A stretch of 64,000 nt of DNA from an uncultured Acidobacteriota bacterium. Lineage in GTDB: Bacteria > Acidobacteriota > Thermoanaerobaculia > Multivoradales > UBA5704. This document shows positions 1-64,000 of the stretch, piece by piece (positions within the stretch are counted from its first letter, which is position 1; every line of letters begins with the position of its first letter). The notes below the pieces were generated by a model. That model was not told the DNA's origin and searched no databases. It was given only the letters and a program-made list of their open reading frames with translations. The DNA lies in contig OY969474.1 in assembly GCA_963700145.1 (NCBI GenBank), positions 4,256,001 to 4,320,000 on the forward strand. Reading direction: 5' to 3'. The position numbers were made by a program, and so were the translations under genes.

Positions 1-1069
1 GCAGACGAAGAGCGGCTTCGCCGAGGTGGTGACGCCGCAGATCCTCGACGTCGACCTCTGGCACACCTCGGGCCACTGGGACCACTACCGCGACGCGATG
101 TTCTTCTCGACCGTCGACGAGCGCGAGTTCGCGGTCAAGCCGATGAACTGCCCGGGCCACTGCCTGGTCTACAAGACGGCGCTGCGCTCCTACCGCGACC
201 TGCCGATCCGCTACGCCGACTTCGGCCGGCTCCACCGCTACGAGAAGAGCGGCGTCACCTCGGGCCTGACGCGGGTGCGCTCGTTCGCCCAGGACGACTC
301 GCACAGCTTCGTCCTGCCCGAGCAGATCGCCGGCGAGGTGCAGCTGCTCATCCGCATGATCTTGGAGCTCTACGCGCTCTTCGCCTTCGACGACGTGCGC
401 ATCGAGCTCTCGACCCGCCCCGAGCAGCGGCTCGGCGACGACGCCACCTGGGACCGCGCCGAGCAGGCGCTGGCCGACGCGCTCGAAGCCTCCGGCATGG
501 CCTACGAGGTAAACCACGGCGAGGGCAACTTCTACGGCCCGAAGATCGACTTCCACGTCCGCGACGTCCTCGGCCGCTCCTGGCAGCTCGGCACGGTGCA
601 GCTCGACTACCAGATGCCGGAGCGCTTCGGCCTCGCCTACGTCGGGCCCGACGGCGCCGAGCACCGGCCGGTGATGATCCACAGCGCCAAGTACGGCTCG
701 ATCGAGCGCTTCCTGGGGATCCTCATCGAGCACACCGGCGGCGCCTTCCCGCCCTGGCTGGCGCCGGTGCAGGCGGTAGTCATCCCGGTGTCGGAGAAGT
801 TCGCGGACTACGGCGAGGAGGTGCGGGCGGCGCTCGCCCAGGGCGGCGCCCGCGTCGAGCTCGACGCCGGCAACGAGAAGGTGGGCTACAAGATCCGCCA
901 GGCGCAGGTGCGCAAGGTGCCGTACATGCTGGTGGTGGGCGGGCGCGAGCAGGAAGGACGGACGGTGGCGGTGCGGCTGCGCTCGGGCGAGGACCTGGGC
1001 GCCATGCCGCTGCCGGACTTCGCGGCGCGGCTCGCCGAGCGCGCCGCGGCCCTCAGCACGGAGCCCTAG
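1..1069 (+). CDS. thrS: threonyl-tRNA synthetase (5'-truncated by window edge)
   Basis: Motifs SGHWDHY, KPMNCPGH, RYEKSG, FYGPKID and the anticodon domain KIRQAQVRKVPY; frame is open to the window start. Confidence 0.98.
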   Translation, partial: QTKSGFAEVVTPQILDVDLWHTSGHWDHYRDAMFFSTVDEREFAVKPMNCPGHCLVYKTALRSYRDLPIRYADFGRLHRYEKSGVTSGLTRVRSFAQDDSHSFVLPEQIAGEVQLLIRMILELYALFAFDDVRIELSTRPEQRLGDDATWDRAEQALADALEASGMAYEVNHGEGNFYGPKIDFHVRDVLGRSWQLGTVQLDYQMPERFGLAYVGPDGAEHRPVMIHSAKYGSIERFLGILIEHTGGAFPPWLAPVQAVVIPVSEKFADYGEEVRAALAQGGARVELDAGNEKVGYKIRQAQVRKVPYMLVVGGREQEGRTVAVRLRSGEDLGAMPLPDFAARLAERAAALSTEP

Positions 1070-1127
1070 GGGCCCCGTCGCGCCGGGCGCATGCCGCGTC
1101 CGGCGCACTTTTCAAGGAGGTGTGCTG

Positions 1128-1748
1128 ATCATCGACAAAGCGACCAGAGTCAACGACCGCATCCGGGTCAAGGAGGTGCGGTTGATCGAGGCCGACGGCT
1201 CGCAGGCCGGCATCGTGCCGATCGAGGACGCCTTGCGCCGCGCCCAGGAGCAGGTGCTCGACCTGGTGGAGGTGGCGCCGGCCGCCAAGCCGCCGGTCTG
1301 CCGCATCATGGACTTCGGCAAGTTCCTCTACCAACAGAAGAAGAAGGCCCACGACTCGCGCAAGAAGCAGAAGACGATCCAGGTCAAGGAGGTCAAGTTC
1401 CGGCCCAACATCGACGATCACGACTACGGCTTCAAGCTCAAGAACGTGATCCGCTTCCTCGGGGACGGCGACAAGGTCAAGGCGACCGTCCAGTTCCGGG
1501 GGCGCGAAATGGCGCGGACCGACCTCGGCCACAAGCTGCTGGCGCGGGTGGCGCAGGACGTCGGCGAGCGGGGAGTGGTAGAATCCAGTCCCGAGATGGC
1601 CGGCAACCGGATGCACGTCATCCTGGGGCCGCCCCGGCACGGCATCAAGAAAGCCACCCCCTGTGGGCAAGGAGCGGGCCCATGCCCAAGCAGAAGACCC
1701 ACAAAGGGGCCGCCAAGCGCTTCAAGGTCACGGCGGGCGGGAAGGTGA
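1128..1748 (+). CDS. infC: translation initiation factor IF-3, probable ATC start; 3' end may be extended by an indel
   Basis: [51 protein letters not shown]; SD AAGGAGG at 1114-1120; lies between thrS and rpmI. Confidence 0.95.
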
Positions 1749-1876
1749 TGCGGCATCACGCGTTGCACGGTCACTTCCTGACCAAGAAGACCACGAAGCG
1801 GAAGCGGAACCTGCGCAAGGCGACGACCGTGTCGGACGCCTTCGCCTCGACGATCAAGGAGATGCTGCACTCGTAG
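1682..1876 (+). CDS. rpmI: 50S ribosomal protein L35
   Basis: [21 protein letters not shown]..., 64 aa, SD AAGGAG upstream. Confidence 0.96.
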
Positions 1877-1982
1877 CGGCATCCCACCACCAACCGGGCC
1901 GCCGCTGGGACGAACCTGTCCACCGGGGCCGAGCGCGCCGCCCGCAAGGGCAGCGCCCAACCAACGAACGAGGTTCGCCGAC

Positions 1983-2373
1983 ATGCGTGTCAAGCGCGGC
2001 AACGTCCGCAAAGAACGCCGCAAGAAGATCCTCAAGGCCGCCAAGGGCTATTGGGGCACCAAGTCCAAGGCCCACCGCATGGCCAAGCAGGCGGTGGACA
2101 AGGCCCTCGGCTACGCCTACCGCGACCGGCGGCAGAAGAAGCGCCAGCTCCGCAGCCTGTGGATCGTGCGCATCAACGCCGCCGCCCGCCTCCACGGGCT
2201 CTCCTACAGCCGGCTGATGGCCGGGCTCAAGGCCGCCGGCAACGAGCTGGACCGCAAGGTCCTCGCCGACATCGCGGTGCGCGACCCGCAGGCCTTCGGC
2301 TTGATCGCCGAGGCCGCCAAGCAGGCGCTGCCGGCGGCGCAGCCCGACCGAGCCCCGCCCCGCGGAGGCCTGA
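1983..2373 (+). CDS. rplT: 50S ribosomal protein L20; likely stop is TGA 2371-2373, one base out of frame (ORF track reads through to 2636)
   Basis: MRVKRG...[26 protein letters not shown]...[11 protein letters not shown]. Confidence 0.95.
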
Positions 2374-2374
2374 G

Positions 2375-3421
2375 TTGGCGGTCGAGCCGCGCGCCAGCGC
2401 GGCCGACCTCGCCGAGCTCTCCGCCCGGTTCGAGCGCGAGGCCGACGCGGTCGCCGAGCGCGCCGCCTGGGAGGAGCTGCGCCTGCGCTGGGCGGGGCGC
2501 AAGCAGGGGCTCGTGCGCTCGCTCCTCGCCCGGTTGGGCGAGGTGCCGGCCGACGAGCGCCGCGACTTCGGCCAGGCGGTCAACACGCTCAAGGAGCGGG
2601 TCGAGGAGCGCCTCGCCGAGCTCGACGAGCGCCTGACCGCCGGCGAGCGCGAGGCGGCGCGCCGGGCGGCGGCGATCGACTTGACCCTGCCGGGCCGCCG
2701 GCCGGCCCTCGGCAGCCTCCACCCGGTGACCCGCGTGCAGCGCGAGATCGAGGCGATCTTCGCCGAGCTCGGCTACAGCGTCGCCGAAGGGCCGGAGGTC
2801 GAGGACGACTTCCACAACTTCGAGGCCCTCAACTTCCCGCCCGACCACCCGGCGCGCGACACGCAGGACACGTTCTTCCTGAAGAGCGGCCTGCTCCTGC
2901 GCACCCACACCTCGCCGGTGCAGATCCGCACCATGCTCTCGCGCAAGCCGCCGATCCGCGTCATCTGCCCGGGCCGCGTCTACCGCGCCGACAACGACCT
3001 CCGCCACTCGCCGATGTTCCACCAGGTCGAGGGGCTGGCGGTGGGGGAGGGGATCACCTTCGGGCACCTGAAGGGCACGCTCGAGGCGTTCGTGAAGCGC
3101 CTCTTCACGGCCGACACCGGCGTCCGCCTGCGCCCCAGCTTCTTCCCCTTCACCGAGCCGTCGGCGGAGGTGGACATCACCTGCCCCTTCTGCCGCGGCG
3201 GCGGCTGCGACACCTGCTCGCGGACCGGCTGGATGGAGATCCTGGGCTCCGGCATGGTGGACCCGCGCGTCCTCGCCAACTGCGACATCGACCCCGAGGT
3301 CTACACCGGCTTCGCCTTCGGCCTGGGTCTCGACCGCGTGGCGATGATCCGCTACGGCATCCCCAACATCCGGGTGCTGTTCGAGAACGACGAGCGCCTC
3401 CTGAGACAGGTCCGCGCCTGA
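2375..3421 (+). CDS. pheS: phenylalanyl-tRNA synthetase alpha subunit (TTG start)
   Basis: [52 protein letters not shown]; GGAGG upstream of TTG 2375. Confidence 0.96.
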
Positions 3422-5510
3422 TGCTCTTCTCGCGCGAGTGGCTCTCGGAGTACGTCGAGATCCCCGCCGGCGAGGAGGGGGCGCGCGAGCTGGCGCGGCG
3501 GCTGACCGGCGCGGGACTGGCCGTCGAACAGCTCGCGGCCCGCGACGGCGACCTCCTCTTCGACGTCGACGTCACCACCAACCGGGTGGACTGCATGTGC
3601 CACTTCGGCTTGGCGCGCGAGGTGGCGGTGGCGCTCGACGAGCCGCTGCGGCGGCCACCGGCGGCGCCCGAGGAGTCGCCGGAGCCGGTCGCGGAGCTGG
3701 CGGCGCTCGAGCTCGAAGACCCCGAGGGGTGCCCGCGCTACGCCGCGCGCGTCGTGCGCGGCGTCGCCGTCGGGCCGAGCCCGGCGTGGCTGCGCCGGCG
3801 GCTCGAGGCGATCGGCCAGCGCTCGATCAACAACGTCGTGGACGTCACCAACTACGTCCTCTGGGAGCTGGGCCAGCCGCTCCACGCCTTCGACCTCGCC
3901 CGCCTCGCCGGCCGCCGCATCGTCGTCCGCCGCGCCCGCCGCGGCGAGCGGCTGACGACCCTCGACGGCGTCGCGCGCGCCCTCGACCCCGAGGTGCTGG
4001 TCATCGCCGACGCCGAGCGGCCGGTGGCGCTGGCCGGCGTCATGGGCGGCGCCGACAGCGAGGTCACCGACGCGACCGCCGACCTGCTCATCGAGAGCGC
4101 CCACTTCGACCGCCGGCGGGTGCGCGCCGCGAGCCGCCGCTTCGGCCTCCACACCGACGCCAGCCACCGCTTCGAGCGCGGCAGCGACCCCGAGGGGTGC
4201 CTGGACGCCGCCACCCGCGCCGCGGCGCTGATCGCCGAGGTCGCCGGCGGCGTCGTCGCCCACGGCGCCCTCGACGTGCGCTGGGCCGAGGCGCCGAGCT
4301 GGACGCCGCGAGGCTTCCTCGATCTCGCCCGCCTCCACGCCTTCGCCGGCGCCCAGGTGCCGCGCTCCGACGTCAAGCGCTGGCTCAGCGGCCTGGGCTT
4401 CCGCCTGCGCGCCCTCGACGACACGGTCTGGGAGGTCACCATCCCCTCCTGGCGCTACTTCGACATGGAACCGCACAAGGCCGAGGAGGGGAAGGAGCGA
4501 AGGTCTTCCCCGCCGACCTCTACGAAGAGGTCCTCCGCCACTACGGCTACGACCGCATCCCCTCGGACCTGCCGGCCGTCGGCGGACCGGACGCGCCGGC
4601 CCCGCCGGAGGCGGCGCGCCGCCGGCGCCTGCGCGACCACTTGGCCGCCTGCGGCTTCGCCGAGGCGATCAACCTCGCCTTCATCGACCCGCGCGAGGAC
4701 GCGGCCTTCCCCAGCCTGCGCCCCGCCGCGCCGGCGCTGGAGCTGGCGAACCCGCTCTCGGAGCGCCTGGCGCTGCTCCGACGGTCGCTGCTGCCGGGGC
4801 TCGTCGAGAGCGCCCGCTTCAACCAGCGGCGCGGGGCGCCGTCGGTCCAGCTCTTCGAGGTCGGCCGGGTCTTCTTCCCGCCCTCGGGCAACCGCGTCGA
4901 GCCGGCGCTGCCCGACGAGCCGGAGATGGTGGCCCTGGTCTGCGGCGGCCGCCGCGGCACCGCCTGGGACCGCGCCCGCGACCTCGACCTCTTCGACCTC
5001 AAGGGCGCGGTCGAGGGGCTGGCGGACCTCGCCGGCGGGCGCCTGGAGGCGCGGCCGGCCGACCTGCCGGGCTTGGCGCGCGGCGTCGCGGCCGAGCTCG
5101 TGCTGCGCGGCGAGGTCGTCGGCTTCCTGGGGCAGGTGGCGGCGGAGGAGGCGTATCCCCTCTACGTCGCCGAGCTGGCCGTCGAGCCGCTGGTGGCCGG
5201 CGAGGCGCCGCTCGCGGTCGCCCCCCCCTCGCGCTTCCCCGGCATCGCCGCCGACTTCACCCTCACCCACCCGCTCACCGTCACCTGGGCCGAGCTGGAG
5301 CGGGCGATCGGCCGCGCCGCGCCGCCCGATCTCGCCGCCTTCCAGCTCAAGGACCGCTACCGCGGCCCCGGCGTCCCGGAAGGCGCCGTCAACACGACGA
5401 TCACCTTCCTCTACAACGCCCGCGACCGGTCCCTCACCCAGGACGAAGTCAACGAGCGCCAGGCGGCCCTGACCGCCGAGCTGGAGCGGCGCTTCGGCTG
5501 GCGGGGGTAG
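3421..5510 (+). CDS. pheT: phenylalanyl-tRNA synthetase beta subunit, frameshift near 4490-4500
   Basis: N-half (DVTTNRVDC, INNVVDVTNYV, ASHRFERG) in one frame; C-half (DLYEEVLRHYGYD, LANPLSE, RSLTQDEVN) in another. Confidence 0.95.
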
Positions 5511-5569
5511 GCCCGGCGCTTGCAGACAGGGGCTTCGCCCAAGTAAACCGGCGTTTGACTGGAGACTCC

Positions 5570-6139
5570 ATGGAAGACCTCAAGCCGAGATCGGGACACT
5601 TTCACGCTGTCCGCTTCTACGAGAACGAGGACGAGCTCTGCCGCATCGTCGCCGACTTCCTGAGCGGCGGGCTGGCGGCCGGCCAGCCGGCCATCGTCGT
5701 CGCCACCCCCAAGCACCGGGACGGGATCGCGAAGCGCTTCGACGAGATCGGCCTCGACATCGCCGAGCTGCAGCGCAGCGGCGACCTCGTGCTGCGCGAC
5801 GCGCGCGAGATGCTGGCCTTCTTCATGGTCGCCGGCGTGCCCGACTCCGCGCGCTTCAACACCGCGATGTCGCGCCTCATCCAGCAGGCCTGCCGCGGCC
5901 GGGCCGCCTCCCCGGTCAACGTCTACGGCGAGATGGTGGACGTCCTGTGGAAGGACGGCAACCAGGAGGGCGCCATGCGCCTCGAGCTGCTCTGGAACCA
6001 GCTCGCCGGCACCCACGACTTCTCCCTCCTCTGCGGCTACGCCCTAGGAAGCTTCTACAAAGGCGCCAGCCGCGACGAGATCTGCAGCCAGCACAGCCAC
6101 GTGCTGTCGGATGCCGGCGTTGCCGCGGCCGTGAACTGA
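5570..6139 (+). CDS. stand-alone MEDS (DcmR-like sensory) domain protein
   Basis: HAVRFYENEDEL, YGEMVDVLW, AMRLELLWN, FSLLCGY, ICSQHSHV. Confidence 0.85.
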   Translation: MEDLKPRSGHFHAVRFYENEDELCRIVADFLSGGLAAGQPAIVVATPKHRDGIAKRFDEIGLDIAELQRSGDLVLRDAREMLAFFMVAGVPDSARFNTAMSRLIQQACRGRAASPVNVYGEMVDVLWKDGNQEGAMRLELLWNQLAGTHDFSLLCGYALGSFYKGASRDEICSQHSHVLSDAGVAAAVN

Positions 6140-6464
6140 CGCCTAGGCCGCCGGCGACGGTACCCCCTGACCCGCATCTAAGACGGCGGAAGCGATCCGC
6201 TCACGCCTGGCTAGGCTCGCCTCAGGCGAGCGGCTCTCGCGCTGGTTGATCGCCCTCGTCCGCGACCTCTACGTGGCGCTCGGCTGCAGCGCGCGGATGG
6301 GGCTCGCCGTCGGCACCGGCGTGCGGCTCGTCTTCGTGGTCCTGGGCATCCCCACCGTCCTGATGGGCGGGACTGCTGCGCCGCCGCCACCTCTCTTCGG
6401 CCCAGTCAGCCCAAACCGGACGCAGCCAACCGAGCAAACCAAGCAAAAAAGGGTAACAATATAC

Positions 6465-6500
6465 TTGACTCAGGAGCCGGAAGGGGGTAGAGTCCCTTCA
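6465..6500 (+). promoter_or_regulatory. sigma70-type promoter of the transposase, probably leaderless
   Basis: TTGACT (6465-6470), 17 nt, TAGAGT (6488-6493), ATG at 6500; no SD in between. Confidence 0.6.
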
Positions 6501-7447
6501 TGGACGCCCCGCTCCCCCTCCCCCGGACCCTCCTAGAAGCCATCCGCTTCTACGCCGACCCCGACGTGGCGCTCGCCACGATGGTACGCCAGCGCTGGCC
6601 GAATGGCGTCACCTGCCCGACGTGCGGCAGCCCGGAGGTTCGTTTCCTGGCAACGCGCCGGCTGTGGGAGTGCAAGTTCAAGCACCCCCGCAAGCAATTC
6701 TCGGTCAAGGTTGGAACGATTTTCGAGGACTCCCCGCTCGGGCTGGACAAATGGCTGCCGGCGGTTTGGCTGATCGCCAACGCGAAAAACGGGATTAGCT
6801 CGCATGAGCTAGGCCGCGCGCTCGGCGTCACTCAGAAATCGGCGTGGTTTATGTTGCACAGAATCCGCACGGCAATGCAGGCCGGCAGCTTCGCCAAGCT
6901 CTCGGGCGAGGTTGAAGTGGACGAAACCTTTATCGGCGGTCGCGCTCGTTTCATGCACAAGAAGGAGCGCGCTCGGAAGATCAAGGGTCGCGGGCCGATG
7001 GGAAAGACGGCGGTAATGGGGCTCCTAGAGCGCCACGGCGAGGACGGCCATAGCCGCGTCCGTACCCGCGTCGTCCCCAACGTCAAGCGCAAGACCCTCG
7101 CCCCCGAAGTGCGGCAGCACGTCGAGCCGGGATCGGAAGTCTTTACGGATGCTCTGCGCTCCTACGGCGAGCTGGCGAATGACTACTGCCACCAGGTCAT
7201 TGACCACGCCGAATGCTACGCGAAGGGGCGGATTCATACCAACGGCCTAGAGAATTTCTGGAGCCTGCTCAAGCGGTCTATCAAGGGGACTTACGTGAGC
7301 GTCGAGCCGTTCCACCTGTTTCGTTACTTGGATGAGCAGACTTTCCGCTACAACCGGCGGAAGGTGGAAGACGTGGACCGCTTCCGCGACGTGCTTGCTA
7401 CCGTCGTCGGGCGGCGGTTGACCTATGCGGAGTTGACCTCAGCATAA
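6500..7447 (+). mobile_element. IS1595-family (ISXO2-like) DDE transposase
   Basis: N-terminal zinc ribbon CPTC...C, GTIFEDS, VEVDETFIGG, VFTD, HTNGLENFWSLLKR, YLDEQTFRYN. Confidence 0.93.
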
Positions 7448-7466
7448 AGGAAAGAGGGGGAGCCGC

Positions 7467-7660
7467 ATGAAGGCGAAAAAGGTAGAGCCGCCAGCGGACG
7501 ATCCGAGGAATCCGCGTCAGTCGGCGAGTGCTCTGGCGAAGTTCCGCCAGAGCATGCGCGCTTTCGAGTCCCTGACGCGGCGCCTGCTCGCCGTACCGAA
7601 GACGGAGGTTGTGGCGCTCTTGCAGAAACAGCGGAGCAAACTGCGCACACGATCCAAAGT
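7467..7660 (+). CDS. small basic ORF immediately after the transposase; end uncertain
   Basis: SD-like GAGGGGGAG upstream; FESLTRRLLAVPKTEV resembles short ORFs that follow IS1595 transposases. Confidence 0.4.
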
Positions 7661-8361
7661 GGGCGCGAGTGTCTCGGTAGTCTGGTTAGAGAATACGGGT
7701 CGCGGTAGTTTCGCAGGGCGGGGGTGCGCGCGCCCGTCTGCGCGTCAAACAGGCGAAGGTCATAGTTCACGAGACGCGTCTGCAAATGAAGCGTGCTGGA
7801 AGCCTCTGGACGGAGTTGCTGGGGTGGCAATCAGTTTAGTTCTGTCGCGTCGCACCATCTTTCATCGATGCCGTCATTGGAAGGTGTACAAATCAATCAA
7901 ACAACCGGAGCGTTGGAGTCGCTGTTTTGGGATCGCCTTTCAGGGTGGTCAATCGCGCCGCGGTTCGTGGCTGAACAGCGGGCATGCCTAAGCTCGATGC
8001 AAGCACGCGTGAGCACGCCTTGTGAAGGCGAAAATGCAAAGCTTCTGACAAATGGGCCACTCGTCGTCACGATCGCCGTCCACAGAGTCGCGGCCTGGCT
8101 AGGTGAACAAGCTCTTACAGCTCGAGGTCAGGCCGGCGAGAGTGAAAAGTAGTGAAAGAACGCCTCGCCCAGCGCCCTCCCTGAGGCCAGGATCAAACCG
8201 ATCCTCAACCTCGCGCGCCAGGTGAGCTCCTCCACCTCGGCACAACGACAGACGCGAGACCCGCACGGCTTTCGACGATCTGCAACAGCTCAGTTCGCCG
8301 AACGATGAAGACCTGGATCAGGCAGTCGGGACGAAGAGTACGTGGTAAATGGGACATTCAT
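7650..8361 (-). pseudogene. heavily frameshifted putative PIN-like partner of the IrrE gene
   Basis: Hand-stitched fragments DCLIQVFIVRRTELLQIVES...VVP/EVEEL...EDRFDPGL; directly downstream of Xre-IrrE. Confidence 0.3.
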
Positions 8362-8367
8362 TCTGCC

Positions 8368-9538
8368 TCAGCAAGTAGGCGATGCCACGCCGCTGACAAA
8401 AAGGTCTTCACTAATCATGAGTAGGTGTGCGGCCCGGCCGAGACCGACAAGGTTTCTTACAGGCGTGAACAACCTCTTGGACGTAGTGGACGGTAGCAAA
8501 ATTGGCGTGTCGGGATGGTCGTTGTTCGCTTTCTCTTCCACGGCTCGGAGACTTCCTTTTCCATCTTTGCAGGTATTCGCGTCGAGAGGGCGCGGCCGTC
8601 CGGCCTGAGTCAGCCGCGATATCCAACGCCAGGAGATTCGGCTCGGCGCTCTTTTCCATAGGCGAGACTCAATCGCTCCCCAACAATGATCTTGGATCAA
8701 TTGAATTTCGGGAACAGCAGCGCGAATTGGCTGCTAGACATTGGGGAGTTTCAAGAGACGCGTGCTTCCGAGTGGCGTGCGCGAGCACTGTTTCGGAGCT
8801 GCCGCCTCTTGGGCGAACGCTTCCGCGCGCCTTTCCGACAAGTCGTCGTTCTTTCGGTGTTGAAGTATCGAGCGTTGCACGGTCAGAATCTAGATTGAAA
8901 ATCAGGTGCGCCAACTGGTGGAGTATGATTGCATTGGCGCCAACCAGTTGTGCTGCTATTGTTGGCAAGATGGCGGCGGTGCGAGGTGCCGACAGCAATG
9001 CGCAGCCAGAGCATCTTGGGACTGGGGATGGCGGTTCAACAATTCGAGCAGACCCTTGTTGCGAAGCACCCTTCGAGGTATGGTGCCGATTCGAAGAAGA
9101 CCGTAGTTCAGCTGCATCGGCTACGGATACCCTGGTGGCCACGCCCCCGTGCTCGCGCGGGAGACGCCTGCCGGTCGACTTCGCTCCTGATCCGTCGAAG
9201 AGCATTCTCCAACTGGAGGTCTCCTGAGAGCGATGCTCCGAGCTCTCATAAAAAGTGCCGAGCTGGCGATTAGCAGAACGAGCTCGCGATCGACAGGGCC
9301 GAAGCCGGGGCCGCGCAGCTCAACCAGACGGCCGGTGTAGGATCTTGTCGTCATCGGCTGCTAGGGGGTTAAATAGGTCGTCGGCGTTCACGCCCAGGAC
9401 AGAGGCAATGTGGGCTGCAGCAGAAGGGGGGAACGGCTGCTGTTCAGCCGCCCATTCTTGAGAGCAGGCGCGGCTGTAGCCGAGCAGCCCGGCGCAGGTC
9501 GGGATGTCGAGTTCGCTGACCTTGAGGTAAGGGTTCAT
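8368..9538 (-). pseudogene. Xre-HTH + ImmA/IrrE (peptidase M78) fusion, multiple frameshifts
   Basis: HTH-like N-terminus (CAGLLGYS..EWAAEQQP..HIASVLGVNADDLF); NAIILHQLAHLIF with HQLAH at 8906-8920; ERRAEAFAQE at ~8806-8838; C-terminal LGRAAHLLMIS. Confidence 0.65.
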
Positions 9539-9776
9539 CGGCAGTCGGTCCTCCGGTAAAGGGAACCCCGGCCCCGCCCAGGCTGGGCACTCTTCGCCCA
9601 GCCAGGAGCCCCGGAGAACTCTTCCCAAGGTAGATACGGTGCGCGGCCCCCTTCGTTTGGGGACACCGCTGCAACTCCATTGCCGACCAGGGGTTGAGAA
9701 GCGTGTGTCCCCGTTCGCCGTGCTGCCATTTTGTTCCTGTTGTTCGTCCGTCCACCGAGTTACCCGCCAATTCCGC

Positions 9777-9795
9777 TACTTCTGTAACAGAAGTA
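9777..9795. promoter_or_regulatory. perfect 19-bp inverted repeat, candidate operator
   Basis: TACTTCTGT-A-ACAGAAGTA, ~240 bp upstream of the Xre-IrrE gene. Confidence 0.5.
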
Positions 9796-11042
9796 TAGCG
9801 CCTGCCTCTCCATAGGACGAACGCGCGGGAGAGTTAATGGCTGCGCTGGCGGCGAGAATTTTTTTTTCTCGAATCCTCGATCTTGAAGAGTTCGAAGGGC
9901 CCGCCGAACGGCGTCGGCCTTCGAGCATCGTGCTCGCGGGTCAGCTCTTCAACGGCTCCAGTCATCGGGACGCAGGTAGATCGTCAGCCGGTGCAGCCCG
10001 TGGCCGGTTGTTGCGGCCCGGCCTTCCGCCTTCCGCGTTCGCCGCCATGCCGGGAGGATACAGAGACCCCCGACGCGGACGAGTCAGAGTGAGGTAGTGT
10101 GAGGCGCAGGAGGAACCTGCCATGCCTATCGATCCGCTGCCGCCGAGCAGCCCGAGCCCACAGAGCCCGCGCAGACGACCGGCGAGAACGAATGCGAGCC
10201 GGCGCGGCCTATGGGCCACATTCCAGAGCCCAAGCCGCGACGCACTACGACGAGCCCGTGAGCTCTCGGCGAGCTGACGGCCGAAGGCGCCGCGCGCATC
10301 GCCGCTGCCACGGCAGAAATTCACGACCTGATGGCCGGACTCAACTCTCTGGCGGCCCGCGTCGAGCGGCGACGATCCAGCTGGCAGCGGTGTGAGCGCA
10401 CCTCGCGGGACATACCGCGGGACATTCCGAAGTGGACCGGGAGACGTGTTCAGCCTGCGGGCGAGCTGCGAGGCGGAGCATTCGAGACGGACCGGAAGCC
10501 TTCGGCCAGTTGGACCTGGACAGGGCTTGCGGGAGGGACTGAAGCGGCGGCAACGCTGGCGTCCGACCAAGGACGCCAGCACCGTTCAACGCGTGGAAGC
10601 GGCGGAAGGAAGCCGACCAGGGAGATCTGCCAGTGCCGATGTTCAAGGCGGTCCGCGCTCGGGCCGGCGAAGCTGGTAGCGCCAGCGCGGAAGCGGACGA
10701 AGGGGAAGGCAAGGCGAAGGCGCTAGAGACTCTGCGCGACGGCTATGCGCCGTTCTGCCTGGCTTCTGGCGCTCGGCGTGGTGCTGCTCTTCCGGCGGTT
10801 CAAGGGCGCCACACATGATGCGGTACTTCGCAGGGCTGGACTCACCGCATGGGATCTGCTGGACGGCGAGACGGACCATCGCGGGCCAGCGGTCCTTCGA
10901 GTTAAGACCCGCAGGAGGAAACCGAGCGGCTGATGCGCTGGAAACAATGATGGACATGACGACGCGAGCGATCGACCGAAATCACCATCGGCGCAACGGT
11001 TTTGGGCTAGCCAGGGACGAACTGCTCCGACCGCCGGCCAGC

Positions 11043-12270
11043 CTATGCGAACAGATCGTCACCGAAGCCATGACAGCCGCAAGTAGTTCTTCGGTCCGTC
11101 GTCAGTGTTGGCGGCCAGTGTCGCAGCTCCAGGAACCACAACGTCCTTCGAGTCCCAAGAGCTACCTGGCGATTCCCGACAGCGAGTAACCGCACGCCAG
11201 CAGGCGTCTGCGCCAGCCGAACGATCTGGCGCATGTCGCGGATGGAGTACAAGCCACCATTCTCCCCTGCCGCGATCACAGTGCGAGGGTCATAGCGGAA
11301 CAGCGCCGAAATCGGGGAGGGAATAACCTCCCCAGAAACGGCTATGCCTGGCGACGACGATGAGAGGGCTACAACGGCACCTTGACGGGTGCCGACCAAG
11401 ACCTCCTCAGCATCCGTTGCCGCGAATGTTGTTGGTTCGTAGATAGGAGGGTAACCTTGGTAATGACGCTGCGCAAGTGAAAGTCGCCAGTAGCCCTCTG
11501 CTGGATTGCCGACGACGAGAGTAGGTCCGTCCGCAACTAGCGCCCAATTTTGGGCCGGCAAAATAAAATCGGCTCCCTCCTGCACGAGCGAGGCCCTGTC
11601 AGTCCGCCAGATTCTAATTCTCGATATTCGCGGTAGCGTATCAGCCAAGATCACTACCAGTCGACTATTCCCCAAAAACGAAAGCGCCTGAATTGGGTAT
11701 TTAACTCGCACGTTGCGGTGCCTCGCAAGGTCGAGACCTCCAGGACTCTGCAGGTCCTGCACTCTTGCGAGCGTCAATACTCCCGCGAAGTGCCAAGCTA
11801 CAAGCGGTTCATGTGGTGAAACGGCATAGGGCAATCGATTTGATTCCGGAGCAAACGCAGCTGTCTCTGCCCACAGAGAGGCGCGTGGGCTGTGGAGGGC
11901 GATGCGAGTGCTATCCCCTATATTCAAAAGCCGCGCAAAAGGCACTATTTGCACGACTGGTGACTCTTTGTGCTCCAGTGGCCACGATGTTATAGACAGA
12001 GAGAGATTGTGCTCGAATACAGCCGTTACAACGCCGGCTGGAGAAATCCAAAGATCGGCCAGAGTCTTATCTGAGTTCTGGCCAGTAACGACGCGCAGGG
12101 TACCGGCCCGGAGAAATGAGGCTTCCTTAGAAAGATAGATGCAGAGGGTCGTGGAAATGAGTACGGCGAGGAGAACAACGACAAAATTTACTCTAACACG
12201 AGGGGACCAATCTTGGAGGAAGAGGGAAAAGCTGACGTTATTCCATACGCGGGAGAGCCAAGGGCGGGCG
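11043..12270 (-). CDS. membrane-anchored WD40/beta-propeller-like protein; start approximate
   Basis: N-terminal TM segment, then repeats such as IQALSF, VLVGTRQGAV, VIAAGENGGLY. Confidence 0.5.
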
Positions 12271-12276
12271 TCGTGA

Positions 12277-12858
12277 TTAATAGGTCCAGCCCCCATCACA
12301 AGTATCATCGCCATAGCTGACTTGGTTAGCGCACACGGTACGCGAACCGTATGCCAAGCAGCAGATTCCATTTCTCGATAATCCGTATGCAATACGCATA
12401 TCTGCCGGTGCGAAGTATCTCATGGCGTCCGGAAGCGGTCTGATGTCTGGAAAGCTCCAAGCCTCGATTCCGCGCACCTCGAAGCGAACATTGATAGGAG
12501 TAAATCTGATAGACCACCCTATGGGCACTACTCGCTCCTCGCCGAGCTGAGAGACCGACTCATCACCACTCGGTTCCTGGAAAACCTGCAACAGCATCAA
12601 TCGGGGCCGCTGCGTGCCATCATCGATTACAGGGCTGAGAACCAGATACCTCGATCCATCTTGCTCCTGTACGGTTGCCCATAGACCGTCGCGAATTACC
12701 ACTTGGGCTCGCGTGTTGTCGGAGAATGTGATCTGGCCCTTTATTACGAAATCGGAGCGCGGAACGGCGAAGGCTTGCTCCGCGACTAGCGGTGCCGCCG
12801 TAGCCGGAGTCAATGAAACGACGAGGCCGGTCAGCAGTCGTGAAAGAGATCGGAGCAT
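12277..12858 (-). CDS. secreted protein with C-terminal Cys cluster
   Basis: Signal-peptide-like N-terminus; C-terminus ICCLAYGSRTVCANQVSYGDDTC. Confidence 0.6.
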   Translation of the reverse strand: MLRSLSRLLTGLVVSLTPATAAPLVAEQAFAVPRSDFVIKGQITFSDNTRAQVVIRDGLWATVQEQDGSRYLVLSPVIDDGTQRPRLMLLQVFQEPSGDESVSQLGEERVVPIGWSIRFTPINVRFEVRGIEAWSFPDIRPLPDAMRYFAPADMRIAYGLSRNGICCLAYGSRTVCANQVSYGDDTCDGGWTY

Positions 12859-13109
12859 TAAGGTAAACCCAGACGGTGGCGGAGCGACGAGGTTGCGATT
12901 CCGCGGCTGGCATCGATGTTGGCGCGGGCCTCGGTCAAGCCGCCGTCGGCGTCGTCATCATGCGGCTCGTCGTCGAAAGGGGCGTGAAGGAGAGCGCGGC
13001 TCACCGGATCCCCAGTATCGCGCAGCGCCTCCAGCACGCGGAGCGCCGTCGGCAGGTCCTCCTCCGGAAGATCGTCGACGAGGCGACGGATGGCATCTCG
13101 CGGGCTCAT
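12858..13109 (-). CDS. small acidic antitoxin-like protein
   Basis: MSPRDAIRRLVDDLPEEDL...APFDDEP...EARANIDASRGI..LRHRLGL resembles antitoxins usually paired with RelE/ParE. Confidence 0.55.
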   Translation of the reverse strand: MSPRDAIRRLVDDLPEEDLPTALRVLEALRDTGDPVSRALLHAPFDDEPHDDDADGGLTEARANIDASRGIATSSLRHRLGLP

Positions 13110-13136
13110 GACCTTCAAGATCATACCCCCGACCAC

Positions 13137-14235
13137 CTACGCCGCCGGCGCCGGCAGCACCCCCTCGACCTCGAACTGCGCCCGCGGGTAGCGGTAGGCC
13201 TGATGCGCGAAGACGTTGCGCCGGGAGAACTCCACCGCCCGGCGCGCGGCCACGCAGTACCAGGTCCTCGGCGGCTCGGGGCATCAGGCTGGCGAAGGCC
13301 CGCGCCGTGAAGAGGCCGAAGTTGGCGCCCCCGTCCACGTCCCGCGCCGAGCGGTAGCGGAGGATCTCGACCCCCGCGGCGCGGAGGTCGCAGCCGAGCT
13401 GCTGCGATGCCTCGTAGGCGACCGGCGAGGATATCTCCGCCGCGAACGCGGCGAAGGGCTCGCGCGTCCAGGTCCACTCCGCGCTCGGTGAGCACCCGGG
13501 CACGAAACGCCGACACGTCCCCCATCACCGGCTCCAGCGCGGCGCGGCTCCCCTCGAGGAAGAACAGCCGGTAGTAGGCCGCCTCGGCGAAGGCCGTGAC
13601 CAGCTCCTCGGCGCCGTACCAGATGCCGCGCTCGGCGCGGGTGCCGAAGCGCAGGCCGTGGCGAAGCGGCGGATAGCGGAAGGGCGTCAGCAGCAGGTAG
13701 TGGAGCCGCTGCGCAGCTCGGGCTCCGGCGGCAGCAGCGGGTTTCGCCCGCTCGATCAGTTCCTCGAGGAGCTGCTGCTCGGCGTCCGAATCGACGAGCT
13801 TGCGGGTCTGGACGAGGTGCTGCGCTTCCACCACCCGCCAGGGGCGGGCTTCCAGCCTCCCGATCCAACCCTGGCCGCGCAGCGCGTCCAGATAGTCGGT
13901 GGCACGGACCAGGCCCTGGGCGGTCTGGATGAGCTCGGCGGGCACGCCCGACAGATGGTCGTTGTAAGCCCGCAGCCAGAGCCGGGACTTCTCGGAGTCG
14001 CCGCCCAAGAGGGCGTCGAGGCTGCGGAAGACCCGCAGGAAGAGGAGCGCCGGTTCCTCCTTGCTGGCGGGGTCGATGATCCGCCGGCCGGTCGTGATCC
14101 GGGATAGCGACGAAGCGCTGACCCCCAGCGCGGCAGCCGCTCCCGGCCCGAGCCGAGGAGGTCGGCTGCACGCTCGGTGGCCTTGGTCAGGACGGCCGGG
14201 GCTGAAGGCGAGGGCTCGGGCAGAGGGGCGCTCAT
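13137..14235 (-). CDS. MbcA/ParS/Xre antitoxin joined in frame to a RES-domain toxin, with indels
   Basis: Antitoxin LTKATERAADLLG...FRSLDALLGGD..WLRAYNDHL..PAELI; RES part WRVVEAQH, TPFRYPP, RFG..ERGIWYGAE, EAAYYR, YRSARD. Confidence 0.8.
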
Positions 14236-14276
14236 TTGCAGATGAAACTCTACAGGCAATCTATGCCGGATTGCAA

Positions 14277-14764
14277 TCAAGCCTCTCCGGCTTCCTTTAA
14301 CGCCCAGTGGATTAGCTCCGGCGTGACGCGAATGTTCGTCTTTTGGAGGGCCTCCAGCACCGGTAGCACAGATCCAATGGCTCCTGCCCGTTTTGCTCGG
14401 ACGACGAAACCGACGGTTCCGGTGAAGTGCAGGCTCGAGAGTGCGGCGGTCCTACGGGCGAGGCGATCGTCGAGGAGGAGCAAGGTGTCCGGATGTGCAA
14501 GGCCGAATGCGAGCGCTTGGGCTTTTTCGCCCGGACCGAGATCCACCAGTGCGGGAAGCAGCGTTCGCTCAGGCGGCGACTCGACCTGGAGCCAAGGGTG
14601 CTGCCAAGATCGGGGACCTCGATCCCGAAGTGCGAGCCAGCGAGCTCTTCCGCTACAGCGGTGGGCACAACGATGCGGCCATAGAGCTGCCGCAGGAGAT
14701 CGGCGTTGGCCTATCTGGTGGAGGTAGTGGGGGAGGTGTTGCTGACCACGAGGCGGTCAGGCAT
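14277..14764 (-). CDS. DUF3368-family PIN-like toxin, frameshifted
   Basis: MPDRLVVSNTSP..., VPTAVAEEL, DLGPGEKAQALA, LLLDDRLARR, TGTVG. Confidence 0.8.
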
Positions 14765-15008
14765 TCAAGACGTCCTGCCGCAACTCCTCCTCGGTCAGTT
14801 GAAAGGGCGTGACGCCATGTCGCCCGAGAGCCATCAAGAAGGCCACCCGCGGAATGCCTGCGAGTTGGGCCGCTCGGCCCGAGGAAAGCCTGCCCAGCTC
14901 GAATAGCTTCACGGCGGTGAGGAGCCGCATTTCCTCACCAAAAGCCTCAGCGTCGGTCTTCAGACTGACGAGTGTCTCGTCAGGCACGTCGATGCGGACG
15001 GTGCTCAT
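14757..15008 (-). CDS. UPF0175-family antitoxin
   Basis: AVKLFELGRLSSGRAAQLAGIPRVAFL; overlaps the DUF3368 start. Confidence 0.88.
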   Translation of the reverse strand: MSTVRIDVPDETLVSLKTDAEAFGEEMRLLTAVKLFELGRLSSGRAAQLAGIPRVAFLMALGRHGVTPFQLTEEELRQDVLNA

Positions 15009-15078
15009 GCGCCTACCTTATACGCTATAAGCCCGGGGCGCCCCGCGTTTCTGCGGAGCGCCCGGGGCCGGACCTTCC

Positions 15079-15429
15079 TTACTCCTTCTCGTCGATCGCG
15101 TTGGCGAGGTTCAGTTCGGCCATTGTTTGAGGCCGCGGCCGGGGCGGCTGGCGGTGTGGAGCGTGACGCCCCCAGGGCGCAGGTTGCGCAGGTAGGCGCG
15201 CAGCCCGCCTCGTCGGCGGGCCGGCGACGTACTCGACGAACGACGTGATCGAGTTGCGGCCCGGCAGCGCGTAGCGGCGCATGATCGCCGTCCCGCCGAA
15301 GGCCAGCCTCCAGCCGGGCATGTCGTGCAGCAGCTCCTGGATGCGCTCGGCCTTGAGCTGCTCCTTGATGGGGCCCGGCGCCGCCGCCGGCGCCGGGGTC
15401 CTTGCCACGATTGCGGTGGCTCGTTTCAT
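15079..15429 (-). CDS. pterin-4a-carbinolamine dehydratase-like small protein, indels in 3' half
   Basis: LKAERIQELLHDMPGWRL..GTAIMRRYALP...FVEYVA; GGAGG upstream. Confidence 0.55.
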   Translation of the reverse strand: MKRATAIVARTPAPAAAPGPIKEQLKAERIQELLHDMPGWRLAFGGTAIMRRYALPGRNSITSFVEYVAGPPTRRAARLPAQPAPWGRHAPHRQPPRPRPQTMAELNLANAIDEKE

Positions 15430-15535
15430 CGCGTCCTCCTTCCGTTGAGTCAAGCCTCCGCGGCTTGATCGCCGCGGCGGCAGCCAGTGGCTCGTAGAGC
15501 CATAGCTGTCGCCATGCCACCACTGACTTACGCGC

Positions 15536-15558
15536 AAAAGTCAATAGTCTTGACTTTT
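15536..15558. promoter_or_regulatory. inverted repeat made of two back-to-back TTGACT hexamers
   Basis: AAAAGTCAA-TAGTC-TTGACTTTT between divergent genes. Confidence 0.6.
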
Positions 15559-15739
15559 TGGATAACAGGGCCGATACTCCGCTCCGTTTTTCGCCCGCTT
15601 GGGCGGAGGAGGGACCGTGAGAGCAGCGCGGGGCGCCAATGGGGGCGTTCGAGAGACGACGGGAGGGCTCGGGCCGACGATCCGCGGGCTCGATCCGGCG
15701 CTTGGGCCGCCTTTAGCGCGGATGGGCCCCGTTCGCGGC

Positions 15740-15928
15740 CGTACCCGTCCCATTCGCGCGCGGACCTTCCCCAATCGCCGGCGTACCCGTCCCAATCGCG
15801 CGCGTACCTTCCCCATTCGTCGCCGTACCTTCCCCATTTGCGGCTGTACCTTCCCCAATCGCCGGCGTACCTGCTCCATTCGCGCGCGTACCCGTCCCAA
15901 TCGCCGCCGTACCTGTCCCCATCGCGCC
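15740..15928 (+). repeat. tandem array of nine degenerate 21-bp units
   Basis: Consensus about CGTACCYKYCCCAWTCGCSSG, e.g. cgtacccgtcccaatcgcgcg and cgtaccttccccattcgtcgc. Confidence 0.9.
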
Positions 15929-16043
15929 GCGCGCGGCGGTGTCGCGGGCCCCCGGCGCCCATCGCTCGGACAGGTTCGGTTCCGCGGCACGGGGTGTCGC
16001 CGTCCGCGGTTTTCTTCCACCCATTCGTGAAAGGAGGTACCCA

Positions 16044-16418
16044 ATGGCGGCAACGGGAAACAGTTTCGCGGAGCGCTTCGCCCGCTGGCAGGTGATGGCC
16101 GACAACCTGCGGGAGGTCGAGGGGTTCGCTCACATCACGGCCGACCACCAACTGCTCCAGGAGCGGCTCGCCGAGGCGCGCGTGCTCGAGGGGCGGGTCG
16201 AGGACTTGCGCTCGCAGTTCCGGACGGTGACCGCCCGGATGCGCAAGCTCGCCGTGGAGGGCGACACCATCCGCGGGCGCATCACCGCCAACCTGCAGGG
16301 CCGGTACGGCTTCACCGGCGAGACGCTGATCCGCTACGGCGTCACGCCGCGGCGGCCGCCGCGCCGGCGCTCGAAGAGAAGGAGACGCCCGAGGCGCCGA
16401 CGACGAAGGCGGGGGTGA
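16044..16418 (+). CDS. coiled-coil hypothetical protein with basic tail
   Basis: Strong SD AAGGAGG; helical ORF ending LQGRYGFTGETLIRYGVTPRR. Confidence 0.7.
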   Translation: MAATGNSFAERFARWQVMADNLREVEGFAHITADHQLLQERLAEARVLEGRVEDLRSQFRTVTARMRKLAVEGDTIRGRITANLQGRYGFTGETLIRYGVTPRRPPRRRSKRRRRPRRRRRRRG

Positions 16419-16974
16419 CGCAGCTCCCTGCCGCGTAGCCGACGTCCACCCAACCCCGGCGCGGCGGGCGTGTCGCAAGCGCGCCGCCGCGCCGTTTCAT
16501 TCGCCGCGAGGAACCGACGATGCCGGGACAACGGCCTTGAGCCCACCCACACGTTGCGCGAGACCGTCCGCCGCTGGCTGGAGGCCGCGGGGTAGACGCT
16601 CGAGGAGCAGGACCGCGCCCTCGGCGCCGTCCTGGCGGAAAGCGCAGACTACACGCTGGATCGCGAGGGTCACTCGCGAGCCCTTCTTCATGCTCGTAGC
16701 GGAGCCCGTGGCGGCGCCCGAGCGGCTCTTCGTCTGCCGGGCCTTCTCGCTCGAGCTGCCCGAGCGCGATCGGATCGACGCCCTCGACCACGGCACGCGC
16801 ATCCGACTCACCTGGGACCTCCTGAGCAGCTCAATCTCCTCGAGGTCGACTACATGATCGGCACGCCGGTGCCGCACGAGTCCTGCTCTTCGTCTGCGCC
16901 CGCGCGCGGGGGCGCGCGATTTTCTGCTACGGCACCTGCCACGCCTCTCCACCGCTTTCCGCCTGGTTTCTCGC

Positions 16975-18375
16975 CTACGCCAGGCCCTCGGTACGCTCTT
17001 CGGAGCGCCCGAGACGCCGACGGTCCACTGAGCTAGCTCGCAGCTCGAGCACCTGCCCGGTCAGCATCAGGAGCCCGGCCCGGAAGCTCCCGGCCGGCAG
17101 CTCGCGCAGCACCTCGCGCCAGACCTCGGCGACGAGCTGGCGGTCGGTCCTGCCGGCCGCGGCCGCGTCGTACAGGCGGCGCAGCGCCGCGCGCACCCTG
17201 GAGGGCAACGCGCGGGCGCGCACCAGCGGCGCGAGCTTCGGCGCCATCCGCATCAGCTCACGCCGGCGGCCGCGCCAGATCCAGAGGCTTGCCAGGTGAA
17301 CCCCGGCGACCGCCGCCGCCTCGGGTGACCCCGCGCCGAGCGCCTCCGCGAACGCCGCGGTGAGCCGCCGGCTCGGCCTCCTCCGCCCGGCCGGCGAGCG
17401 CCGCCGCCTGCGCGCCGGTCACCCTGAGGACGGCGCGGAGCGCCAGGTGGTCAACGTGCGCCAGGGTCCGCCCGCTCCAGCACCGCCTCGGACTGCTCGG
17501 CGCGGTCGAAGCGGAGGAGGAGCTGCGCGAGGGCCGCCGGCCGCGTCGCCGCCGCCGGGTCGGCCACGCGGCTCGACGGCAAGAACGAGCGCGAGAAGAG
17601 CCCCACGGCGCGCTCCAAGTCCCCGAGGTCGGCGTAGAGCGTGCCCTGCTCTTCGAGCGCCAGGCTCTGTCGCCGCCTCGCCGCACTCCTCGAAGAGCGT
17701 CACCGCGCGCTGGTAGAGCGCCAGCGCTTCGGGCACGCGCTTCCCGGCGCGGCGGAAGCCGGCGAGCCGGCGCGCCAGGACCGCGGCCTCGAAGGAGTCC
17801 TGCTCTTCGAGGAGGTCCGAGGCGGTGCGGAAGGCGAGCTCCGCGCTTGACACCTCGCCGCGACGCTGGAGCGCCTGGCCCACGAGCGTGTAGCCGCTGC
17901 TCTGGAGGTCGCGCGCGGCGGCGCCCGGCGGCAACCGCTGGAGCAGGGTCAGCGCGAGCCGCGCCAACTCCTCGGCGGCGTCGGGCTGCGTCTCGGCGGC
18001 CTGACCGCCGCGCTCGAGGAGCGTCAGGACGACGGCGGCCGTGTGGAACCGCTCCTCGGTGCGGAGGGCGAGCGAGCGCTGCTCCCGCGGCAGCGCCAGG
18101 AGCTCGTCGACGAGCGGCCCGGCCGCCGCCCGCTCCGCCGCGATCGCCGCGGCCTGCGCCTCCCAGCGCCGGGCGAGCCGCGGCCAGACCCGGTCGAGCT
18201 CCGGCGCGCTGGCCGCCGGCGCCACGCCGGCCGCGGTCTGCGCGAGCTGCCCGGCGATCGGCCGCGCGAGCTTGCGGCAGCGCGGGCAGGCGAGGAGGTG
18301 CCCGAGGACGCCCGCCTGGCGCTCGGTCAGCGATGTCACGAACGGCAACAGCTCGCCCTCTCGGAAGTGCTCCAT
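16975..18375 (-). CDS. ZAS/zf-HC2-like finger + TPR protein, frameshifts in 3' half
   Basis: MEH...GHLLACPRC, then helical repeats (AEELARLAL, EALALYQRAVTLFEECGE); the 16975-17253 ORF looks like its C-terminus. Confidence 0.7.
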
Positions 18376-18655
18376 CGGCTCTCCTTCCCGCGTCGGTCCC
18401 GTTGCTGGTGGGGCGCTCTCTGCGCTCCAAAGAGTAACAACTATGGTGTACTGTGCCATAGTGTTGCCTACCAAAGCAAGAAGGTGTGAGTTGGTAGATA
18501 GGCATCTCGACGCCCACGGCCCAGGCAGTGCCTTGGGCGGCGGGGCGGCGCATCGAGTTACGCGGTCGGCACTAACCTCTTGGAAACAGGAGACATCCCG
18601 CGGGCGCCGCGGCCATCCCGGCCGCCCGGCGGTCCCGCCGGGAGAGGAGGTTGCG

Positions 18656-18896
18656 ATGTCGCGTCGAAAGATCGTGGTCAGCGTTGGGGTGCTGGCGGTG
18701 GCGACGTTTCTCGCCGTGTCGGGGCCTGCGCAGGCCCTCGGACCGCGGGCCGGCGGAAGGACGTCACCCGCCTGGTCCAGGGCTTGGCAGGCCGTCTCGA
18801 TGCTCTGGCAGGGGGCGCTCCAGCGCGTCGGGCTGGGGCCGGTAACCGCGCAAGGAGACGAAGGAGGTGGGGTGGACCCGTACCGGCAAGAACTAG
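18656..18896 (+). CDS. small secreted peptide precursor (~79 aa) ending GDEGGGVDP(x)G; one extra base before TAG 18894-18896
   Basis: SD GAGAGGAGG; signal peptide MSRRK-hydrophobic-AQA; Trp-rich spacer AWSRAWQAVSMLW. Confidence 0.7.
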
Positions 18897-18968
18897 CGTC
18901 ACCGAGCATCCGGCTCTGTGGCAGAATACGCGGCGCTAATCTGCTCAAAGCCGGAGACAAACTACCGC

Positions 18969-20414
18969 TTGCGCGAGCACCCGACGCCCCAAACCCTCGA
19001 CCGCTTCTTGCGCGGAGAGCTGCCGGCGACCGAGGGCGTCGGCGTGCTCCAGCACCTCGTCCGCGGCTGCCGCCCTTGCCTGGCGGCCGTCTCGCGGCAT
19101 CTCTATGGGACCGGGCAGCCGAAGGACCTCGACGGCGCCGGGCAGATCTACGACGCCGTTTTCGATCGCGCTTTCGGCATCGACGGCAAGGCCGCCAAAG
19201 ACCGCCGGAAAGAAGCACGCCTCGTCGAGGAGGCGTACACCGCGCTCGTGGCCGAGGGGCCTTCCGGGATCTTCCGTGCTTCCGTCCGCCGCTTCGACAG
19301 CCTGACGTTTTGTCGCGCTTTTCTGCGCCGGAGCTGGGAGCTGCGGCACGAAGACCCTGCCAAGATGCTGCACTTCGCGCGGCTCGCTGTCATGGCCTCA
19401 AGCTTCCTCAAGGTCGAGCGCCTCGGCAAGGCGAAGGTCGCCGACCTCCAGGCCCGCGCTCTCGCGGAGCAGGCGAACGCGCAGCGCATCAACGGCGATC
19501 TGGCGGGCGCGCAGAGGGCCATAGAGCAGGCTCTCGAGCTGCGGCGGGGTGGCACGCAGGATCCCTTCCTCGGAGCTCACCTGCTCACGATTCAGGCCAC
19601 GATCTTCGTCAGCAGGCGCCGCTTCCCGGAGGCGCTGGAGCTCCTGGAGGGAGTCGAGAGGACCTACGCTGCGTTCGGCAAACACCACGAGGCGGGCCAA
19701 GCCGCCGTTCAACGAGGTCTCTACACAGGTTACGGCGGCGATGCCGAGGAGGCGGTGCGCCTCCTGCGCCGCGGGCTAGGCCTCATCGACGAGACGGCGG
19801 ACCCCCAACTCGCATTGGTCGCAGTCCACAACATCGCGTGGTTCCTGATGGAGTCCGGCCGGCACACTGAATCTCGCATTCTGCTCTTCAGGAACAGAGC
19901 GCGCTACAACCAGCACGCCGACCGCATCATCCTCCTGAAGCGCACTTGGCTCGAGGGGCGTATCGCCGCTGGACTAGGGAACTTCGACCGTGCCGCTAAG
20001 CGCTTGGCCGAAGCGATGCAAGGCTTCGAAGAAGCCGAGCTCGGCTACCAGGCCGCCCTCGCCGCCCTCGACCTGGCCGCTGTCTGGCTTGAGCAAAACC
20101 ACTCGCCGATGGCCGCCACCCTCGTCGAGCAAGCCGCCGAGACCTTCACCGCGATCGGCGTCAACCGCGAAGCCATCGGCGCCCTCATCCTCCTCCAGAA
20201 AGCCTGCGAAAAAGGCCTAGCCACCGCCGCCTGGGTCCACCGCCTAACCACCCACCTCCGCCCCCTGGAGTACGATTCCTACGACCCGTTTCAATCAAGA
20301 GTAGGTACGGAGAGCCACCGAGCGAGGGCTCAATGCCCTAGCCCCTCGCCTGCTGACAAGTCAGCGTCAGTGCCCAAGGAGCCTGGCGAGTCGGCGACGC
20401 GGAGCCGGTGCTGA
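18969..20414 (+). CDS. ZAS/zf-HC2-like finger + TPR protein
   Basis: EHPTPQTLDRFLRGEL...QHLVRGCRPC; TPR-like helices (EALELLEGVERTY, AVHNIAWFL, WLEGRIAAGLG, ALAALDLAAVW). Confidence 0.8.
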   Translation: MREHPTPQTLDRFLRGELPATEGVGVLQHLVRGCRPCLAAVSRHLYGTGQPKDLDGAGQIYDAVFDRAFGIDGKAAKDRRKEARLVEEAYTALVAEGPSGIFRASVRRFDSLTFCRAFLRRSWELRHEDPAKMLHFARLAVMASSFLKVERLGKAKVADLQARALAEQANAQRINGDLAGAQRAIEQALELRRGGTQDPFLGAHLLTIQATIFVSRRRFPEALELLEGVERTYAAFGKHHEAGQAAVQRGLYTGYGGDAEEAVRLLRRGLGLIDETADPQLALVAVHNIAWFLMESGRHTESRILLFRNRARYNQHADRIILLKRTWLEGRIAAGLGNFDRAAKRLAEAMQGFEEAELGYQAALAALDLAAVWLEQNHSPMAATLVEQAAETFTAIGVNREAIGALILLQKACEKGLATAAWVHRLTTHLRPLEYDSYDPFQSRVGTESHRARAQCPSPSPADKSASVPKEPGESATRSRC

Positions 20415-20612
20415 GAACCGTTGCCGTTCGAGCGGCCTGGTGAAGTCCAGTGGCGCGGGAAGACCCCATAGGGCCGCCTGCTTGACCAAGGCACTTTTCT
20501 CAGCTACTGTAAAGTCCTCGACTGCGGCCTTTGACTGACACGCCCGGCGAGCGATATCTAGCTCGCGCGCACGCCACATTACTAGAGCAACAAACCCAGG
20601 ACACCAGCGCTC

Positions 20613-22720
20613 GTGGCGAACACAACTATAGTTTCTGAATACGATTGGGAGTACGACGTCTTCGTCAGCTATACAAGGTTCGACGAAACGCTGACCGGCC
20701 TCGTGCAACACATGACCGAGGCCTTGAGGACTCACTATAAAAGGCTAACCGGCCGCCCATTGCGAATATTCCAGGACACGGAGGCCTTACCCACCGCAGC
20801 GCTTTGGCAGGATCGGATCCTAAGCGCACTCCGCGGCAGCGCTACGTTACTGGCGATCTATACACCATCGTATTTTCAATCGGAATGGTGCGCCCGAGAA
20901 TGGGATTTCTTTCTGGCAATGGAACCAGAACGACGGCAGAAGTTCCACCTGGGCGACTTCGACTCATTAGTATTTCCTATCATAGCTGCAGAGGGCATCA
21001 CTTTTCCCGACGCCTCATCTATCCAGCATACCCGGCAGAGCGAGTTGCAAGCACGACAGGCTCTTCGCTTTGTCGACCTCGATCCTACTAGCTTATCCTA
21101 TGCAAAACATATCGCGACACTCGCCAGGCATCTCGCGCGAATCCTCGCGTTAGTGGCCCAAGTACCTATTTCTGATACCCCTGATGGCGGCTACAAGCCA
21201 CAACTAAACATTCCGCTAGTAACGACCTCCGGACGATCTGACGTTCATAGGCTAACAACCCTTCTAGCAGATGCCGAGTCAGCCATCATTATTGGCGTGA
21301 CAAACGACGAGCTTAGCGTCATTCTTGAACCCTCCCTAAAAGCCAAGCGCCTCAAAGCACGCGATGAAGGTGCCTTTTGGGATAGCTTGCGCATTGTCTT
21401 TCTCGCAGAGGACCTCCTCGCCTTTGTGGAGGATCACTTCACCACCGAAATCTCTAATCCGCGAGAGGCGCATCACCGCCGAGCGCGGCACGCCGGGCAG
21501 ATACAGCGACAGATCATGTCGCTCCTGATACGCCAGGGTGCACCTGGGCATTGGCGTCTCTACGCCTACCCGTACGCCCTTCCCTTCGCAGGCTACCTCT
21601 TTACGATGCCAGATGGCCGACGTATTGTTCAGCTAGAGATTGCCCGGGCCTCGCGAATGCCTGGCGACAATGTCTATATTCAGTTTGTCGATCGTGTGGA
21701 TACTCAGCTTGATGAGGCGTTTAGAGAAGTGGTGTCCTCAAGTCAGGAACAGCACGAGATTGTCCTCATTGGCACACCTGGCGTCGAGCCAGGCAGCTTC
21801 GCGTGTAGAGGTGCTCGTTTCCGTCGCAGCGTGCTTCTAGGAGGGCACAACACAGCCGACTTTCTGCCCTGCATCGTGGCCATCACCTGGCGAGCGTCGT
21901 TACGAGGTGTCGAACCGCTTCTTCAGCTGAACACCCCATCCAACTCTACGCGGGAAATGGGGAAGGCATCCCACGTAAGTGGCTATATCAACGAGCGGGA
22001 CTACTGGGCGGCCCTCCCGACCCAAGCCGACCGGTCCTCGGGTGAGGAGATGTGGCTCACACCTTCGGTCGCGGTCGCTGCATTGCACCGAGAGCTACAA
22101 AGCGACTTCGGCATCGAGGACAGCAGGGGTGCCGTGAATCTAGTTGCCACGGTGCCCTTCTACTACGCTGATAAGGAGAACCTTTTCTTTTTTGTTCTCG
22201 AGCGGGAAATACCAGCGGCGCATTTGTTTAGTGCTAACTCGCGGATGTTCGGTTGGTCTATTGATGAGTTACTCGCTGCTCGCTTTCGTCAAGTACTCCA
22301 AAATGCTATAGCTGCTTTACAGCACCCTCTCACTGCCCGCCAACGGGAGCGAGCCCTGAAGATGCTAACTCTTAATCTTCATGCGCACGGCCAACACGAC
22401 CTGGCTGATATGCTTCATCGACTAGGTGAGAGCCTCGGCAACGACCAAGCGGCGATACTGGCCTTGCACCACGCCGCCGCCAAATGACAGGTCTTCAAAT
22501 TCTCGACGGTGACGAGTTTGAGGTTAACGGTTTGGCGGGCCTGCAATACCGCATCTTTTTCTCACACCTACTTCCACTGTACGCAAAGCTCGGAGTCATT
22601 GGAGCCAGTGCTGAGCTGATGGCTCTAAACACTGATAAGCGGCGAATCCAAGCGGCTGAGTCACTAAGTGAGCTGTACGCTACGGAGGCATATATGCTAT
22701 CGTTACCAATCGAGGTGTAA
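20613..22720 (+). CDS. TIR-domain fusion protein (TIR - alpha/beta middle domain - degenerate Nudix-like C-terminus), frameshift near 22480
   Basis: YDVFVSYTR, IFQD, TPSYFQSEWCAREW (catalytic-type Glu); C-terminal SHVSGYINERD...AALHRELQSDFGI; ORF 22484-22720 is the likely tail. Confidence 0.8.
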
Positions 22721-22723
22721 GAA

Positions 22724-23386
22724 ATGAACGAGATCGGGGCTTTTTTCGACAGAGTCTACGCGAACACCGAACGATATTGGTGGCGCGTACCGCATGCGCA
22801 TTCGACTGTCCCTGAAGACCATGCCGACTCGCTCATCACACAGCAGGTCCTTCGCTTTGCGCGAATGCGAGGAAGTGGGAGAGCGCTCGACCTGGGAGCA
22901 GGTGAAGGGCACGACGCCGTCCGGCTTGCGCTGCTAGGATGGAAGGTCGAAGCAGTCGAGATGAGTCAAAGCGGGGCCAAGAAGACCCAACGTCTCGCAG
23001 AGAGCCTTGGCACAGAGGTCACTGTACACTGTGCTAATGCGGAAACTTTTGAGCCAACCGAAGCTTTTGATTTGATCGTATGTAACGGCCTCCTTCACTA
23101 TGTTACCGATAAGCGAAGGCTCTGCCAGCGCATGCAAGAGTGGACTGTTATAGGCGGACTTAACGCGATTGCGCTTTGGAGCGATTTCACGCCGGTTCCT
23201 GAGTGTCACCGTATCGTCCCAACTTTTCCGGATCGGGAGCGAGGAGAAGTTGTAGCCGCATACAGCCATTGGCAAATCGAGCTGCTATACCTTGAACGGA
23301 ACCGTGTTGACTTGGCACATGCTGATATGCCGAGTCACGTTCACAGCTACATCAAGTTAATCGCGGTAAGGCCGAGTGTCTGCTGA
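22724..23386 (+). CDS. class I SAM-dependent methyltransferase (TehB-like)
   Basis: ALDLGAGEGHDA, VEAVEMS, FDLIVCNGLLHY. Confidence 0.9.
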   Translation: MNEIGAFFDRVYANTERYWWRVPHAHSTVPEDHADSLITQQVLRFARMRGSGRALDLGAGEGHDAVRLALLGWKVEAVEMSQSGAKKTQRLAESLGTEVTVHCANAETFEPTEAFDLIVCNGLLHYVTDKRRLCQRMQEWTVIGGLNAIALWSDFTPVPECHRIVPTFPDRERGEVVAAYSHWQIELLYLERNRVDLAHADMPSHVHSYIKLIAVRPSVC

Positions 23387-23476
23387 GGACAAGCCGTGTT
23401 AGATTGGACCGGCAGGTTCGGGCCCTCGGCCCACGCCCGAGAATTTGGTTCTTAGGAAAGCGAGGAGTACCCAGCG

Positions 23477-23978
23477 ATGGCGACAACCTGGAGAGATGTA
23501 GTTGACGAGAACGATTTTGTTATCGGGCGTGCCCCGAAGGAACATTTCGACGGAGTGACGCTAATCTGCCGGGTCGCCTTCATTATGCTAGCGAACAGTA
23601 AGGGTGAGTTGCTGCTTCACCAACGCTCGTCCAACAAACGGTTCTATCCGTTGCACTGGTCAGGGACTGCTGGCAGGACACCTTCATAGCGGAGAGAGCT
23701 ATGAAGAGGCCGCGCATAGAGAACTTCGAGAGGAGCTTGGAGCCTTCGCCGACCTCGAATTCGTCGGCAAGTTCTACTCGCCCGAGGACCATGAGATGGT
23801 GGGAGTTTTCCTTGGACGCTACGATGGTGAACTGAGGGTCGAGCCTCACGAGGTGGTACAGGTTCGCTACTTCAGCCCAGAAACTCTAGAGCGTGAGCTG
23901 CCTACCATGTTAGTTACTAGCTTTCTGGAGCGCGCACTTCCGTTGATCCTACCTCGGCTGTCGCAACACGCCGAGTGA
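23477..23978 (+). CDS. Nudix hydrolase (IDI/YfcD-like), frameshift near 23675
   Basis: DVVDENDFVIG, LLLHQRSSNKRFYP, Nudix box GHLHSGESYEEAAHRELREELG. Confidence 0.88.
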
Positions 23979-24278
23979 AGCAGACGCTGTCTGGCGATGT
24001 CACGGCGTCTTCAGAGGGAATAGTCAAGAGACTAACACGATGGGACCTCAGTTCGCGTTGTGCCGAGCCTTCAGGGCCGGCAAAATTCGAAGCATGCTTC
24101 GCTGTCACGACGCCGATTTCAGTCAGCACTGCGGCTTCCTGCATGGCGCCTCGATCAGGCCTGCCATTGACTGGGATGCGCTTCCCAGGTAGATTCAGAC
24201 AAGGTCAGAAGATCGGGCATACGGAACACCTCGCCGCCTTTAGCGCAGAATGCACTCACCAGGGAAAGCGGGATACCA

Positions 24279-24789
24279 ATGATTGAGCGGACGCTTATTG
24301 TCATTAAACCCGATGGCTTGGCACGCGGACTCTCGATGGCAATCCTTGCGAGATTCGACATGGTGGGCCTGAAGCTAGAGGCTATCAAGATGATACGGCC
24401 GACTGCGGAGCAGGCAAAACATCACTATCTATATGAGGACATTGCTTCTCGCCATTCCGAAACCGTCTGGATACAACTTATAGAGTACCTTACCGAGGCG
24501 CCGGTGATTGTCGCTGTGTTCTCGGGTGTTTCTGCAATTGAAGTGGCCAGAAAGCTTGTCGGATCGACCGAACCGAGGAATTCACCTCCTGGAACAATTC
24601 GAGGCGATTACTGTCACCAATCCTATGCTGTTTGTGATCGGGCTGGCAAGGCTCGTCCGCAATCTTATACATGCCTCTGCCAACGCAACGGATGCAGAAC
24701 GGGAGATTGCTGTTTGGTTTGCACGAGATGAAATCTTCGCCTATCGAAGGGTTGACGATTTCGAACATTACCTCGGAACGGCAGAATGA
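24279..24789 (+). CDS. ndk: nucleoside diphosphate kinase, frameshift near 24655
   Basis: ERTLIVIKPDG, PGTIRGDY, RNLIHAS (catalytic His), AEREIAVWF. Confidence 0.9.
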
Positions 24790-24793
24790 CATA

Positions 24794-25438
24794 GTGGGCG
24801 ACTTTCTTTCAGAGATTCTTCGCCTCTCCGAGACCCCAACGTGTCGGCTGTCGGTGGAAGCTGCACTAAAGAAACTCGGCGTCCTCAATCCAGATGAGCA
24901 GTTGATATTTCATCGAGACTTGGCTGCTTGGCATCGGAGCGGTGCTGAGACCTACAGCTGCTCCGCCGAGCTGACCATTGCCGGCGCGAGCGGAGCGACG
25001 CTATGCCGCACCCTCATATGTAAGGCTGTCTTCACTTTCGGTCCATTGTCCGATCAGAGCCTTTCGAGATGGTTAGAGCGGTACGCCCTTTTGGCCGAAA
25101 ATGGAGTGCAGGTACCTCATGTATATTTTGCCGATCGCGGGGTAATTGTTCAAGACTATATAGAGCACTCTCTTCCTGACTTTCTAGCAGGCTGCTCGGC
25201 GGAGACTGCGGTCGCGGTCGCAACACAGATCCATCGGCTCGCACAAGTTCTCGACAAGCTCGGGTTCCTACCCGTCATGTTCATTCCCGACTTGCGTATC
25301 GCCTCCGACAGTACATGCTTCGTTGTGGATGTCGGCGAGGATCTTGGCCCTCCCGGCCGTGCACCGAAGGGTGCGCGGAATTCCACACGTCAAGCTGAAG
25401 AATTTTTCGCCAAGCTCGGTGGAGCCACTGCTTGGTAA
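24794..25438 (+). CDS. kinase-like fold protein with degenerate catalytic loop
   Basis: LICKA, GVQVPHVY, GVIVQDYIE, FVVDVGED; no canonical HxD. Confidence 0.5.
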   Translation: MGDFLSEILRLSETPTCRLSVEAALKKLGVLNPDEQLIFHRDLAAWHRSGAETYSCSAELTIAGASGATLCRTLICKAVFTFGPLSDQSLSRWLERYALLAENGVQVPHVYFADRGVIVQDYIEHSLPDFLAGCSAETAVAVATQIHRLAQVLDKLGFLPVMFIPDLRIASDSTCFVVDVGEDLGPPGRAPKGARNSTRQAEEFFAKLGGATAW

Positions 25439-25863
25439 GCGCATGGCAGGCCGGCCTAGCTCCTGAAAAGACCTAGCGCTGCGAAAAAGGCAGCCAGAGT
25501 GCCCATTAATGGATCAAGACCAAAGAATTTCGGAGTGTCCACTTGCCGCCGACTTGTCTCGTAGAGCTAGGCGGGGTTAGCTAGTCCTAAGCGCTACCGA
25601 GCCAACTCGACAGATCAGGTGCTCGGCCTTCGCAGCATCACAGCCCTAGGACGAGGTTCGGCATGATCGATGAGAAACTGCACTAACCGTTCGTCGATCG
25701 GGCGTGAACTATCATGGCGAAAGACGGGTCGTACCCACGGAAAACGCGCAAAGGTGCGCGAATAGGCCATAGATCTCATGCTGGCCGTCAAGGATCGGCT
25801 GTCGGCACATGTTCGGAAGAAGTTGAGCAGACGGTGCGCGCCGGTGATCGGCGCAAGGCGGTC

Positions 25864-26298
25864 TCAGCGCCGCCGCGACTTGACCGGCTCTGACGGGGCG
25901 CTGCGGGTGGGGGCTTGGTGGGCTAGAAGGTCCCGGATCTCGCCGAGGAATCGCTGCAGCTCCTGCGACATCGCGGCTGGCCCCTCCGGCGGCAGGGCGT
26001 GGGCCTTCGGGTTGAAGACCTGGAGCTTGCGGCCGGTTGGGCTCGGGGCGGCGGACTCCGGGGGGTAGGCGAGGTTGAAGAACTCGGCGGGGCGCAGCTC
26101 GACGGCTTGCAGGATCTCGAGGACGCGCCGCAGCTTGAGCTCGAAGGAGCCGGAGAGGAGCCGCCAGATGTAGCCGGGGCTCTGGCCGATGCGGCGCTCG
26201 ATCTCGGCGGTCGGGACCTCCGACATCTTGATGACCGCCTTGAGCAGCTCGGAGAGGCGAGCGATCTCGGCGGAATGGTCGTCGGGCTTGGCGGGCAC
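25864..26298 (-). CDS. Xre-like HTH transcriptional regulator
   Basis: AEIERRIGQSPGYIWRLLSGSFELKLRRVLEILQAVELRPAEFF. Confidence 0.8.
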   Translation of the reverse strand: MPAKPDDHSAEIARLSELLKAVIKMSEVPTAEIERRIGQSPGYIWRLLSGSFELKLRRVLEILQAVELRPAEFFNLAYPPESAAPSPTGRKLQVFNPKAHALPPEGPAAMSQELQRFLGEIRDLLAHQAPTRSAPSEPVKSRRR

Positions 26299-26340
26299 GG
26301 CAGTTTCGAGACTACAGGATTCTGGCGTCAGGCGCGAGAG

Positions 26341-27402
26341 TTATGGCCCCCGGCGCAGGTCGGCGCCCACCGCTTCGCCGACGCTCGCGAGCCCGTCCCG
26401 CTCCAGCAGCTCCAGCAACTCCTCGTTGATCCGCCGCACGACGCCGGGGCCGCGGTAGACGAGGGCGGTGTAGAGCTGGACCAAGGAGGCGCCGGCGCGG
26501 AGGCGGCGGTAGGCCTCGGCGCCGGAGTCGATGCCGCCGACGGAGATCAGGACCGCGCGGCCGGCGAGGCTTGGCGCCAGCGCCCGCAGCATCCGGTAGC
26601 TCTTCTCGCGCAGCACCTGGCCGGAGAGGCCGCCGCCTTCCTGCGCTCCGGCGAGGAGCGCGTACTCGGTCGTGGTGTTGGTGGCGACGATGCCGGCGGC
26701 GCCGGCGGCGACGGCGGCCTCGGCCAGGGCCACCGCCGTCTCCTCCTGAAGGTCGGGGGAGAGCTTGACCAGGACGGGCTTCTCGGTCACCTCCGCCGCG
26801 GCGGCCAGGACCTCGCCGACGAAGGCCTCGTTCTGGAGGTCGCGCAGGCCGGGCGTGTTGGGGGAGGAGAGGTTGACGACCAGGTAGTCGGCGAGCGGCG
26901 CCAGGCCGCGCAGGAGCTTGCGGTAGTCGGCGAGGGCGTCGCGCGGCGGTGTCGTGCGCCCCTTGCCGACGTTGATGCCGACGGGCAGCGGGTACGGGCG
27001 CTGGGCCGCGAGGCGCGCGGCGAGCGCGGCCATCCCGGCGTTGTTGAAGCCGAGCGCGTTCTGCAGGCTCTCGGCCTCGGGGTGGCGGAAGAGGCGCGGG
27101 CGCGGGTTGCCGGCCTGGGGGTGCGGCGTCACGGTCCCGACCTCGACGAAGCCGAAGCCGAGAGCGGGCATGGCGCCGACGGCGCGGCCGTCCTTGTCGA
27201 AGCCGGCGGCGAGCCCGACCGGGTTGGCGAAGCGCCGCCCGAAGAGCTGCTGCACGAGGCGCGGATCGTCCACCAGGTGTCGCGCCGCCAGCCGCTCGCC
27301 GAGCGACGGCAGCGCCGCCACGGCCCGCAGCCCACGCAGCGCCAGCTCGTGGCCGGCCTCCGGGTCGAGCCGGAAGAGCAGCCCCCTGAGCGGGTAGCTC
27401 AT
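26341..27402 (-). CDS. pyrD: dihydroorotate dehydrogenase (quinone, class 2)
   Basis: NPVGLAAGFDKDG, GTVTPHPQAGNPRPRLFR, VNLSSPNTPGLRDLQ, GGLSG. Confidence 0.96.
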   Translation of the reverse strand: MSYPLRGLLFRLDPEAGHELALRGLRAVAALPSLGERLAARHLVDDPRLVQQLFGRRFANPVGLAAGFDKDGRAVGAMPALGFGFVEVGTVTPHPQAGNPRPRLFRHPEAESLQNALGFNNAGMAALAARLAAQRPYPLPVGINVGKGRTTPPRDALADYRKLLRGLAPLADYLVVNLSSPNTPGLRDLQNEAFVGEVLAAAAEVTEKPVLVKLSPDLQEETAVALAEAAVAAGAAGIVATNTTTEYALLAGAQEGGGLSGQVLREKSYRMLRALAPSLAGRAVLISVGGIDSGAEAYRRLRAGASLVQLYTALVYRGPGVVRRINEELLELLERDGLASVGEAVGADLRRGP

Positions 27403-27469
27403 CGTGGTATCATGTGCCAAGTCTCTGCCCTACAGTCACTTGGTGCGGAGACGGGGTACCGACTCGGAC

Positions 27470-27793
27470 GTGAGCACAGAGACTCCCACCACCATGGCGG
27501 TCGAGATCTTTGGCGCCACGTATCACGTGCGGGGCGGCGACGACAGCGGCGACCTCCAGGAGCTGGCCCGGGTCGTGGACGGCAGGATGCGCGAGCTCGC
27601 CTCGCACGCCTCCACCAGCGATCCGGCGCGGCTGGCCATTCTCGTGGCGCTCAACCTGGCCGACGAGCTGTCGCGCGCCCGCAAACAGCAGGAAGGGGAA
27701 CGGGTCGAGATCAGGGAGAAGATGGCGGAGCTGGCCAGGGGGCTGGAAGCGGCCCTCGAGCGTGAAGGCCGCGGCGCCGCCGACTTGGGATAA
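27470..27793 (+). CDS. zapA: cell division protein ZapA
   Basis: VEIFGATYHV, LARVVDGRM, LAILVALNLADEL; precedes 6S RNA and rny. Confidence 0.9.
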   Translation: MSTETPTTMAVEIFGATYHVRGGDDSGDLQELARVVDGRMRELASHASTSDPARLAILVALNLADELSRARKQQEGERVEIREKMAELARGLEAALEREGRGAADLG

Positions 27794-27806
27794 CATGAGC
27801 GAGTTT

Positions 27807-27989
27807 GCATCCCCTGTGTGGTTTGTGACGGGTTCAACGGTTTTAGAACCAACACGAATCACAAGGGAGTCTTTATCTACGGGACTGTGCCTGCCTCGCA
27901 CCGACGAGGACGCTAATGGCTCGTAGAGCGGACACCCACCTGACGCGCAGGTTCTAACGCGCCAGCCCCCACGGCTGCGCGGGGGATGC
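27807..27989 (+). ncRNA. ssrS: 6S RNA
   Basis: ~183 nt between zapA and rny (known synteny); ends pair (GCATCCCCTGTGTG / TGCGCGGGGGATGC); CCCACCTG motif; TAACAT -10 upstream. Confidence 0.85.
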
Positions 27990-28068
27990 CTTAACTCTCC
28001 TCTTCCGGGGATCTCCCGATCCCGGCCGGGCCCCTCCTGTTCGTCGAATCGAACAGGGGGATGATCCG

Positions 28069-29634
28069 GTGGAAACCGAACTGATCCTGGCCGCGGCGCT
28101 GGTCTTCGCCGGCGTCGTCGTGCCGTTGGTCTGGTGGCTGCTGATGCGGCGGGCGGGCAAGCGGGTGCTCGCCGAGGCCAAGCGCCAGGCCGCCAAGGCC
28201 CTCGAGGAGGCCGAGCGCGACCGCGAGGCGCACCTCCGCGAGGCCGAGCTCGCCGCCAAGGAGAAGCTCCTCCAGGCGCGCAGCGAGTTCGAGAGCGCGT
28301 CGCGCAAGCGGCGCAGCGAGCTCGAGCAGCTCGAGCGGCGGCTGACCCAGAAGGAAGACAACCTCGACAAGCGGACGGGGGAGCTCGCGGGGCGCGAGAA
28401 GGAGCTCAACCAGCAGGAGCGCTCGCAGGTGACGCGCGAGAAGGAGATCGTGCGCCTGGAAGGCGAGCTGACGGCGGCGGTGGCCGAGCAGCGCGGGCGC
28501 CTGGAGCAGATCGCCGGCCTGACCGCCCAGCAGGCGCGCGACGAGCTGATCAAGGGGCTCGAGGACGAGGCGCGGGTCGAGGCGGCGCACATCGTCAAGC
28601 GCCTGGAGGACGAGGCGCGCGAGAGCGCCCACAAGCAGGCGCAGAGGATCATCGGCATGGCGGTGCAGCGCGCCGCCTCCGACTACGTCGCGGAGACCAC
28701 GGTCTCGGTCGTCATGCTCCCCTCCGACGAGATGAAGGGGCGGATCATCGGCCGCGAGGGGCGGAACATCCGCACCCTGGAGGCGGCGACGGGGGTGGAC
28801 CTGATCGTCGACGACACCCCCGAGGCGGTCATCCTCTCGGGCTTCGACCCCTACCGCCGGGAGGTGGCGCGGGTCTCCCTCGAGCGCCTGATCGCCGACG
28901 GCCGCATCCACCCGGCGCGCATCGAGGAGGTCGTCGAGAAGGTCAAGGCGGAGTGCGAGCAGCAGATCCAGGCGGAGGGGGAGGCGGCGCTTTTGGAGCT
29001 GGCGATCGCCGGCATGCACCCGGAGCTGGTCAAGCTCCTCGGGCGCCTGCGCTTCCGCACCTCCTACGGCCAGAACGTCCTCCAGCACAGCAAGGAGGTC
29101 GCGTTTTTGGCCGGCACCATGGCGGCCGAGCTCAAGGCCAACGTCCAGGTGGCGCGCCGCGGCGGCATCCTGCACGACATCGGCAAGGCGATCGACCGCG
29201 AGATGGACGGCACGCACCTGCAGATCGGCATGGACCTGATGCGCAAGTACGGCGAGAGCGAGGATGTGGTCCACGCCATGGCCTGCCACCACGGCGACTA
29301 CGACCCGCAGACCGTGGAGGCCGTCCTGGTGACGGCGGCCGACGCCCTCTCGGCGGCGCGGCCGGGGGCGCGGCGCGAGATCCTCGAGACCTACGTCAAG
29401 CGGCTGGAGAAGCTCGAGGAGATCGCCGGCGGCTTCAAGGGCGTGCAGAAGACCTACGCCATCCAGGCCGGGCGGGAGATCCGCATCATCGTCGACAGCG
29501 GCAAGATCGGCGACGAGCAGGCGCTCTGGCTGTCGAAGGACATCGCGCGGCGGATCGAGGCCGAGCTGACCTATCCGGGCCAGATCAAGGTGACGGTCAT
29601 CCGGGAGACGCGCTCGGTCGAGTACGCTCGGTGA
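28069..29634 (+). CDS. rny: ribonuclease Y
   Basis: N-terminal TM, coiled coil, KH domain ([14 protein letters not shown]), HD domain (LHDIGKA), SAARPGAR. Confidence 0.97.
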
Positions 29635-29674
29635 GGCGCGAAGGCTTTCGCGCCGGGCTCCGATCGAGGCGCGC

Positions 29675-30466
29675 GTGAAGCTCCTCTTCGTCGGCGACGT
29701 CGTCGGCCGGCCCGGCCGGCGGGCGGTCGCCGAGATCCTGCCGCGCCTGGTGGACCGCCACCGCGCCGACTACGTGGTCGTCAACGTCGAGAACTCGGCC
29801 GGCGGCTTCGGGGTGACGCCCGAGGTGCTGGCGGAGCTCGACGAGGTGCTGCCGATCGACTGCTTCACCTCCGGCAACCACGTCTGGGACAAGAAGGAGG
29901 GGGTGGAGCTCCTCGCCCGCGAGCCACGGCTGCTGCGGCCGGCCAACTACCCCGACGGCAACCCGGGCAGCGGGCTCCACGTCGGCGAGACCGCGGCGGG
30001 GATCCCGGTGGCGACGATCAACCTCGAGGGCCGGGTCTTCATGACCGCCCTGGAGTCGCCCTTCGTCGTGGCCGATCGCCTCCTCGCCAAGCTCGACGGC
30101 CGCGTCAAGGTGGTGATGATCGACTTCCACGCCGAGGCCACGAGCGAAAAGCAGGCCCTGGCCTTCTACCTCGACGGCCGGGTGAGCGCGGTGTTGGGGA
30201 CGCACACTCACGTCCCCACCGCCGACGAGCGCGTATTGCCAGGCGGCACGGCGCTGATCACCGACGTCGGCATGACCGGCCCCTACGAGTCGATCATCGG
30301 CGTCCGCGTGGACAAGGTGCTGAAGCGGTTCCTCTTGCAGACGCCGTCGTCCTTCGAGGTAGCGAAGCGGGACGTGCGGCTGGCCGCCGTCGTCGTCGAC
30401 ATCGACGAGGAGACCGGCAAGGCGCGCGGAGTCGAGCGGCTGCTGATTCCCTTTACGGGCGAGTAG
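29675..30466 (+). CDS. ymdB: YmdB-like metallophosphoesterase (TIGR00282 type)
   Basis: GDVVGRPGR, NVENSAGG, TSGNH, DFHAEATSEK, GTHTHV. Confidence 0.93.
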   Translation: MKLLFVGDVVGRPGRRAVAEILPRLVDRHRADYVVVNVENSAGGFGVTPEVLAELDEVLPIDCFTSGNHVWDKKEGVELLAREPRLLRPANYPDGNPGSGLHVGETAAGIPVATINLEGRVFMTALESPFVVADRLLAKLDGRVKVVMIDFHAEATSEKQALAFYLDGRVSAVLGTHTHVPTADERVLPGGTALITDVGMTGPYESIIGVRVDKVLKRFLLQTPSSFEVAKRDVRLAAVVVDIDEETGKARGVERLLIPFTGE

Positions 30467-30471
30467 CTGCC

Positions 30472-31245
30472 CTACACCGGCGCCGCGGCCCGCCGGGCCT
30501 CGCGCCAGAAGGCGACGAGGGTGGCTAGGGCGGCGAGGGTGAGGAGGACGCTGACGGCGACCGCTGCGGCGCCCAGGGCCGGGGAGGCGACGTAGAGGAG
30601 GTTGACGTCGGACCGCTCGGCCCAGGTGCGGAACTGTTCGGCCGGAGTCTCCAGGAAGACGTGGGCGAGGGTGGGGACGAGGAAGAGGACGGCGGCGAGG
30701 GCGACGCGCAGGCGCGGGTGGCGGCGGAGGGTGAGGAGCAGGGCGATCAGCGGGTAGACGAGGAGGCTCCAGGTGAAGGGCGTCACCTCGGGCCTGAAGG
30801 GCCAGCCGCTGTGGTCGAAGCGCAGGACGTGGTCGGCGTGGTGGAGGAGCCCGAGCCCGGCGGTCGCGAGGGCCAGCTTCTCGGCGCCGGAGAGCCCGGT
30901 GCGCCTCGCCGGCGCGGCGCGCGCGGCGTCCTCCCGCCGCCAGACGGGGAAGGAGGCGTCCTCCGCGCTCCCCATCGCCTTGATGAACGCCTCGTTGTCG
31001 AAGCCGGGGAGCGCCTGCAGGCGCTCGAGGAGCGCCGGCTCGCCGCTCGCGCCGAGCGGCACGACGCACTTGGCGCCGCCGCCTTCCAGCACCCAGAAGA
31101 CATCCGGCGCGAAGGGGCCGGCGCCGGTCGTCACCACCCGCACCGACTCCAGCGCGGCCCACGAGACGGCGTTGCGCCGGCCGCCCGGATCGACGCAGCC
31201 GGCGTCCTCTTCCGACAGCTCGACGCGGTAGTCGGCTTCGTTCAT
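30472..31245 (-). CDS. two-domain hypothetical membrane protein
   Basis: Soluble N-domain (GPFAPDVFW, LQALPGFDNEA) plus TM region (HHADHVLR..HSGWPF). Confidence 0.6.
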   Translation of the reverse strand: MNEADYRVELSEEDAGCVDPGGRRNAVSWAALESVRVVTTGAGPFAPDVFWVLEGGGAKCVVPLGASGEPALLERLQALPGFDNEAFIKAMGSAEDASFPVWRREDAARAAPARRTGLSGAEKLALATAGLGLLHHADHVLRFDHSGWPFRPEVTPFTWSLLVYPLIALLLTLRRHPRLRVALAAVLFLVPTLAHVFLETPAEQFRTWAERSDVNLLYVASPALGAAAVAVSVLLTLAALATLVAFWREARRAAAPV

Positions 31246-31278
31246 CGCTCCATCCTACCCGGCGCTCGGAAGCGCCGC

Positions 31279-32967
31279 TCAGGGACTCCGCAGCAGGAGA
31301 TACCCCTCGCTCGCGTCGGGGTCGCGGGCGACCTCGACGAGCGGCAGGGGGCCGCCGCGGAGCTTGGCGAGGTCGTCGCGCTGGGCGAGGAGCCAGACGC
31401 GGCCGGGGCGGGCGGCGAAGCGGCGGAGCGCCTCCTCGCCCTCCAGCGGCACGGCGCGGCGGCGGCTGTAGAAGAGGAAGGTCGAGTCGAGACGCGGGTA
31501 GATGCCGTAGGTCTCGCCGGGCGCGAGCTTGGCGTCGAGCACTCGGGACAGCGGGCGGGCCGACTTGACAACGTCGAAGGCGGGGACGACGAAGAGGAAC
31601 GTCCCGAGCGCCATCGCCGCGGTGCCGGCGGCGAGCGCGGCGGCGCCGTGCAGCGGCCGGCCGCGCAGCGCCAGGAGCCAGGCGGCGACGGCGCCGGCGG
31701 CGAGGAGGCCGAGCGCCGCGGTGAGCTTCCAGACCAGCGCCTCGCCGCCCAGGACCGCCACCTCGTCCGCCCGCCGCGCCGCTACCGGCGGCACCGCCGC
31801 GGCGAGCAGCACGCAGAGGGCGGCGAGCGCGCCGAGCGAGCCGGCGATCCACCGCCGGTCGCGCGGCCAGGCCGCGGCCGCCCGGTCGAGCGCCGCGCCG
31901 ACGAGAAGCGCCAGCGCCGGGTACATGGTGAGGATGTAGACGGTCCGCTTGGCGCTCGACAGGCTGAAGAAGAGGACCGTCACCACGACCCAGCACAAGG
32001 CGAAGAGGAAGGGGTGGCGCTCGCGCCGCCGCAGCCACCCTTCGCGCCAACCGACCACCAGCGCCGCGGGCAGCAGGAAGCTCCAGGGGAAGAAGTCGCC
32101 CGGCAGGACGGTCAGGTAGTAGTACCAGGGCTGGAAGTGGTGCCAGGGGTCGGCGTAGCGGGTGACGTTCTGGCGGAAGACGATCTGCTCCAGGTACTCC
32201 GGGCCGCCGGCGAGGGCCGCGGGCAGGAGCCAGGCCGCGACGACGGCGGCCCAGAGCAGCAGGCCGCGGCCTAGGCGCAGGCCGCGGAGGCCTTCCCGGC
32301 CGTGCGCCAGCGCTCGGTAGGCCAGGATCGAGAGGAGCGGCGGCAGGAGGCCGACCGGGCCCTTGGCGAGGGTGGCTAGGCCGGCGAAGACGAAGAAGAG
32401 GTAGGGAAGGGGCTCGCGCCGCCCCCCGCCCAGATCCCTCGCTCTCGCTCGGGATGACATGCCGGGGGCATCGGCGACGCCGACCGTGCTCGCATCCTCG
32501 GGGAACTCCCTTCTTACCCAGCACCAGACCGCCGCCGTCACCAGCGCCACGAGCAGCATGTCGATCTGCCCGAAGCGGCCCTGCCAGAGGACCTTGGCGC
32601 AGGTGGCGAAGGCGGCGGCGGCGAGGAAGCCGGCGCGGCGGGTGAAGAGGCGCTCGCCGAGCAGGAAGACGAGGAGCACGGCGCCGATCGCCGCCAGCGC
32701 CGACGGCAGCCGCGCCGAGGTCTCGTCGACGCCGCCGGTCAGGAGCGACGCCGCGCCGATCGCCCAGAAGAGGAGCGGCGGCTTCTGCGTGTAGACCTCG
32801 CCGTTCAGGTGCGGGACGAAGAGGTCGCCGCGCTCGAGCATCTCGCGCGCCACCACCGCGTAGCGCGCCTCGTCGGGGTTCCAGAGGTCGCGCCCGCCGA
32901 GCCCGGGCAGGAAGAGGAGGGCCGCCGCTGCGGCCAGCGCCAGGAGGTCGCGCCGCCGGCGGCTCAA
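31279..32967 (-). CDS. ArnT-like GT39/PMT-family glycosyltransferase
   Basis: LWNPDEARYAVVAREM, KPPLLFW, ARLPSALA, LAKGPVG; TTG start overlaps the upstream stop. Confidence 0.9.
   Translation of the reverse strand: MSRRRRDLLALAAAAALLFLPGLGGRDLWNPDEARYAVVAREMLERGDLFVPHLNGEVYTQKPPLLFWAIGAASLLTGGVDETSARLPSALAAIGAVLLVFLLGERLFTRRAGFLAAAAFATCAKVLWQGRFGQIDMLLVALVTAAVWCWVRREFPEDASTVGVADAPGMSSRARARDLGGGRREPLPYLFFVFAGLATLAKGPVGLLPPLLSILAYRALAHGREGLRGLRLGRGLLLWAAVVAAWLLPAALAGGPEYLEQIVFRQNVTRYADPWHHFQPWYYYLTVLPGDFFPWSFLLPAALVVGWREGWLRRRERHPFLFALCWVVVTVLFFSLSSAKRTVYILTMYPALALLVGAALDRAAAAWPRDRRWIAGSLGALAALCVLLAAAVPPVAARRADEVAVLGGEALVWKLTAALGLLAAGAVAAWLLALRGRPLHGAAALAAGTAAMALGTFLFVVPAFDVVKSARPLSRVLDAKLAPGETYGIYPRLDSTFLFYSRRRAVPLEGEEALRRFAARPGRVWLLAQRDDLAKLRGGPLPLVEVARDPDASEGYLLLRSP
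32432..32459 (-). repeat. REP-like palindromic element inside the ArnT-like CDS
   Basis: TGTCATCCCGAGCGAGAGCGAGGGATCT, in frame within an extra loop. Confidence 0.65.
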
Positions 32968-33266
32968 GCGTCGAGGGGGGCCGCGGGCGGCGCCGGCGGC
33001 CGGCCGCCGCGGTGGATGAACCAGAGGTTGCGGCTGTAGATGATGAAGCCGGTCGCCTGCCCGAGGATGAAGACCGGGTCGCGGCGGTGGATGGCGTAGC
33101 TGAGGAGGACTGCGCCCCCCGCCAGGCTCAGGTACCAGAAGGCCTTGGGGATGACGCTCGCCTTGTGCCGCTCGGAGGCGAGCCACTGGACGAAGAAGCG
33201 GCCGAAGAAGAGGGCCTGTCCGAGGAGGCCGATGACGAGCCAGACGGGGTTGAGCTCTTGTGCCAC
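32964..33266 (-). CDS. lipid A biosynthesis N-terminal domain (LAB_N) protein
   Basis: GQALFFGRFFVQWLASE, FWYLSLAGG, DPVFILGQ, YSRNL. Confidence 0.9.
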   Translation of the reverse strand: MAQELNPVWLVIGLLGQALFFGRFFVQWLASERHKASVIPKAFWYLSLAGGAVLLSYAIHRRDPVFILGQATGFIIYSRNLWFIHRGGRPPAPPAAPLDA

Positions 33267-33985
33267 GGGGTGACCTCCTCCACGTTGCCGCGGTCGATCC
33301 AGCGCGACTGCATCCAGCGCACGGCGAAGAGGTCGGCGAGGCCGCGCCAGAGCCGGTTGCCGATGCCGTACTTGGCCTCCCCGTAGCGCCGCGGCCGGTG
33401 CCGCACCGGCACCTCCTTGACCCGCGCGCCCTCCATGCGCAGGAGCGTGGGGAGGAAGCGGTGCATGCCCTTGAAAACCGGCACCCGCCGCAGGGCCTCG
33501 GTGCGGCAGGCGCGCAGGGTGCAGCCGACGTCGGTCACCCGCTCGTGGGTGAGCCGGTTGCGCACCCCGTTGGCGAGGCGCGAGGAGAGCCGGCGCACCC
33601 AGGTGTCCTGCCGCTCGGTGCGCACGCCGCAGACGACGTCGCAGCCGGCGTCGAGCTCGGCCAGCAGGCGCGGGATGTCGGCCGGGTCGTTCTGCAGGTC
33701 GGCGTCGAGGGTGACGGTGACCGGCGCCCGGGCGTGCGCGAAGCCGGCGGCGAGGGCCGCCGACTGGCCGCTGTTGCGCCCCAGCCGCAGCACCCGGATG
33801 CGCGGGTCCGCCACCGCCAGCCGCGCCAGCGCCGCCGGCGAGCCGTCGGTCGAGCCGTCGTCCACAAGCAGCAGCTCGTAGTCGGGCGCCGCCGCCATCG
33901 CCGCCGCGATCTCGGCGGCCAGGACCGGCAGGCTCTCCTCCTCGTTGTAGACCGGGACGACGATGGAGACCCGGGGCTGGCTCAT
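33128..33985 (-). CDS. GT2 polyprenol-phosphate glycosyltransferase (ArnC/DPM1-like)
   Basis: VVPVYNEEESL, VDDGSTD, LDADLQNDPADIP, MHRFLP. Confidence 0.9.
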   Translation of the reverse strand: MSQPRVSIVVPVYNEEESLPVLAAEIAAAMAAAPDYELLLVDDGSTDGSPAALARLAVADPRIRVLRLGRNSGQSAALAAGFAHARAPVTVTLDADLQNDPADIPRLLAELDAGCDVVCGVRTERQDTWVRRLSSRLANGVRNRLTHERVTDVGCTLRACRTEALRRVPVFKGMHRFLPTLLRMEGARVKEVPVRHRPRRYGEAKYGIGNRLWRGLADLFAVRWMQSRWIDRGNVEEVTPWHKSSTPSGSSSASSDRPSSSAASSSSGSPPSGTRRASSPRPSGT

Positions 33986-34080
33986 GCGCGCCGGTATCTT
34001 ACGCCGCCCCGTCGGCCCGCCTGTGCGACAATCCAAGGGGCGCGGGCCCGCGTAGGAAAACCCGCGGAGGGAATGCCGTG

Positions 34081-34611
34081 ATGGGATGGTTCACAAAAAG
34101 GTTGGCCGCCGCCGCGGCGGTGGCCGTGGTCCTGCTCGGGGCTCGGCCCGCGACCGCGCAGTCGCCGGTCGCGGTCGAGGTCAGCGGCGGCGTCCACGAG
34201 GTGCTGGGCGAAGGCGACGTCGCGGAAGCCGGGGTGGAGCTGTTGGGCGGCCCCCTCCAGCTGCCGGGCCTGCCGCGCTTCGTCCCCGACCCGGCGCCGA
34301 TCGGCGGCTTCATGGCGGCCGGCGACGGCTCCGTCTACGCCTACGGAGGCTTCCGGCTCGACTTCCCGTTGACCCGCCGCTTCACCGTCTCCCCCAACTG
34401 GGCCGTGGGCCTTTACGACAAAGGGGACGGGCGCGACCTCGGCGGGGCGCTGGAGTTCCGCTCGGCGCTCGACCTCGCGTTCCGGGTGAGCCGGCGCGCC
34501 GCCGTCGGGCTCTCCTTCTACCACCTCTCGAACGCCGGGATTTACGACCTGAATCCGGGAACCGAGTCCTTGGTCGTCACCTGGTCCTGGGTCGGCGACG
34601 CCGGGCGCTAG
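34081..34611 (+). CDS. PagL-like lipid A deacylase / acyloxyacyl hydrolase beta-barrel
   Basis: Signal peptide, DLGGALEFRS, YHLSNAG..NPGTE. Confidence 0.82.
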   Translation: MGWFTKRLAAAAAVAVVLLGARPATAQSPVAVEVSGGVHEVLGEGDVAEAGVELLGGPLQLPGLPRFVPDPAPIGGFMAAGDGSVYAYGGFRLDFPLTRRFTVSPNWAVGLYDKGDGRDLGGALEFRSALDLAFRVSRRAAVGLSFYHLSNAGIYDLNPGTESLVVTWSWVGDAGR

Positions 34612-34658
34612 GGCTCGGCCGCTTCGTGCTATCGTCCTGAGTCCGAAGGGGAAACGCG

Positions 34659-34910
34659 ATGGCGGTCGATCCGGAGCTGCTCGAGATCCTGGTCTGTCCC
34701 AAGAGCAAGGGGGAGCTGGAGCTCGTCGAGCTGCCGCAGGAGGTACGCGGGGCGCTGGTCGAGAAGTACCGCGAGCACTTCCGCGACGAGGAGCCGGTGG
34801 TCGAGTCCGGGCTCTACTGCGCGCAGTCCGCTCTGGTCTACCCGATCGTCTCCGACATCCCGATCATGCTGATCGACGAAGCGCTCCCGGCTTCCGTCCT
34901 CGGCAAGTAG
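34659..34910 (+). CDS. Trm112-like protein
   Basis: LLEILVCPKSKGEL...YPIVSDIPIMLIDEA. Confidence 0.85.
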   Translation: MAVDPELLEILVCPKSKGELELVELPQEVRGALVEKYREHFRDEEPVVESGLYCAQSALVYPIVSDIPIMLIDEALPASVLGK

Positions 34911-34941
34911 ACCGCGGCGGCGGTCCGCGCCGCGCACCCAC

Positions 34942-36219
34942 GTGAGAATGCCGGTCGAGCTCGCCCTCCCGCCGCCGGCGCCGCCCGCCGCGGGGCCGGC
35001 GCCGGTCGAGCCCGCCGCGCCCGCCGCCGGCGCGGCGCCCTCCTTCGCCGGCCGCCTCGGCTACTGGCTCTTCGCGGCGCACCTCCTCGCCGTCCCGACG
35101 CTCGCGATCTCGAACGGCTTCCTCGGCCTGGCGCTCCTGGTGGCGCCGGCCGCGGCGCGGCGGACGCGCGTCCCCTGGCGGGCGCTCCTGCCGCTGACCG
35201 TGCCGCTCGGCCTCTACCTCCTGCTCCTGCTGGCCTCGATCGCCGGCTCCTACGACGTCCGCACCAGCCTGCGGTCGACGACCGAGCTGTTCAACTTCGC
35301 GCCGCTTCTCCTGGCGCCGATCTTCGTGCGCGGCGAGCGATCGGTGCGGCGGCTGGTCGCCGGGTTCGAGATCCTCGGCGGGTTGCTCGCCGTCTGGGGG
35401 CTGGTGCAGGTCTGGATGGGGCAGGGGGACCTCGACCAGCGCATCCGCGGCCCCTTCTCCCACTGGATGACCTACGCCGGCGTGCTCCTGGTCTGCGACC
35501 TCCTGCTGCTGGCCTCGGTCACCGTGCGGCGCGGCTGGCGGAGCCCGTGGCGCTGGGCCGGGCTCGTCCTCGTCAACCTGGCGCTCCTCCAGAGCCTCAC
35601 CCGCAGCGCCTGGGTGGCGCTGGGGGTGGCGGTGACCGTCCTCCTCCTGGTGCGGGCGCCGAAGCTCCTCCTCGCCTATCCGGTCGTGGCGGCGCTCTTC
35701 ATCCTGCTGGCGCCGGTGCCTCTCCTCCACCGCATGACCTCGATCGTGGACCTCGACGACATCTCGAACTACGACCGGGTGTGCATGGCCGAGGCGGGCC
35801 TGCGCATGATCGCCGACCGGCCGCTCTTCGGCCTCGGGCCGCAGATGGTCGAGCGGCGCTACCCGATCTACCGCACGCCGACGGCGCCGCGCTACACGGT
35901 GCCGCACCTGCACAACAACCCGCTGCAGATCGCCGCCGAGCGCGGCCTGCCGGCGCTCGCCGCCGGGCTGGCGCTGATGCTCGCGAGCTTCCTCGTCGCC
36001 TTCCGCCGCTACCGCGCCGAGGGGGGGCGGCGCGGGCCGCGCGCCGACCTCTACCTCGGGGTGATGCTGGCGCTCCTCGCCTTCAACACGGCGGGTCTCT
36101 TCGAGAACAACTGGGGCGACACGGAAGTCCAGCGCGTGGTGCTCTTCGTCCTGGCGATCCCCTTCTGCCTGGCCGCCGCCGAGCGCTCCGGCAACGCCGC
36201 GCCGGCGCCGGCCGCATGA
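34942..36219 (+). CDS. O-antigen ligase family membrane protein
   Basis: Multi-TM; SLTRSAW, RPLFGLGP, HLHNNPLQIAAERG. Confidence 0.85.
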   Translation: MRMPVELALPPPAPPAAGPAPVEPAAPAAGAAPSFAGRLGYWLFAAHLLAVPTLAISNGFLGLALLVAPAAARRTRVPWRALLPLTVPLGLYLLLLLASIAGSYDVRTSLRSTTELFNFAPLLLAPIFVRGERSVRRLVAGFEILGGLLAVWGLVQVWMGQGDLDQRIRGPFSHWMTYAGVLLVCDLLLLASVTVRRGWRSPWRWAGLVLVNLALLQSLTRSAWVALGVAVTVLLLVRAPKLLLAYPVVAALFILLAPVPLLHRMTSIVDLDDISNYDRVCMAEAGLRMIADRPLFGLGPQMVERRYPIYRTPTAPRYTVPHLHNNPLQIAAERGLPALAAGLALMLASFLVAFRRYRAEGGRRGPRADLYLGVMLALLAFNTAGLFENNWGDTEVQRVVLFVLAIPFCLAAAERSGNAAPAPAA

Positions 36220-37007
36220 GCGGCACACCCGTTGCAAGCGGCGCCACCCGGGACGACTGGAGAATCAACGATTTGCGCCTCGATCAGCTGCTCGTCGAGC
36301 GGGGGCTCTTCCCGTCGCGGGAGCAGGCGCGCCGCGCGGTGATGGCCGGGGTCGTCGAGGTCGAGGGGCGGCGGGTGGACAAGCCGGGGACGGCGGTGGG
36401 GGAGGCGGCGCGGATCGACCTTCTGGCGCGCGAGCCCTTCGTCTCGCGCGCCGGCCGGAAGCTGGCGCACGCCCTCGACCGCTTCGGGGTCGATCCCGCC
36501 GGCTGGGTCTGTCTCGACGTCGGAGCGTCCACCGGCGGCTTCACCGACTGTCTCCTCCAGCGCGGCGCGGCGCGCGTCTACGCCGTGGACGTTGGCTACG
36601 GCCAGCTCGACCAGCGGCTGCGCCAGGACCCGCGGGTGGTGGTCATGGAGCGGGTCAACGCCCGCCACCTCGCCGCCGACGCCCTGCCCGAGCCGGTGCG
36701 GCTCGCCGTCTTCGACCTCTCCTTCATCTCGCTCGCCAAGGTGGTGCCGGCGGTGGTGCCGCACGTCGAGCCCGGCGGGCTCCTCCTGCCGCTCGTCAAG
36801 CCGCAGTTCGAGGCCGGGCGCGGCGCGGTGGGGAAGGGCGGCATCCTGCGCGACGAGGCGGTGCGCGCCTCGACGGTGCGCGCGACCGCCGAGGCCCTCG
36901 CGGGGCTGGGTCTCGAGCTCCTCGGCGTCGAGGACTCCGCGGTGCCCGGCGCCGGCGGCAACCGCGAGGCGTTCGCTCTCCTCAGGAAGCCCGAGGCCGC
37001 CGGGTGA
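36216..37007 (+). CDS. tlyA: TlyA-family RNA methyltransferase
   Basis: RLDQLLVERGL, FVSRAGRKL, LDVGASTGGFTD, DLSFISL, VKPQFEAG. Confidence 0.93.
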   Translation: MSGTPVASGATRDDWRINDLRLDQLLVERGLFPSREQARRAVMAGVVEVEGRRVDKPGTAVGEAARIDLLAREPFVSRAGRKLAHALDRFGVDPAGWVCLDVGASTGGFTDCLLQRGAARVYAVDVGYGQLDQRLRQDPRVVVMERVNARHLAADALPEPVRLAVFDLSFISLAKVVPAVVPHVEPGGLLLPLVKPQFEAGRGAVGKGGILRDEAVRASTVRATAEALAGLGLELLGVEDSAVPGAGGNREAFALLRKPEAAG

Positions 37008-37927
37008 GCCGCCGCCGCCGCTTCGAGAAGATCGGCGTCGTCGCCAAGGTGGCGAGCCGCGACGCGGTGCGCACCGCCCACGAGCTGGCCGAGTGGCTGC
37101 GCCGCCGCGGCCTCGAGGTGGCGCTCGACGAGGCGACGCTGCGCGCCCAGGGGGCGCCGCAGGAGGGCGCCTTCGAGCCGGGCGGCGACTACGACCTCGT
37201 CGTGGTCCTCGGCGGCGACGGCACCCTCCTCGCCACCGCCCGCACGCTCGCCGAAGGGGTGCCGATCCTCGGCGTCAACCTCGGCAGCCTCGGCTTCCTG
37301 ACCGAGATCCACCGCGCCGACCTCTACCCGACGCTCGTCCAGGTGCTCGCCGGCCGCTTCGCCACCGAGCAGCGGCGCCTCCTCGACATCGAGCTGCGCC
37401 GCGCCGCCGGCGGCAACGGCGCCTCCTACCGCGTGCTCAACGACGCGGTGATCACCAAGGGAGCGCTGGCGCGGATCATCGAGCTGTCGATCCGCGTCGA
37501 CGGCCACCTCGTGGCGCGCTACCGCTCGGACGGGCTGATCGTCTCCACACCCACCGGCTCGACCGCCTACAACCTCTCGGCCGGCGGCCCGATCCTCCAT
37601 CCCCTCCTGGCGGTGGCGGTGCTGACGCCGATCTGCCCGCACACCCTGTCGCTGCGCCCGCTCGTGGTGCCCGACGGCGCGGCGGTCGAGGTGACGCTCG
37701 AGACCCAGCGCGAGGAGGTGTACCTCACCCTCGACGGCCAGGAGGGGACCTCGCTCGGCTGCGGCGACACGGTGAAGGCGACGCGCAGCCGCTCGAAGGT
37801 GCGGCTGGTCAAGACCGGCGGCCGCACCTTCTACGACGCCCTGCGCGGCAAGCTCCGCTGGGGCGGGCTGGAGGCGGCGGAGGGGCCGGAGGGGCCGGAA
37901 GGACCGGAAGTGGCGGGCAAGCCGTGA
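37004..37927 (+). CDS. nadK: NAD kinase
   Basis: LGGDGTLL, GSLGFL, VLND, STPTGSTAYNLSAGGP. Confidence 0.95.
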   Translation: MSRRRRFEKIGVVAKVASRDAVRTAHELAEWLRRRGLEVALDEATLRAQGAPQEGAFEPGGDYDLVVVLGGDGTLLATARTLAEGVPILGVNLGSLGFLTEIHRADLYPTLVQVLAGRFATEQRRLLDIELRRAAGGNGASYRVLNDAVITKGALARIIELSIRVDGHLVARYRSDGLIVSTPTGSTAYNLSAGGPILHPLLAVAVLTPICPHTLSLRPLVVPDGAAVEVTLETQREEVYLTLDGQEGTSLGCGDTVKATRSRSKVRLVKTGGRTFYDALRGKLRWGGLEAAEGPEGPEGPEVAGKP

Positions 37928-40900
37928 GCGAGCGCGACGGGCTGCCGCCCGAGCCGCCGCCGGCGGCCGACGTGCCGCCGCCGGCGCCGGCCGCCGCCGA
38001 GCTCGGGAGCCTGCCGCCGCGCCCGGTCGGCGGCGGCCCGGGCCGCGTCCGCCGCTGGGTCATCAGGCCGGTGGTCTGGGGGCTGCTCGTCGTGGTCCTG
38101 GCGCTCACCGCCCTCCTCCTCTTCTCGCAGAGCGAGCTGGCGCACCGCCGCGCGGCGGCGCTGGTCGTGGCGCGCCTCTCCGAGACCCTCGGCCGGCAGG
38201 TGCAGGTCGGCGGCGTCGACTACGATCTCTTTCCCCTCGCCTTCGAGCTGCACGACGTGGTGGTGCCCGGCGCCCGCCCCGGCGAGCCGCCGTTCGCGGT
38301 GGTGCCGGTCATCCGCATCCAGGCCACCTGGCGCGACCTGCGCAAACGCGTCCTCGCGCTCGAGCAGATCGAGGTCCTGCGGCCGCGCGTCAACCTCGTC
38401 TTCTTCCCCGACGGCACGTCGAACGTCCCCTCGCTGCGCGGCCGCCAGGGGGGCAAGCAGCGCTTCGAGGTGCGGATCGGCCGCGTCCTGGTGCAGGACG
38501 GCCGCCTGCGCGTCGATCAGCGGGAGCTGCCGCTGGAGCTCGACGCGCGCGCCGTCTGGGGGCGGCTGACGGGGCGGGAGCCGGACATCCTCGACGGCCT
38601 GGTGACGGCGCAGCAGGTGGTCGTCACCCTCCCCGACGCCCGGCCCTACCGCTTGACCCTCTCCGCCCGCGGCAGCTTCTCGCCGGGCGTCATCCGGATC
38701 GTCGCCGGGCGCTTCTCGGCGCCGGAGGTGCGCGGCACCGTGGCCGGCACCTACGAGTGGGAGGGGACGAAGAAGACGATGGGCCTGGACCTCGAAGCCT
38801 CCGGGCTGGCGCAGCTCGCCAACGCGCTGGGGTACGCGGAGGAGCCGATCGAGGGGCCCTGGACGACGCGCGGGCGGCTGACGATGGACGGCGCGAAGTG
38901 GCGCTTCGCCGGTGCCGTCGCATCGCCGCAGATCGCGACGCTGGGGCGGGTTTTCCGCGACATCGAGGCGGACCTGACCGTCGAGCCCGGGTCGGTCGTC
39001 GCCGAGAACGCCCACGCGCACTACGCCGGCGGCACGGTGCGCGGCACCGTGCTGGTGGACACCGACGCCGAGACGCCGGAGGGCGCGGGGCAGCCGATCG
39101 AGCTGGACCTCGACCTGGCCGGCCTCGACCTCGCGAGCCTCCTCGCGGACCAGGACATGCCGCTCCCCGGCGCGGCGGCGCGGATCAGCGGGCCGTTCAC
39201 GTACCGCTTCCTCTCCGCCGACGCGCTCGCCGGCAGCGGCGCGGCCACCTTGCGGCTCGAAGGGACGGCGGGGGCGGAGCCGGCGAGCCGCCGCGTGCTG
39301 CCGATCTCCGGCACGGTCGAGCTGGCGATCGCGGACGGCGTCGTCTCGACCGAAGGCGCCCGGCTGACCGCGCCCGAGCAGGCGCTCTTCGCCAGCGGCT
39401 CCTACTCGCTGCCGGCCGGCCGCGGCCGCTTCGAGCTGCGGCTCGAGACCGGCGACCTCGGGCGTCTGGCGGTGATGGTGCCGGTCGAGGGCGAGCCGCC
39501 GGCCTGGCTCCCCACCGCCGGCCGCGGCCAGGCGGCGGGCACGCTGGAGATCGCCGACGGCGAGTTCACCCTCGCCACGACGCTCGACCTCACCGCCGTG
39601 GCGGCGCCGGCCCTCGAAGCCGACCGCCTGACCGGCACCCTGACCTACTCGCCGGAGGCGATCCGCGACCTGCGCCTCACCGCGACGCGCGGCGACGGGA
39701 GCCTGGCGGTGACCGGCACGGTCCCGCTCCCCGACGGCGGCGGCGGCGGGCGGCCGCTGGTGCTGGCGGTGCAGGCCAACTCCTGGCCGCTGGCGGGCGC
39801 CGCCGACCTCTTCCCCGGCCTGCCGCCCGTCACCGGCACCGCCACCGGCCAGGTCGATCTGCGCGGCACCGTCGACGACCTCGGCGGCGAGGCGGTGCTG
39901 GCGCTCGCCGACTTGACACTTTCGGGGCACGAGCTGGGGGAGGCGCAGGTGGACGTCGTCTTCTCCGGGCCGGTCGTCACCCTGCGGCGGGCGCAGGTCT
40001 TCGCCCCGGCGGGGGAGCTCCTGGCGAGCGGCCGCATCGACCGCCGGACCGGCGAGCTGACCTTCACCGCCGACGCGCCGGCGCTCGACCTCGAAAAGCA
40101 ACCGCTGCGCGGGCTCCTCACCGGCGAGATGTCCGGCATCGTCACGCTGCGCGCCGCCGCCGGCGGCACGCTGGAAGAGCCGAACGGGCGCCTCTCGCTC
40201 ACCGGCACCGACCTGCGCGTCGGCGGGCGGTCGCTGCCGGAAGGGAGCACGACGCAGCTCTCGGCGGTCTGGGACGGCCGCCAGCTCACCGCCGAAGGGT
40301 CGCTCGCCGGGCTCCTCACGCTCAACGGCGGCGGCCGGCTCGACCGCCGCGGCGCCGAGCTGGTCTTCGCCGTCCAGAGCCACGACCTCGGCACGATCGC
40401 CCGCATCGCCTCGCCGCGGCCGCTGCCGGAGTTCAGCGGCCGGCTGGTGGGGGAGCTGCGCGTGGCCGGGGAGTTCACCGAAGGCGGCAACCTCCAGGCG
40501 CGCCTGACGGTCCCGGAGCTCGCCCTCGCCTACCAGGACCAGACCCTCGCCAACGTCGAGCCGGTGGTCTTGACCTGGACGCCCGAGGCGCTGCGCGTCG
40601 AGTCCCTCTACCTGCGCGAGCCGCAGACCGAGAGCGACCTCTTCCTGACCGGCACGATCGGCCTGGGGGCCACACCCAACCCGCTCGACCTGCGCCTGCA
40701 GAGCACGGTCTCGGCGCGCTGGGCGGAGGTGGTCCTGCCCGGCGTCCAGATGTCGGGCTACCTCGACCTCCTCGCCTCGGTGCGCGGCACGACCGACGAC
40801 CCCGCCCTCGACGGCGTGGGCGAGCTGCGGCAGGCGCGGCTCATCCTGCCCAACTTCCCGCACGCCTTCGAGGAGCTGACCGGCACTGTCCTCCTCTACC

Positions 40901-41994
40901 GCGACGCGGTCGTCGTCGACCGGGTGTCGGCGCGCGTCGCCGGCGGCACCGTGCTGGCCTCCGGCCGGCTCGGCATCTTCGGCGACGAGCGCCCCGACGC
41001 CTACCGCTTCCAGCTCTCGGCCAACGACGTCTCGCTGCGCTACCCGGAGGGGTTCCTGATCCGCGGCGACGCCGAGCTGTCGCTGGTCGGCGGCCAGACC
41101 ACGCGCCAGCTCCGCGGCATCGTGACGCTCGACCGCGCCTACTACCTCCAGGACGTCGAGACCGGCACCTTCCAGCTCCTCCAGCGCGTGCTGCAGCGCG
41201 AGCGGCTGGAGATCGCCGAGACCGACCCGTTCCTGGCCTCGACGCAGCTCAACGTCCAGGTGCTGGGTCCCGAGGCCTTGCGCGTGCGCAACAACGTCGC
41301 CGACCTGACCGGAGGCCTCGAGCTCGTGCTGCGCGGTACGCTGGCGGCGCCGGTCGTCGTCGGCGAGGTGGAGCTGGTGCCCGGCGGCAAGCTCGTCTAC
41401 GCCGACAACGAGTACGAGATCGAGCGCGGGCGCCTGACCTTCAACAACCCCTACCGCATCGACCCGGTGATCGACCTCGTGGCCCGCACCGAGGTGCGCA
41501 ACTACGACATCCTCCTCTCCCTCTCCGGCACGCTCGAGCGGCTCAACGCCAAGTTCACCTCCGACGAGGGGCTGGCCGACCTCGAGGTCCTGGCGCTCCT
41601 CGCCACCGGCAAGGAGCTGGAAGGGGAGGGGCGCCTCTTCATCCCCGGGCAGCGGCCGGCGGACGAGGAGGGCGGCGCGGGAGCGCGCGGCTTCCTCTAC
41701 GGCCAGGCGGCCTCGGTGGTCTCGAAGCGGGTCTCGGCACTCTTCGGCTTCGACCGCTTCCGCATCGACCCGCTCGCCTCGACCGAGACCGGCACGGTCG
41801 GCGGCGTCCGCCTGACGGTGGGCAAGCGCATCTCGAAGGACCTCTTCGTCACCTACTCGAGCAACCCGGCGTCCTCCGAAGAGTACCTGCTGCGCGTCGA
41901 GTGGCAGGTGCGCGACAACGTCGTTCTGGTGCTGACCCGCGACGGCCAGGACGAGACCTTCGCCGTCGACGCCGAGTGGGAGAAGCGCTTTTGA
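37924..41994 (+). CDS. TamB/AsmA-like translocation and assembly protein
   Basis: N-terminal TM, long beta-strand-rich body, DUF490-like C-terminus ending EWEKRF; adjacent to an Omp85 gene. Confidence 0.85.
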   Translation: MSERDGLPPEPPPAADVPPPAPAAAELGSLPPRPVGGGPGRVRRWVIRPVVWGLLVVVLALTALLLFSQSELAHRRAAALVVARLSETLGRQVQVGGVDYDLFPLAFELHDVVVPGARPGEPPFAVVPVIRIQATWRDLRKRVLALEQIEVLRPRVNLVFFPDGTSNVPSLRGRQGGKQRFEVRIGRVLVQDGRLRVDQRELPLELDARAVWGRLTGREPDILDGLVTAQQVVVTLPDARPYRLTLSARGSFSPGVIRIVAGRFSAPEVRGTVAGTYEWEGTKKTMGLDLEASGLAQLANALGYAEEPIEGPWTTRGRLTMDGAKWRFAGAVASPQIATLGRVFRDIEADLTVEPGSVVAENAHAHYAGGTVRGTVLVDTDAETPEGAGQPIELDLDLAGLDLASLLADQDMPLPGAAARISGPFTYRFLSADALAGSGAATLRLEGTAGAEPASRRVLPISGTVELAIADGVVSTEGARLTAPEQALFASGSYSLPAGRGRFELRLETGDLGRLAVMVPVEGEPPAWLPTAGRGQAAGTLEIADGEFTLATTLDLTAVAAPALEADRLTGTLTYSPEAIRDLRLTATRGDGSLAVTGTVPLPDGGGGGRPLVLAVQANSWPLAGAADLFPGLPPVTGTATGQVDLRGTVDDLGGEAVLALADLTLSGHELGEAQVDVVFSGPVVTLRRAQVFAPAGELLASGRIDRRTGELTFTADAPALDLEKQPLRGLLTGEMSGIVTLRAAAGGTLEEPNGRLSLTGTDLRVGGRSLPEGSTTQLSAVWDGRQLTAEGSLAGLLTLNGGGRLDRRGAELVFAVQSHDLGTIARIASPRPLPEFSGRLVGELRVAGEFTEGGNLQARLTVPELALAYQDQTLANVEPVVLTWTPEALRVESLYLREPQTESDLFLTGTIGLGATPNPLDLRLQSTVSARWAEVVLPGVQMSGYLDLLASVRGTTDDPALDGVGELRQARLILPNFPHAFEELTGTVLLYRDAVVVDRVSARVAGGTVLASGRLGIFGDERPDAYRFQLSANDVSLRYPEGFLIRGDAELSLVGGQTTRQLRGIVTLDRAYYLQDVETGTFQLLQRVLQRERLEIAETDPFLASTQLNVQVLGPEALRVRNNVADLTGGLELVLRGTLAAPVVVGEVELVPGGKLVYADNEYEIERGRLTFNNPYRIDPVIDLVARTEVRNYDILLSLSGTLERLNAKFTSDEGLADLEVLALLATGKELEGEGRLFIPGQRPADEEGGAGARGFLYGQAASVVSKRVSALFGFDRFRIDPLASTETGTVGGVRLTVGKRISKDLFVTYSSNPASSEEYLLRVEWQVRDNVVLVLTRDGQDETFAVDAEWEKRF

Positions 41995-44843
41995 AGGAGC
42001 GCGCCGCGGCGCTCGGAACGGCGCTGCTGCTGGCGCTCGCCGCGGCGGCGCCGGCGCGAGGACAGGAAGCGGCGGCTGAGCCCGAGGAGAAGGGCCCGAT
42101 CGTGCGCCTGATCGAGATCCGCAGCGAGGCCGCGCTGCCGGAGAAGGAGCGCGAGGAGATGGGCTCGCTCCTCGCCGTCGAGGTGGGCAAGCCCCTCACC
42201 GACGAGCGGGTGCGCCGCACCCTGCGCAACGTGCAGGCGAGCGGCGCGGCCTACGAGGTGGAGCTCTACACGCGGCCGGCCGAAGGGGAGGACGGCGTGG
42301 TCGTCGCCGTCGTCCTGCGCCCGCCGGTGCGGGTCGAGCGCGTGCTCCTCGAGGGCGAGCTCGGGATCTCCGAGAGCGAGCTGCGGCGGGTGGTGCCGCA
42401 GCGCGCCGGCGACCCGCTGATCGAAGACCGCGTGGTGCGCGGCGTCTTCGAGATGCAGGACCTCTTCCGCGAGCGCGGCTACCTCAAGGCCGACGTGCGC
42501 GTGCGGGTGGCGATCGACGAGCCGAGCCGCCGCGCCGACGTCGTCTACCAGATCGCCGGCGGCCCGCGCGCCCGCGTCGGCGCGGTCGAGTTCCAGGGGG
42601 AGACGGCGCCCTTCACCCCGGAGAAGCTCATCGAGCGCCTCCAGGCCAAGCCCGGCGAGCCCTACGGCCGCGGCCGCGTGCGCGACGACGCCGAGCGCCT
42701 CCAGACCTGGCTCATCGAGCAAGGCTACCGCACGGCGCGCGTCGACCTGCCCGAGGAGCGCGCCGACGCCGAGGCGGGGACGGTCCACCTCACCTACCCG
42801 ATCGCCGTCGGGCCGCGGGTCGAGCTGCACGTCGTCGGCGCCGAGGTCAAGCGCCTGCGCAAGCAGGACCTGCTGCCGTTCATGGAGGAGCAGGGGTACG
42901 ACGAGGCGCTGGTCCTGCAGGCGACGGCGCGCATCAAGGAGCACTACCAGCGGCAGGGGCACTACAAGGTGCAGGTGGACTGGAAGGAGGAGCGGCAGGA
43001 AGGCCTGCTCGACGTCGTCCTCACCATCGTTCCCGGCCCCGTGTACCGGCTCCAAGAGGTGGAGTTCACCGGCAACCAGAGCTTCGACGACGAGGAGCTG
43101 GAGGACCTGATGACGGTCGGCGAGCGCAGCCTCCTGGCGCTCGGCAGCGGCCGGCTCATCGAGGAGGAGCTGGAGGCGGACATCGAGAACCTGCGCCGCT
43201 TCTACGCCCTCCAGGGTTTCGCCGAGGCGGAGGTGGGGCCGCCGGTCGTCTCGGAGCGCGGCGAGGAGCTGCGGCTCGAGATCCCGGTCGTCGAGGGGGC
43301 GCGCCGGCGGGTCGGCGCGCTCGACTTCCGCGACGTCAAGGCGCTCGACCTCGACGACCTGCGCGAGCAGCTGCCGCTCGAGGAGCAGGGGCCGTTCCAC
43401 CCGTTGCTCCTCGAGCAGACGCTCGCCGTGGTGCGCGCCGCCTACGCCGACGCGGGGTACGCGGAGGCGCAGGTCTCGGCGGAGGCCAACTGGAGCCCCG
43501 ACGAGACGGTGGTGGACCTGGCGATCGCCGCCATCGAAGGGCCGCAGACCGTGGTCGACCGGGTCATCGTGCGCGGCAACCGGGTGACCGAGAGCGAGGT
43601 CATCCGCCGCACCCTGGGCGTCGAGCGCGGCGAGCCGATCAGCGACACCCGGCTCCTCGAGCTCGAGCGCGACCTCTACCAGCTCGGCATTTTCTCGAGC
43701 GTCGAGGTCGAGCTGACGCGCGCCGGCCTCGGCGGGGCGCGGCGGGATCTCGTGGTGCGGGTCGAGGAGGGCAAGCCGCGGCGCGTCACCTACGGCCTCG
43801 GCTACGAGTACAACGGCGACGACCACGAGCAGAGCGGGCCGCGCGGCGGCGTCTCCTTCAGCCACGCCAACCTCTGGGGCAAGGCGGTGAGCCTGCGCGC
43901 CGACCTGCGGCTCTCGGAGTTCGACCAGAGCACGCGACTGATCGTCGACCAGCCCTACGTCTTCCGCCTGGGCGTGCCGCTCACCTCCTCGCTCTTCTAC
44001 TTCCACGAAACGAAGGACCACTGGGAGGTGGACCGCTACGGCACGCGCTTCGAGGCGGTCGAGACCTTCACCGACCGGCGGGTGGGGCTGGCGCTCGACT
44101 ACCGGGTGGTCGAGACGACCCTCGATCCGGACTTCGGCTTGATCGACGTGGACGAGCGGGAGGACCGCCCCTACCACCTTTCGAGCATCGTCCCCAGCTT
44201 CCTCTGGGACCGGCGCGACGACCCGGTGTTGGCGACCGAGGGGTGGAGCACGCTGGCGCAGCTCCAGTACGCCTTCCCGGTCTTCGGCACCGACGGCGAC
44301 TTCCTGAAGCTCTTCGTGCAGCAGACGCAGTACCTGCCGTTCGGGCGGGCCGGCGTGCTGGTCGGGAGCGTGCGCTTCGGCGGCATCGAGCCCTTCGCCA
44401 AGCTGGAGGAGGACGACCCCGAGCTGCCGGACGACCTGCCGTCGAGCGACATCTTCATCGACGAGCGCTTCTTCGCCGGCGGCCAGACGACCCACCGCGC
44501 CTACGAGAAGGACGACCTGGGGATCCGCGGCGAGACGCTGATCCAGCGGCCCAACGAAGACGGCTTCGCCGAGGTCGGGGGCAACGGCCTCTTTCTTTTC
44601 AATCTGGAGTACCGCTTCCCCATCGCCGGCGCCTTCGGCGGCACCGTCTTCTACGACGCCGGCAACGTCTGGGCCGACTGGCAGTCGATCGACTGGGGCG
44701 ACGTCAAGCAGGGCGTCGGCGTCGGCGTCCGCTACCTCTCCCCCATCGGCCCCCTCCGCCTCGACGCCGGCTGGAAGCTCGACCCCGACGAAGGCGAGAG
44801 CCGCGGGCCGGTGCTGCTGATCTCGTTCGGGAACCCGTTCTAG
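41991..44843 (+). CDS. BamA/TamA (Omp85) family outer membrane protein
   Basis: POTRA repeats, RFFAGG, FYDAGNVW, SPIGPLRLD, C-terminal FGNPF. Confidence 0.9.
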   Translation: MKERAAALGTALLLALAAAAPARGQEAAAEPEEKGPIVRLIEIRSEAALPEKEREEMGSLLAVEVGKPLTDERVRRTLRNVQASGAAYEVELYTRPAEGEDGVVVAVVLRPPVRVERVLLEGELGISESELRRVVPQRAGDPLIEDRVVRGVFEMQDLFRERGYLKADVRVRVAIDEPSRRADVVYQIAGGPRARVGAVEFQGETAPFTPEKLIERLQAKPGEPYGRGRVRDDAERLQTWLIEQGYRTARVDLPEERADAEAGTVHLTYPIAVGPRVELHVVGAEVKRLRKQDLLPFMEEQGYDEALVLQATARIKEHYQRQGHYKVQVDWKEERQEGLLDVVLTIVPGPVYRLQEVEFTGNQSFDDEELEDLMTVGERSLLALGSGRLIEEELEADIENLRRFYALQGFAEAEVGPPVVSERGEELRLEIPVVEGARRRVGALDFRDVKALDLDDLREQLPLEEQGPFHPLLLEQTLAVVRAAYADAGYAEAQVSAEANWSPDETVVDLAIAAIEGPQTVVDRVIVRGNRVTESEVIRRTLGVERGEPISDTRLLELERDLYQLGIFSSVEVELTRAGLGGARRDLVVRVEEGKPRRVTYGLGYEYNGDDHEQSGPRGGVSFSHANLWGKAVSLRADLRLSEFDQSTRLIVDQPYVFRLGVPLTSSLFYFHETKDHWEVDRYGTRFEAVETFTDRRVGLALDYRVVETTLDPDFGLIDVDEREDRPYHLSSIVPSFLWDRRDDPVLATEGWSTLAQLQYAFPVFGTDGDFLKLFVQQTQYLPFGRAGVLVGSVRFGGIEPFAKLEEDDPELPDDLPSSDIFIDERFFAGGQTTHRAYEKDDLGIRGETLIQRPNEDGFAEVGGNGLFLFNLEYRFPIAGAFGGTVFYDAGNVWADWQSIDWGDVKQGVGVGVRYLSPIGPLRLDAGWKLDPDEGESRGPVLLISFGNPF

Positions 44844-45064
44844 CGGGCGCGCGAGGTGGGGATTGCGGCGGCGGCCTTCAAAACGGCCCGGAGGGCCTCG
44901 TTCACGGACTCGTCCGTGGTGAACGCCTCCGCGACATCCGGATCGAGCCGCACGAGGTTGGTGCCGCGGCTGTAGGAGGCAGCGTGCTTGCCCCGCACCC
45001 CACCCGCCATCTGAGAGAAGTCGTACTCCTCTCGCAGCTCGTCGGTCTCGTCAACCCTCTTCAT
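44840..45064 (-). CDS. BrnA-like antitoxin, orphan
   Basis: DELREEYDFS..GVRGKH..NLVRLDPDVAEAF..ESVNEALR. Confidence 0.78.
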   Translation of the reverse strand: MKRVDETDELREEYDFSQMAGGVRGKHAASYSRGTNLVRLDPDVAEAFTTDESVNEALRAVLKAAAAIPTSRAR

Positions 45065-45098
45065 AGAAAGTTCCGCTCTTCCGCGTCGCCCGCGACTC

Positions 45099-45416
45099 TC
45101 AGCGCCTAGCGGATAGGGATTGCCGCTGCGGCGCGTGCTCCTGGGCGCCGGGGACGAGCTGGACCTGGAGCTCGGCGCCAAGGGCGCGGGCCAGCCGCAC
45201 CATCGTCGCGAGCGTGAAGTTCACGTTCCCGCGCAGGATCTTGGTGACATACGCCGGCGTGGAGCCGAGCCGGCGGGCCAGCTCCGCGCGGCTCACGCCT
45301 TCGCGCTCCATGGCGTGCGTGAGGTCCTCCGTGAAGGCGAGGATCGCCCCCGATACCCAGTAGTCCTCGTGACGCTCGGCCTCTTCGAAGAGCTCGGGGA
45401 AGGTCTTGGGCTTCAT
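45099..45416 (-). CDS. HigA-like Xre antitoxin
   Basis: GVSRAELARRLGSTPAYVTKILRGNVNFTLATMVRLARAL. Confidence 0.85.
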   Translation of the reverse strand: MKPKTFPELFEEAERHEDYWVSGAILAFTEDLTHAMEREGVSRAELARRLGSTPAYVTKILRGNVNFTLATMVRLARALGAELQVQLVPGAQEHAPQRQSLSARR

Positions 45417-45811
45417 CGCTGGTCCTCCACGGTTACGAGGCGGTGCTTCTTCGCGTGCTGATAGGCGCGGTGGGCCGCGAGCGCTCGCTCGATCTCGGCA
45501 GCGGGAGTCTTCCTCGTGCGCTTCACGAACCCGTGGCTGCAGACAACGAGCCGGCCCTCGTCGTAGAACCAGAGCACCCGCAGACGGCCGGCGATGAGCT
45601 CCCAGATCGCACCGGCGATCTTGTGCGACACCTCGACGTTTCGCGGCGGACCGTGCTCCGCTACGAACGAGAGCAGCCGCAGCATCGCCCGGCCGTCCGC
45701 GGCGAGTCGCGCGTCAAGGCCCGCGAGAAACTCGAGCAACGGGCAGTCGCCGCGCGTCCCGCAGATCGCCAGAACGTCCCAGCGGGACCGCGTGACCCGC
45801 CGGAGCCTCAT
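45413..45811 (-). CDS. RelE/HigB (Gp49-like) toxin
   Basis: IWELIAGRLRVLWFYD..VVCSHGFVKRTRKTP..EIERA; toxin-first order. Confidence 0.85.
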   Translation of the reverse strand: MRLRRVTRSRWDVLAICGTRGDCPLLEFLAGLDARLAADGRAMLRLLSFVAEHGPPRNVEVSHKIAGAIWELIAGRLRVLWFYDEGRLVVCSHGFVKRTRKTPAAEIERALAAHRAYQHAKKHRLVTVEDQR

Positions 45812-45837
45812 CTTAACCTAAGAGTTAAAGGTGTCAA
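45810..45837 (-). promoter_or_regulatory. higBA promoter with TTAAC-N6-GTTAA operator
   Basis: Minus strand TTGACA-16 nt-TAAGAT; palindrome arms at 45813-45817 and 45824-45828. Confidence 0.65.
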
Positions 45838-45924
45838 TCCGCTACCTCCCATCCCGTCAAAGACGGAATCGGAGGCCGGGAACCTTGCAGAAGCTGCGCG
45901 CCGGCGGCCGCTGCGGCCAGCCGC

Positions 45925-47496
45925 CTACTGGAAGTAGCCGACGATGTCGAGGATCAAGTCGACCGAGCCGTCGTAGTTGCCCTGGTACTCGAAGCTGGTC
46001 CGGGCCTCGACTCTCAGGCCCATGTCGGTGCAGACGGGGAGGACGCCGTTGTTGGCGCGTGGCGGGCCGATGCGGAACTTCAGGAACTCCACTGAGGTCC
46101 CGGCGGACATGTCGATGTCGTGGAAGTAGAGCTCACCGCCGCGGGTGGCGTTGGCGACCGTGACGTTGACGGCCAGGGCCGTCGCCTGCCCGGGGACGCC
46201 GCAGCGGCCCTCGACTTCGAACACGCGAGTATCGAAGGAGGGGAAGCTGAACGAAGGCGGTCCGTAGGGCACCCCGGGCGCGCCGCGGGTGTCGACGACC
46301 CGGCAGGGCGTGACGGTGTGGTACGAGCTGAGGAAGTCTCCCGGCCCCTGGTCCTCGAGCGCGCCGGCGTCGCAGTCGGCGACGCTGTCGCCGTCGCCGT
46401 CGATCGGGCGCGGCGAGCCGCGTTGGTCGGTGACCAAGGTGCACGCGGCGGCGGGGACGAAGTCGATGGCCGGTGAGGAGGGTTGGAGGGCGATGGTGCG
46501 CTGCAGCTGGCCATTGCAGCCGAGCGCGGTGAGGACCGGGTCGACGCCCACCAGGCTGCCCGTCGAGCTGTCGGCCGTGAAGCCGGCCGCGGTCTCGATC
46601 ACGCAGCGCTCCAGGGTGAGCGCGGTGTTAGGGCTGTCGTTGTCGAAGATGTCCGCACCCGCCGGAGCCTTGTTGTCCCCCACCACCACGTGCCGCAAGT
46701 TGGCGGTGATGGTGCCCGCCCCCGTGAGGTAGATCCCGCCGCCCGAGGTGATGGCGCCGTTCCCGGCGACGGTGACGTGGTGGAGGTTCACCACCGCGGT
46801 CGCACCGACGACGGTTTCCACGGCGAGGCCGCCGCCGGAGGCAGGCGCCGTCGCCCCCGGGTTTCCGCCCCCGGCGGAGTTGTTGGCGAGGGTCACGTTG
46901 GTGAGGGTCAGCGTGCGGGTGATGGCAGTGGCAAGTCGGAAGCTGACACCGCCGCCGTAGTGAGGGTAGACGTTGAACGCGTCGAAGACGATGTTGCGGC
47001 TGATCTCGCCGTCCGTGACGGCGAGATTCCCGTCGGTCATGCTGATCCCGCCACCATACGTCTCGAACTGGGCGGAGCCGTTGAGGATGCGCACGCGGGT
47101 GAGCGTCAGGTCGGCGCCGGTGGAAACCACGCGGCCCAGCCTGACGTCGTCGATCTGCGAGCCGCTGGCGCCGCTCTCGAACCTCAAACCGCCGATCGAC
47201 ACCAGGGCGACGCCGGGCCCGTCGATGGTGATCGGCGAGGTCACCGCGGTGTTGCTCGCGACCCCCAGGGCCACCGGCAGGCAGCAGCTCGCCCAGAGCT
47301 GAGGGTCGAACTGCACGACGTCCATGCCCGCAGAGCCAGGGGCGCACGCGGGCTGGCCGGCATTGCCGGCGTTGGCATTCTTGATCGCCGCGGTCAGCGA
47401 GCAGCCGTTGTCGCCCGCCGTGTTCACCGTGATGACGTTGGCGCCGGCGGGCAAGGCCATCGCGAGCGCCGCGAGCAGAAGCGTGAACCGCAGCAT
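45925..47496 (-). CDS. secreted beta-helix protein (CSLREA-like start, choice-of-anchor Q-like region)
   Basis: Signal peptide, CSLTAAI, GGG repeats, SSPAID..DQRG..CDAGALE, C-terminal TVTPCRVVDTR domain. Confidence 0.78.
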   Translation of the reverse strand: MLRFTLLLAALAMALPAGANVITVNTAGDNGCSLTAAIKNANAGNAGQPACAPGSAGMDVVQFDPQLWASCCLPVALGVASNTAVTSPITIDGPGVALVSIGGLRFESGASGSQIDDVRLGRVVSTGADLTLTRVRILNGSAQFETYGGGISMTDGNLAVTDGEISRNIVFDAFNVYPHYGGGVSFRLATAITRTLTLTNVTLANNSAGGGNPGATAPASGGGLAVETVVGATAVVNLHHVTVAGNGAITSGGGIYLTGAGTITANLRHVVVGDNKAPAGADIFDNDSPNTALTLERCVIETAAGFTADSSTGSLVGVDPVLTALGCNGQLQRTIALQPSSPAIDFVPAAACTLVTDQRGSPRPIDGDGDSVADCDAGALEDQGPGDFLSSYHTVTPCRVVDTRGAPGVPYGPPSFSFPSFDTRVFEVEGRCGVPGQATALAVNVTVANATRGGELYFHDIDMSAGTSVEFLKFRIGPPRANNGVLPVCTDMGLRVEARTSFEYQGNYDGSVDLILDIVGYFQ

Positions 47497-47550
47497 TGGC
47501 GTCGATGTTAGCGCAGCCCGGTCGGTGGGGCCGAGCGTCGCTCTGATTGA

Positions 47551-47961
47551 TTACTCCCCTGAGAACCAGTTCTCCAGAGCGAGGCCAGGTACGTTCTGGA
47601 AGTGGCGAACGTTACGAGTCACGAGCACGAGCTCGTGGACCGAGGCCGTCGCGGCGAGGATGGCGTCGGGCACCTCGATCCCCTTGCCGCTCTTGCGCAA
47701 CGCGGCGCGGAGGTCCGCGGTCGCAAGCGCTACTCGCTCATCGATCGGAAGCCAGATCGGAAGAGGCAGGATCTCGCGCTGCACCTTGCCCCAGACGACG
47801 CTGGATTGAGGGTGGATGGCGGCGCCGAAGCGCAGCTCGTAGCGCGTGATCTCGGAAGCGAAGAGCATCGCCGGATCGGTTGAGAGCAGCCGCCGAACCA
47901 GCGGCAGGTGCGGCTGCGGGCGGATCAGCTCGGAGACGACGTTGGTGTCGACGAGGAACAC
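47551..47961 (-). CDS. VapC PIN toxin
   Basis: FLVDTNVVSEL, ELRFG, DAILAATA, LVTRNVRHF. Confidence 0.9.
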   Translation of the reverse strand: MFLVDTNVVSELIRPQPHLPLVRRLLSTDPAMLFASEITRYELRFGAAIHPQSSVVWGKVQREILPLPIWLPIDERVALATADLRAALRKSGKGIEVPDAILAATASVHELVLVTRNVRHFQNVPGLALENWFSGE

Positions 47962-47986
47962 GTGCAGGGCAGCGGTCGGACGGTGC

Positions 47987-48310
47987 TCAAGCAGCGGAGC
48001 CGAATGGATCGCGCGAGGCCCAAGACTCCCGCCGAACCTCGTCGAGGGACTGAAAGAACGACTCGTCCTCGATGCCGTCGGGATTGAGCCAGCCCCCGTC
48101 CGGGAGCTGCACGAGCCGGGCTCTCCAGCGCTCCCATGCCTCTCGCCGCCCTTCACCGGCCGGGGTTTCGCCCTCGGCGACGCCAGCGGTGTGCTCGAGC
48201 TTTTCGCCGATCGCCTCGGCGACCAGATCGCGGAGCGGCCGGCCCTGCTGGGCGGCAACTGCCTTGGCCTTCCGAAGCAGCGGATCGGGCAGATCGAAGG
48301 TCGTCTTCAC
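47987..48310 (-). CDS. VapB-like RHH antitoxin
   Basis: MKTTFDLPDPLLRKAKAVAA..LRDLVAEAI; directly upstream of VapC. Confidence 0.8.
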   Translation of the reverse strand: MKTTFDLPDPLLRKAKAVAAQQGRPLRDLVAEAIGEKLEHTAGVAEGETPAGEGRREAWERWRARLVQLPDGGWLNPDGIEDESFFQSLDEVRRESWASRDPFGSAA

Positions 48311-48342
48311 GGCGGGCAGTATTTACGGCTCAACGATTCCCG

Positions 48343-48660
48343 TCAAGGCTTGAGGCCGCTGCTGGCGACGACGGTGTAGTGGACCACCTCGGGCTCGAAC
48401 TCGAGGAGGTAGTCGTCGTCTTCGGGGTAGTACTTCGCCTTGAGGACGTCGTCGCCGGCGAAGCCGCGGACGGCTTCTTCTGACTCCCAGAAGGTCACGG
48501 TCAGGAAGTGCGTCTCGTCGGCTTCGTCGCGCCGGAGGACGTAGACGCCGAGGTTGCCCGGGGTGGACCGGTAGTCGGGGATCGCGCGTGCCGCGACGAA
48601 GTCCGCGTAGGCGTCGCCGCGGTCGCGGCGGGTCTTCCCATGCCAGATCCGGACGAGCAT
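48343..48660 (-). CDS. antibiotic biosynthesis monooxygenase (ABM) family protein
   Basis: RIWHG, PGNLG, TFWESEEAVRGFAG, YYPEDDDYL. Confidence 0.82.
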   Translation of the reverse strand: MLVRIWHGKTRRDRGDAYADFVAARAIPDYRSTPGNLGVYVLRRDEADETHFLTVTFWESEEAVRGFAGDDVLKAKYYPEDDDYLLEFEPEVVHYTVVASSGLKP

Positions 48661-48760
48661 GCTTGGCGCCTCCTGCCGGCGATAGGGTAGAGCAGAAACC
48701 CCGCGACCAGGGCCCTTCGCCGTGACTTGCTAGAATCGCTGCTTCGGCGAGCGCTCAACC

Positions 48761-49984
48761 ATGACCCCTCACCCCACCCCCTTCGCCCCCATCGAGGAGG
48801 CGATCGAGCAGTTCCGCCAGGGGCGGATGGTGATCATCGTCGACGACGAGGACCGGGAGAACGAGGGGGATCTGGCGATCGCGGCGGAGAAGGTGACGCC
48901 GCAGGCGATCAACTTCATGGCCAAGCACGGGCGCGGGCTGGTCTGCCTGACGCTCACCGACGAGCGGTGCGCCGAGCTGGCGCTGCCGCTCATGGTGGAC
49001 TCGACGACCAACACCTCGACCTTCAACACCGCCTTCACCGTCTCGATCGAGGCGCGCGGCAAGGTGACGACCGGGATCTCCGCCGCCGACCGCGCCGCCA
49101 CCATCCTGACCGCCATCGACCCGCGCACCCGGCCCGAGGACCTGCTGCGGCCGGGGCACGTCTTCCCGCTGCGCGCGCGGCGCGGCGGCGTCCTCAAGCG
49201 CGCCGGGCAGACGGAGGCCTCGGTCGACCTCGCGGCGCTCGCCGGGCTCCACCCCGCGGGCGTCATCTGCGAGATCATGAACGACGACGGCACCATGGCC
49301 CGGGTGCCGGACCTCGTCGCCTTCGCCCGCGAGCACGGTCTTCTCCTCGTCACCGTCGCCGACCTGATCGGCTACCGGCTGCGCCACGAGACCCTCGTCC
49401 GCCGTCTCGCCGCGCCGCGCCTGCCCACCCGCTGGGGGGAGTTCCGCCTCCACGCCTACCGCGCCGACGCGACCGGCGAGGAGCACGTCGCCCTGGTCAT
49501 GGGCGAGGTGCGCGAGGACGAGCCAGTGCTGGTGCGGGTCCACAGCCAGTGCCTGACCGGCGACGTCTTCGGCTCGGCGCGCTGCGACTGCGGCACCCAG
49601 CTCGAGCAGGCGCTGGCCAAGATCGCCGACGAAGGCAAGGGCGTCCTCCTCTACCTCCTGCAGGAGGGGCGCGGCATCGGCCTGGTCAACAAGCTCAAGG
49701 CCTACGAGCTGCAGGAGCTGGGGCACGACACGGTCGAGGCCAACGAGAAGCTCGGCTTTCGCCCCGACCAGCGCGACTACGGCATCGGGGCGCAGATCCT
49801 GCGCGACCTCGGCGTGCGCAAGATGCGCCTGATGACCAACAACCCGAGCAAGTACGTCGGCCTCGGCGGCTACGGCCTCGAGATCGTCGACCGCGTGCCG
49901 CTCGAGGTGGCGCCCACCGACAGCACCCGCGACTACCTGCGCACCAAGCGCGACAAGCTCGGGCACCTGCTCAAGCTGGTGTGA
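48761..49984 (+). CDS. ribBA: bifunctional DHBP synthase / GTP cyclohydrolase II
   Basis: [45 protein letters not shown]. Confidence 0.97.
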
Positions 49985-50011
49985 CGCCCGGCACGTAGGC
50001 CGGGCGCTACG

Positions 50012-51196
50012 GTGCGCATCCTCCTCGTCACCTCCCGGGTTCCCTGGCCGCCGCGCCGGGGGGACCAGGTGCGGGCGGTGCAGCAGCTCGAATTCCTCTC
50101 GACCGCGCACGAGGTGACGCTGCTCACGCCGGAGCCGGGACCGGACCGGCCGGCGCCTGCCGCGGCCGGCGCGTCCTTTCAGGTGGAGACCTATCGGCTC
50201 GGAGCGGCGGGAGCGGCGGTCGGGATCGGCCGCGCGCTGGTCGACGGGAGTCCCTTGCAGAGCGGGCTCTTCCGGTCGCCGGACCTCGGCCGGAAGCTGC
50301 GGGCGCTCGCGCCGCGGCACGATCTCGTCATCCTCCAGCTCGTGCGGCTCGCTGGCCACCTGGACGACGTCGGTGCGACGCCCGTCTTTGCCGACCTGAT
50401 CGACAGCCTGGCCCTCAACTTCGAGCGCCGCGCCGCGCTCGATCGGTCCTCCCTGCGCCCGCTCCTTCGCCTGGAGGCCCGCCGCCTCGCGCATGCCGAG
50501 CGGCGGCTGGTGGAGCGGGCGGCCGGCGCCCTGGTGGTGAGCGAGCGGGACCGGCGGGCGGTCGCCGCGGGACTTCCGGAAGAGCAGGCAAGGAAGCTCG
50601 ACGTCGTGCCGCTGGCGGTGGAGGGCTCCGTCCTCGCCGCGCCGGCCGAGGGGCGTCCCCTGCTCGCCCTCACCGGAAATCTCGGCTACTTCCCGAACGC
50701 CGACGCCGTCGTCTGGTGGCTGGGCGAGGTCTGGCCGGCGCTGCGCGCGCGGCGGCCGGAGGTACGGGTCGTGGTGGCCGGCGACCGGCCGGGGCGGGTG
50801 GTGCGGCGCGCCGTCGCGCGGGCGGGGAGCGGCGTCGAGCTGACACCGTCGCCGCCGGACCTTGGCGCCCTCCTCCGCCGGGCGACCCTCGCGCTCGTCC
50901 CCCTGCGTTGCGGCTCGGGCCTGCCGATCAAGGTGCTGGAGGCCTGGGCGGCTGGGGTGCCGGTCGTGGCCTCGCCGTGGGCCGCTGCGGGGACCACCGC
51001 CCGGCCGGGCGAAGACCTGCGCCTGGCCGAGCGGCCCGCGGAGTGGGTGGAGGCGGTCCTCGGCCTCCTGGACGACCCCGCCGAGCGCCAGCGCCTGGCC
51101 GCGGCCGGCAGCCGCCGGCTCGCCGCCGATTACGCCCCCGCCGTCGTCCGCGACCGGCTCCTGGCGAGCGTCGTCGCCGCCGTCGCGAGCCCCTGA
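50012..51196 (+). CDS. GT4-family glycosyltransferase
   Basis: PWPPRRGD, GNLGYFPN, GSGLPIKVLEAWAAGVPVV. Confidence 0.88.
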   Translation: MRILLVTSRVPWPPRRGDQVRAVQQLEFLSTAHEVTLLTPEPGPDRPAPAAAGASFQVETYRLGAAGAAVGIGRALVDGSPLQSGLFRSPDLGRKLRALAPRHDLVILQLVRLAGHLDDVGATPVFADLIDSLALNFERRAALDRSSLRPLLRLEARRLAHAERRLVERAAGALVVSERDRRAVAAGLPEEQARKLDVVPLAVEGSVLAAPAEGRPLLALTGNLGYFPNADAVVWWLGEVWPALRARRPEVRVVVAGDRPGRVVRRAVARAGSGVELTPSPPDLGALLRRATLALVPLRCGSGLPIKVLEAWAAGVPVVASPWAAAGTTARPGEDLRLAERPAEWVEAVLGLLDDPAERQRLAAAGSRRLAADYAPAVVRDRLLASVVAAVASP

Positions 51197-51278
51197 GCCG
51201 GGCCCCTGGCCCGGCTTTTGAATTTACGACCGGTGCCGCGCCGCTACCGGCGCGCCCTGCTGCCACGGGAGAGCGGCG

Positions 51279-51461
51279 ATGCCTTCGTCCTTCGGTGTCT
51301 ATCTGATCGGCTTCATCATCCTGATCATCGGCCTCGCCTTCGGGGCCTACCTGGCCGGCGCGCCGCCGGTGTGGATCGGCGTCGGCGTGATCTGCCTGGT
51401 CGGCATCGCCGTGCTGATGGGGGTCACCAAGACCACCCGGAAGGACACGCCGCCGTCGTAA
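51279..51461 (+). CDS. small two-TM membrane protein
   Basis: 60 aa with two hydrophobic helices; GGAGAG upstream. Confidence 0.65.
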   Translation: MPSSFGVYLIGFIILIIGLAFGAYLAGAPPVWIGVGVICLVGIAVLMGVTKTTRKDTPPS

Positions 51462-53204
<1,743 letters not shown>

Positions 53205-53244
53205 CGAGAGATAGACACCTTACGATGAAAGCGCTTCCGCCAGT

Positions 53245-54294
53245 CTAGCAGCGCGCCGGATCGGCGAGAAGGGCGGCCGCCCGCTCGGCGACGCGGGCCG
53301 GCGGGACGTCCAGCAGACAGGCCTTGACCTCCTCGAAGCGGCGGTAGCAGAAGCTGCAGGGGAGCGGGTGCCAGAGGGCGCGCTCGACCGCGCCGTAGGG
53401 GCCGTGGCGCTCCGGGTGAGTGGGGCCCATGACCATGACGACCGGCGTGCCGAGGGCGTGCGCGAGATGGGTGGGGCCGGTGTCGGCGCCGAGGAAGAGG
53501 CGGGCGGCGCGGGTGAGGGCGACGAGCGCGGGGAGGTCGGGCGCCGGGACGGCGGCGGCGGCGCCGGCCGCGGCGGCCTCGACGGCGGCGGCCAGCGCCT
53601 CCTCGCCCGGGGCGACGGCGATGCGGGTGGGGAGGCCGGTCGCCTCGCGCAGCCGGCGCGCCGCCTCCCCCCAGCGCTCCGGCGGGTAGCGCTTGTTGGC
53701 CCAGGCGGCGCCGGGGTGGAGGAGGGCGAACGGCTCGCCGGCGAGGGCGGGCGGGGCGAGGGCGGCGGGGAGGAGGCGGTCGCCGCCGAAGTCCGCCGGC
53801 TCGGGCGGCAGGCCGAGGGCGTCGAGGAGGGCCAGGCCGCGGTCCACGGCGTGGACGCCGCGCGGCAGGACCGCCTCGTTGACCCAGACCGCGCTCGACG
53901 GCTCCCGGCGGGCCCGGCGGGCGAGGCCGATGCGGCGGCCGGCGCCGGAGAGGGCGGCGATCGCGCCGGCTTTGTGGTTCCCCATGAGGTCGAGCGCGAT
54001 GTCGGGTGCGAAGCGGCGGACGGCGGAGCGGAAGGCGCGTAGCTCGCGAAGGGTGGCGGCGGCGAACGGCCGCCGGCGCCAGTCGCGCAGGCGGACGACG
54101 AAGAGCTCGTCGATGTCCGGATGCCCGGCAAGGAGCGGCGCCATCGCCGCCTCGACCACCCATCCGATCCGCGCCTGCGGGAGATGCCGGCGGAGGGCGG
54201 TCAGGACGGGGAGGGCGTGGACGACGTCCCCCAGCGCGGAGGTGCGGACGATTAGGAGGCGCTGCGGGGGGGCGGCGGGCGGCGGGGCGGTCAT
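53245..54294 (-). CDS. LPS heptosyltransferase (GT9, WaaC-like)
   Basis: RTSALGDVVHALP, HPGAAWANKRYP, DTGPTHLA. Confidence 0.9.
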   Translation of the reverse strand: MTAPPPAAPPQRLLIVRTSALGDVVHALPVLTALRRHLPQARIGWVVEAAMAPLLAGHPDIDELFVVRLRDWRRRPFAAATLRELRAFRSAVRRFAPDIALDLMGNHKAGAIAALSGAGRRIGLARRARREPSSAVWVNEAVLPRGVHAVDRGLALLDALGLPPEPADFGGDRLLPAALAPPALAGEPFALLHPGAAWANKRYPPERWGEAARRLREATGLPTRIAVAPGEEALAAAVEAAAAGAAAAVPAPDLPALVALTRAARLFLGADTGPTHLAHALGTPVVMVMGPTHPERHGPYGAVERALWHPLPCSFCYRRFEEVKACLLDVPPARVAERAAALLADPARC

Positions 54295-54385
54295 CCGGCG
54301 GGAGATTATCCCGCCCGCCGGCCACCGGGATCGATCCCCGGGCCGCTGCGGCGATCCGCCGCTTCGTAGGGGATATGAGCCCAAG

Positions 54386-54657
54386 GCTCGGGAATGTCAT
54401 CCCGACGGCCGGGAAAGTTATCCCGACGGCCGGGAAAGCTTTCCCGACGCTCGGGAAAATGATCCTGACGCTCGGGATAATTATCCGAGCACTCAGGAAA
54501 GCTTTCCGGACAGTCAGGAAAGTTATCCCGAAGCTCGGGAAAGTTATCCCGATGGTCGGGAAAGTTATCCCGACGCCCGGGAAAGCTTTCCCGACGCTCG
54601 GGAAGACTTCCTGGTGCTCGGGAAGACCTTCCCGGTGCTCGGGAGCATTCCGGCCGC
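54386..54657. repeat. tandem array of ~13 self-palindromic 21-bp units
   Basis: Consensus about GSYCGGGAAAGYTWTCCCGAC; core CGGGAAAGCTTTCCCG is a perfect palindrome in some units. Confidence 0.92.
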
Positions 54658-54820
54658 GGCGGAAAAACTGTGTCTTCCGCCGCCCCCGAAGTGTCTCCAC
54701 TGCCGCAGGTTAACCGCGCGCCACCGGCAATCCCATCGCAGGGGCGTTCGTTCCTGGCAGCTACTCAGGCAAGAGTTTCGGGACCGTCTGCGGGCAAGTC
54801 GGCCCGCTCGGCATGGTCCG

Positions 54821-55120
54821 TCACGCCGTTCCCTTCTTGCTCTTTGCTCGTTTCCTGCCGCGTTCGTTCTCGACCTCGTGCCAGAGCTCCTCGTGCCCGA
54901 GTCCCTCCCCGGCGCGGATCTGCGCGCGCGCTTTCTCCAGGATGGACCGCAGGCGAGCCGAGTTGGCGAGGATCAAGCGTTCGAGCTCCTCTTCGTCCCG
55001 GACGGCCAGCAACGCGGCGACCGGCTTGCCGTTCCGCGTCACGATGACCGGCCCCTCTTCGCTCTGCTTGAGATAGGCGCTGAACTGCGCCTTGACTTCA
55101 GCGACCGACGCGATCTTCAT
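54821..55120 (-). CDS. Phd/YefM antitoxin, copy 1
   Basis: MKIASVAEVKAQFSAYL..GPVIVTRNGKPVA. Confidence 0.9.
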   Translation of the reverse strand: MKIASVAEVKAQFSAYLKQSEEGPVIVTRNGKPVAALLAVRDEEELERLILANSARLRSILEKARAQIRAGEGLGHEELWHEVENERGRKRAKSKKGTA

Positions 55121-55439
55121 GAGTCCACTTCCTCTCCGCCGATCAACAAGCGCTCCCGCTCCTTGACGCCGATCGCCAGGATGTACACCGCACGGCTCTC
55201 CTGGTCGATCTCGTAGAACACGCGGAACCGGTTGTCGGGACCGAAGCGCAACTCCCATTGCGCCTCGAGCACCGCCGGCTGCCGCAGCGGCTCGCGGTTC
55301 CTCGTCTCGGCATCCGGCTCGAACCGCAGCTGCTCCTCAAGGGTCGCCCGGATCAACGGGTAGTGCCGCCGCTCGATGGCTCCAGGTGCCGCTTGACCTC
55401 CGGGGCGTAGATCAAGTCGTACGGACGGCGCCTCGGCAC
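55117..55439 (-). CDS. RelE/ParE toxin, copy 1, one base short near 55381 relative to copy 2
   Basis: WELRFGPDNRFRVFYEID..VYILAIGVK. Confidence 0.85.
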
Positions 55440-55530
55440 GATGACCAGAATTATGACTATCTAGAATTGCTGCGTCAACACGCCGGGCTCGCGGTAAGCT
55501 TTCGACCTCTCAACGTCAGCACCGGACTCC

Positions 55531-56041
55531 GTGGAACCCGATTCGACTGCGACCTCCGTCCACGTTCTTCCCCGGCAGATGCCGGCAGGGCTCTGGCACC
55601 GGCTCATTCGGGCACTCGTCTCGAAGGAGAGCTGGTTCGGCTTGGTCTGGCGGGACCAGCTTGAAATGGTCGCAGCGTGCGAGGGGCGTTCGCGAGTTCC
55701 TTCAGCCGCTCGCGGTCGACAAACGTCGTGCCGACCGCTGGTCTGGCACGCAGCTGTCCGACTCCCAGGCTACGGTCGTCATTTATCGCACCTCGCCGAG
55801 GGTGCTCCCGTTGCTGCTGTCGACCGACAGTCCCTTCGATTGGCTCAGCCCCGACTTGCCAGAAGATCTGTTCTTCGGCTCGGGCGACTCCGAACTGGCA
55901 CTGGTCACGGTCACCCACGAACGCGATGCATGGCTGCTCAAGCGACGCTACGCCCAATTGCTCGGTAGCGAAGCCACTCTCCGCAAAGAGCGTCTCTCCT
56001 CTCGCGACCGACACCTGCTACTGGGCAAAGGGGAAGAGTGA
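55531..56041 (+). CDS. hypothetical cassette-like protein, frameshift near 55665
   Basis: Two overlapping frames join into ~170 aa (RWSGTQL, DWLSPDLPEDLFF, VTHERDAWL). Confidence 0.55.
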
Positions 56042-56466
56042 TGAGTACCTCCAAGGCCGAAGCTCGAAAGCCTGTTGTCCTGGCCCCCGGACAAGGGCGT
56101 GCGTATCCGATGGGGCGCATCAGTGCCGTGTTCAAGGCTGATGGGCCTGAAACAGAATCGCGCTACTCTGTCTCGGAATGGTGGCTCGAGCCGCGCACCC
56201 AAGGTCCTGGCGCGCATTCCCATGCTGAAGACGATCTGTTCTACGTCATCGAGGGAACCATGAGTGTTCTGGTTGGCGAAGAATGGGTTGAGGCTGCCAA
56301 AGGTTCTTTTGTCCTTGTACCCGGAGGCGTCACACATGATTTCGAAAACCGGGGAAGCGTTCGTGCCGGCGTTCTGAATTTCTCGGTGCCTGGTCCGTTC
56401 GAGCCTGAAATGCCAGGCATTGCCGAGTGGTTCGCCAAGAACCCGCCGAAGGACACAGGCACCTGA
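56041..56466 (+). CDS. cupin domain protein
   Basis: GPGAHSHAEDDLFYVIEG, VPGGVTHDF. Confidence 0.88.
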   Translation: MSTSKAEARKPVVLAPGQGRAYPMGRISAVFKADGPETESRYSVSEWWLEPRTQGPGAHSHAEDDLFYVIEGTMSVLVGEEWVEAAKGSFVLVPGGVTHDFENRGSVRAGVLNFSVPGPFEPEMPGIAEWFAKNPPKDTGT

Positions 56467-56475
56467 CGTCGCAAA

Positions 56476-57021
56476 ATGCCCACATTCGTAGCCCTGCTGC
56501 GCGGCATCAATGTTGGCAAGGCCAAGCGTGTTCCCATGGCCGAGCTGCGCGCCATGCTCTCCGGCTTGGGCTACACGGGTGTGGCTACCTTGCTGAACAG
56601 CGGCAACGCCGTCTTCCACGCCCCAGGAGGCACGCCGGCGAAGCATGCGGCAGACATTGCCGCTGCAATCTCCACCCGACTCAAGGTTGAGGTGCCGGTC
56701 ATCGTCAAGTCGGCAAGCGAGCTGGCAGCCGTCATCTCCGAGAATCCAATCAAAGCAGGAGCGGAAGAGCATCCACGCCTTCTGGTTGCATTCGTTCAAG
56801 ACGCCAAAGCGCTGTCGAGTCTTGCGGCCATCGAGTCGCTGGTTGTACCTCCGGAACGGTTTTCGGTAGGCAGGAACGCCGCGTACCTCCTCTGCGCCAC
56901 GGGCATCCTGGAAAGCAAGGCTTGGGAAGCCCTCCTCGGCAAGGCGGGTAAGTCGGCCACCACGAGAAACTGGGCAACCGTCCTCAAGCTGCAGGCTCTG
57001 GTCAATGAAGCCGGCGCCTAA
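56476..57021 (+). CDS. DUF1697 protein
   Basis: VALLRGINVG, TLLNSGNAVF, TTRNWATV. Confidence 0.9.
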   Translation: MPTFVALLRGINVGKAKRVPMAELRAMLSGLGYTGVATLLNSGNAVFHAPGGTPAKHAADIAAAISTRLKVEVPVIVKSASELAAVISENPIKAGAEEHPRLLVAFVQDAKALSSLAAIESLVVPPERFSVGRNAAYLLCATGILESKAWEALLGKAGKSATTRNWATVLKLQALVNEAGA

Positions 57022-57031
57022 TCCGCGGCCG

Positions 57032-57584
57032 ATGAAATCGAAACGTGGACTGCTCGCAGCTTCCGTTCTTCTGCTGGCGTTCCCCATCGCCGCGCTGTAC
57101 CGACTCATCTTTGATCACGGGGTCGAGGTCGTGATTCACTTGGCGCTCGCCGCCGGTGCGCTACTGATCTGCGTCGCCGTGTTCGACTTCAGGACCGCGA
57201 TGGGTCGCGTGGATCGCCTCCTTCTCGACCGGCCTTCTCGGCACCATTTTTCTCCTCCAGGGCGCGAGTGAACTGCTCCACAACGCGTCGTTCAGTCATT
57301 TGGTCTATCAGGTATTGGGACAAGCCCTGGAGCGCTGGCTCGTTTACTTCTTCATGCTGTGGTGCATCGCGGTGTTGCTTGCGGATAGCCAGGGCAAAAC
57401 GCGGATCGGAGGCGGCGTCGCGCTCGGCCTGGTCGTGTGTCTCGAAGCATTAGCGGTCAGCCTCTCGCTCGCCGGATCCTCTCTCTACGCCATCGCGCCA
57501 TGGCTCGTCGTGCTGTATTTCCTGCCGCTCGTGTGGCTGCTGGTTGAAAGCAGGACGACGCGGTCAGTCGTGACCGCCGCCTGA
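57032..57584 (+). CDS. membrane protein, frameshifted
   Basis: Hydrophobic ORF pieces 57032-57271 and 57300-57584. Confidence 0.55.
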
Positions 57585-57623
57585 CGGGTGCGCCGCTTGC
57601 GCTGAACTCAAGTACCGTTAGAC
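57579..57623 (+). mobile_element. shortened attC-like site
   Basis: GCCTGAC overlapping the stop, then GCTGAACTC, then GTTAGAC (GTTRRRY core). Confidence 0.6.
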
Positions 57624-57629
57624 GGAACC

Positions 57630-58649
57630 TTGACCATCATGCACGCAGCTGCAGCGCACCATCGCGCGTCCGCCCTACTGTTCATGGGCATTGTGGTCGC
57701 TGTGTATGCCACCGCGCTGGCCGTTGGCGGCCAGCTGCCCGGCTTGGAGCGGGCGAGCGCCGTCGCGGTCGGCCTGACGACGGACATGGTCGTCGTCGTT
57801 CCGCTGGCGTTCTACCTCTTGGTCGTACGCCGGCGGCGGCTACCGCTCGTCACGCTGGTCCCGGTTTTCGTTCTCAGCGTGCTGGCCGCGTCGCGAGTTC
57901 TTCCCGCTGGCCACCAGCAGCCCCTGCGCGTCCTCGAAGCTCTGGCTGTGCTCATGGAGCTCGGCCTCATCGGCTGGGTCGCGTGGCGCGCCACGAGAGC
58001 ACTGCGGAAGGCGCGTCGCGATGCAACAGCAGACCCGCTCGAGCAACTCCGGCACGCGGCGTTCGAGCTGACGAGGAACGACCGCGTCGCGGCGGTGCTT
58101 GCGTTGGATCTCGGTGTCTTCTACTACGGGTTGGGGTCGTGGCGGGCTCGGCCTCACGCGCCCTTGGGCTCGTCCGCCTTCACGCATCATCGCCGCAGCG
58201 GTCACGCTGCGATCGTCTTTGCCTTCCTGCTCATCATGGCGGCCGAAGGGTTCGCCGTGCACCTCCTGCTTCGCATGTGGAGCACGCTCGCCGCGTGGCT
58301 CTTCACGATCGGCACCGCTTACGGCGCGCTGTGGTTGATCGCCGACTACCGCGCGACGGTGCTGCGCCCGATCCTGGTCAGCGATGAGAGCATCTTGGTC
58401 CGGGCCGGATTCCGCTGCATTCTGCGGGTGCCGCGCGCGTGCATTGCCGAGGTCGGGCGCCAGAAGCCGGAGTTCGGGAAGGCGAGCCTCAATCTCACCT
58501 TCCTGGGCACACCTACGCGCTGGCTCACGCTTTCCGAGCCGATGCTGGCACTGGGGCCATACGGTCTCCATCGTCGCGTGCGCGCCATAGGCATCGGGCC
58601 TGACACGCCCGACGAGTTCGACAGAATTCTTACGCAAAGCTCGTCATGA
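57630..58649 (+). CDS. multi-pass membrane hypothetical protein
   Basis: 339-aa hydrophobic ORF starting right after the attC core. Confidence 0.7.
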   Translation: MTIMHAAAAHHRASALLFMGIVVAVYATALAVGGQLPGLERASAVAVGLTTDMVVVVPLAFYLLVVRRRRLPLVTLVPVFVLSVLAASRVLPAGHQQPLRVLEALAVLMELGLIGWVAWRATRALRKARRDATADPLEQLRHAAFELTRNDRVAAVLALDLGVFYYGLGSWRARPHAPLGSSAFTHHRRSGHAAIVFAFLLIMAAEGFAVHLLLRMWSTLAAWLFTIGTAYGALWLIADYRATVLRPILVSDESILVRAGFRCILRVPRACIAEVGRQKPEFGKASLNLTFLGTPTRWLTLSEPMLALGPYGLHRRVRAIGIGPDTPDEFDRILTQSSS

Positions 58650-59334
58650 GAATCCTGGCGCTGGCTGCGCTTGCCCTCTGGCCATTCAGGGCTTCGGCGG
58701 AGCCTCCGGCCCTCATCGACCAGATATCCTGGGGATCAGCGATCTGGACGCTGGAATCGAGGAGTTCGAGCGGCGTACTGGCGTTCGCCCCGCCTATGGG
58801 GGCAAGCATCCGACGGGGACCCACAATGCGCTGGTGTCTCTCGGCGACGGCACCTACCTGGAGATCATCGCGGTGCAGCCGGGCGCCTCTGCCCCTCTCG
58901 GCTTCTCTGAGCTTGCCGCCTTCAAATCTCTGACGCCCATCGGCTGGGCTGTGTCCGCCAGCGACATAAGCCAGCTGCGTAGCCGGCTCGCCGCCGCTGG
59001 AGTAGAGCTCAGGGACGCCGGGCAGGGATCCCGCACAACTCCTTCCGGAGCGACGCTGCGCTGGCACACGCTAGGTCTCAAAGACGAGGTTCGCGAGGCT
59101 CCCTTTTTCATTGTGTGGTCGCCAGACAGTCCCCATCCGTCTTCCACCTCGCCACCGGGGTGTTCACTCGATCGATGGAGCATTGCTGGCCCCAATGATC
59201 GGTTGCTGGAGAGACTGCGCAGTGCGCTCCAACTCCCAGTCAACATCGCGACGACTCCGTCGCCCGCACTGCATCTCACGTTGACTTGCCCCAGCGGCTC
59301 GGCATCGTTCGCATCTCCGACTCAGCGGCCGTGA
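58646..59334 (+). CDS. VOC/glyoxalase_3 family protein, frameshift near 58730
   Basis: GGKHPTGTHNALVSLGDGTYLEIIA, PFFIVW. Confidence 0.82.
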
Positions 59335-59340
59335 CCAGAC

Positions 59341-59414
59341 CCCTAACCCCTCGTTGCAGCCGACACCGCCGGGCGTTCGCCTGTGTGGTGCCGCTGAACT
59401 CATACGCCGTAGGC
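59341..59414 (+). mobile_element. attC-like site
   Basis: CCCTAAC-CCCTCGTTGCAGCCGAC...GCCGCTGAACTC...CGTAGGC; inner arms pair, right core is one T short of GTTAGGC. Confidence 0.65.
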
Positions 59415-59991
59415 GCCTCCAGGGAACTCACCGCTAACCGGTAGGGTCCAACACTGTCGTGTCCATCAGGCTCGGAACATTCCTCATCCTCGTCGCTACC
59501 GTGGCAGCAGCGAGCATGGCAATCGGCCCGGCGGTGGGGCCAATGAGAGGCGACACCGATCCGCCGTCTAAGCGCCGCCTCTCGCGTGCGCAAGCTGCTT
59601 AGGCGACCTCATCGATCCGGCTGGCTCCCACCGATCGCCGGGCCGAGGCGCCGTCCCCCCGAGATGTCCGCAACCCACCGCCGTCGAAGTGAACGCCGGG
59701 CGAAGCCTTAGCCCGGCCCACTACGAACCGCGAACATCGCGCTCGGGCGTCGCATTTGCGACCCAGCTCCTATCCTGCTAAAGTCCGTATAGCTTATAGA
59801 GAGTAAGGTATCTAGGATGATACACGCCGCCGGCGGCGCAGGAGCATATGCGGACAATGGAACGATCTCTGCGCCGTGCTCAAAAGTCGTCTAATCGGTG
59901 AAGCGGAGGTTGGCCGGCTACAGCTAGGACGAGATGCTACAACACAACTGCCTAAGCGATTATCAAAGGCGAGTACTACAAGGAGATTAAA

Positions 59992-60495
59992 ATGAAAAGG
60001 CGTCATTTACTCGCCACCGCGCTTTCGCGAGAAACGGCTACTCCTTGTAAGTGGGGAGTCCGGGACTTACTTGACCCAATTAGTAAATCAGGCATTGCAA
60101 TGGGAGTTCTCATCCTCATGGCGTGCTCCAAACCTCCCTCCGATCTTGAGGGGGACTGGGTCGGCCGGAGCAAGAATGCAGATCCTCGGCAAGTATATGG
60201 AATTGCGTGGCACATAAATACTCACGAAGGAAACAACATAGGGGGAGTCGTCTCCATAAACCACAATGGGACAATCGGAAACGGTCTTGTCTCGGGGAAC
60301 CTCTACTCGCCTGAGACGCTGAGCTTCAATATCCAGATACCCAAGAAGGGTTATCCGGTTCCGCTGGATCAATGCTCCACTAATTTCGAGGGCTCAGCCC
60401 ACGTAAGCGCCCAGGCGATTGAAGGAGGTTTCAAGGGGACCACTTGCGACGGGCAGCCCACAGGAGATATAGAGTTCTCTCTAAGCAGGAAATAA
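59992..60495 (+). CDS. putative lipoprotein, low GC; start uncertain
   Basis: Lipobox-like LMAC, then LEGDWVG and a beta-rich domain. Confidence 0.6.
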   Translation: MKRRHLLATALSRETATPCKWGVRDLLDPISKSGIAMGVLILMACSKPPSDLEGDWVGRSKNADPRQVYGIAWHINTHEGNNIGGVVSINHNGTIGNGLVSGNLYSPETLSFNIQIPKKGYPVPLDQCSTNFEGSAHVSAQAIEGGFKGTTCDGQPTGDIEFSLSRK

Positions 60496-60512
60496 TAGAA
60501 AGAGGGGAGTCC

Positions 60513-60980
60513 ATGTTAACAAAGGCATCGTTGGTTATTCTCAGTCTGAGCCTGTTGCTATCGTTCGCCTGCTCATCTGCGGGGGGTGTTTACAGAAGCG
60601 CCAATGAGATCAACAGTATCGCTTTTCAGGATCATCATGACAGCCGTATTCCTTCGTTGATGACTACCCTTCGCGAGAAACTCGCACGCGCGAAGGACGT
60701 AACCAGGTCGAAACGAGAAGGTGCGTTCTTCCAAGAAGCCGGAAGACTACTTGAAATCTATGAGGATGCTCTCTATATTCAAGGCCAAGCCACTCCAGAA
60801 GGATTTGTCCCGGTCACAGCCGAGACAAAGCAGATTCTGAGCAAATATGGTGTGTCGACCGAAAAGATAGAAGAGGGTGAGGCCTTTCCAATGGTGGCTT
60901 CAAGCCGGATCTGGGGCAGTGCTTTTACTCAATGGGGGAAACTGAGAGATGACTACAAACGTTTGCGATGGCCCAGATAG
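60513..60980 (+). CDS. putative lipoprotein, low GC
   Basis: SD GGGGAG; MLTK-hydrophobic-LSFAC. Confidence 0.65.
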   Translation: MLTKASLVILSLSLLLSFACSSAGGVYRSANEINSIAFQDHHDSRIPSLMTTLREKLARAKDVTRSKREGAFFQEAGRLLEIYEDALYIQGQATPEGFVPVTAETKQILSKYGVSTEKIEEGEAFPMVASSRIWGSAFTQWGKLRDDYKRLRWPR

Positions 60981-61112
60981 CCATATGAGCGCGCCGGCGC
61001 GCAGGTTCTGATTCCTTCACAGAATAGTTCTTGGGCGACCGACAGGACGCCTCTGAGCCGGACCTACCTCCCCGCCTCCTCGCTCCGCTCGGCCGGCGCG
61101 CGATATTCGGCC

Positions 61113-61580
61113 ATGATCGCGATGGAGCCAATCGGCACCGTCCGCAGCCCCTTCACCGAAACGGCGCAGATCCCCAAGGGGCCGGGGGCCGAGCACCATG
61201 CCGAGGGTGTACTCGAGCTGCTGCCGGAGTACGAGGCCGGCCTCGGCGACGTCGAGGGCTTCTCGCACCTCTTTGTCCTCTGGGTCTTCCACCGCGCCGG
61301 ACCGCCGGAGCTGCTCGCCCGGCCGCCGGGCGCCGAGCGCCCATACGGCGTCTTCGCCACGCGCTCGCCGCAACGGCCGAACCCGATCGGCCTGACGGTG
61401 GTCAGGCTGCTGCGGCGCGAGGGGCCGCGACTCTACGTCCGCGGTGTGGACATGCTCGACGGGACGCCGATCCTCGACCTCAAGCCTTATCTCTCGAGCG
61501 TTCCCGCCGAGGAGCTCCGCCGTGGCTGGCTCGATGGCGAAGGCCCGGGCAAGGAAGACCCTGATGTCGCCACCTCGTAA
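61113..61580 (+). CDS. tsaA: tRNA m6t6A37 methyltransferase TrmO/TsaA-like
   Basis: PIGTVRSPF, GVFATRSPQRPNPIGL, DMLDGTPILDLKPY. Confidence 0.9.
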   Translation: MIAMEPIGTVRSPFTETAQIPKGPGAEHHAEGVLELLPEYEAGLGDVEGFSHLFVLWVFHRAGPPELLARPPGAERPYGVFATRSPQRPNPIGLTVVRLLRREGPRLYVRGVDMLDGTPILDLKPYLSSVPAEELRRGWLDGEGPGKEDPDVATS

Positions 61581-61767
61581 CCTAGTGATCGACGACGACC
61601 TGCTGGCGCAGGCCCTGAGGGTGGGCGGCTTCAGGACGAAAGGCGAGACGGTCAACCAGGCGTTGAGGGAGTTCATCGCCCGCAGGCATCGGCTCGGGCT
61701 GGTCGACCTGTTCGGGAAGGTCGACTACTCGAGCAACGACTACAAGGAAGAACGCCGCACCCGTTGA
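61564..61767 (+). CDS. VapB-like antitoxin, orphan
   Basis: NLVIDDDLLAQAL..TKGETVNQALREFIARR...DYKEERR. Confidence 0.8.
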   Translation: MSPPRNLVIDDDLLAQALRVGGFRTKGETVNQALREFIARRHRLGLVDLFGKVDYSSNDYKEERRTR

Positions 61768-61848
61768 TCCTTTGACACGTCGGTCCGAGCTTTCGGAGTT
61801 GCAACCGCCTCTAAGCGAGCACCCGCTGCCGACACTCGTTCCTGGCGG

Positions 61849-62130
61849 CTACTCAGGCAAGAGGCTCGGGACCGGCCGCGGGCAGGTCGGCCCGGTTGCC
61901 AGTTCCTGCTGCGTGTAGCGGCTCGATTTCGTCAGGCGGATGGGATAGACGGTCGAGCCGAGGCCGAACTCCACCGTGTAGTCGCCTGGCCGCAGACTGG
62001 TCGCGAGCGTGCCGATCTCCTTTTGGACCAAGTGACCGTGGTCGTCGCCGAACCAGATATCGGTGGTCGGAGAAGCCGCCACGATGGTGAGGTCGTAGTA
62101 CACCGCCTGGGCCTCGGCGTGGTCCGTCAC
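61849..62130 (-). CDS. 93-aa hypothetical protein coupled to the phd stop codon
   Basis: GTGA overlap with phd; ends GPTCPRPVPSLLPE. Confidence 0.65.
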   Translation of the reverse strand: MTDHAEAQAVYYDLTIVAASPTTDIWFGDDHGHLVQKEIGTLATSLRPGDYTVEFGLGSTVYPIRLTKSSRYTQQELATGPTCPRPVPSLLPE

Positions 62131-62426
62131 GCCGTTCCTTTTTTGCTCTTTGCCCGTTTCCTGCCGCGTTCGTTCTCCACCTCGTGCCAGAACTGATCGT
62201 GGCCGAGCCCCTCGCCCGCGCGAATCTGCGCGCGCGCTTTCTCCAAGATGGACCGCAAGCGAACCGAGTTGGCCAGGATCAAGCGCTCCAGCTCCTCCTC
62301 GTCCCGCACGGCCAGCAACGCGGCGACCGGCCTGCCGTTCCGCGTCACGATGACCGGCCCCTCTTCGCTCTGCTTGAGATAGGCGCTGAACTGCGCCTTG
62401 ACTTCAGCGACCGACGCGATCTTCAT
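62127..62426 (-). CDS. Phd/YefM antitoxin, copy 2
   Basis: MKIASVAEVKAQFSAYL..TRNGRPVA. Confidence 0.9.
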   Translation of the reverse strand: MKIASVAEVKAQFSAYLKQSEEGPVIVTRNGRPVAALLAVRDEEELERLILANSVRLRSILEKARAQIRAGEGLGHDQFWHEVENERGRKRAKSKKGTA

Positions 62427-62746
62427 GAGTCCACTTCCTCTCCGCCGATCAACAAGCGCTCCCGCTCCTTGACGCCGATCGCCAGGATGTACACCGTACT
62501 GCTTTCCTGGTCGATCTCGTAGAACACGCGGAACCGGTTGTCGGGACCGAAGCGCAGCTCCCATTGCGCCTCCAGCACGGCCGGCTGCCGTAGCGGCTTA
62601 CGGTTCCTGGTCTCGACATCCGGCTCGAACTGCAGCTGCTCCTCGATAGTCGCGCGGATCAGCGAGTAGTGCCGACGCTCGATGGCTTCAAGGTGCCGTT
62701 TGACCTCCGGGGCGTAGATCAACGTGTACGAACGGCGCCGCGGCAC
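62423..62746 (-). CDS. RelE/ParE toxin, copy 2, intact
   Basis: YTLIYAPEVKRHL, WELRFGPDNRFRVFY. Confidence 0.9.
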   Translation of the reverse strand: MPRRRSYTLIYAPEVKRHLEAIERRHYSLIRATIEEQLQFEPDVETRNRKPLRQPAVLEAQWELRFGPDNRFRVFYEIDQESSTVYILAIGVKERERLLIGGEEVDS

Positions 62747-62801
62747 GATGACCAGAATTATGACTATCTTAGGCTGCTAGGTCAACAGCTTCGCCGCGAC
62801 C

Positions 62802-63356
62802 TCACTCGCCCTCTGACTCGCGCTGCGCTTCGCGGCGCCGCTCGGCGATCAGCTCGTCGGACAGGCTCCGCCCTTCGGGGACGTACTGCCGGACCAGGGC
62901 CTGCGCGCGTCCGATCAGGTCGCTCGTGGCGTGGTCTTTGGGGTCGCCGACGAGGGCTGTGCGGCCGCCGTAGGCGGCGACGACCTCGCGCTCCGGGACC
63001 TGGTCGGGGGTGCCGTAGTCGGTGCCCTTGCAGTGGACGTCCGGCCGTAGCTCGGCGAGGAGGGCGGCGGGGGTGTCCTCCTCGAAGATCACGACGTAGT
63101 CGACCGGAGCGAGCCCGGCGAGGAGCTCGGCGCGCTCGGGGGCGGGGACGATGGGGCGGCCGGGGCCCTTGAGGCGGGCCACCGAGGCGTCGCCGTTGAG
63201 GCCGACGATGAGGAGATCGGCCTCGCGGCGCGCGGCCTGGAGGTAGCGGAGGTGGCCGACGTGGAGGAGGTCGAAGTGGCCGTTGGCGAAGGCGACGGTC
63301 TTGCCGCGGGCGCGCTCGGCGGCCAGCCGGTCGCGCAGGGCGGCGAGGGTGGTCAC
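62802..63356 (-). CDS. rfaE2: heptose-1-phosphate adenylyltransferase (HldE domain II)
   Basis: [38 protein letters not shown]. Confidence 0.9.
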
Positions 63357-64000
63357 CTCGCCCACTGCACCTCCGCGAGCGGGTGGGGGTCGCTGGCAAC
63401 CGCCCGGCGCAGCTCCTCGGGGGTGAGGGTGGCGGTCCCCATCTTCATCACTACGACGCCGCCGGCGTAGTTGGCGAGGAGGGCCGCCTCGAGCGGCGTG
63501 CCGCCGGCCGCCAGCGCCAGGGCGAAGGCGCCGATCACCGTGTCGCCGGCGCCGGTGACGTCGGCCACCTGGTCGGTGCCGTGGACGGGCAGGTGGGCGG
63601 CGGAGCCCTCTTCGAGGAGGCTCATGCCGCGGCTGCCGCGGGTGACGAGGAGGAAGCGCGCGCCGAGGCGGGCGCGGAGGGACTCGCCGGCCCTGGCGGC
63701 CGCGGCGAAGTCCTCGGGGAGGCGGCCGCCGAGGAGTGCTTCGGCCTCCTCCTCGTTGGGGGTGGCGCCGTCGAGGCCCGCGAAGTCGCCGAGGCGGTAG
63801 CGGCTGTCGGCGAGGAGGACGGCGTCGCCGCCGAGAGCGCGGCGGAGACAGGGGAGGAGGGCGGGCTCGACGGCGCCGTAGCCGTAGTCGGAGAGGACGG
63901 CGACCGGCGGCGCGCCGCCCGCCGCGCCCGCCCACTCTGCGAGGCGCGCCGCGAAGGTCTCGCGCTCCTCGGCGGCGAGCGTCAGCCGCTCCTCGACGTC
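63353..64000 (-). CDS. rfaE1: heptose-7-phosphate kinase (HldE domain I, PfkB family), 5'-truncated by window edge
   Basis: [42 protein letters not shown]. Confidence 0.88.

Follow-up and report, generated by a model that had tools for sequence, protein, structure and literature searches.

A two-gene cassette recurs in a genome of the Acidobacteriota class Thermoanaerobaculia and in its relatives, in which the gene for a small propeptide with a Sec-type signal peptide lies upstream of a gene for a protein (ZnF-TPR) comprising a zinc-finger N-terminus and a TPR superhelix. The interpretation that we consider slightly better than an even chance is that each cassette codes for an exported peptide ligand and its cytoplasmic TPR receptor in the manner of the RRNPP systems, with the receptor acting via an anti-sigma domain. 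The window, by which is meant the entire 64,000-nucleotide stretch of DNA that was analysed, contains a decaying copy of the cassette, a copy that matters mainly as a pointer to the family.

Inspection of the host genome located a same-strand propeptide gene upstream of 12 of the 14 full-length paralogues of ZnF-TPR1, the receptor candidate in the window. Equivalent genes, recognised automatically by a signal-peptide-like start, the motif and a shared strand, were present upstream in 53 of 60 ZnF-TPR loci sampled from relatives; one further locus carried a variant motif and another an ORF 671 nt away, and none of the opposite-strand ORFs in the 60 sampled upstream regions displayed the same features. 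The motif is thus conserved and linked to zinc-finger/TPR genes, and none of the outcomes by which the initial annotation would have been refuted, whether in this linkage, in the complex prediction or in the stop near 18896, came about. Six-frame matches to [IVLM]DPxG with a stop within 6 residues number only 21 genome-wide, a motif ORF lies at most 250 nt upstream of 9 of the 14 TPR paralogues, and the association of the two is beyond chance. A profile built from 30 propeptides recovered 3228 cluster representatives at E ≤ 1e-3 (349 at E ≤ 1e-10), the best 150 of the 3228 being nearly all full-length at about 83–130 aa, and the amino-acid pattern is kept across dozens of loci with diverged DNA. 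Among 301 sampled Acidobacteriota genomes the system was confined to the host's own class, and at least 36–39 matches to the ZnF-TPR family were recorded in 15 of 24 genomes of the same family.

All 30 aligned propeptides exhibited both an N-terminal hydrophobic peak and an AxA-like site, and the Trp-rich helix was modelled as helical in a paralogue (mean pLDDT 65.8). Beyond a variable linker, the unit G-x-x-[IV]-D-P-[ND]-G occurs one to three times in each precursor; in full it extends to about nine residues ([DE]-x-G-x-x-[IV]-D-P-[ND]-G), and it often forms the very C-terminus: 19 of 58 precursors end exactly on its G, and two or three units occur in 17 of the 58. The x-x pair differs from cassette to cassette; two copies from one precursor had the same pair in 13 of 21 comparisons, as against 45 of 1653 comparisons between precursors, the corresponding identities for the four residues preceding the unit being 26% and 12%. 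Some variants are flanked by Cys (CIDPNGxC). Five propeptide paralogues from the host genome returned nothing above threshold in NCBIfam or Pfam, and the frameshifted product of the window had no Pfam match.

The following features were assigned to the copy in the window:

18656..18896, + strand: propeptide gene, ATG 18656 to TAG 18894-18896, the TAG being in frame only without one C of 18883/18884
18656..18736, + strand: predicted Sec-type signal peptide, with MSRRK, a hydrophobic core and AQA at residues 25-27, as read from the sequence
18767..18829, + strand: amphipathic, Trp-rich helix within the pro-region, from alignments, with a consensus in the family of approximately RAWxWLxxLW
18854..18887, + strand: C-terminal unit GDEGGGVDPY(G), the window version of G-x-x-[IVLM]-D-P-x-G, split by the extra C at 18883/18884
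18969..20414, + strand: ZnF-TPR1, zinc-finger/TPR protein of 481 aa, start TTG 18969, with H4, H29, C34 and C37 and a TPR superhelix at residues ~111-435
20262..20414, + strand: aberrant 3' tail of ZnF-TPR1, unlike both the family C-terminal consensus LRRxExDPxARF and the sequence of a relative with 98% identity
17044..18375, − strand: ZnF-TPR2, second zinc-finger/TPR gene (HxxxCxxC), a pseudogene divergent from the peptide gene, 3' limit about 17044
18917..18949, + strand: non-coding block TGTGGCAGAATACGC-N-GCTAATCTGCT in the interval that separates ZnF-TPR1 from the peptide gene, conserved in 5 of 5 aligned orthologous loci
18594..18645, + strand: conserved GC-rich leader element, CCCGCGGGCGCC..GGCCAT.., 5' of the ribosome-binding site that serves the peptide gene
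18455..18487, no strand assigned: block in the divergent intergenic region, conserved in an alignment of five orthologous loci and containing the inverted repeat TTGCC-N6/7-GGCAA

The small ORF described in the initial annotation was duly present at 18656, with a Sec-type signal, a Trp-rich segment (AWSRAWQAVSMLWQ, followed by GDEGGGVDPY) and the C-terminal motif GxxVDPYG, and its homologues share the same pattern; GGAGAGGAGG lies 5' of the ATG, and between 18650 and 18800 GC content by codon position gives a weak coding signal for the propeptide frame. The frame problem suspected at 18880–18896 is borne out in the assembly: as assembled, the frame of ATG 18656 remains open until 19870, and TAG 18894-18896 lies in another frame. 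Relative to an intact paralogue in the same genome (G000:336552-336779, ending ...GIDPYG*), the window contains one surplus C (TAC-C-GGC), deletion of which yields a product ending VDPYGKN*. One base at 18883 is absent from metagenome contigs of relatives with ~89–93% identity (run X1 supplied two of these contigs and run X2 one, the runs originating from two studies), which restores the expected stop at TAG 18894-18896. The window strain itself was in none of the metagenome runs (best share of words, 0.07), and the extra C may therefore be either a mutation or an assembly error.

Both flanking genes had been described as coding for related HxxxCxxC proteins. This motif is present in canonical form in ZnF-TPR2 (HLLACPRC), and the two proteins do share a distant likeness (27% identity over 200 residues, E = 4e-6), whereas the zinc motif of ZnF-TPR1 is H-x4-C-x2-C. 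The start of ZnF-TPR1 is probably TTG 18969 and not GTG 18918, given that homologue alignments begin near residue 18 of the GTG reading and that a stop codon interrupts the corresponding upstream segment in genome G004. At the other end of the gene, GC content falls from 20262 onward, and residues 437-481 have a pLDDT below 50 in the AlphaFold2 model. Measured against a 90% identical intact paralogue in the host genome, ZnF-TPR2 contains indels at about 17370 (+1), 17455 (+1), 17541 (-3) and 17670 (-2), of which the +1, +1 and -2 changes disrupt its reading frame; intact orthologues are found in G004 (95% identity) and G001 (71%). By these comparisons the window cassette is in decay, with its peptide gene frameshifted, ZnF-TPR2 a pseudogene and the 3' end of ZnF-TPR1 replaced; that this copy is broken is a point counted against the signalling reading.

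Three conserved non-coding elements accompany these genes. The block at 18917..18949 may represent an extended -10 promoter (TGnCAGAAT), and similar xAGAAT boxes were found in other cassettes of the host genome; a consensus promoter scan gave no match for it. The leader element at 18594..18645 is discernible in most of 61 leaders and constitutes the genome's best match to a position-weight matrix that included the window leader among its input sequences; its alignment fold is weak (-3.67 kcal/mol), and it had no Rfam match. The inverted-repeat block at 18455..18487 is a candidate operator.

The AlphaFold2 model of ZnF-TPR1 (pLDDT 84.6) places a superhelix of eight TPR repeats at residues 111-435, and Foldseek matched it to LGN/Pins (E ~1e-6) and to Rap, NprR and MalT domain III (~1e-4). 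The model and these matches identify the fold clearly as TPR, even though Pfam TPR_12 scored 25.4 bits, under its cut-off of 30.1. Other than generic TPR matches and a weak match to the AfsR TPR region, Pfam and NCBIfam scans of the receptor produced no known RRNPP family, and the Pfam scan of ZnF-TPR1 no HTH family; Xre or AraC HTH domains occur in distant homologues only. ZnF-TPR1 has no membrane segment, and nothing membrane-like was detected in 25 of 27 family members. The link to the nearby Xre regulator that was once envisaged is weak here: Xre-type genes recur beside other cassettes, and none adjoins that of the window.

Output through the zinc-finger domain had also been proposed. H4, H29, C34 and C37 of ZnF-TPR1 are invariant or nearly so in the family, and the N-terminus gave profile matches to the anti-sigma factors DdvA (E = 6.2e-5), ChrR (0.05) and 3hug_B (0.18), the last of which we take to be RslA; Pfam zf-HC2 matched 8 of 13 members, only at E ≥ 0.035, below cut-off. 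The receptor N-terminus resembles the zinc-binding anti-sigma (ZAS) domains. An ECF sigma gene lies beside three of the 14 cassettes of the host genome, in two of them between the peptide and TPR genes with its stop overlapping the TPR start, and in the third running divergently from the peptide gene; the clade to which they belong also includes an orphan sigma gene at G000:4071146-4071646. The anti-sigma likeness and these three neighbours favour the proposed output, against which stand the 11 of 14 cassettes, the window's included, with no adjacent sigma gene, the longer zinc-finger spacing of ZnF-TPR1 and the sub-threshold zf-HC2 matches.

Complex prediction, one of the checks that the initial annotation had called for, was undertaken with the intact peptide and receptor of a paralogous cassette from the same genome and user-supplied alignments. 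The complex score was 0.63 (three runs: 0.67, 0.63 and 0.60), as against 0.00 for the best of three controls; when the tool was calibrated, 58 of 80 solved complexes attained the mark, as did 2 of 110 mismatched pairs, a guide that is only rough with user-supplied alignments such as these. The confident interface comprised peptide residues 67-75, the unit QGIGIDPYG, lying in the TPR groove, and at least 37% of contacts agreed from run to run. Conserved groove contacts, counted over 27 aligned proteins, included N171 (24/27), R174 (27/27), H288 (23/27), N289 (24/27), K/R325 (25/27) and W328 (25/27), with variable contacts at 292, 322 and 332. When groove positions were grouped by the peptide residues that they contact, those touching x-x did not emerge as more variable than those touching I-D-P (1.48 versus 1.70 bits), which counts against the signalling reading. 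The modelling supports binding of the C-terminal nine residues in a conserved TPR groove.

To be set against this, the complex score is a measure of model confidence, the partner pLDDT was 44–46 across the complex runs, hence below 50, and many of the structures solved to date are of TPR-peptide complexes.

Gene linkage, motif pattern, fold, anti-sigma likeness and predicted interface are all computed results. For the signalling reading we further infer export, processing or cleavage, re-import, density dependence and the direction of the response. The product of the first gene would be exported via its Sec-type signal peptide and then cleaved, freeing the DPNG units; the released peptides would build up and subsequently re-enter cells, there to occupy the TPR groove of the second gene's product. 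The conserved groove residues would grip the I-D-P-N-G part, recognition of the x-x pair would fall to the variable ones, so that every cassette had a separate channel, and peptide binding would alter the hold of the anti-sigma domain on an ECF sigma factor and thereby change transcription. The genome contains three genes for Opp/Dpp-type binding proteins (SBP_bac_5), a possible import route. Counting against this reading, no importer, exporter or protease was seen linked to the cassettes, and ligand and receptor are predicted to reside in different compartments, the one exported and the other cytoplasmic. The host is presumably diderm, and we know of no outer-membrane route for such peptides; in addition, conservation of the I-D-P-N-G core across paralogues leaves less information for specificity.

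An unlikely alternative is that ZnF-TPR and an ECF sigma factor together merely control the neighbouring gene, whose exported product would be an effector in itself, for example a membrane-active, antimicrobial, adhesive or metal-binding peptide, and that the two products never touch. Adjacency alone would suit a regulator beside its target, the predicted difference in compartments would then be expected, the Cys-flanked variants recall disulfide-stabilised secreted peptides, and the propeptides contain a Trp-rich amphipathic helix of a kind typical of membrane-interface peptides. Against this, the predicted complex puts precisely the conserved C-terminal unit in the conserved groove, with a score that no control approached, and the groove residues contacted rank with the most conserved positions of the family; repeated units keep their x-x pair despite diverged flanks, which points to released ligands rather than one folded effector, and a regulator and its target are not usually paired as tightly as the 53 of 60 sampled cassettes would imply.

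Lower in probability is binding before export, whereby the TPR protein would hold the C-terminus of the precursor in the cytoplasm and export would free or load the anti-sigma domain, as in a FlgM-like switch or a chaperone-type TPR, with no re-import. The same predicted interface fits such an arrangement, the topology problem disappears, and the peptide gene comes first in an apparent peptide-sigma-TPR operon in two cassettes of the host genome. It is hard, however, to see why a general export sensor should exist as dozens of parallel cassettes in one genome that differ in their x-x pair; the multi-copy units suggest released peptides, and no secretion apparatus was seen linked to the cassettes.

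It is improbable that the small proteins are RiPP precursors or sorting-system substrates, with the DPNG unit as a modification or cleavage site. The core-like repeated units, the Cys-flanked variants and the chemical lability of Asp-Pro and Asn-Gly bonds are in keeping with this; on the other side, the 40 neighbouring proteins scanned included no recurrent modifying enzyme, protease or transporter, the five host paralogues matched no family above threshold, and RiPP precursors do not usually carry Sec signal peptides. A last possibility is that the small ORF stays open by chance, the DNA being GC-rich, and that its motif is an artefact. In its favour, long spurious ORFs are plentiful in the window, the window copy lacks an in-frame stop until 19870 and the codon-position coding signal is only moderate; it is scarcely credible in view of a protein pattern preserved at dozens of loci despite DNA divergence, the 3228 profile clusters, proper stops after the motif in homologues and the opposite-strand result.

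Were the cassettes indeed peptide-signalling systems, secreted peptide ligands would be joined to ECF sigma/anti-sigma switches, two major signalling designs; a function would be provided for thousands of unnamed small proteins and for the ZnF-TPR family; and pairs of ligand and receptor, short and genetically encoded, would become directly testable with synthetic peptides. The use of cytoplasmic TPR receptors in peptide signalling is regarded as a Firmicutes trait, and the Acidobacteriota are an abundant, poorly cultured soil phylum, for which no description of a comparable system was found in the literature searched. The broader proposition, whose chances we put somewhat short of even, is of an unrecognised class of diderm peptide cell-cell signalling in which one to three DPNG nonapeptide pheromones per precursor are perceived by anti-sigma/TPR receptors that gate ECF sigma factors, with dozens of orthogonal channels in related genomes and thousands of variants in public metagenomes.

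The closest parallel in layout is with the RRNPP systems of Firmicutes and phages (Rap-Phr, NprR-NprX, PlcR-PapR, Rgg-SHP and AimR-AimP), which likewise deploy a propeptide gene beside a cytoplasmic TPR-superhelix receptor, a short C-terminal peptide as the active part in the TPR groove (here predicted), many paralogous cassettes per genome and, in some precursors, tandem peptide copies, for which the available text of PMC11343458 provides an RRNPP precedent. Rap and NprR are among the structural matches, at 10–12% identity. The RRNPP-like layout first proposed accordingly survives in the pairing of propeptide gene and TPR protein and in the predicted groove binding, but not in sequence homology or in a Rap-type or HTH domain: the N-terminus here is anti-sigma-like and zinc-binding instead of an HTH or Rap-type three-helix domain, no sequence-level kinship was found, and the best structural matches are eukaryotic. 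Further differences are a peptide gene upstream of the receptor gene, the conserved Trp-rich pro-region and IDPNG core, and a host in an Acidobacteriota class rather than the Firmicutes. Peptide signals are described as typical of Firmicutes in the portions consulted of the RRNPP survey PMC10075063, and neither these nor the corresponding portions of PMC9765709 mention such systems outside that phylum.

With the ZAS factors (ChrR, DdvA, RslA and RsrA) the receptors share the N-terminal pattern H-x24-H-x(3-4)-C-x2-C and, in two host cassettes, overlap of an ECF sigma gene with the TPR gene start. They differ in being soluble, in that a TPR superhelix presumably does the sensing instead of a membrane span, cupin or redox switch, in the one extra residue before the first Cys of ZnF-TPR1 relative to H-x3-C-x2-C, and in that most cassettes have no neighbouring sigma gene; no description of a paired secreted peptide for the ZAS family was found in the literature searched. 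The TPRs of LGN/Pins belong to eukaryotic cell-polarity proteins with ~15% sequence identity, and the likeness is at the level of fold only; they are nonetheless the closest solved folds (TM-score normalised to target ~0.65–0.71), and they too accommodate an extended peptide along the inner groove by way of conserved Asn and Arg contacts.

The small gene between the two zinc-finger/TPR genes of the window starts at an ATG at 18656, preceded by GGAGAGGAGG, and its translated product opens with MSRRK, a hydrophobic stretch and AQA, by inspection a probable Sec-type signal peptide, followed by a Trp-rich segment (AWSRAWQAVSMLWQ) and then by GDEGGGVDPY. Codon-position GC gave a moderate coding signal in the same frame over 18650–18800. 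The small signal-peptide ORF proposed in the initial annotation was confirmed. The surrounding features are as follows.

18594–18645: GC-rich leader element, CCCGCGGGCGCC..GGCCATGG.., present also in the leaders of loci L038–L097
18917–18949: block TGTGGCAGAATACGC..GCTAATCTGCT lying 3′ of the peptide gene and 5′ of the TPR gene, conserved in all five of five aligned orthologous loci
18969 (probable TTG start): ZnF-TPR1, the zinc-finger/TPR gene 3′ of the peptide gene, 481 aa, H-x24-H-x4-C-x2-C and then TPR repeats
Minus strand, upstream of the peptide gene and divergent from it: ZnF-TPR2, the other zinc-finger/TPR gene, its finger a canonical HxxxCxxC

The description of both flanking fingers as HxxxCxxC-like holds for ZnF-TPR2, ZnF-TPR1 carrying H-x4-C-x2-C instead.

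The reading frame from 18656 remains open as far as 19870, and TAG 18894–18896 lies out of frame: the window reads TAC-C-GGC-AAG-AAC-TAG, one C more than the intact paralogue (336552–336779) in the same genome (one contig of 5.46 Mb, 71.5% GC), the product of which ends ...GIDPYG immediately before the stop. The base at 18883 is absent from three contigs of relatives (two in metagenome run X1, one in X2, from two studies; ~89–93% identity to the window), in which the gene ends ...DPYGKN*, so that the stop anticipated near 18896 is reached in these relatives with one base fewer and is missed in the window assembly. Among the sequencing runs listed, none was of RNA and none shared more than 0.07 of the words, read evidence at 18883/18884 thus coming from relatives only, and because no run contains the window strain itself, the extra C may be either a mutation or an assembly error.

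Searches by tblastn with the small protein gave matches directly 5′ of ZnF-TPR matches in many relatives. The homologous propeptides share a plan of signal peptide with an AxA-like site, Trp-rich helix (consensus ~RAWxWLxxLW), variable linker and a C-terminal unit, G-x-x-[IVLM]-D-P-[NDWYF]-G. The unit frequently has W-E-x-[EQ] in front of it, and the stop frequently comes right after. Within the window's own genome, a same-strand upstream propeptide gene accompanies 12 of 14 full-length ZnF-TPR1 paralogues, a count that takes in the frameshifted window copy, one IDGNG variant and two cassettes (propeptide gene plus same-strand ZnF-TPR gene) with an ECF sigma gene between. For relatives, 60 ZnF-TPR matches were drawn by rank and complete N-terminus from 150 of 952, before any upstream DNA was inspected, and a stretch of 900 nt 5′ of each was analysed. 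An upstream ORF passing automatic criteria was present at 53/60, ending 22–198 nt before the TPR gene, and no opposite-strand ORF in the 60 regions passed the same criteria; the seven misses include one with a variant unit (GSDPNG) and one with an ORF 671 nt away. The motif is accordingly both conserved and linked to zinc-finger/TPR genes, as had been proposed.

A profile built from 30 propeptides, run against 1.84 billion proteins, matched 3228 cluster representatives at E ≤ 1e-3, of which 349 reached E ≤ 1e-10. A ZnF-TPR profile at E ≤ 1e-30 matched 11 of 301 sampled Acidobacteriota genomes, every one in the window's class, which the source names of homologues give as Thermoanaerobaculia; at least 36–39 ZnF-TPR matches per genome were recorded in 15 of 24 same-family genomes. 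Scans of five own-genome small proteins returned no NCBIfam or Pfam family, the frameshifted product of the window had no Pfam match, and no PADLOC model fitted either window TPR protein. The ESM Atlas returned unnamed Acidobacteriota clusters only, at 0.80–0.85, under the level counted as evidence. The "DPNG motif" of the literature belongs to GH32 fructosidases and is irrelevant to the propeptide unit.

Two or three units occur in 17 of 58 precursors. The variable x-x pair was identical in 13 of 21 copy pairs within a precursor as against 45 of 1653 pairs between precursors, and the four residues before the unit were 26% identical within precursors and 12% between; the x-x pair is therefore constant inside a cassette and different across cassettes. 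The last Gly of the unit is the exact precursor end in 19/58. On this sequence pattern the unit would appear to behave like a ligand. In the model of the intact paralogue's peptide (mean pLDDT 65.8), helices at the signal peptide and the Trp-rich region were accompanied by coil over the last nine residues.

The AlphaFold2 model of ZnF-TPR1 (pLDDT 84.6) placed a TPR superhelix at residues 111–435, for which Foldseek ranked the peptide-binding TPRs of LGN/Pins first (E about 1e-6), with Rap proteins, NprR and MalT domain III next (about 1e-4). Complex prediction was conducted with the intact own-genome pair, using the full ZnF-TPR protein, small-protein residues 29–75 and an alignment for each chain, and gave scores of 0.67, 0.63 and 0.60 against 0.00 for the best of three controls. 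In the tool's own calibration, 58 of 80 solved complexes and 2 of 110 mismatched pairs attained the mark, counts that are only approximate with user-supplied alignments such as those deployed here. Partner pLDDT was 44–46 over the three runs, which shared at least 37% of contacts, and the confident interface comprised exactly peptide residues 67–75 (QGIGIDPYG). Groove positions contacting the peptide recur at 37–40-residue intervals; N171, R174, H288, N289, K/R325 and W328 are each conserved in 23–27 of 27 aligned proteins, and variability is among the highest at contacts 292, 322 and 332. When the groove contacts were split into those to I-D-P and those to x-x, the expected difference in variability was absent. 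TPR–peptide complexes are frequent among solved structures, and a complex score is support for binding rather than a demonstration of it. The peptide–TPR complex prediction proposed in the initial annotation favours binding, and the model supports placement of the unit in the ZnF-TPR groove.

In 25 of 27 ZnF-TPR family members, the sequence showed no membrane-like segment. A profile of the N-terminal 60 residues matched the anti-sigma factors DdvA (E = 6.2e-5), ChrR (0.05) and 3hug_B (0.18), the last of which we take to be RslA; the Pfam zf-HC2 match fell under its threshold. Two own-genome cassettes consist of three genes, peptide, ECF sigma and ZnF-TPR in that order, the sigma stop overlapping the TPR start. 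Both stand in tandem at 795418–799984 of that genome (locus L028), with sigma and TPR ORFs overlapping. In a third cassette the sigma gene, which falls in one clade with the two in-cassette ones, is divergent, and the fourth sigma gene of the clade is an orphan. Xre or AraC HTH domains replace the zinc finger in distant TPR homologues. The own genome holds three Opp/Dpp-type binding-protein genes; one (1860979–1862022) lies ~3 kb from a ZnF-TPR paralogue (1856742–1858283), a proximity that may be coincidence.

The window cassette is a decaying member of the family. ZnF-TPR2 has only a distant likeness to ZnF-TPR1, with 27% identity across 200 residues (E = 4e-6). Its DNA is 90% identical to that of an intact paralogue yet carries +1, +1, −3 and −2 indels, and the gene is more likely a pseudogene because these are not of the homopolymer type typical of sequencing error. 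ZnF-TPR1 tracks a 98% identical relative to about residue 431 and diverges beyond, its C-terminal end departing from the family consensus. GC falls to 0.52–0.57 over ~20300–25800, against at least 0.70 in the flanks, and this stretch, which starts within the 3′ end of ZnF-TPR1, has the look of an inserted island of defence type. It contains a 624-aa TIR-domain protein (20613–22487; Pfam TIR_2, E = 2.4e-10; PADLOC ThsB, weakly matched), together with a methyltransferase-like gene (22724–23386; PADLOC mad2-like).

In relatives, most propeptide genes have the GC-rich leader element 35–80 nt 5′ of them, and a GCAACG-N4-7-CGTTGC inverted repeat often precedes the element. Its conservation is one of sequence rather than of covariation, and an RNA fold is weakly supported: RNAalifold on 40 leaders gave only −3.67 kcal/mol, the covariation term being −0.2. 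When the own genome was scanned with a position-weight matrix, strong matches fell only at the window cassette and its paralogue, both of whose leaders were among the matrix-building sequences, and the element therefore marks no wider regulon here. Two candidates were rejected: an upstream ORF from a conserved GCCATGG, the frame of which relative to the main ATG varies among loci, and a sigma-54 promoter read into GGCAC...TTGG 5′ of the peptide gene, which by eye has the wrong spacing and lacks the −12 GC. Rfam gave no credible match over 18200–19100 (sole match a CRISPR repeat model, E = 0.37), and a scan of 18250–19050 for consensus sigma-70 promoters and terminators found nothing. From its TGnCAGAAT box, the 18917–18949 block may be an extended −10 promoter of the TPR gene.

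Xre-type HTH proteins (~145 aa), DCoH-like (pterin-4a-carbinolamine dehydratase) proteins, a second HxxxCxxC protein of 260–274 aa and unnamed 128–141 aa proteins recur around cassettes (loci L027, L031, L032, L033, L034 and L036; window 15079–15537 and 25864–26298), which suggests a larger repeated gene neighbourhood. The window also encodes an 83-aa UPF0175 protein (14757–15008, minus strand; Pfam E = 7e-26), whose family frequently carries an antitoxin-like annotation. An AAA_14/DUF4143 ATPase adjoins the intact paralogous cassette (338674–339978 of the genome; L027:7674–8978, minus strand; PADLOC candidate defence family PDC-S01, E = 2.6e-76), and a phage-type integrase and a Mutator-family transposase adjoin another (2749900–2753300; L030). 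The integrase and transposase hint that some cassettes occupy mobile regions.

The reading best supported for the pair is that of a peptide ligand and a receptor acting in the manner of the RRNPP peptide/TPR-receptor systems of Firmicutes. Its main rivals are a plain regulator and target pair, and an unexported precursor bound in the cytoplasm. The RRNPP-like interpretation of the initial annotation draws partial support from the linkage, the unit pattern, the TPR fold and the predicted complex, and is narrowed to an anti-sigma/TPR receptor; we infer export, cleavage and re-import, as well as the sign of the response. The propeptide would be exported and cut after DPNG, and the short C-terminal peptide re-imported and taken up by the cytoplasmic TPR receptor. 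No account of such a peptide/ZnF-TPR system was found in full-text literature searches, and no such pair is mentioned in passages from the ECF reclassification (PMC7826278) or from two surveys of RRNPP systems (PMC10075063, PMC9765709); as far as the literature was searched, the family is undescribed. This system and RRNPP would have in common the exported propeptide, the short peptide from its C-terminus and the TPR receptor in the cytoplasm, whereas the output here would differ in being a domain of anti-sigma type that presumably acts on an ECF sigma factor.

Follow-up and report, generated by a model that had tools for sequence, protein, structure and literature searches.

Within the window (the whole 64,000-nucleotide stretch of DNA that was analysed), positions 20613-25438 form a low-GC block whose + strand encodes a TIR fusion protein, a SAM-dependent methyltransferase, a Nudix hydrolase, a nucleoside diphosphate kinase (NDK) and a small kinase-fold protein (Table 1). 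GC content of the block is 0.547, compared to 0.699 in positions 14000-20400 and 0.735 in 26000-40000; in 500-nt bins it stays between 0.53 and 0.57 from 20500 to 25499, with flanking bins at 0.66-0.78. An earlier reading of the DNA letters (hereafter the sequence-only reading) had described co-oriented genes in a block of lower GC, and the GC bins and the ORF map confirm this. Its calls for the last four genes were also right, based on Pfam for the first three of them and on the predicted fold for the kinase-like protein.

Table 1. Features of the low-GC block and its 3' border (positions in the window).
Feature	Position	Strand	Remarks
Sensor-effector gene, 3' end broken	20613..22720	+	624 codons to premature TGA 22485-22487
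TIR domain, residues ~12-180	20646..21152	+	Pfam TIR_2 and fold match
PLD-like domain, residues ~198-383	21204..21761	+	Fold matches to P0002 model
IDI/YfcD-type Nudix-fold domain and helical tail	21762..22720	+	Diverged Nudix box RELQSDFGI, insertion ahead of box
TehB-like class I SAM-dependent methyltransferase, 220 aa, intact	22724..23386	+	Pfam
YfcD/IDI-like Nudix hydrolase gene, broken	23477..23978	+	Pieces 23477-23689 and 23604-23978
Spacer between modules	23979..24278	.	300 nt; unsupported 103-codon ORF; promoter-like site 24167-24195
Long-type nucleoside diphosphate kinase gene, broken	24279..24789	+	Pieces 24279-~24650 and ~24655-24789
RIO/Bud32-like minimal protein-kinase-like protein, 214 aa, intact	24794..25438	+	AlphaFold fold match
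Degraded second YfcD-like Nudix remnant	25394..25636	-	In-frame stops

The first gene encodes what we call the sensor-effector protein, 702 aa long in its intact form; homologues of ~700 aa occupy a single ORF, and domain folds were read on the AlphaFold model of one of these, P0002 (pLDDT 85.4). ORF 20613-22487 contains the motif WCAREW and matches Pfam TIR_2 (E 2.4e-10; 41.4 bits for a cut-off of 28). The TIR part of the model gave a VIA Z of 14.9 to 5teb, the TIR domain of RPP1; of the 50 matches listed in this search, about 30 were TIR or TIR-related chains. The Glu of WCAREW aligns with that of WCLDEL in 3jrn and is kept in 17/17 TIR-bearing rows of family alignment A1. Residues ~200-385 adopt a PLD-superfamily fold (Z 10.4-12.3), with matches to TrmBL2 (5bpd, 12.3), SauUSI (7clg, 11.8), NgoAVII (4rct, 11.5), NucT (6ehi, 11.5), Nuc (1bys, 11.4) and the sugar-binding domain of TrmB (2f5t, 10.8). 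No invariant His that could be the HKD histidine is present in this stretch of alignments A1 and A2, and the domain is probably ligand-binding, not catalytic. Residues ~384-690 match IDI/YfcD folds at Z 13.2-14.7 (human IDI 2dho, 14.7; E. coli IDI 1hx3, 13.3; YfcD 2fkb, 13.2). Pfam NUDIX matches are weak and limited to 5 of 56 family members, and the window protein has none at E<=0.1. The Nudix-like domain retains part of the acidic motif, and therefore might be an enzyme, not a receptor. The architecture first proposed from the letters (TIR with WCAREW, an alpha/beta middle and a degenerate Nudix-like C-terminus) is thus confirmed by Pfam and the P0002 model, residues ~200-700 resolving into a PLD-like and then an IDI/YfcD Nudix fold.

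The methyltransferase starts 4 nt past the end of the intact reading frame of the sensor gene. It matches Pfam Methyltransf_25 (2.8e-13) and TehB (9.5e-11) and lies far under the cut-off of the NCBIfam TehB models (49.5 vs 303 bits); as judged from its sequence, it would be a small-molecule enzyme of TehB-like type. The 3' piece of the Nudix gene, 23604-23978, matches Pfam NUDIX (8.9e-16). Its intact homologues (158-191 aa, single frame) are found at loci L010, L011, L015, L020 and L024, and the L010 protein reaches 82 bits with the YfcD model and 67.5 with that of IDI, in each case under the cut-off. The minus-strand Nudix remnant was detected by tblastn with the Nudix proteins of L020, L010 and L024 (33-36% identity, E 4.5e-5 to 1e-3), its translation reading HLICRV... 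with stops. In the spacer, the ORF has no significant Pfam match (best E 0.028) and no PADLOC match, and promoter-like sites are not more numerous than in shuffled sequence. NDK ORF 24279-24731 matches Pfam NDK with E 2.8e-28. Downstream, the likeliest start codon of the kinase-like gene is GTG 24794, within ORF 24671-25438 and 4 nt past the NDK stop. The gene product has no match in Pfam, NCBIfam or PADLOC, and its AlphaFold model (pLDDT 89.6) resembles Rio1 (1zp9, VIA Z 12.4), RIOK3 (12.2) and Bud32 (11.8), the 50 matches listed being protein kinases, pseudokinases and small-molecule phosphotransferases of that fold. K77, D166 and D179 are invariant across 8 sequences.

Three of the five genes are broken. 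The sensor-effector gene has lost one base around 22500-22515, so that the final 78 codons are read in a different frame (22484-22720): tblastn with P0002 stays in the first frame past the stop, as far as 22520, and picks up the second at 22514. Stop and frameshift together remove the helical tail. One extra base near 23669-23671 splits the Nudix frame, and another near 24654 throws the catalytic-His motif of NDK, NLIHAS, out of frame. The two NDK pieces cover consecutive parts of the Pfam profile (98.9 bits, positions 1-107; 22.5 bits, positions 109-135), and in homologues of 168-171 aa the sequence AGKAVRN[VL]IHAS spans the break point. As the TIR gene is cut short and shifted out of frame ahead of its conserved tail, and Nudix and NDK are frameshifted too, the system is most likely dead in this genome.

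A near-identical sister contig differs at two of the lesions: its TIR protein is intact (P0038, 702 aa), and its ORF pattern (P0031) implies one base fewer at the NDK break, that is, an in-frame NDK. Sequencing error in one of the assemblies is therefore possible, and one could argue that all gene breaks are assembly errors and that the living organism carries a complete, working cassette. Single-base indels make up three of the four lesions, which speaks for this, as does the genome being one 5.46-Mb contig of 95.4% estimated completeness. Yet amino-acid substitutions separate the contigs as well (TIR protein, E9G and R260H; Nudix stub, H23Q), which makes them distinct sequences and not one sequence read twice. 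Moreover, the Nudix frameshift is common to both (P0042 is the same 70-aa stub), one lesion is a base substitution creating TGA, no indel falls in a run of more than 3 identical bases, and long core genes are unbroken (five aminoacyl-tRNA synthetase frames of 672-1185 aa). We hence regard assembly error as a distinctly unlikely explanation.

The genes were taken at first as one five-gene operon, but their distribution elsewhere shows two separately conserved modules joined in few places: module A (sensor-effector, TehB-like methyltransferase and YfcD-like Nudix) and module B (NDK and mini-kinase). Among 26 loci with the core (sensor-effector) gene, the methyltransferase adjoins it in 22 and the Nudix in 10; ORF clustering of the same loci recovered the methyltransferase in 20, Nudix in 10 and a GT2 glycosyltransferase in 7. 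An Actinoplanes protein (P0008) has core and methyltransferase fused in one chain. In module B, the kinase-like gene has an NDK or NDK-like neighbour in 22/26 loci; by tblastn 4 of these 22 partners are short NDKs, the other 18 forming a ~340-aa family of which 13 match a local NDK HMM. The NDK and kinase-like genes are missing from 25/26 core loci, and tblastn found no core, methyltransferase or YfcD-like Nudix gene in any of the 26 kinase-like loci. Both modules come together only in the window, the sister contig and an alphaproteobacterial MAG (L024), so a five-gene pathway rests on very few co-occurrences. Co-occurrence elsewhere held for the sensor protein, methyltransferase and Nudix, and hardly for the NDK and kinase-like genes. 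Analogous combinations do exist: metagenome locus L039 has in one row a Nudix, a kinase-like protein, an NDK, a methyltransferase and a CAP12/Pycsar-type TIR protein (with no profile similarity to the window TIR protein; hhalign probability 1.2%), and L056 has SIR2, NDK-like and kinase-like genes together.

Among 40 related genomes searched, none has a full-length relative of the TIR fusion; partial matches, in 8 of them, all fall within query residues 1-263 (the TIR domain and the next part). Homologous cassettes have lower GC than their own flanks in 13 of 15 loci measured, and that of L020 is flanked by DDE_5 and rve transposase genes. The best explanation for the low-GC block is a horizontally acquired cassette made of two modules. 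The same variable region also contains a RES/Xre toxin-antitoxin pair.

The mobile, low-GC character of the cassette and the proximity of that pair would also suit an addiction element that stabilises a mobile island without phage sensing. Here the TIR would be a constitutive NADase toxin and its neighbours would neutralise toxin or product, the Nudix hydrolysing ADP-ribose-type products and the methyltransferase modifying them. Nudix enzymes are indeed described as cleaving NAD+ and ADP-ribose derivatives in PMC9503650, and loss of the TIR tail together with the Nudix frameshift would fit decay of both partners. We consider this account very unlikely: the ~500 conserved sensor-like residues fused to the TIR are superfluous for a simple toxin, the Nudix partner is found in only 10/26 loci, and the sister contig keeps an intact TIR beside a frameshifted Nudix, which an essential antidote would not permit.

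The N-terminal domain varies along the sensor-effector family. Out of 56 long members, 23 carry a TIR, one a SIR2_2, one a CHAT and one an HTH_31 domain, and the rest share a helical domain. Such replacement (SIR2, CHAT, HTH or helical for TIR) resembles the effector swapping of conflict systems, and since TIR occupies the position of SIR2 and CHAT in relatives, it is probably an effector. The same interchangeability, which fits killing domains and not signal synthases, argues against TIR being a ThsB-like signal maker. In that scenario the PLD-like and Nudix-like domains would detect phage, and a cyclic ADP-ribose-type signal, modified or cleared by the methyltransferase, kinases and Nudix, would be read by an unlinked effector. 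The best PADLOC/NCBIfam matches of the TIR are Thoeris ThsB, ThcB4 and FxsC (all far under cut-off), and ADP-ribose derivatives could be substrates of Nudix and kinase enzymes, but no ThsA-like or other receptor gene is found in the cassette or among its conserved neighbours; we give this possibility the least weight.

A broader alternative is that the family belongs to ordinary metabolism or to the biology of the envelope, as a module that senses or processes a small molecule and is unrelated to immunity. The PLD-like and IDI-like Nudix folds would serve to bind an isoprenoid diphosphate or NDP-sugar, or to convert it, the methyltransferase and GT2 or Nudix would share that metabolite, and the N-terminal domain would give a regulatory output, with TIR versions as an offshoot. 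The commonest TIR-less form, a syntenic Streptosporangiaceae chromosomal locus, suggests metabolism or regulation rather than mobile immunity: core and methyltransferase occur there with GT2 (the 7/26 loci above), and P450, dienelactone hydrolase and PNPOx genes are syntenic. The HTH_31 N-terminus of one member and the fold matches to TrmB/TrmBL2 ligand-binding domains and IDI agree with such a role, as does the scarcity of known defence genes nearby. Only 3/26 loci have such a gene at a distance of up to about 5-7 kb from the core gene (DruD in L015, DpdE in L019, DrmB in L031), 2 more have WYL regulators, and the association with defence islands is weak. On the other hand, TIR (23/56), SIR2 and CHAT are typical cell-killing effectors, TIR-type cassettes are low in GC, patchily distributed and, in L020, transposase-adjacent, and the NDK and kinase-like sets of L039 and L056 accompany other TIR or SIR2 proteins. 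A metabolic role is thus possible, although unlikely.

The reading we favour, with a probability of about 0.5, is that the two-module cassette was acquired horizontally and encodes a Kongming-like defence in which a modified nucleotide gates a TIR NADase, this copy being most likely dead. What the data show directly is the base composition, the folds of the domains, the linkage of the genes, the swapping at the N-terminus and the lesions; analogy with Kongming suggests the defence role, the nature of the ligand and the direction of signalling. Starting from a nucleotide precursor, the methyltransferase and the two kinases would make a modified nucleoside polyphosphate or an NDP-X compound, which the free Nudix would hold at low levels in uninfected cells. 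Once accumulated, the compound would bind the fusion protein at its non-canonical Nudix/PLD-like module, and binding would free or assemble the TIR domain, which would destroy NAD+ and stop the infected cell. The cassette thereby resembles an undescribed nucleotide-signal phage-defence system; as the sequence-only reading had it, the combination matches no described one, the cassette having no PADLOC match to a known defence system and no published counterpart in the literature searched.

Several known systems share parts of this design. Thoeris (a ThsB TIR synthase and a ThsA SIR2/Macro-SLOG effector) also has a bacterial TIR with a conserved Glu, and its models, including type III ThcB4, are among the weak best PADLOC/NCBIfam matches (22.2 and 30.3 bits). 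However, 30.3 bits is far from the cut-off of 220, there is no ThsA-type partner here, and TIR is probably the effector. In Pycsar and CBASS TIR effectors (CAP12/Pycsar TIR, TIR-SAVED) a nucleotide-binding sensor controls a TIR NADase within one protein, as may be the case here by analogy, and L039 uses a TIR protein of this very type; in contrast, no cyclase or CD-NTase is found in or beside the cassette. NrtR (3gz5, Z 10.2 among the fold matches) likewise fuses a diverged Nudix fold to an output domain, and the cassette protein too would bind a nucleotide-derived ligand. Its best matches are nevertheless IDI and YfcD, its output is TIR, SIR2, CHAT or helical instead of a winged helix, and it has an extra PLD-like domain. 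That middle domain shares its fold (Z 10.4-12.3) with the ligand-binding domains of TrmB/TrmBL2 and the inactive PLD-like DUF1669 of FAM83, with no sequence relationship to either in Pfam or a PDB profile search. These relatives are non-enzymatic and lack the HKD catalytic histidine.

The closest parallel is Kongming, composed of the adenosine deaminase KomA, the HAM1-like dead NTP pyrophosphatase KomB and the SIR2 NADase KomC (bioRxiv 10.1101/2024.12.20.629578; PMC13454610). As outlined in the former, a base-modifying enzyme and nucleotide kinases including NDK yield a modified triphosphate, the catalytically dead pyrophosphatase is the receptor, the effector is an NADase, and the authors mention KomBC variants that are linked to SAM methyltransferases. 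Both systems would pair a base-modifying enzyme and NDK-type kinases with a receptor whose fold goes back to an NTP pyrophosphatase and with an effector that destroys NAD+. Kongming sets a precedent for a dead or diverged pyrophosphatase fold that reads a modified nucleotide as its signal. The components differ, though: Pfam finds no deaminase, HAM1 or SIR2 gene in the window, modification would fall to a methyltransferase, there is a free Nudix besides, and the cassette itself encodes the kinases, which Kongming borrows from the phage. The putative receptor of this cassette combines Nudix and PLD-like folds and is fused in one chain to its effector, a TIR domain.

The core protein, encoded by the first gene of the cassette, combines three folds, which we resolved by an all-against-all VIA wide search with an AlphaFold model of P0002, an intact homologue (25 family sequences went into the model; mean pLDDT 85.4). 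Residues 9-180 of P0002 adopt a TIR fold (VIA Z up to 14.9, for 5teb), residues ~200-385 a PLD-superfamily fold, and residues ~384-690 a Nudix fold of IDI/YfcD type (Z 14.7 for human IDI, 13.3 for E. coli IDI and 13.2 for YfcD), in agreement with the middle alpha/beta domain and Nudix-like C-terminus proposed in the sequence-only reading. When the whole model was compared with the PDB by Foldseek, TIR domains took up the list, and TrmBL2 and NgoAVII were the only hints of the middle domain. A search of the ESM Atlas with residues 196-702 of P0038, the version of the core protein on a sister contig, was uninformative, since its best score (0.80) was at the level of shuffled proteins.

In the window protein, residues 16-110 match Pfam TIR_2 (PF13676) with 41.4 bits (cut-off 28). 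The glutamate of its WCAREW motif is kept in all 17 TIR-bearing rows of the core-family alignment A1, and aligns with the glutamate of WCLDEL in the plant TIR 3jrn. This conserved residue is catalytic in NADase-type TIRs, whether from plants, SARM1 or bacteria; the window TIR carries it, as enzymatic members do, and is predicted to have NADase activity. The PLD-like region is closest to TrmBL2 (Z 12.3), followed by SauUSI (11.8), NgoAVII and NucT (both 11.5), Nuc (11.4), FAM83B (11.1) and the sugar-binding domain of TrmB (10.8), in a full range of 10.4-12.3. We found no invariant or near-invariant histidine for an HxK(x)4D catalytic motif at residues ~198-383 of A1 or of a second core-family alignment, A2, and the region is therefore not an HKD enzyme; judging from the model, it would be a non-catalytic PLD-family domain that most resembles the ligand-binding members. 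As for the third domain, its Nudix box is broken up by an insertion in the window protein (it reads RELQSDFGI), where Pfam gives no NUDIX match; some relatives retain a nearer-canonical box, and weak Pfam NUDIX matches occur in 5 of 56.

None of 40 related genomes held a full-length relative of this protein, and the partial matches found in eight of them did not extend past query residue 263. Scanned with a single protein, representative genomes gave nothing; with A1, they gave 26 loci, nearly all from Actinomycetota plus one alphaproteobacterial MAG. By tblastn, the methyltransferase gene adjoins the core gene in 22 of these loci (one of the four others ends 233 nt past the core gene) and the YfcD-like Nudix gene in ten; clustering of ORFs recovered the core in 26, the methyltransferase in 20, the Nudix in 10 and a GT2 glycosyltransferase in 7, and other neighbours varied between loci. 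The kinase-like gene and NDK were detected by tblastn in a single core locus, L024, the NDK 5 kb away. The five genes are thus not a single conserved operon: in these loci, the association of core, methyltransferase and Nudix (module A) held to a varying extent, but that with NDK and kinase-like gene (module B) was confined to L024. Cultivated strains of Plantactinospora, Streptomyces, Actinoallomurus and Pedococcus carry intact, clonable versions of the core family. The core family is not rare: its profile matched 558 cluster representatives at E<=1e-3, of which 345 passed E<=1e-10 and 121 passed E<=1e-30; fragments are numerous among these matches.

The N-terminus of the family is variable. 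It is a TIR domain in 8 of the 26 core loci (one partial), and among 56 long members scanned we found 23 TIR, one SIR2_2, one CHAT and one HTH_31 domain. A helical N-domain of ~130 residues is conserved in 17 TIR-less members; a PDB profile search with it gave nothing meaningful, and most profile matches to the N-domain only look like fragments of the same family. Outside the core family, it precedes Pua-like or calcineurin-like phosphoesterase domains (P0161 and P0178). Modular defence proteins carry interchangeable killing domains on a conserved sensor body, and by analogy the swapping of TIR, SIR2 and CHAT N-termini on a conserved body of ~500 residues points to a sensor in the body and a killing domain at the N-terminus. 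A rival reading has the TIR domain as a signal maker; it is the exchange with SIR2 and CHAT that argues for a killing domain.

A TIR-less, GT2-linked form lies in a syntenic Streptosporangiaceae locus, which argues against the family being solely a defence gene carried on islands. This locus speaks for the rival explanation of the cassette as a metabolic or regulatory module, and the killing domains predicted in other members point away from it. Two loci (L022, 7719-11697; L029, 378-4392) contain two diverged TIR-less core copies tail to tail, followed by methyltransferase and GT2 glycosyltransferase genes. In Actinoplanes tereljensis, the core is fused to the methyltransferase (P0008, 821 aa); neither the end of the core tail nor the N-terminal SAM motif of the methyltransferase is present at the junction, and the fusion looks like a deletion joining two neighbour genes.

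Module B has a distribution of its own. The kinase-like protein is rare (8 proteins in a word-indexed search, 26 loci in a metagenome scan), and an NDK-type gene adjoins it in 22 of the 26 metagenome loci. Four of these neighbours are short NDKs, up to 72% identical to that of the window, and the other 18 are ~340-aa proteins that make up a partner family; of these, 13 match a local NDK HMM at E<=1e-3 and one exceeds the Pfam NDK cut-off. Besides this one weak match, no Pfam family was found in the partners, N-terminal half included; their C-terminal half is NDK-like and diverged (L041, L042, L046, L048-L051, L053, L054 and others). The core, the window-type methyltransferase and the YfcD-like Nudix were absent, by tblastn, from all 26 kinase-like loci. 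Modules A and B meet in the window, in the sister contig and in L024, where a Ham1 gene and a P-loop gene of adenylate-kinase-like type are also present. The two modules are reflected in the spacing of the window genes: 4 nt separate the core gene from the methyltransferase gene, and likewise the NDK gene from the kinase-like gene, and 300 nt separate the modules.

Two independent metagenome loci, L039 and L056, have sets comparable to that of the window. In L039 (7484-11202), genes for a Nudix, the kinase-like protein, an NDK, a different SAM methyltransferase and a 438-aa TIR protein (CAP12/Pycsar-type TIR, 8.6e-26; PADLOC PDC-S35) run in one direction. Profile comparison of this TIR protein with the core family gave a probability of 1.2%, i.e., no relationship, and L039 is the same enzyme set round a TIR protein unrelated to the window's. 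In L056 (6185-8654), a row of three genes encodes a SIR2_2 protein (ThsA-like SIR2, 3.2e-23), an NDK-like protein of 340 aa and the kinase-like protein, with a radical SAM gene on the opposite strand and a transposase-like gene upstream.

The five plus-strand ORFs of the sequence-only reading all stood, and Pfam confirmed TIR_2, SAM methyltransferase, NUDIX and NDK. The methyltransferase matches Pfam TehB (41.9 bits; cut-off 20.4) and is of class I SAM type. A TehB tellurite methyltransferase was discarded, with NCBIfam equivalogs scoring 49.5, 41.6 and 37.3 against cut-offs of 303, 219.5 and 218; its sequence supports no more than a TehB-like type within the class I SAM methyltransferases. 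The free Nudix matches Pfam NUDIX (PF00293; 58.6 bits vs 21.1), contains the Nudix box GX5EX7REUXEEXGU (GHLHSGESYEEAAHRELREELG) and is nearest to the YfcD and IDI models, with scores below their cut-offs; its frame is nevertheless broken, which makes the gene a pseudogene derived from a genuine member of the family. The 5' piece of the NDK, which is of the long 168-171-aa type, matches PF00334 (98.9 bits vs 27), and its best NCBIfam model is PRK14543 (136 bits vs 287). The kinase-like protein was modelled as a minimal protein-kinase-like fold (pLDDT 89.6) near Rio1 (Z 12.4), RIOK3 (12.2) and Bud32 (11.8), and the 50 listed fold matches are protein kinases, pseudokinases or small-molecule phosphotransferases of the same fold. 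K77, D166 and D179, which correspond to the Lys expected to bind ATP, the Asp of the catalytic loop and the Asp expected to bind the metal, are invariant. Fold and residues bear out the initial call and place the predicted protein in the protein-kinase-like superfamily, RIO/Bud32 type; with no profile match in Pfam, NCBIfam or PADLOC, the assignment is to the superfamily only and to no named kinase family.

Three of the five genes are damaged in the window. Homologues of the TIR protein have ~700 aa, and their last ~80 residues match a 78-codon ORF in another frame than the 624-codon TIR ORF. With P0002 as tblastn query, one frame runs to 22520, through a TGA, and the other starts from 22514; in a three-frame translation, the family-conserved QVFKF follows the TGA and the conserved GLAGLQYRIFF is in the other frame. 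The TIR gene therefore carries two lesions, a nonsense codon and the loss of one base near 22505. In 22 of 25 related loci, the tail lies within one open frame (L024 was excluded because it is in pieces). In the free Nudix gene, the N-terminal 66 residues and the Nudix-box half are in different frames, with one extra base compared to in-frame homologues (…YPLYWSGAAAGHL…). In the NDK gene, the frame changes between GTIRGDY… and NLIHAS, where the 168-171-aa homologues read AGKAVRN[VL]IHAS, revealing one extra base that leaves the catalytic histidine (NxxH motif) out of frame.

A near-identical copy of the cassette was found in the protein collection, on a 48,009-bp sister contig. There, the core protein P0038 is intact (702 aa), with an arginine at the window's TGA and two substitutions in the first 624 residues (E9G and R260H). 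The Nudix stub (P0042), also 70 aa long, differs from that of the window by one substitution; this frameshift is thus common to both contigs. The kinase-like ORF (P0031) is extended, which is possible only with one base fewer at ~24654, and the sister-contig NDK would then be in frame; no NDK protein is on record from that contig. Because the copies differ by substitutions and no breaks affect long core genes (five synthetase frames run to 672-1185 aa, and pyrD, rny and ymdB match over their full length), we consider it probable that the lesions are real decay. One DNA run (X1) contained 7% of the sampled words; its three 151-nt contigs are identical to the window, and all lie outside the four lesion sites. 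Among RNA runs, none was found to contain the sequence.

Features of the window in and around the cassette
Feature	Position	Strand	Remarks
IS1595-family transposase gene	6500-7447	+	DDE_Tnp_IS1595 6.3e-45 and zinc ribbon; left edge of variable region
Low-GC island	7000-13000		GC 0.52-0.62
449-aa ORF	11043-12392	-	no Pfam or PADLOC match
RES toxin / Xre-MbcA-ParS antitoxin pair	12958-14008	-	RES domain divided between two overlapping ORFs
Cassette	20613-25438	+	
78-codon ORF, tail of TIR protein	22484-22720		
TGA in TIR gene	22485-22487		
Free Nudix gene	23477-23978		
Extra base in free Nudix	near 23669-23671		
103-codon ORF	23975-24286		rejected as a gene
Extra base in NDK gene	near 24654		
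Second YfcD-like Nudix fragment	25394-25636	-	degraded; in-frame stops
Low-GC island	55000-61000		GC 0.52-0.62

The GC content is 0.53-0.57 in each 500-nt bin of window 20500-25499 and 0.66-0.78 in flanking bins (overall, 0.547 for the cassette vs 0.699 on its left, 14000-20400, and 0.735 on its right, 26000-40000). The cassette lies at the right edge of a larger variable region, which includes the IS1595 transposase gene and the RES/Xre pair, and the core genes pyrD, zapA, rny and ymdB lie immediately to its right. Related cassettes have a lower GC content than their flanks in 13 of 15 loci measured; the gap is widest in L020 (0.529 vs 0.702), where the cassette sits between DDE_5 and rve transposase genes. 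The window holds no tRNA genes, and no direct or inverted repeats flank the island ends beyond short chance-level pairs. Neither the core (A2) nor the kinase-like protein (alignment A3) had a relative among the viral contigs of IMG/VR, and tblastn of P0038 found nothing in phage records and one Sinorhizobium match among plasmids, to the TIR domain only. In this genome the cassette is most probably a decaying foreign island, to be annotated as pseudogenes plus two intact genes.

Promoter and terminator scans gave no more than shuffled sequence does, and the 103-codon ORF lacked Pfam, PADLOC or tblastn support. The second Nudix fragment is oriented as the convergent Nudix genes of L014, L016 and L017. 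In the RES gene, profile positions 4-91 fall in 13121-14008 and 94-153 in 12958-13503, and it may be another frameshifted gene of the variable region. ORFs of the two other low-GC islands gave no PADLOC match at E<=1e-5, nor, in the left island (the sole one scanned with Pfam), any Pfam match at E<=0.001.

As a raw count, 3 of 26 loci have strong PADLOC matches to defence proteins close to the core gene (DruD in L015, DpdE in L019 and DrmB in L031), and two further loci have WYL regulators, in a scan of neighbour proteins of at least 200 aa (130 aa in one list). The signal for an association with known defence genes is weak. In L015 (10955-17170; Pedococcus bigeumensis), the cassette adjoins the Druantia DruD gene (1.5e-126), itself between two large unassigned genes, and upstream lies a Ser/Thr-kinase gene with PD-T4-6 and mad6 matches.

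The core body brings together two folds whose ligands are small phosphorylated compounds or sugars. It is constantly partnered by a methyltransferase of small-molecule type and often by a Nudix hydrolase, with NDK and kinase added in the window. From these folds and partners, and from the precedent of the Kongming system, we favour a TIR protein gated by a methylated nucleotide. The methyltransferase and kinases would make a methylated nucleotide-type ligand, the free Nudix would clear it, and the Nudix/PLD-like module of the core would read it and activate the TIR NADase. We give a probability of about 0.5 to the core being a ligand-gated TIR effector in conflict or defence. A toxin-antidote cassette is a rival reading, against which the conserved sensor-like body of the core argues. 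The specific methyl-nucleotide pathway is considerably less probable than a ligand-gated effector. Similarly speculative is its full form as an immune pathway, in which the TehB-like methyltransferase and RIO-like mini-kinase, then the NDK, would produce a methyl-NTP/NDP-X alarm, erased by the YfcD-like Nudix and perceived by a PLD-like/IDI-type Nudix receptor switching on TIR, SIR2 or CHAT as interchangeable killing domains. If the intact form works in this way, it would add a methylated nucleotide to the cyclic nucleotides, ADP-ribose isomers and dITP of nucleotide immune signalling, define a new receptor type (a PLD-like domain plus an IDI-type Nudix fold), and explain the widespread, unannotated pairing of NDK-like proteins with minimal RIO-like kinases. 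NDK and mini-kinase would then be a portable "signal-charging" module common to several effector families.

The initial impression that the cassette matches no recognised system was borne out. No PADLOC model covers the core protein, and we found no description of the gene set in the literature, although supplementary candidate lists of defence-discovery papers may hold it unnamed. Thoeris requires a ThsB-type TIR gene and a ThsA-type (SIR2 or Macro/SLOG) gene, whereas the cassette has no ThsA match, only 22.2 bits to the ThsB model, and 30.3 to NCBIfam ThcB4 (cut-off 220). For CBASS and Pycsar, Pfam and PADLOC revealed no CD-NTase or pyrimidine cyclase in the cassette or in 90 neighbour proteins of 12 loci. 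Kongming itself was rejected too: adenosine deaminase (PF00962), HAM1-like (PF01725) and SIR2 (PF13289) are all absent from the nine cassette ORFs, a Ham1 gene being present only in the neighbourhood of L024. In Kongming, as its preprint outlines, dITP is the product of a deaminase, a dNMP kinase and an NDK; its sensor is a HAM1 pyrophosphatase that has lost catalysis, and a SIR2 protein is responsible for NAD+ depletion. KomBC variants linked to SAM methyltransferases are described in the same preprint (bioRxiv 10.1101/2024.12.20.629578). Kongming is the closest worked-out precedent for the cassette, which we rate as a putative nucleotide-sensing NADase conflict system whose receptor architecture and accessory module are both new, and which is probably non-functional in this genome's copy. 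If the proposed pathway were true, its messenger would join Kongming's dITP as another chemical class of base-modified nucleotide, the second after dITP.
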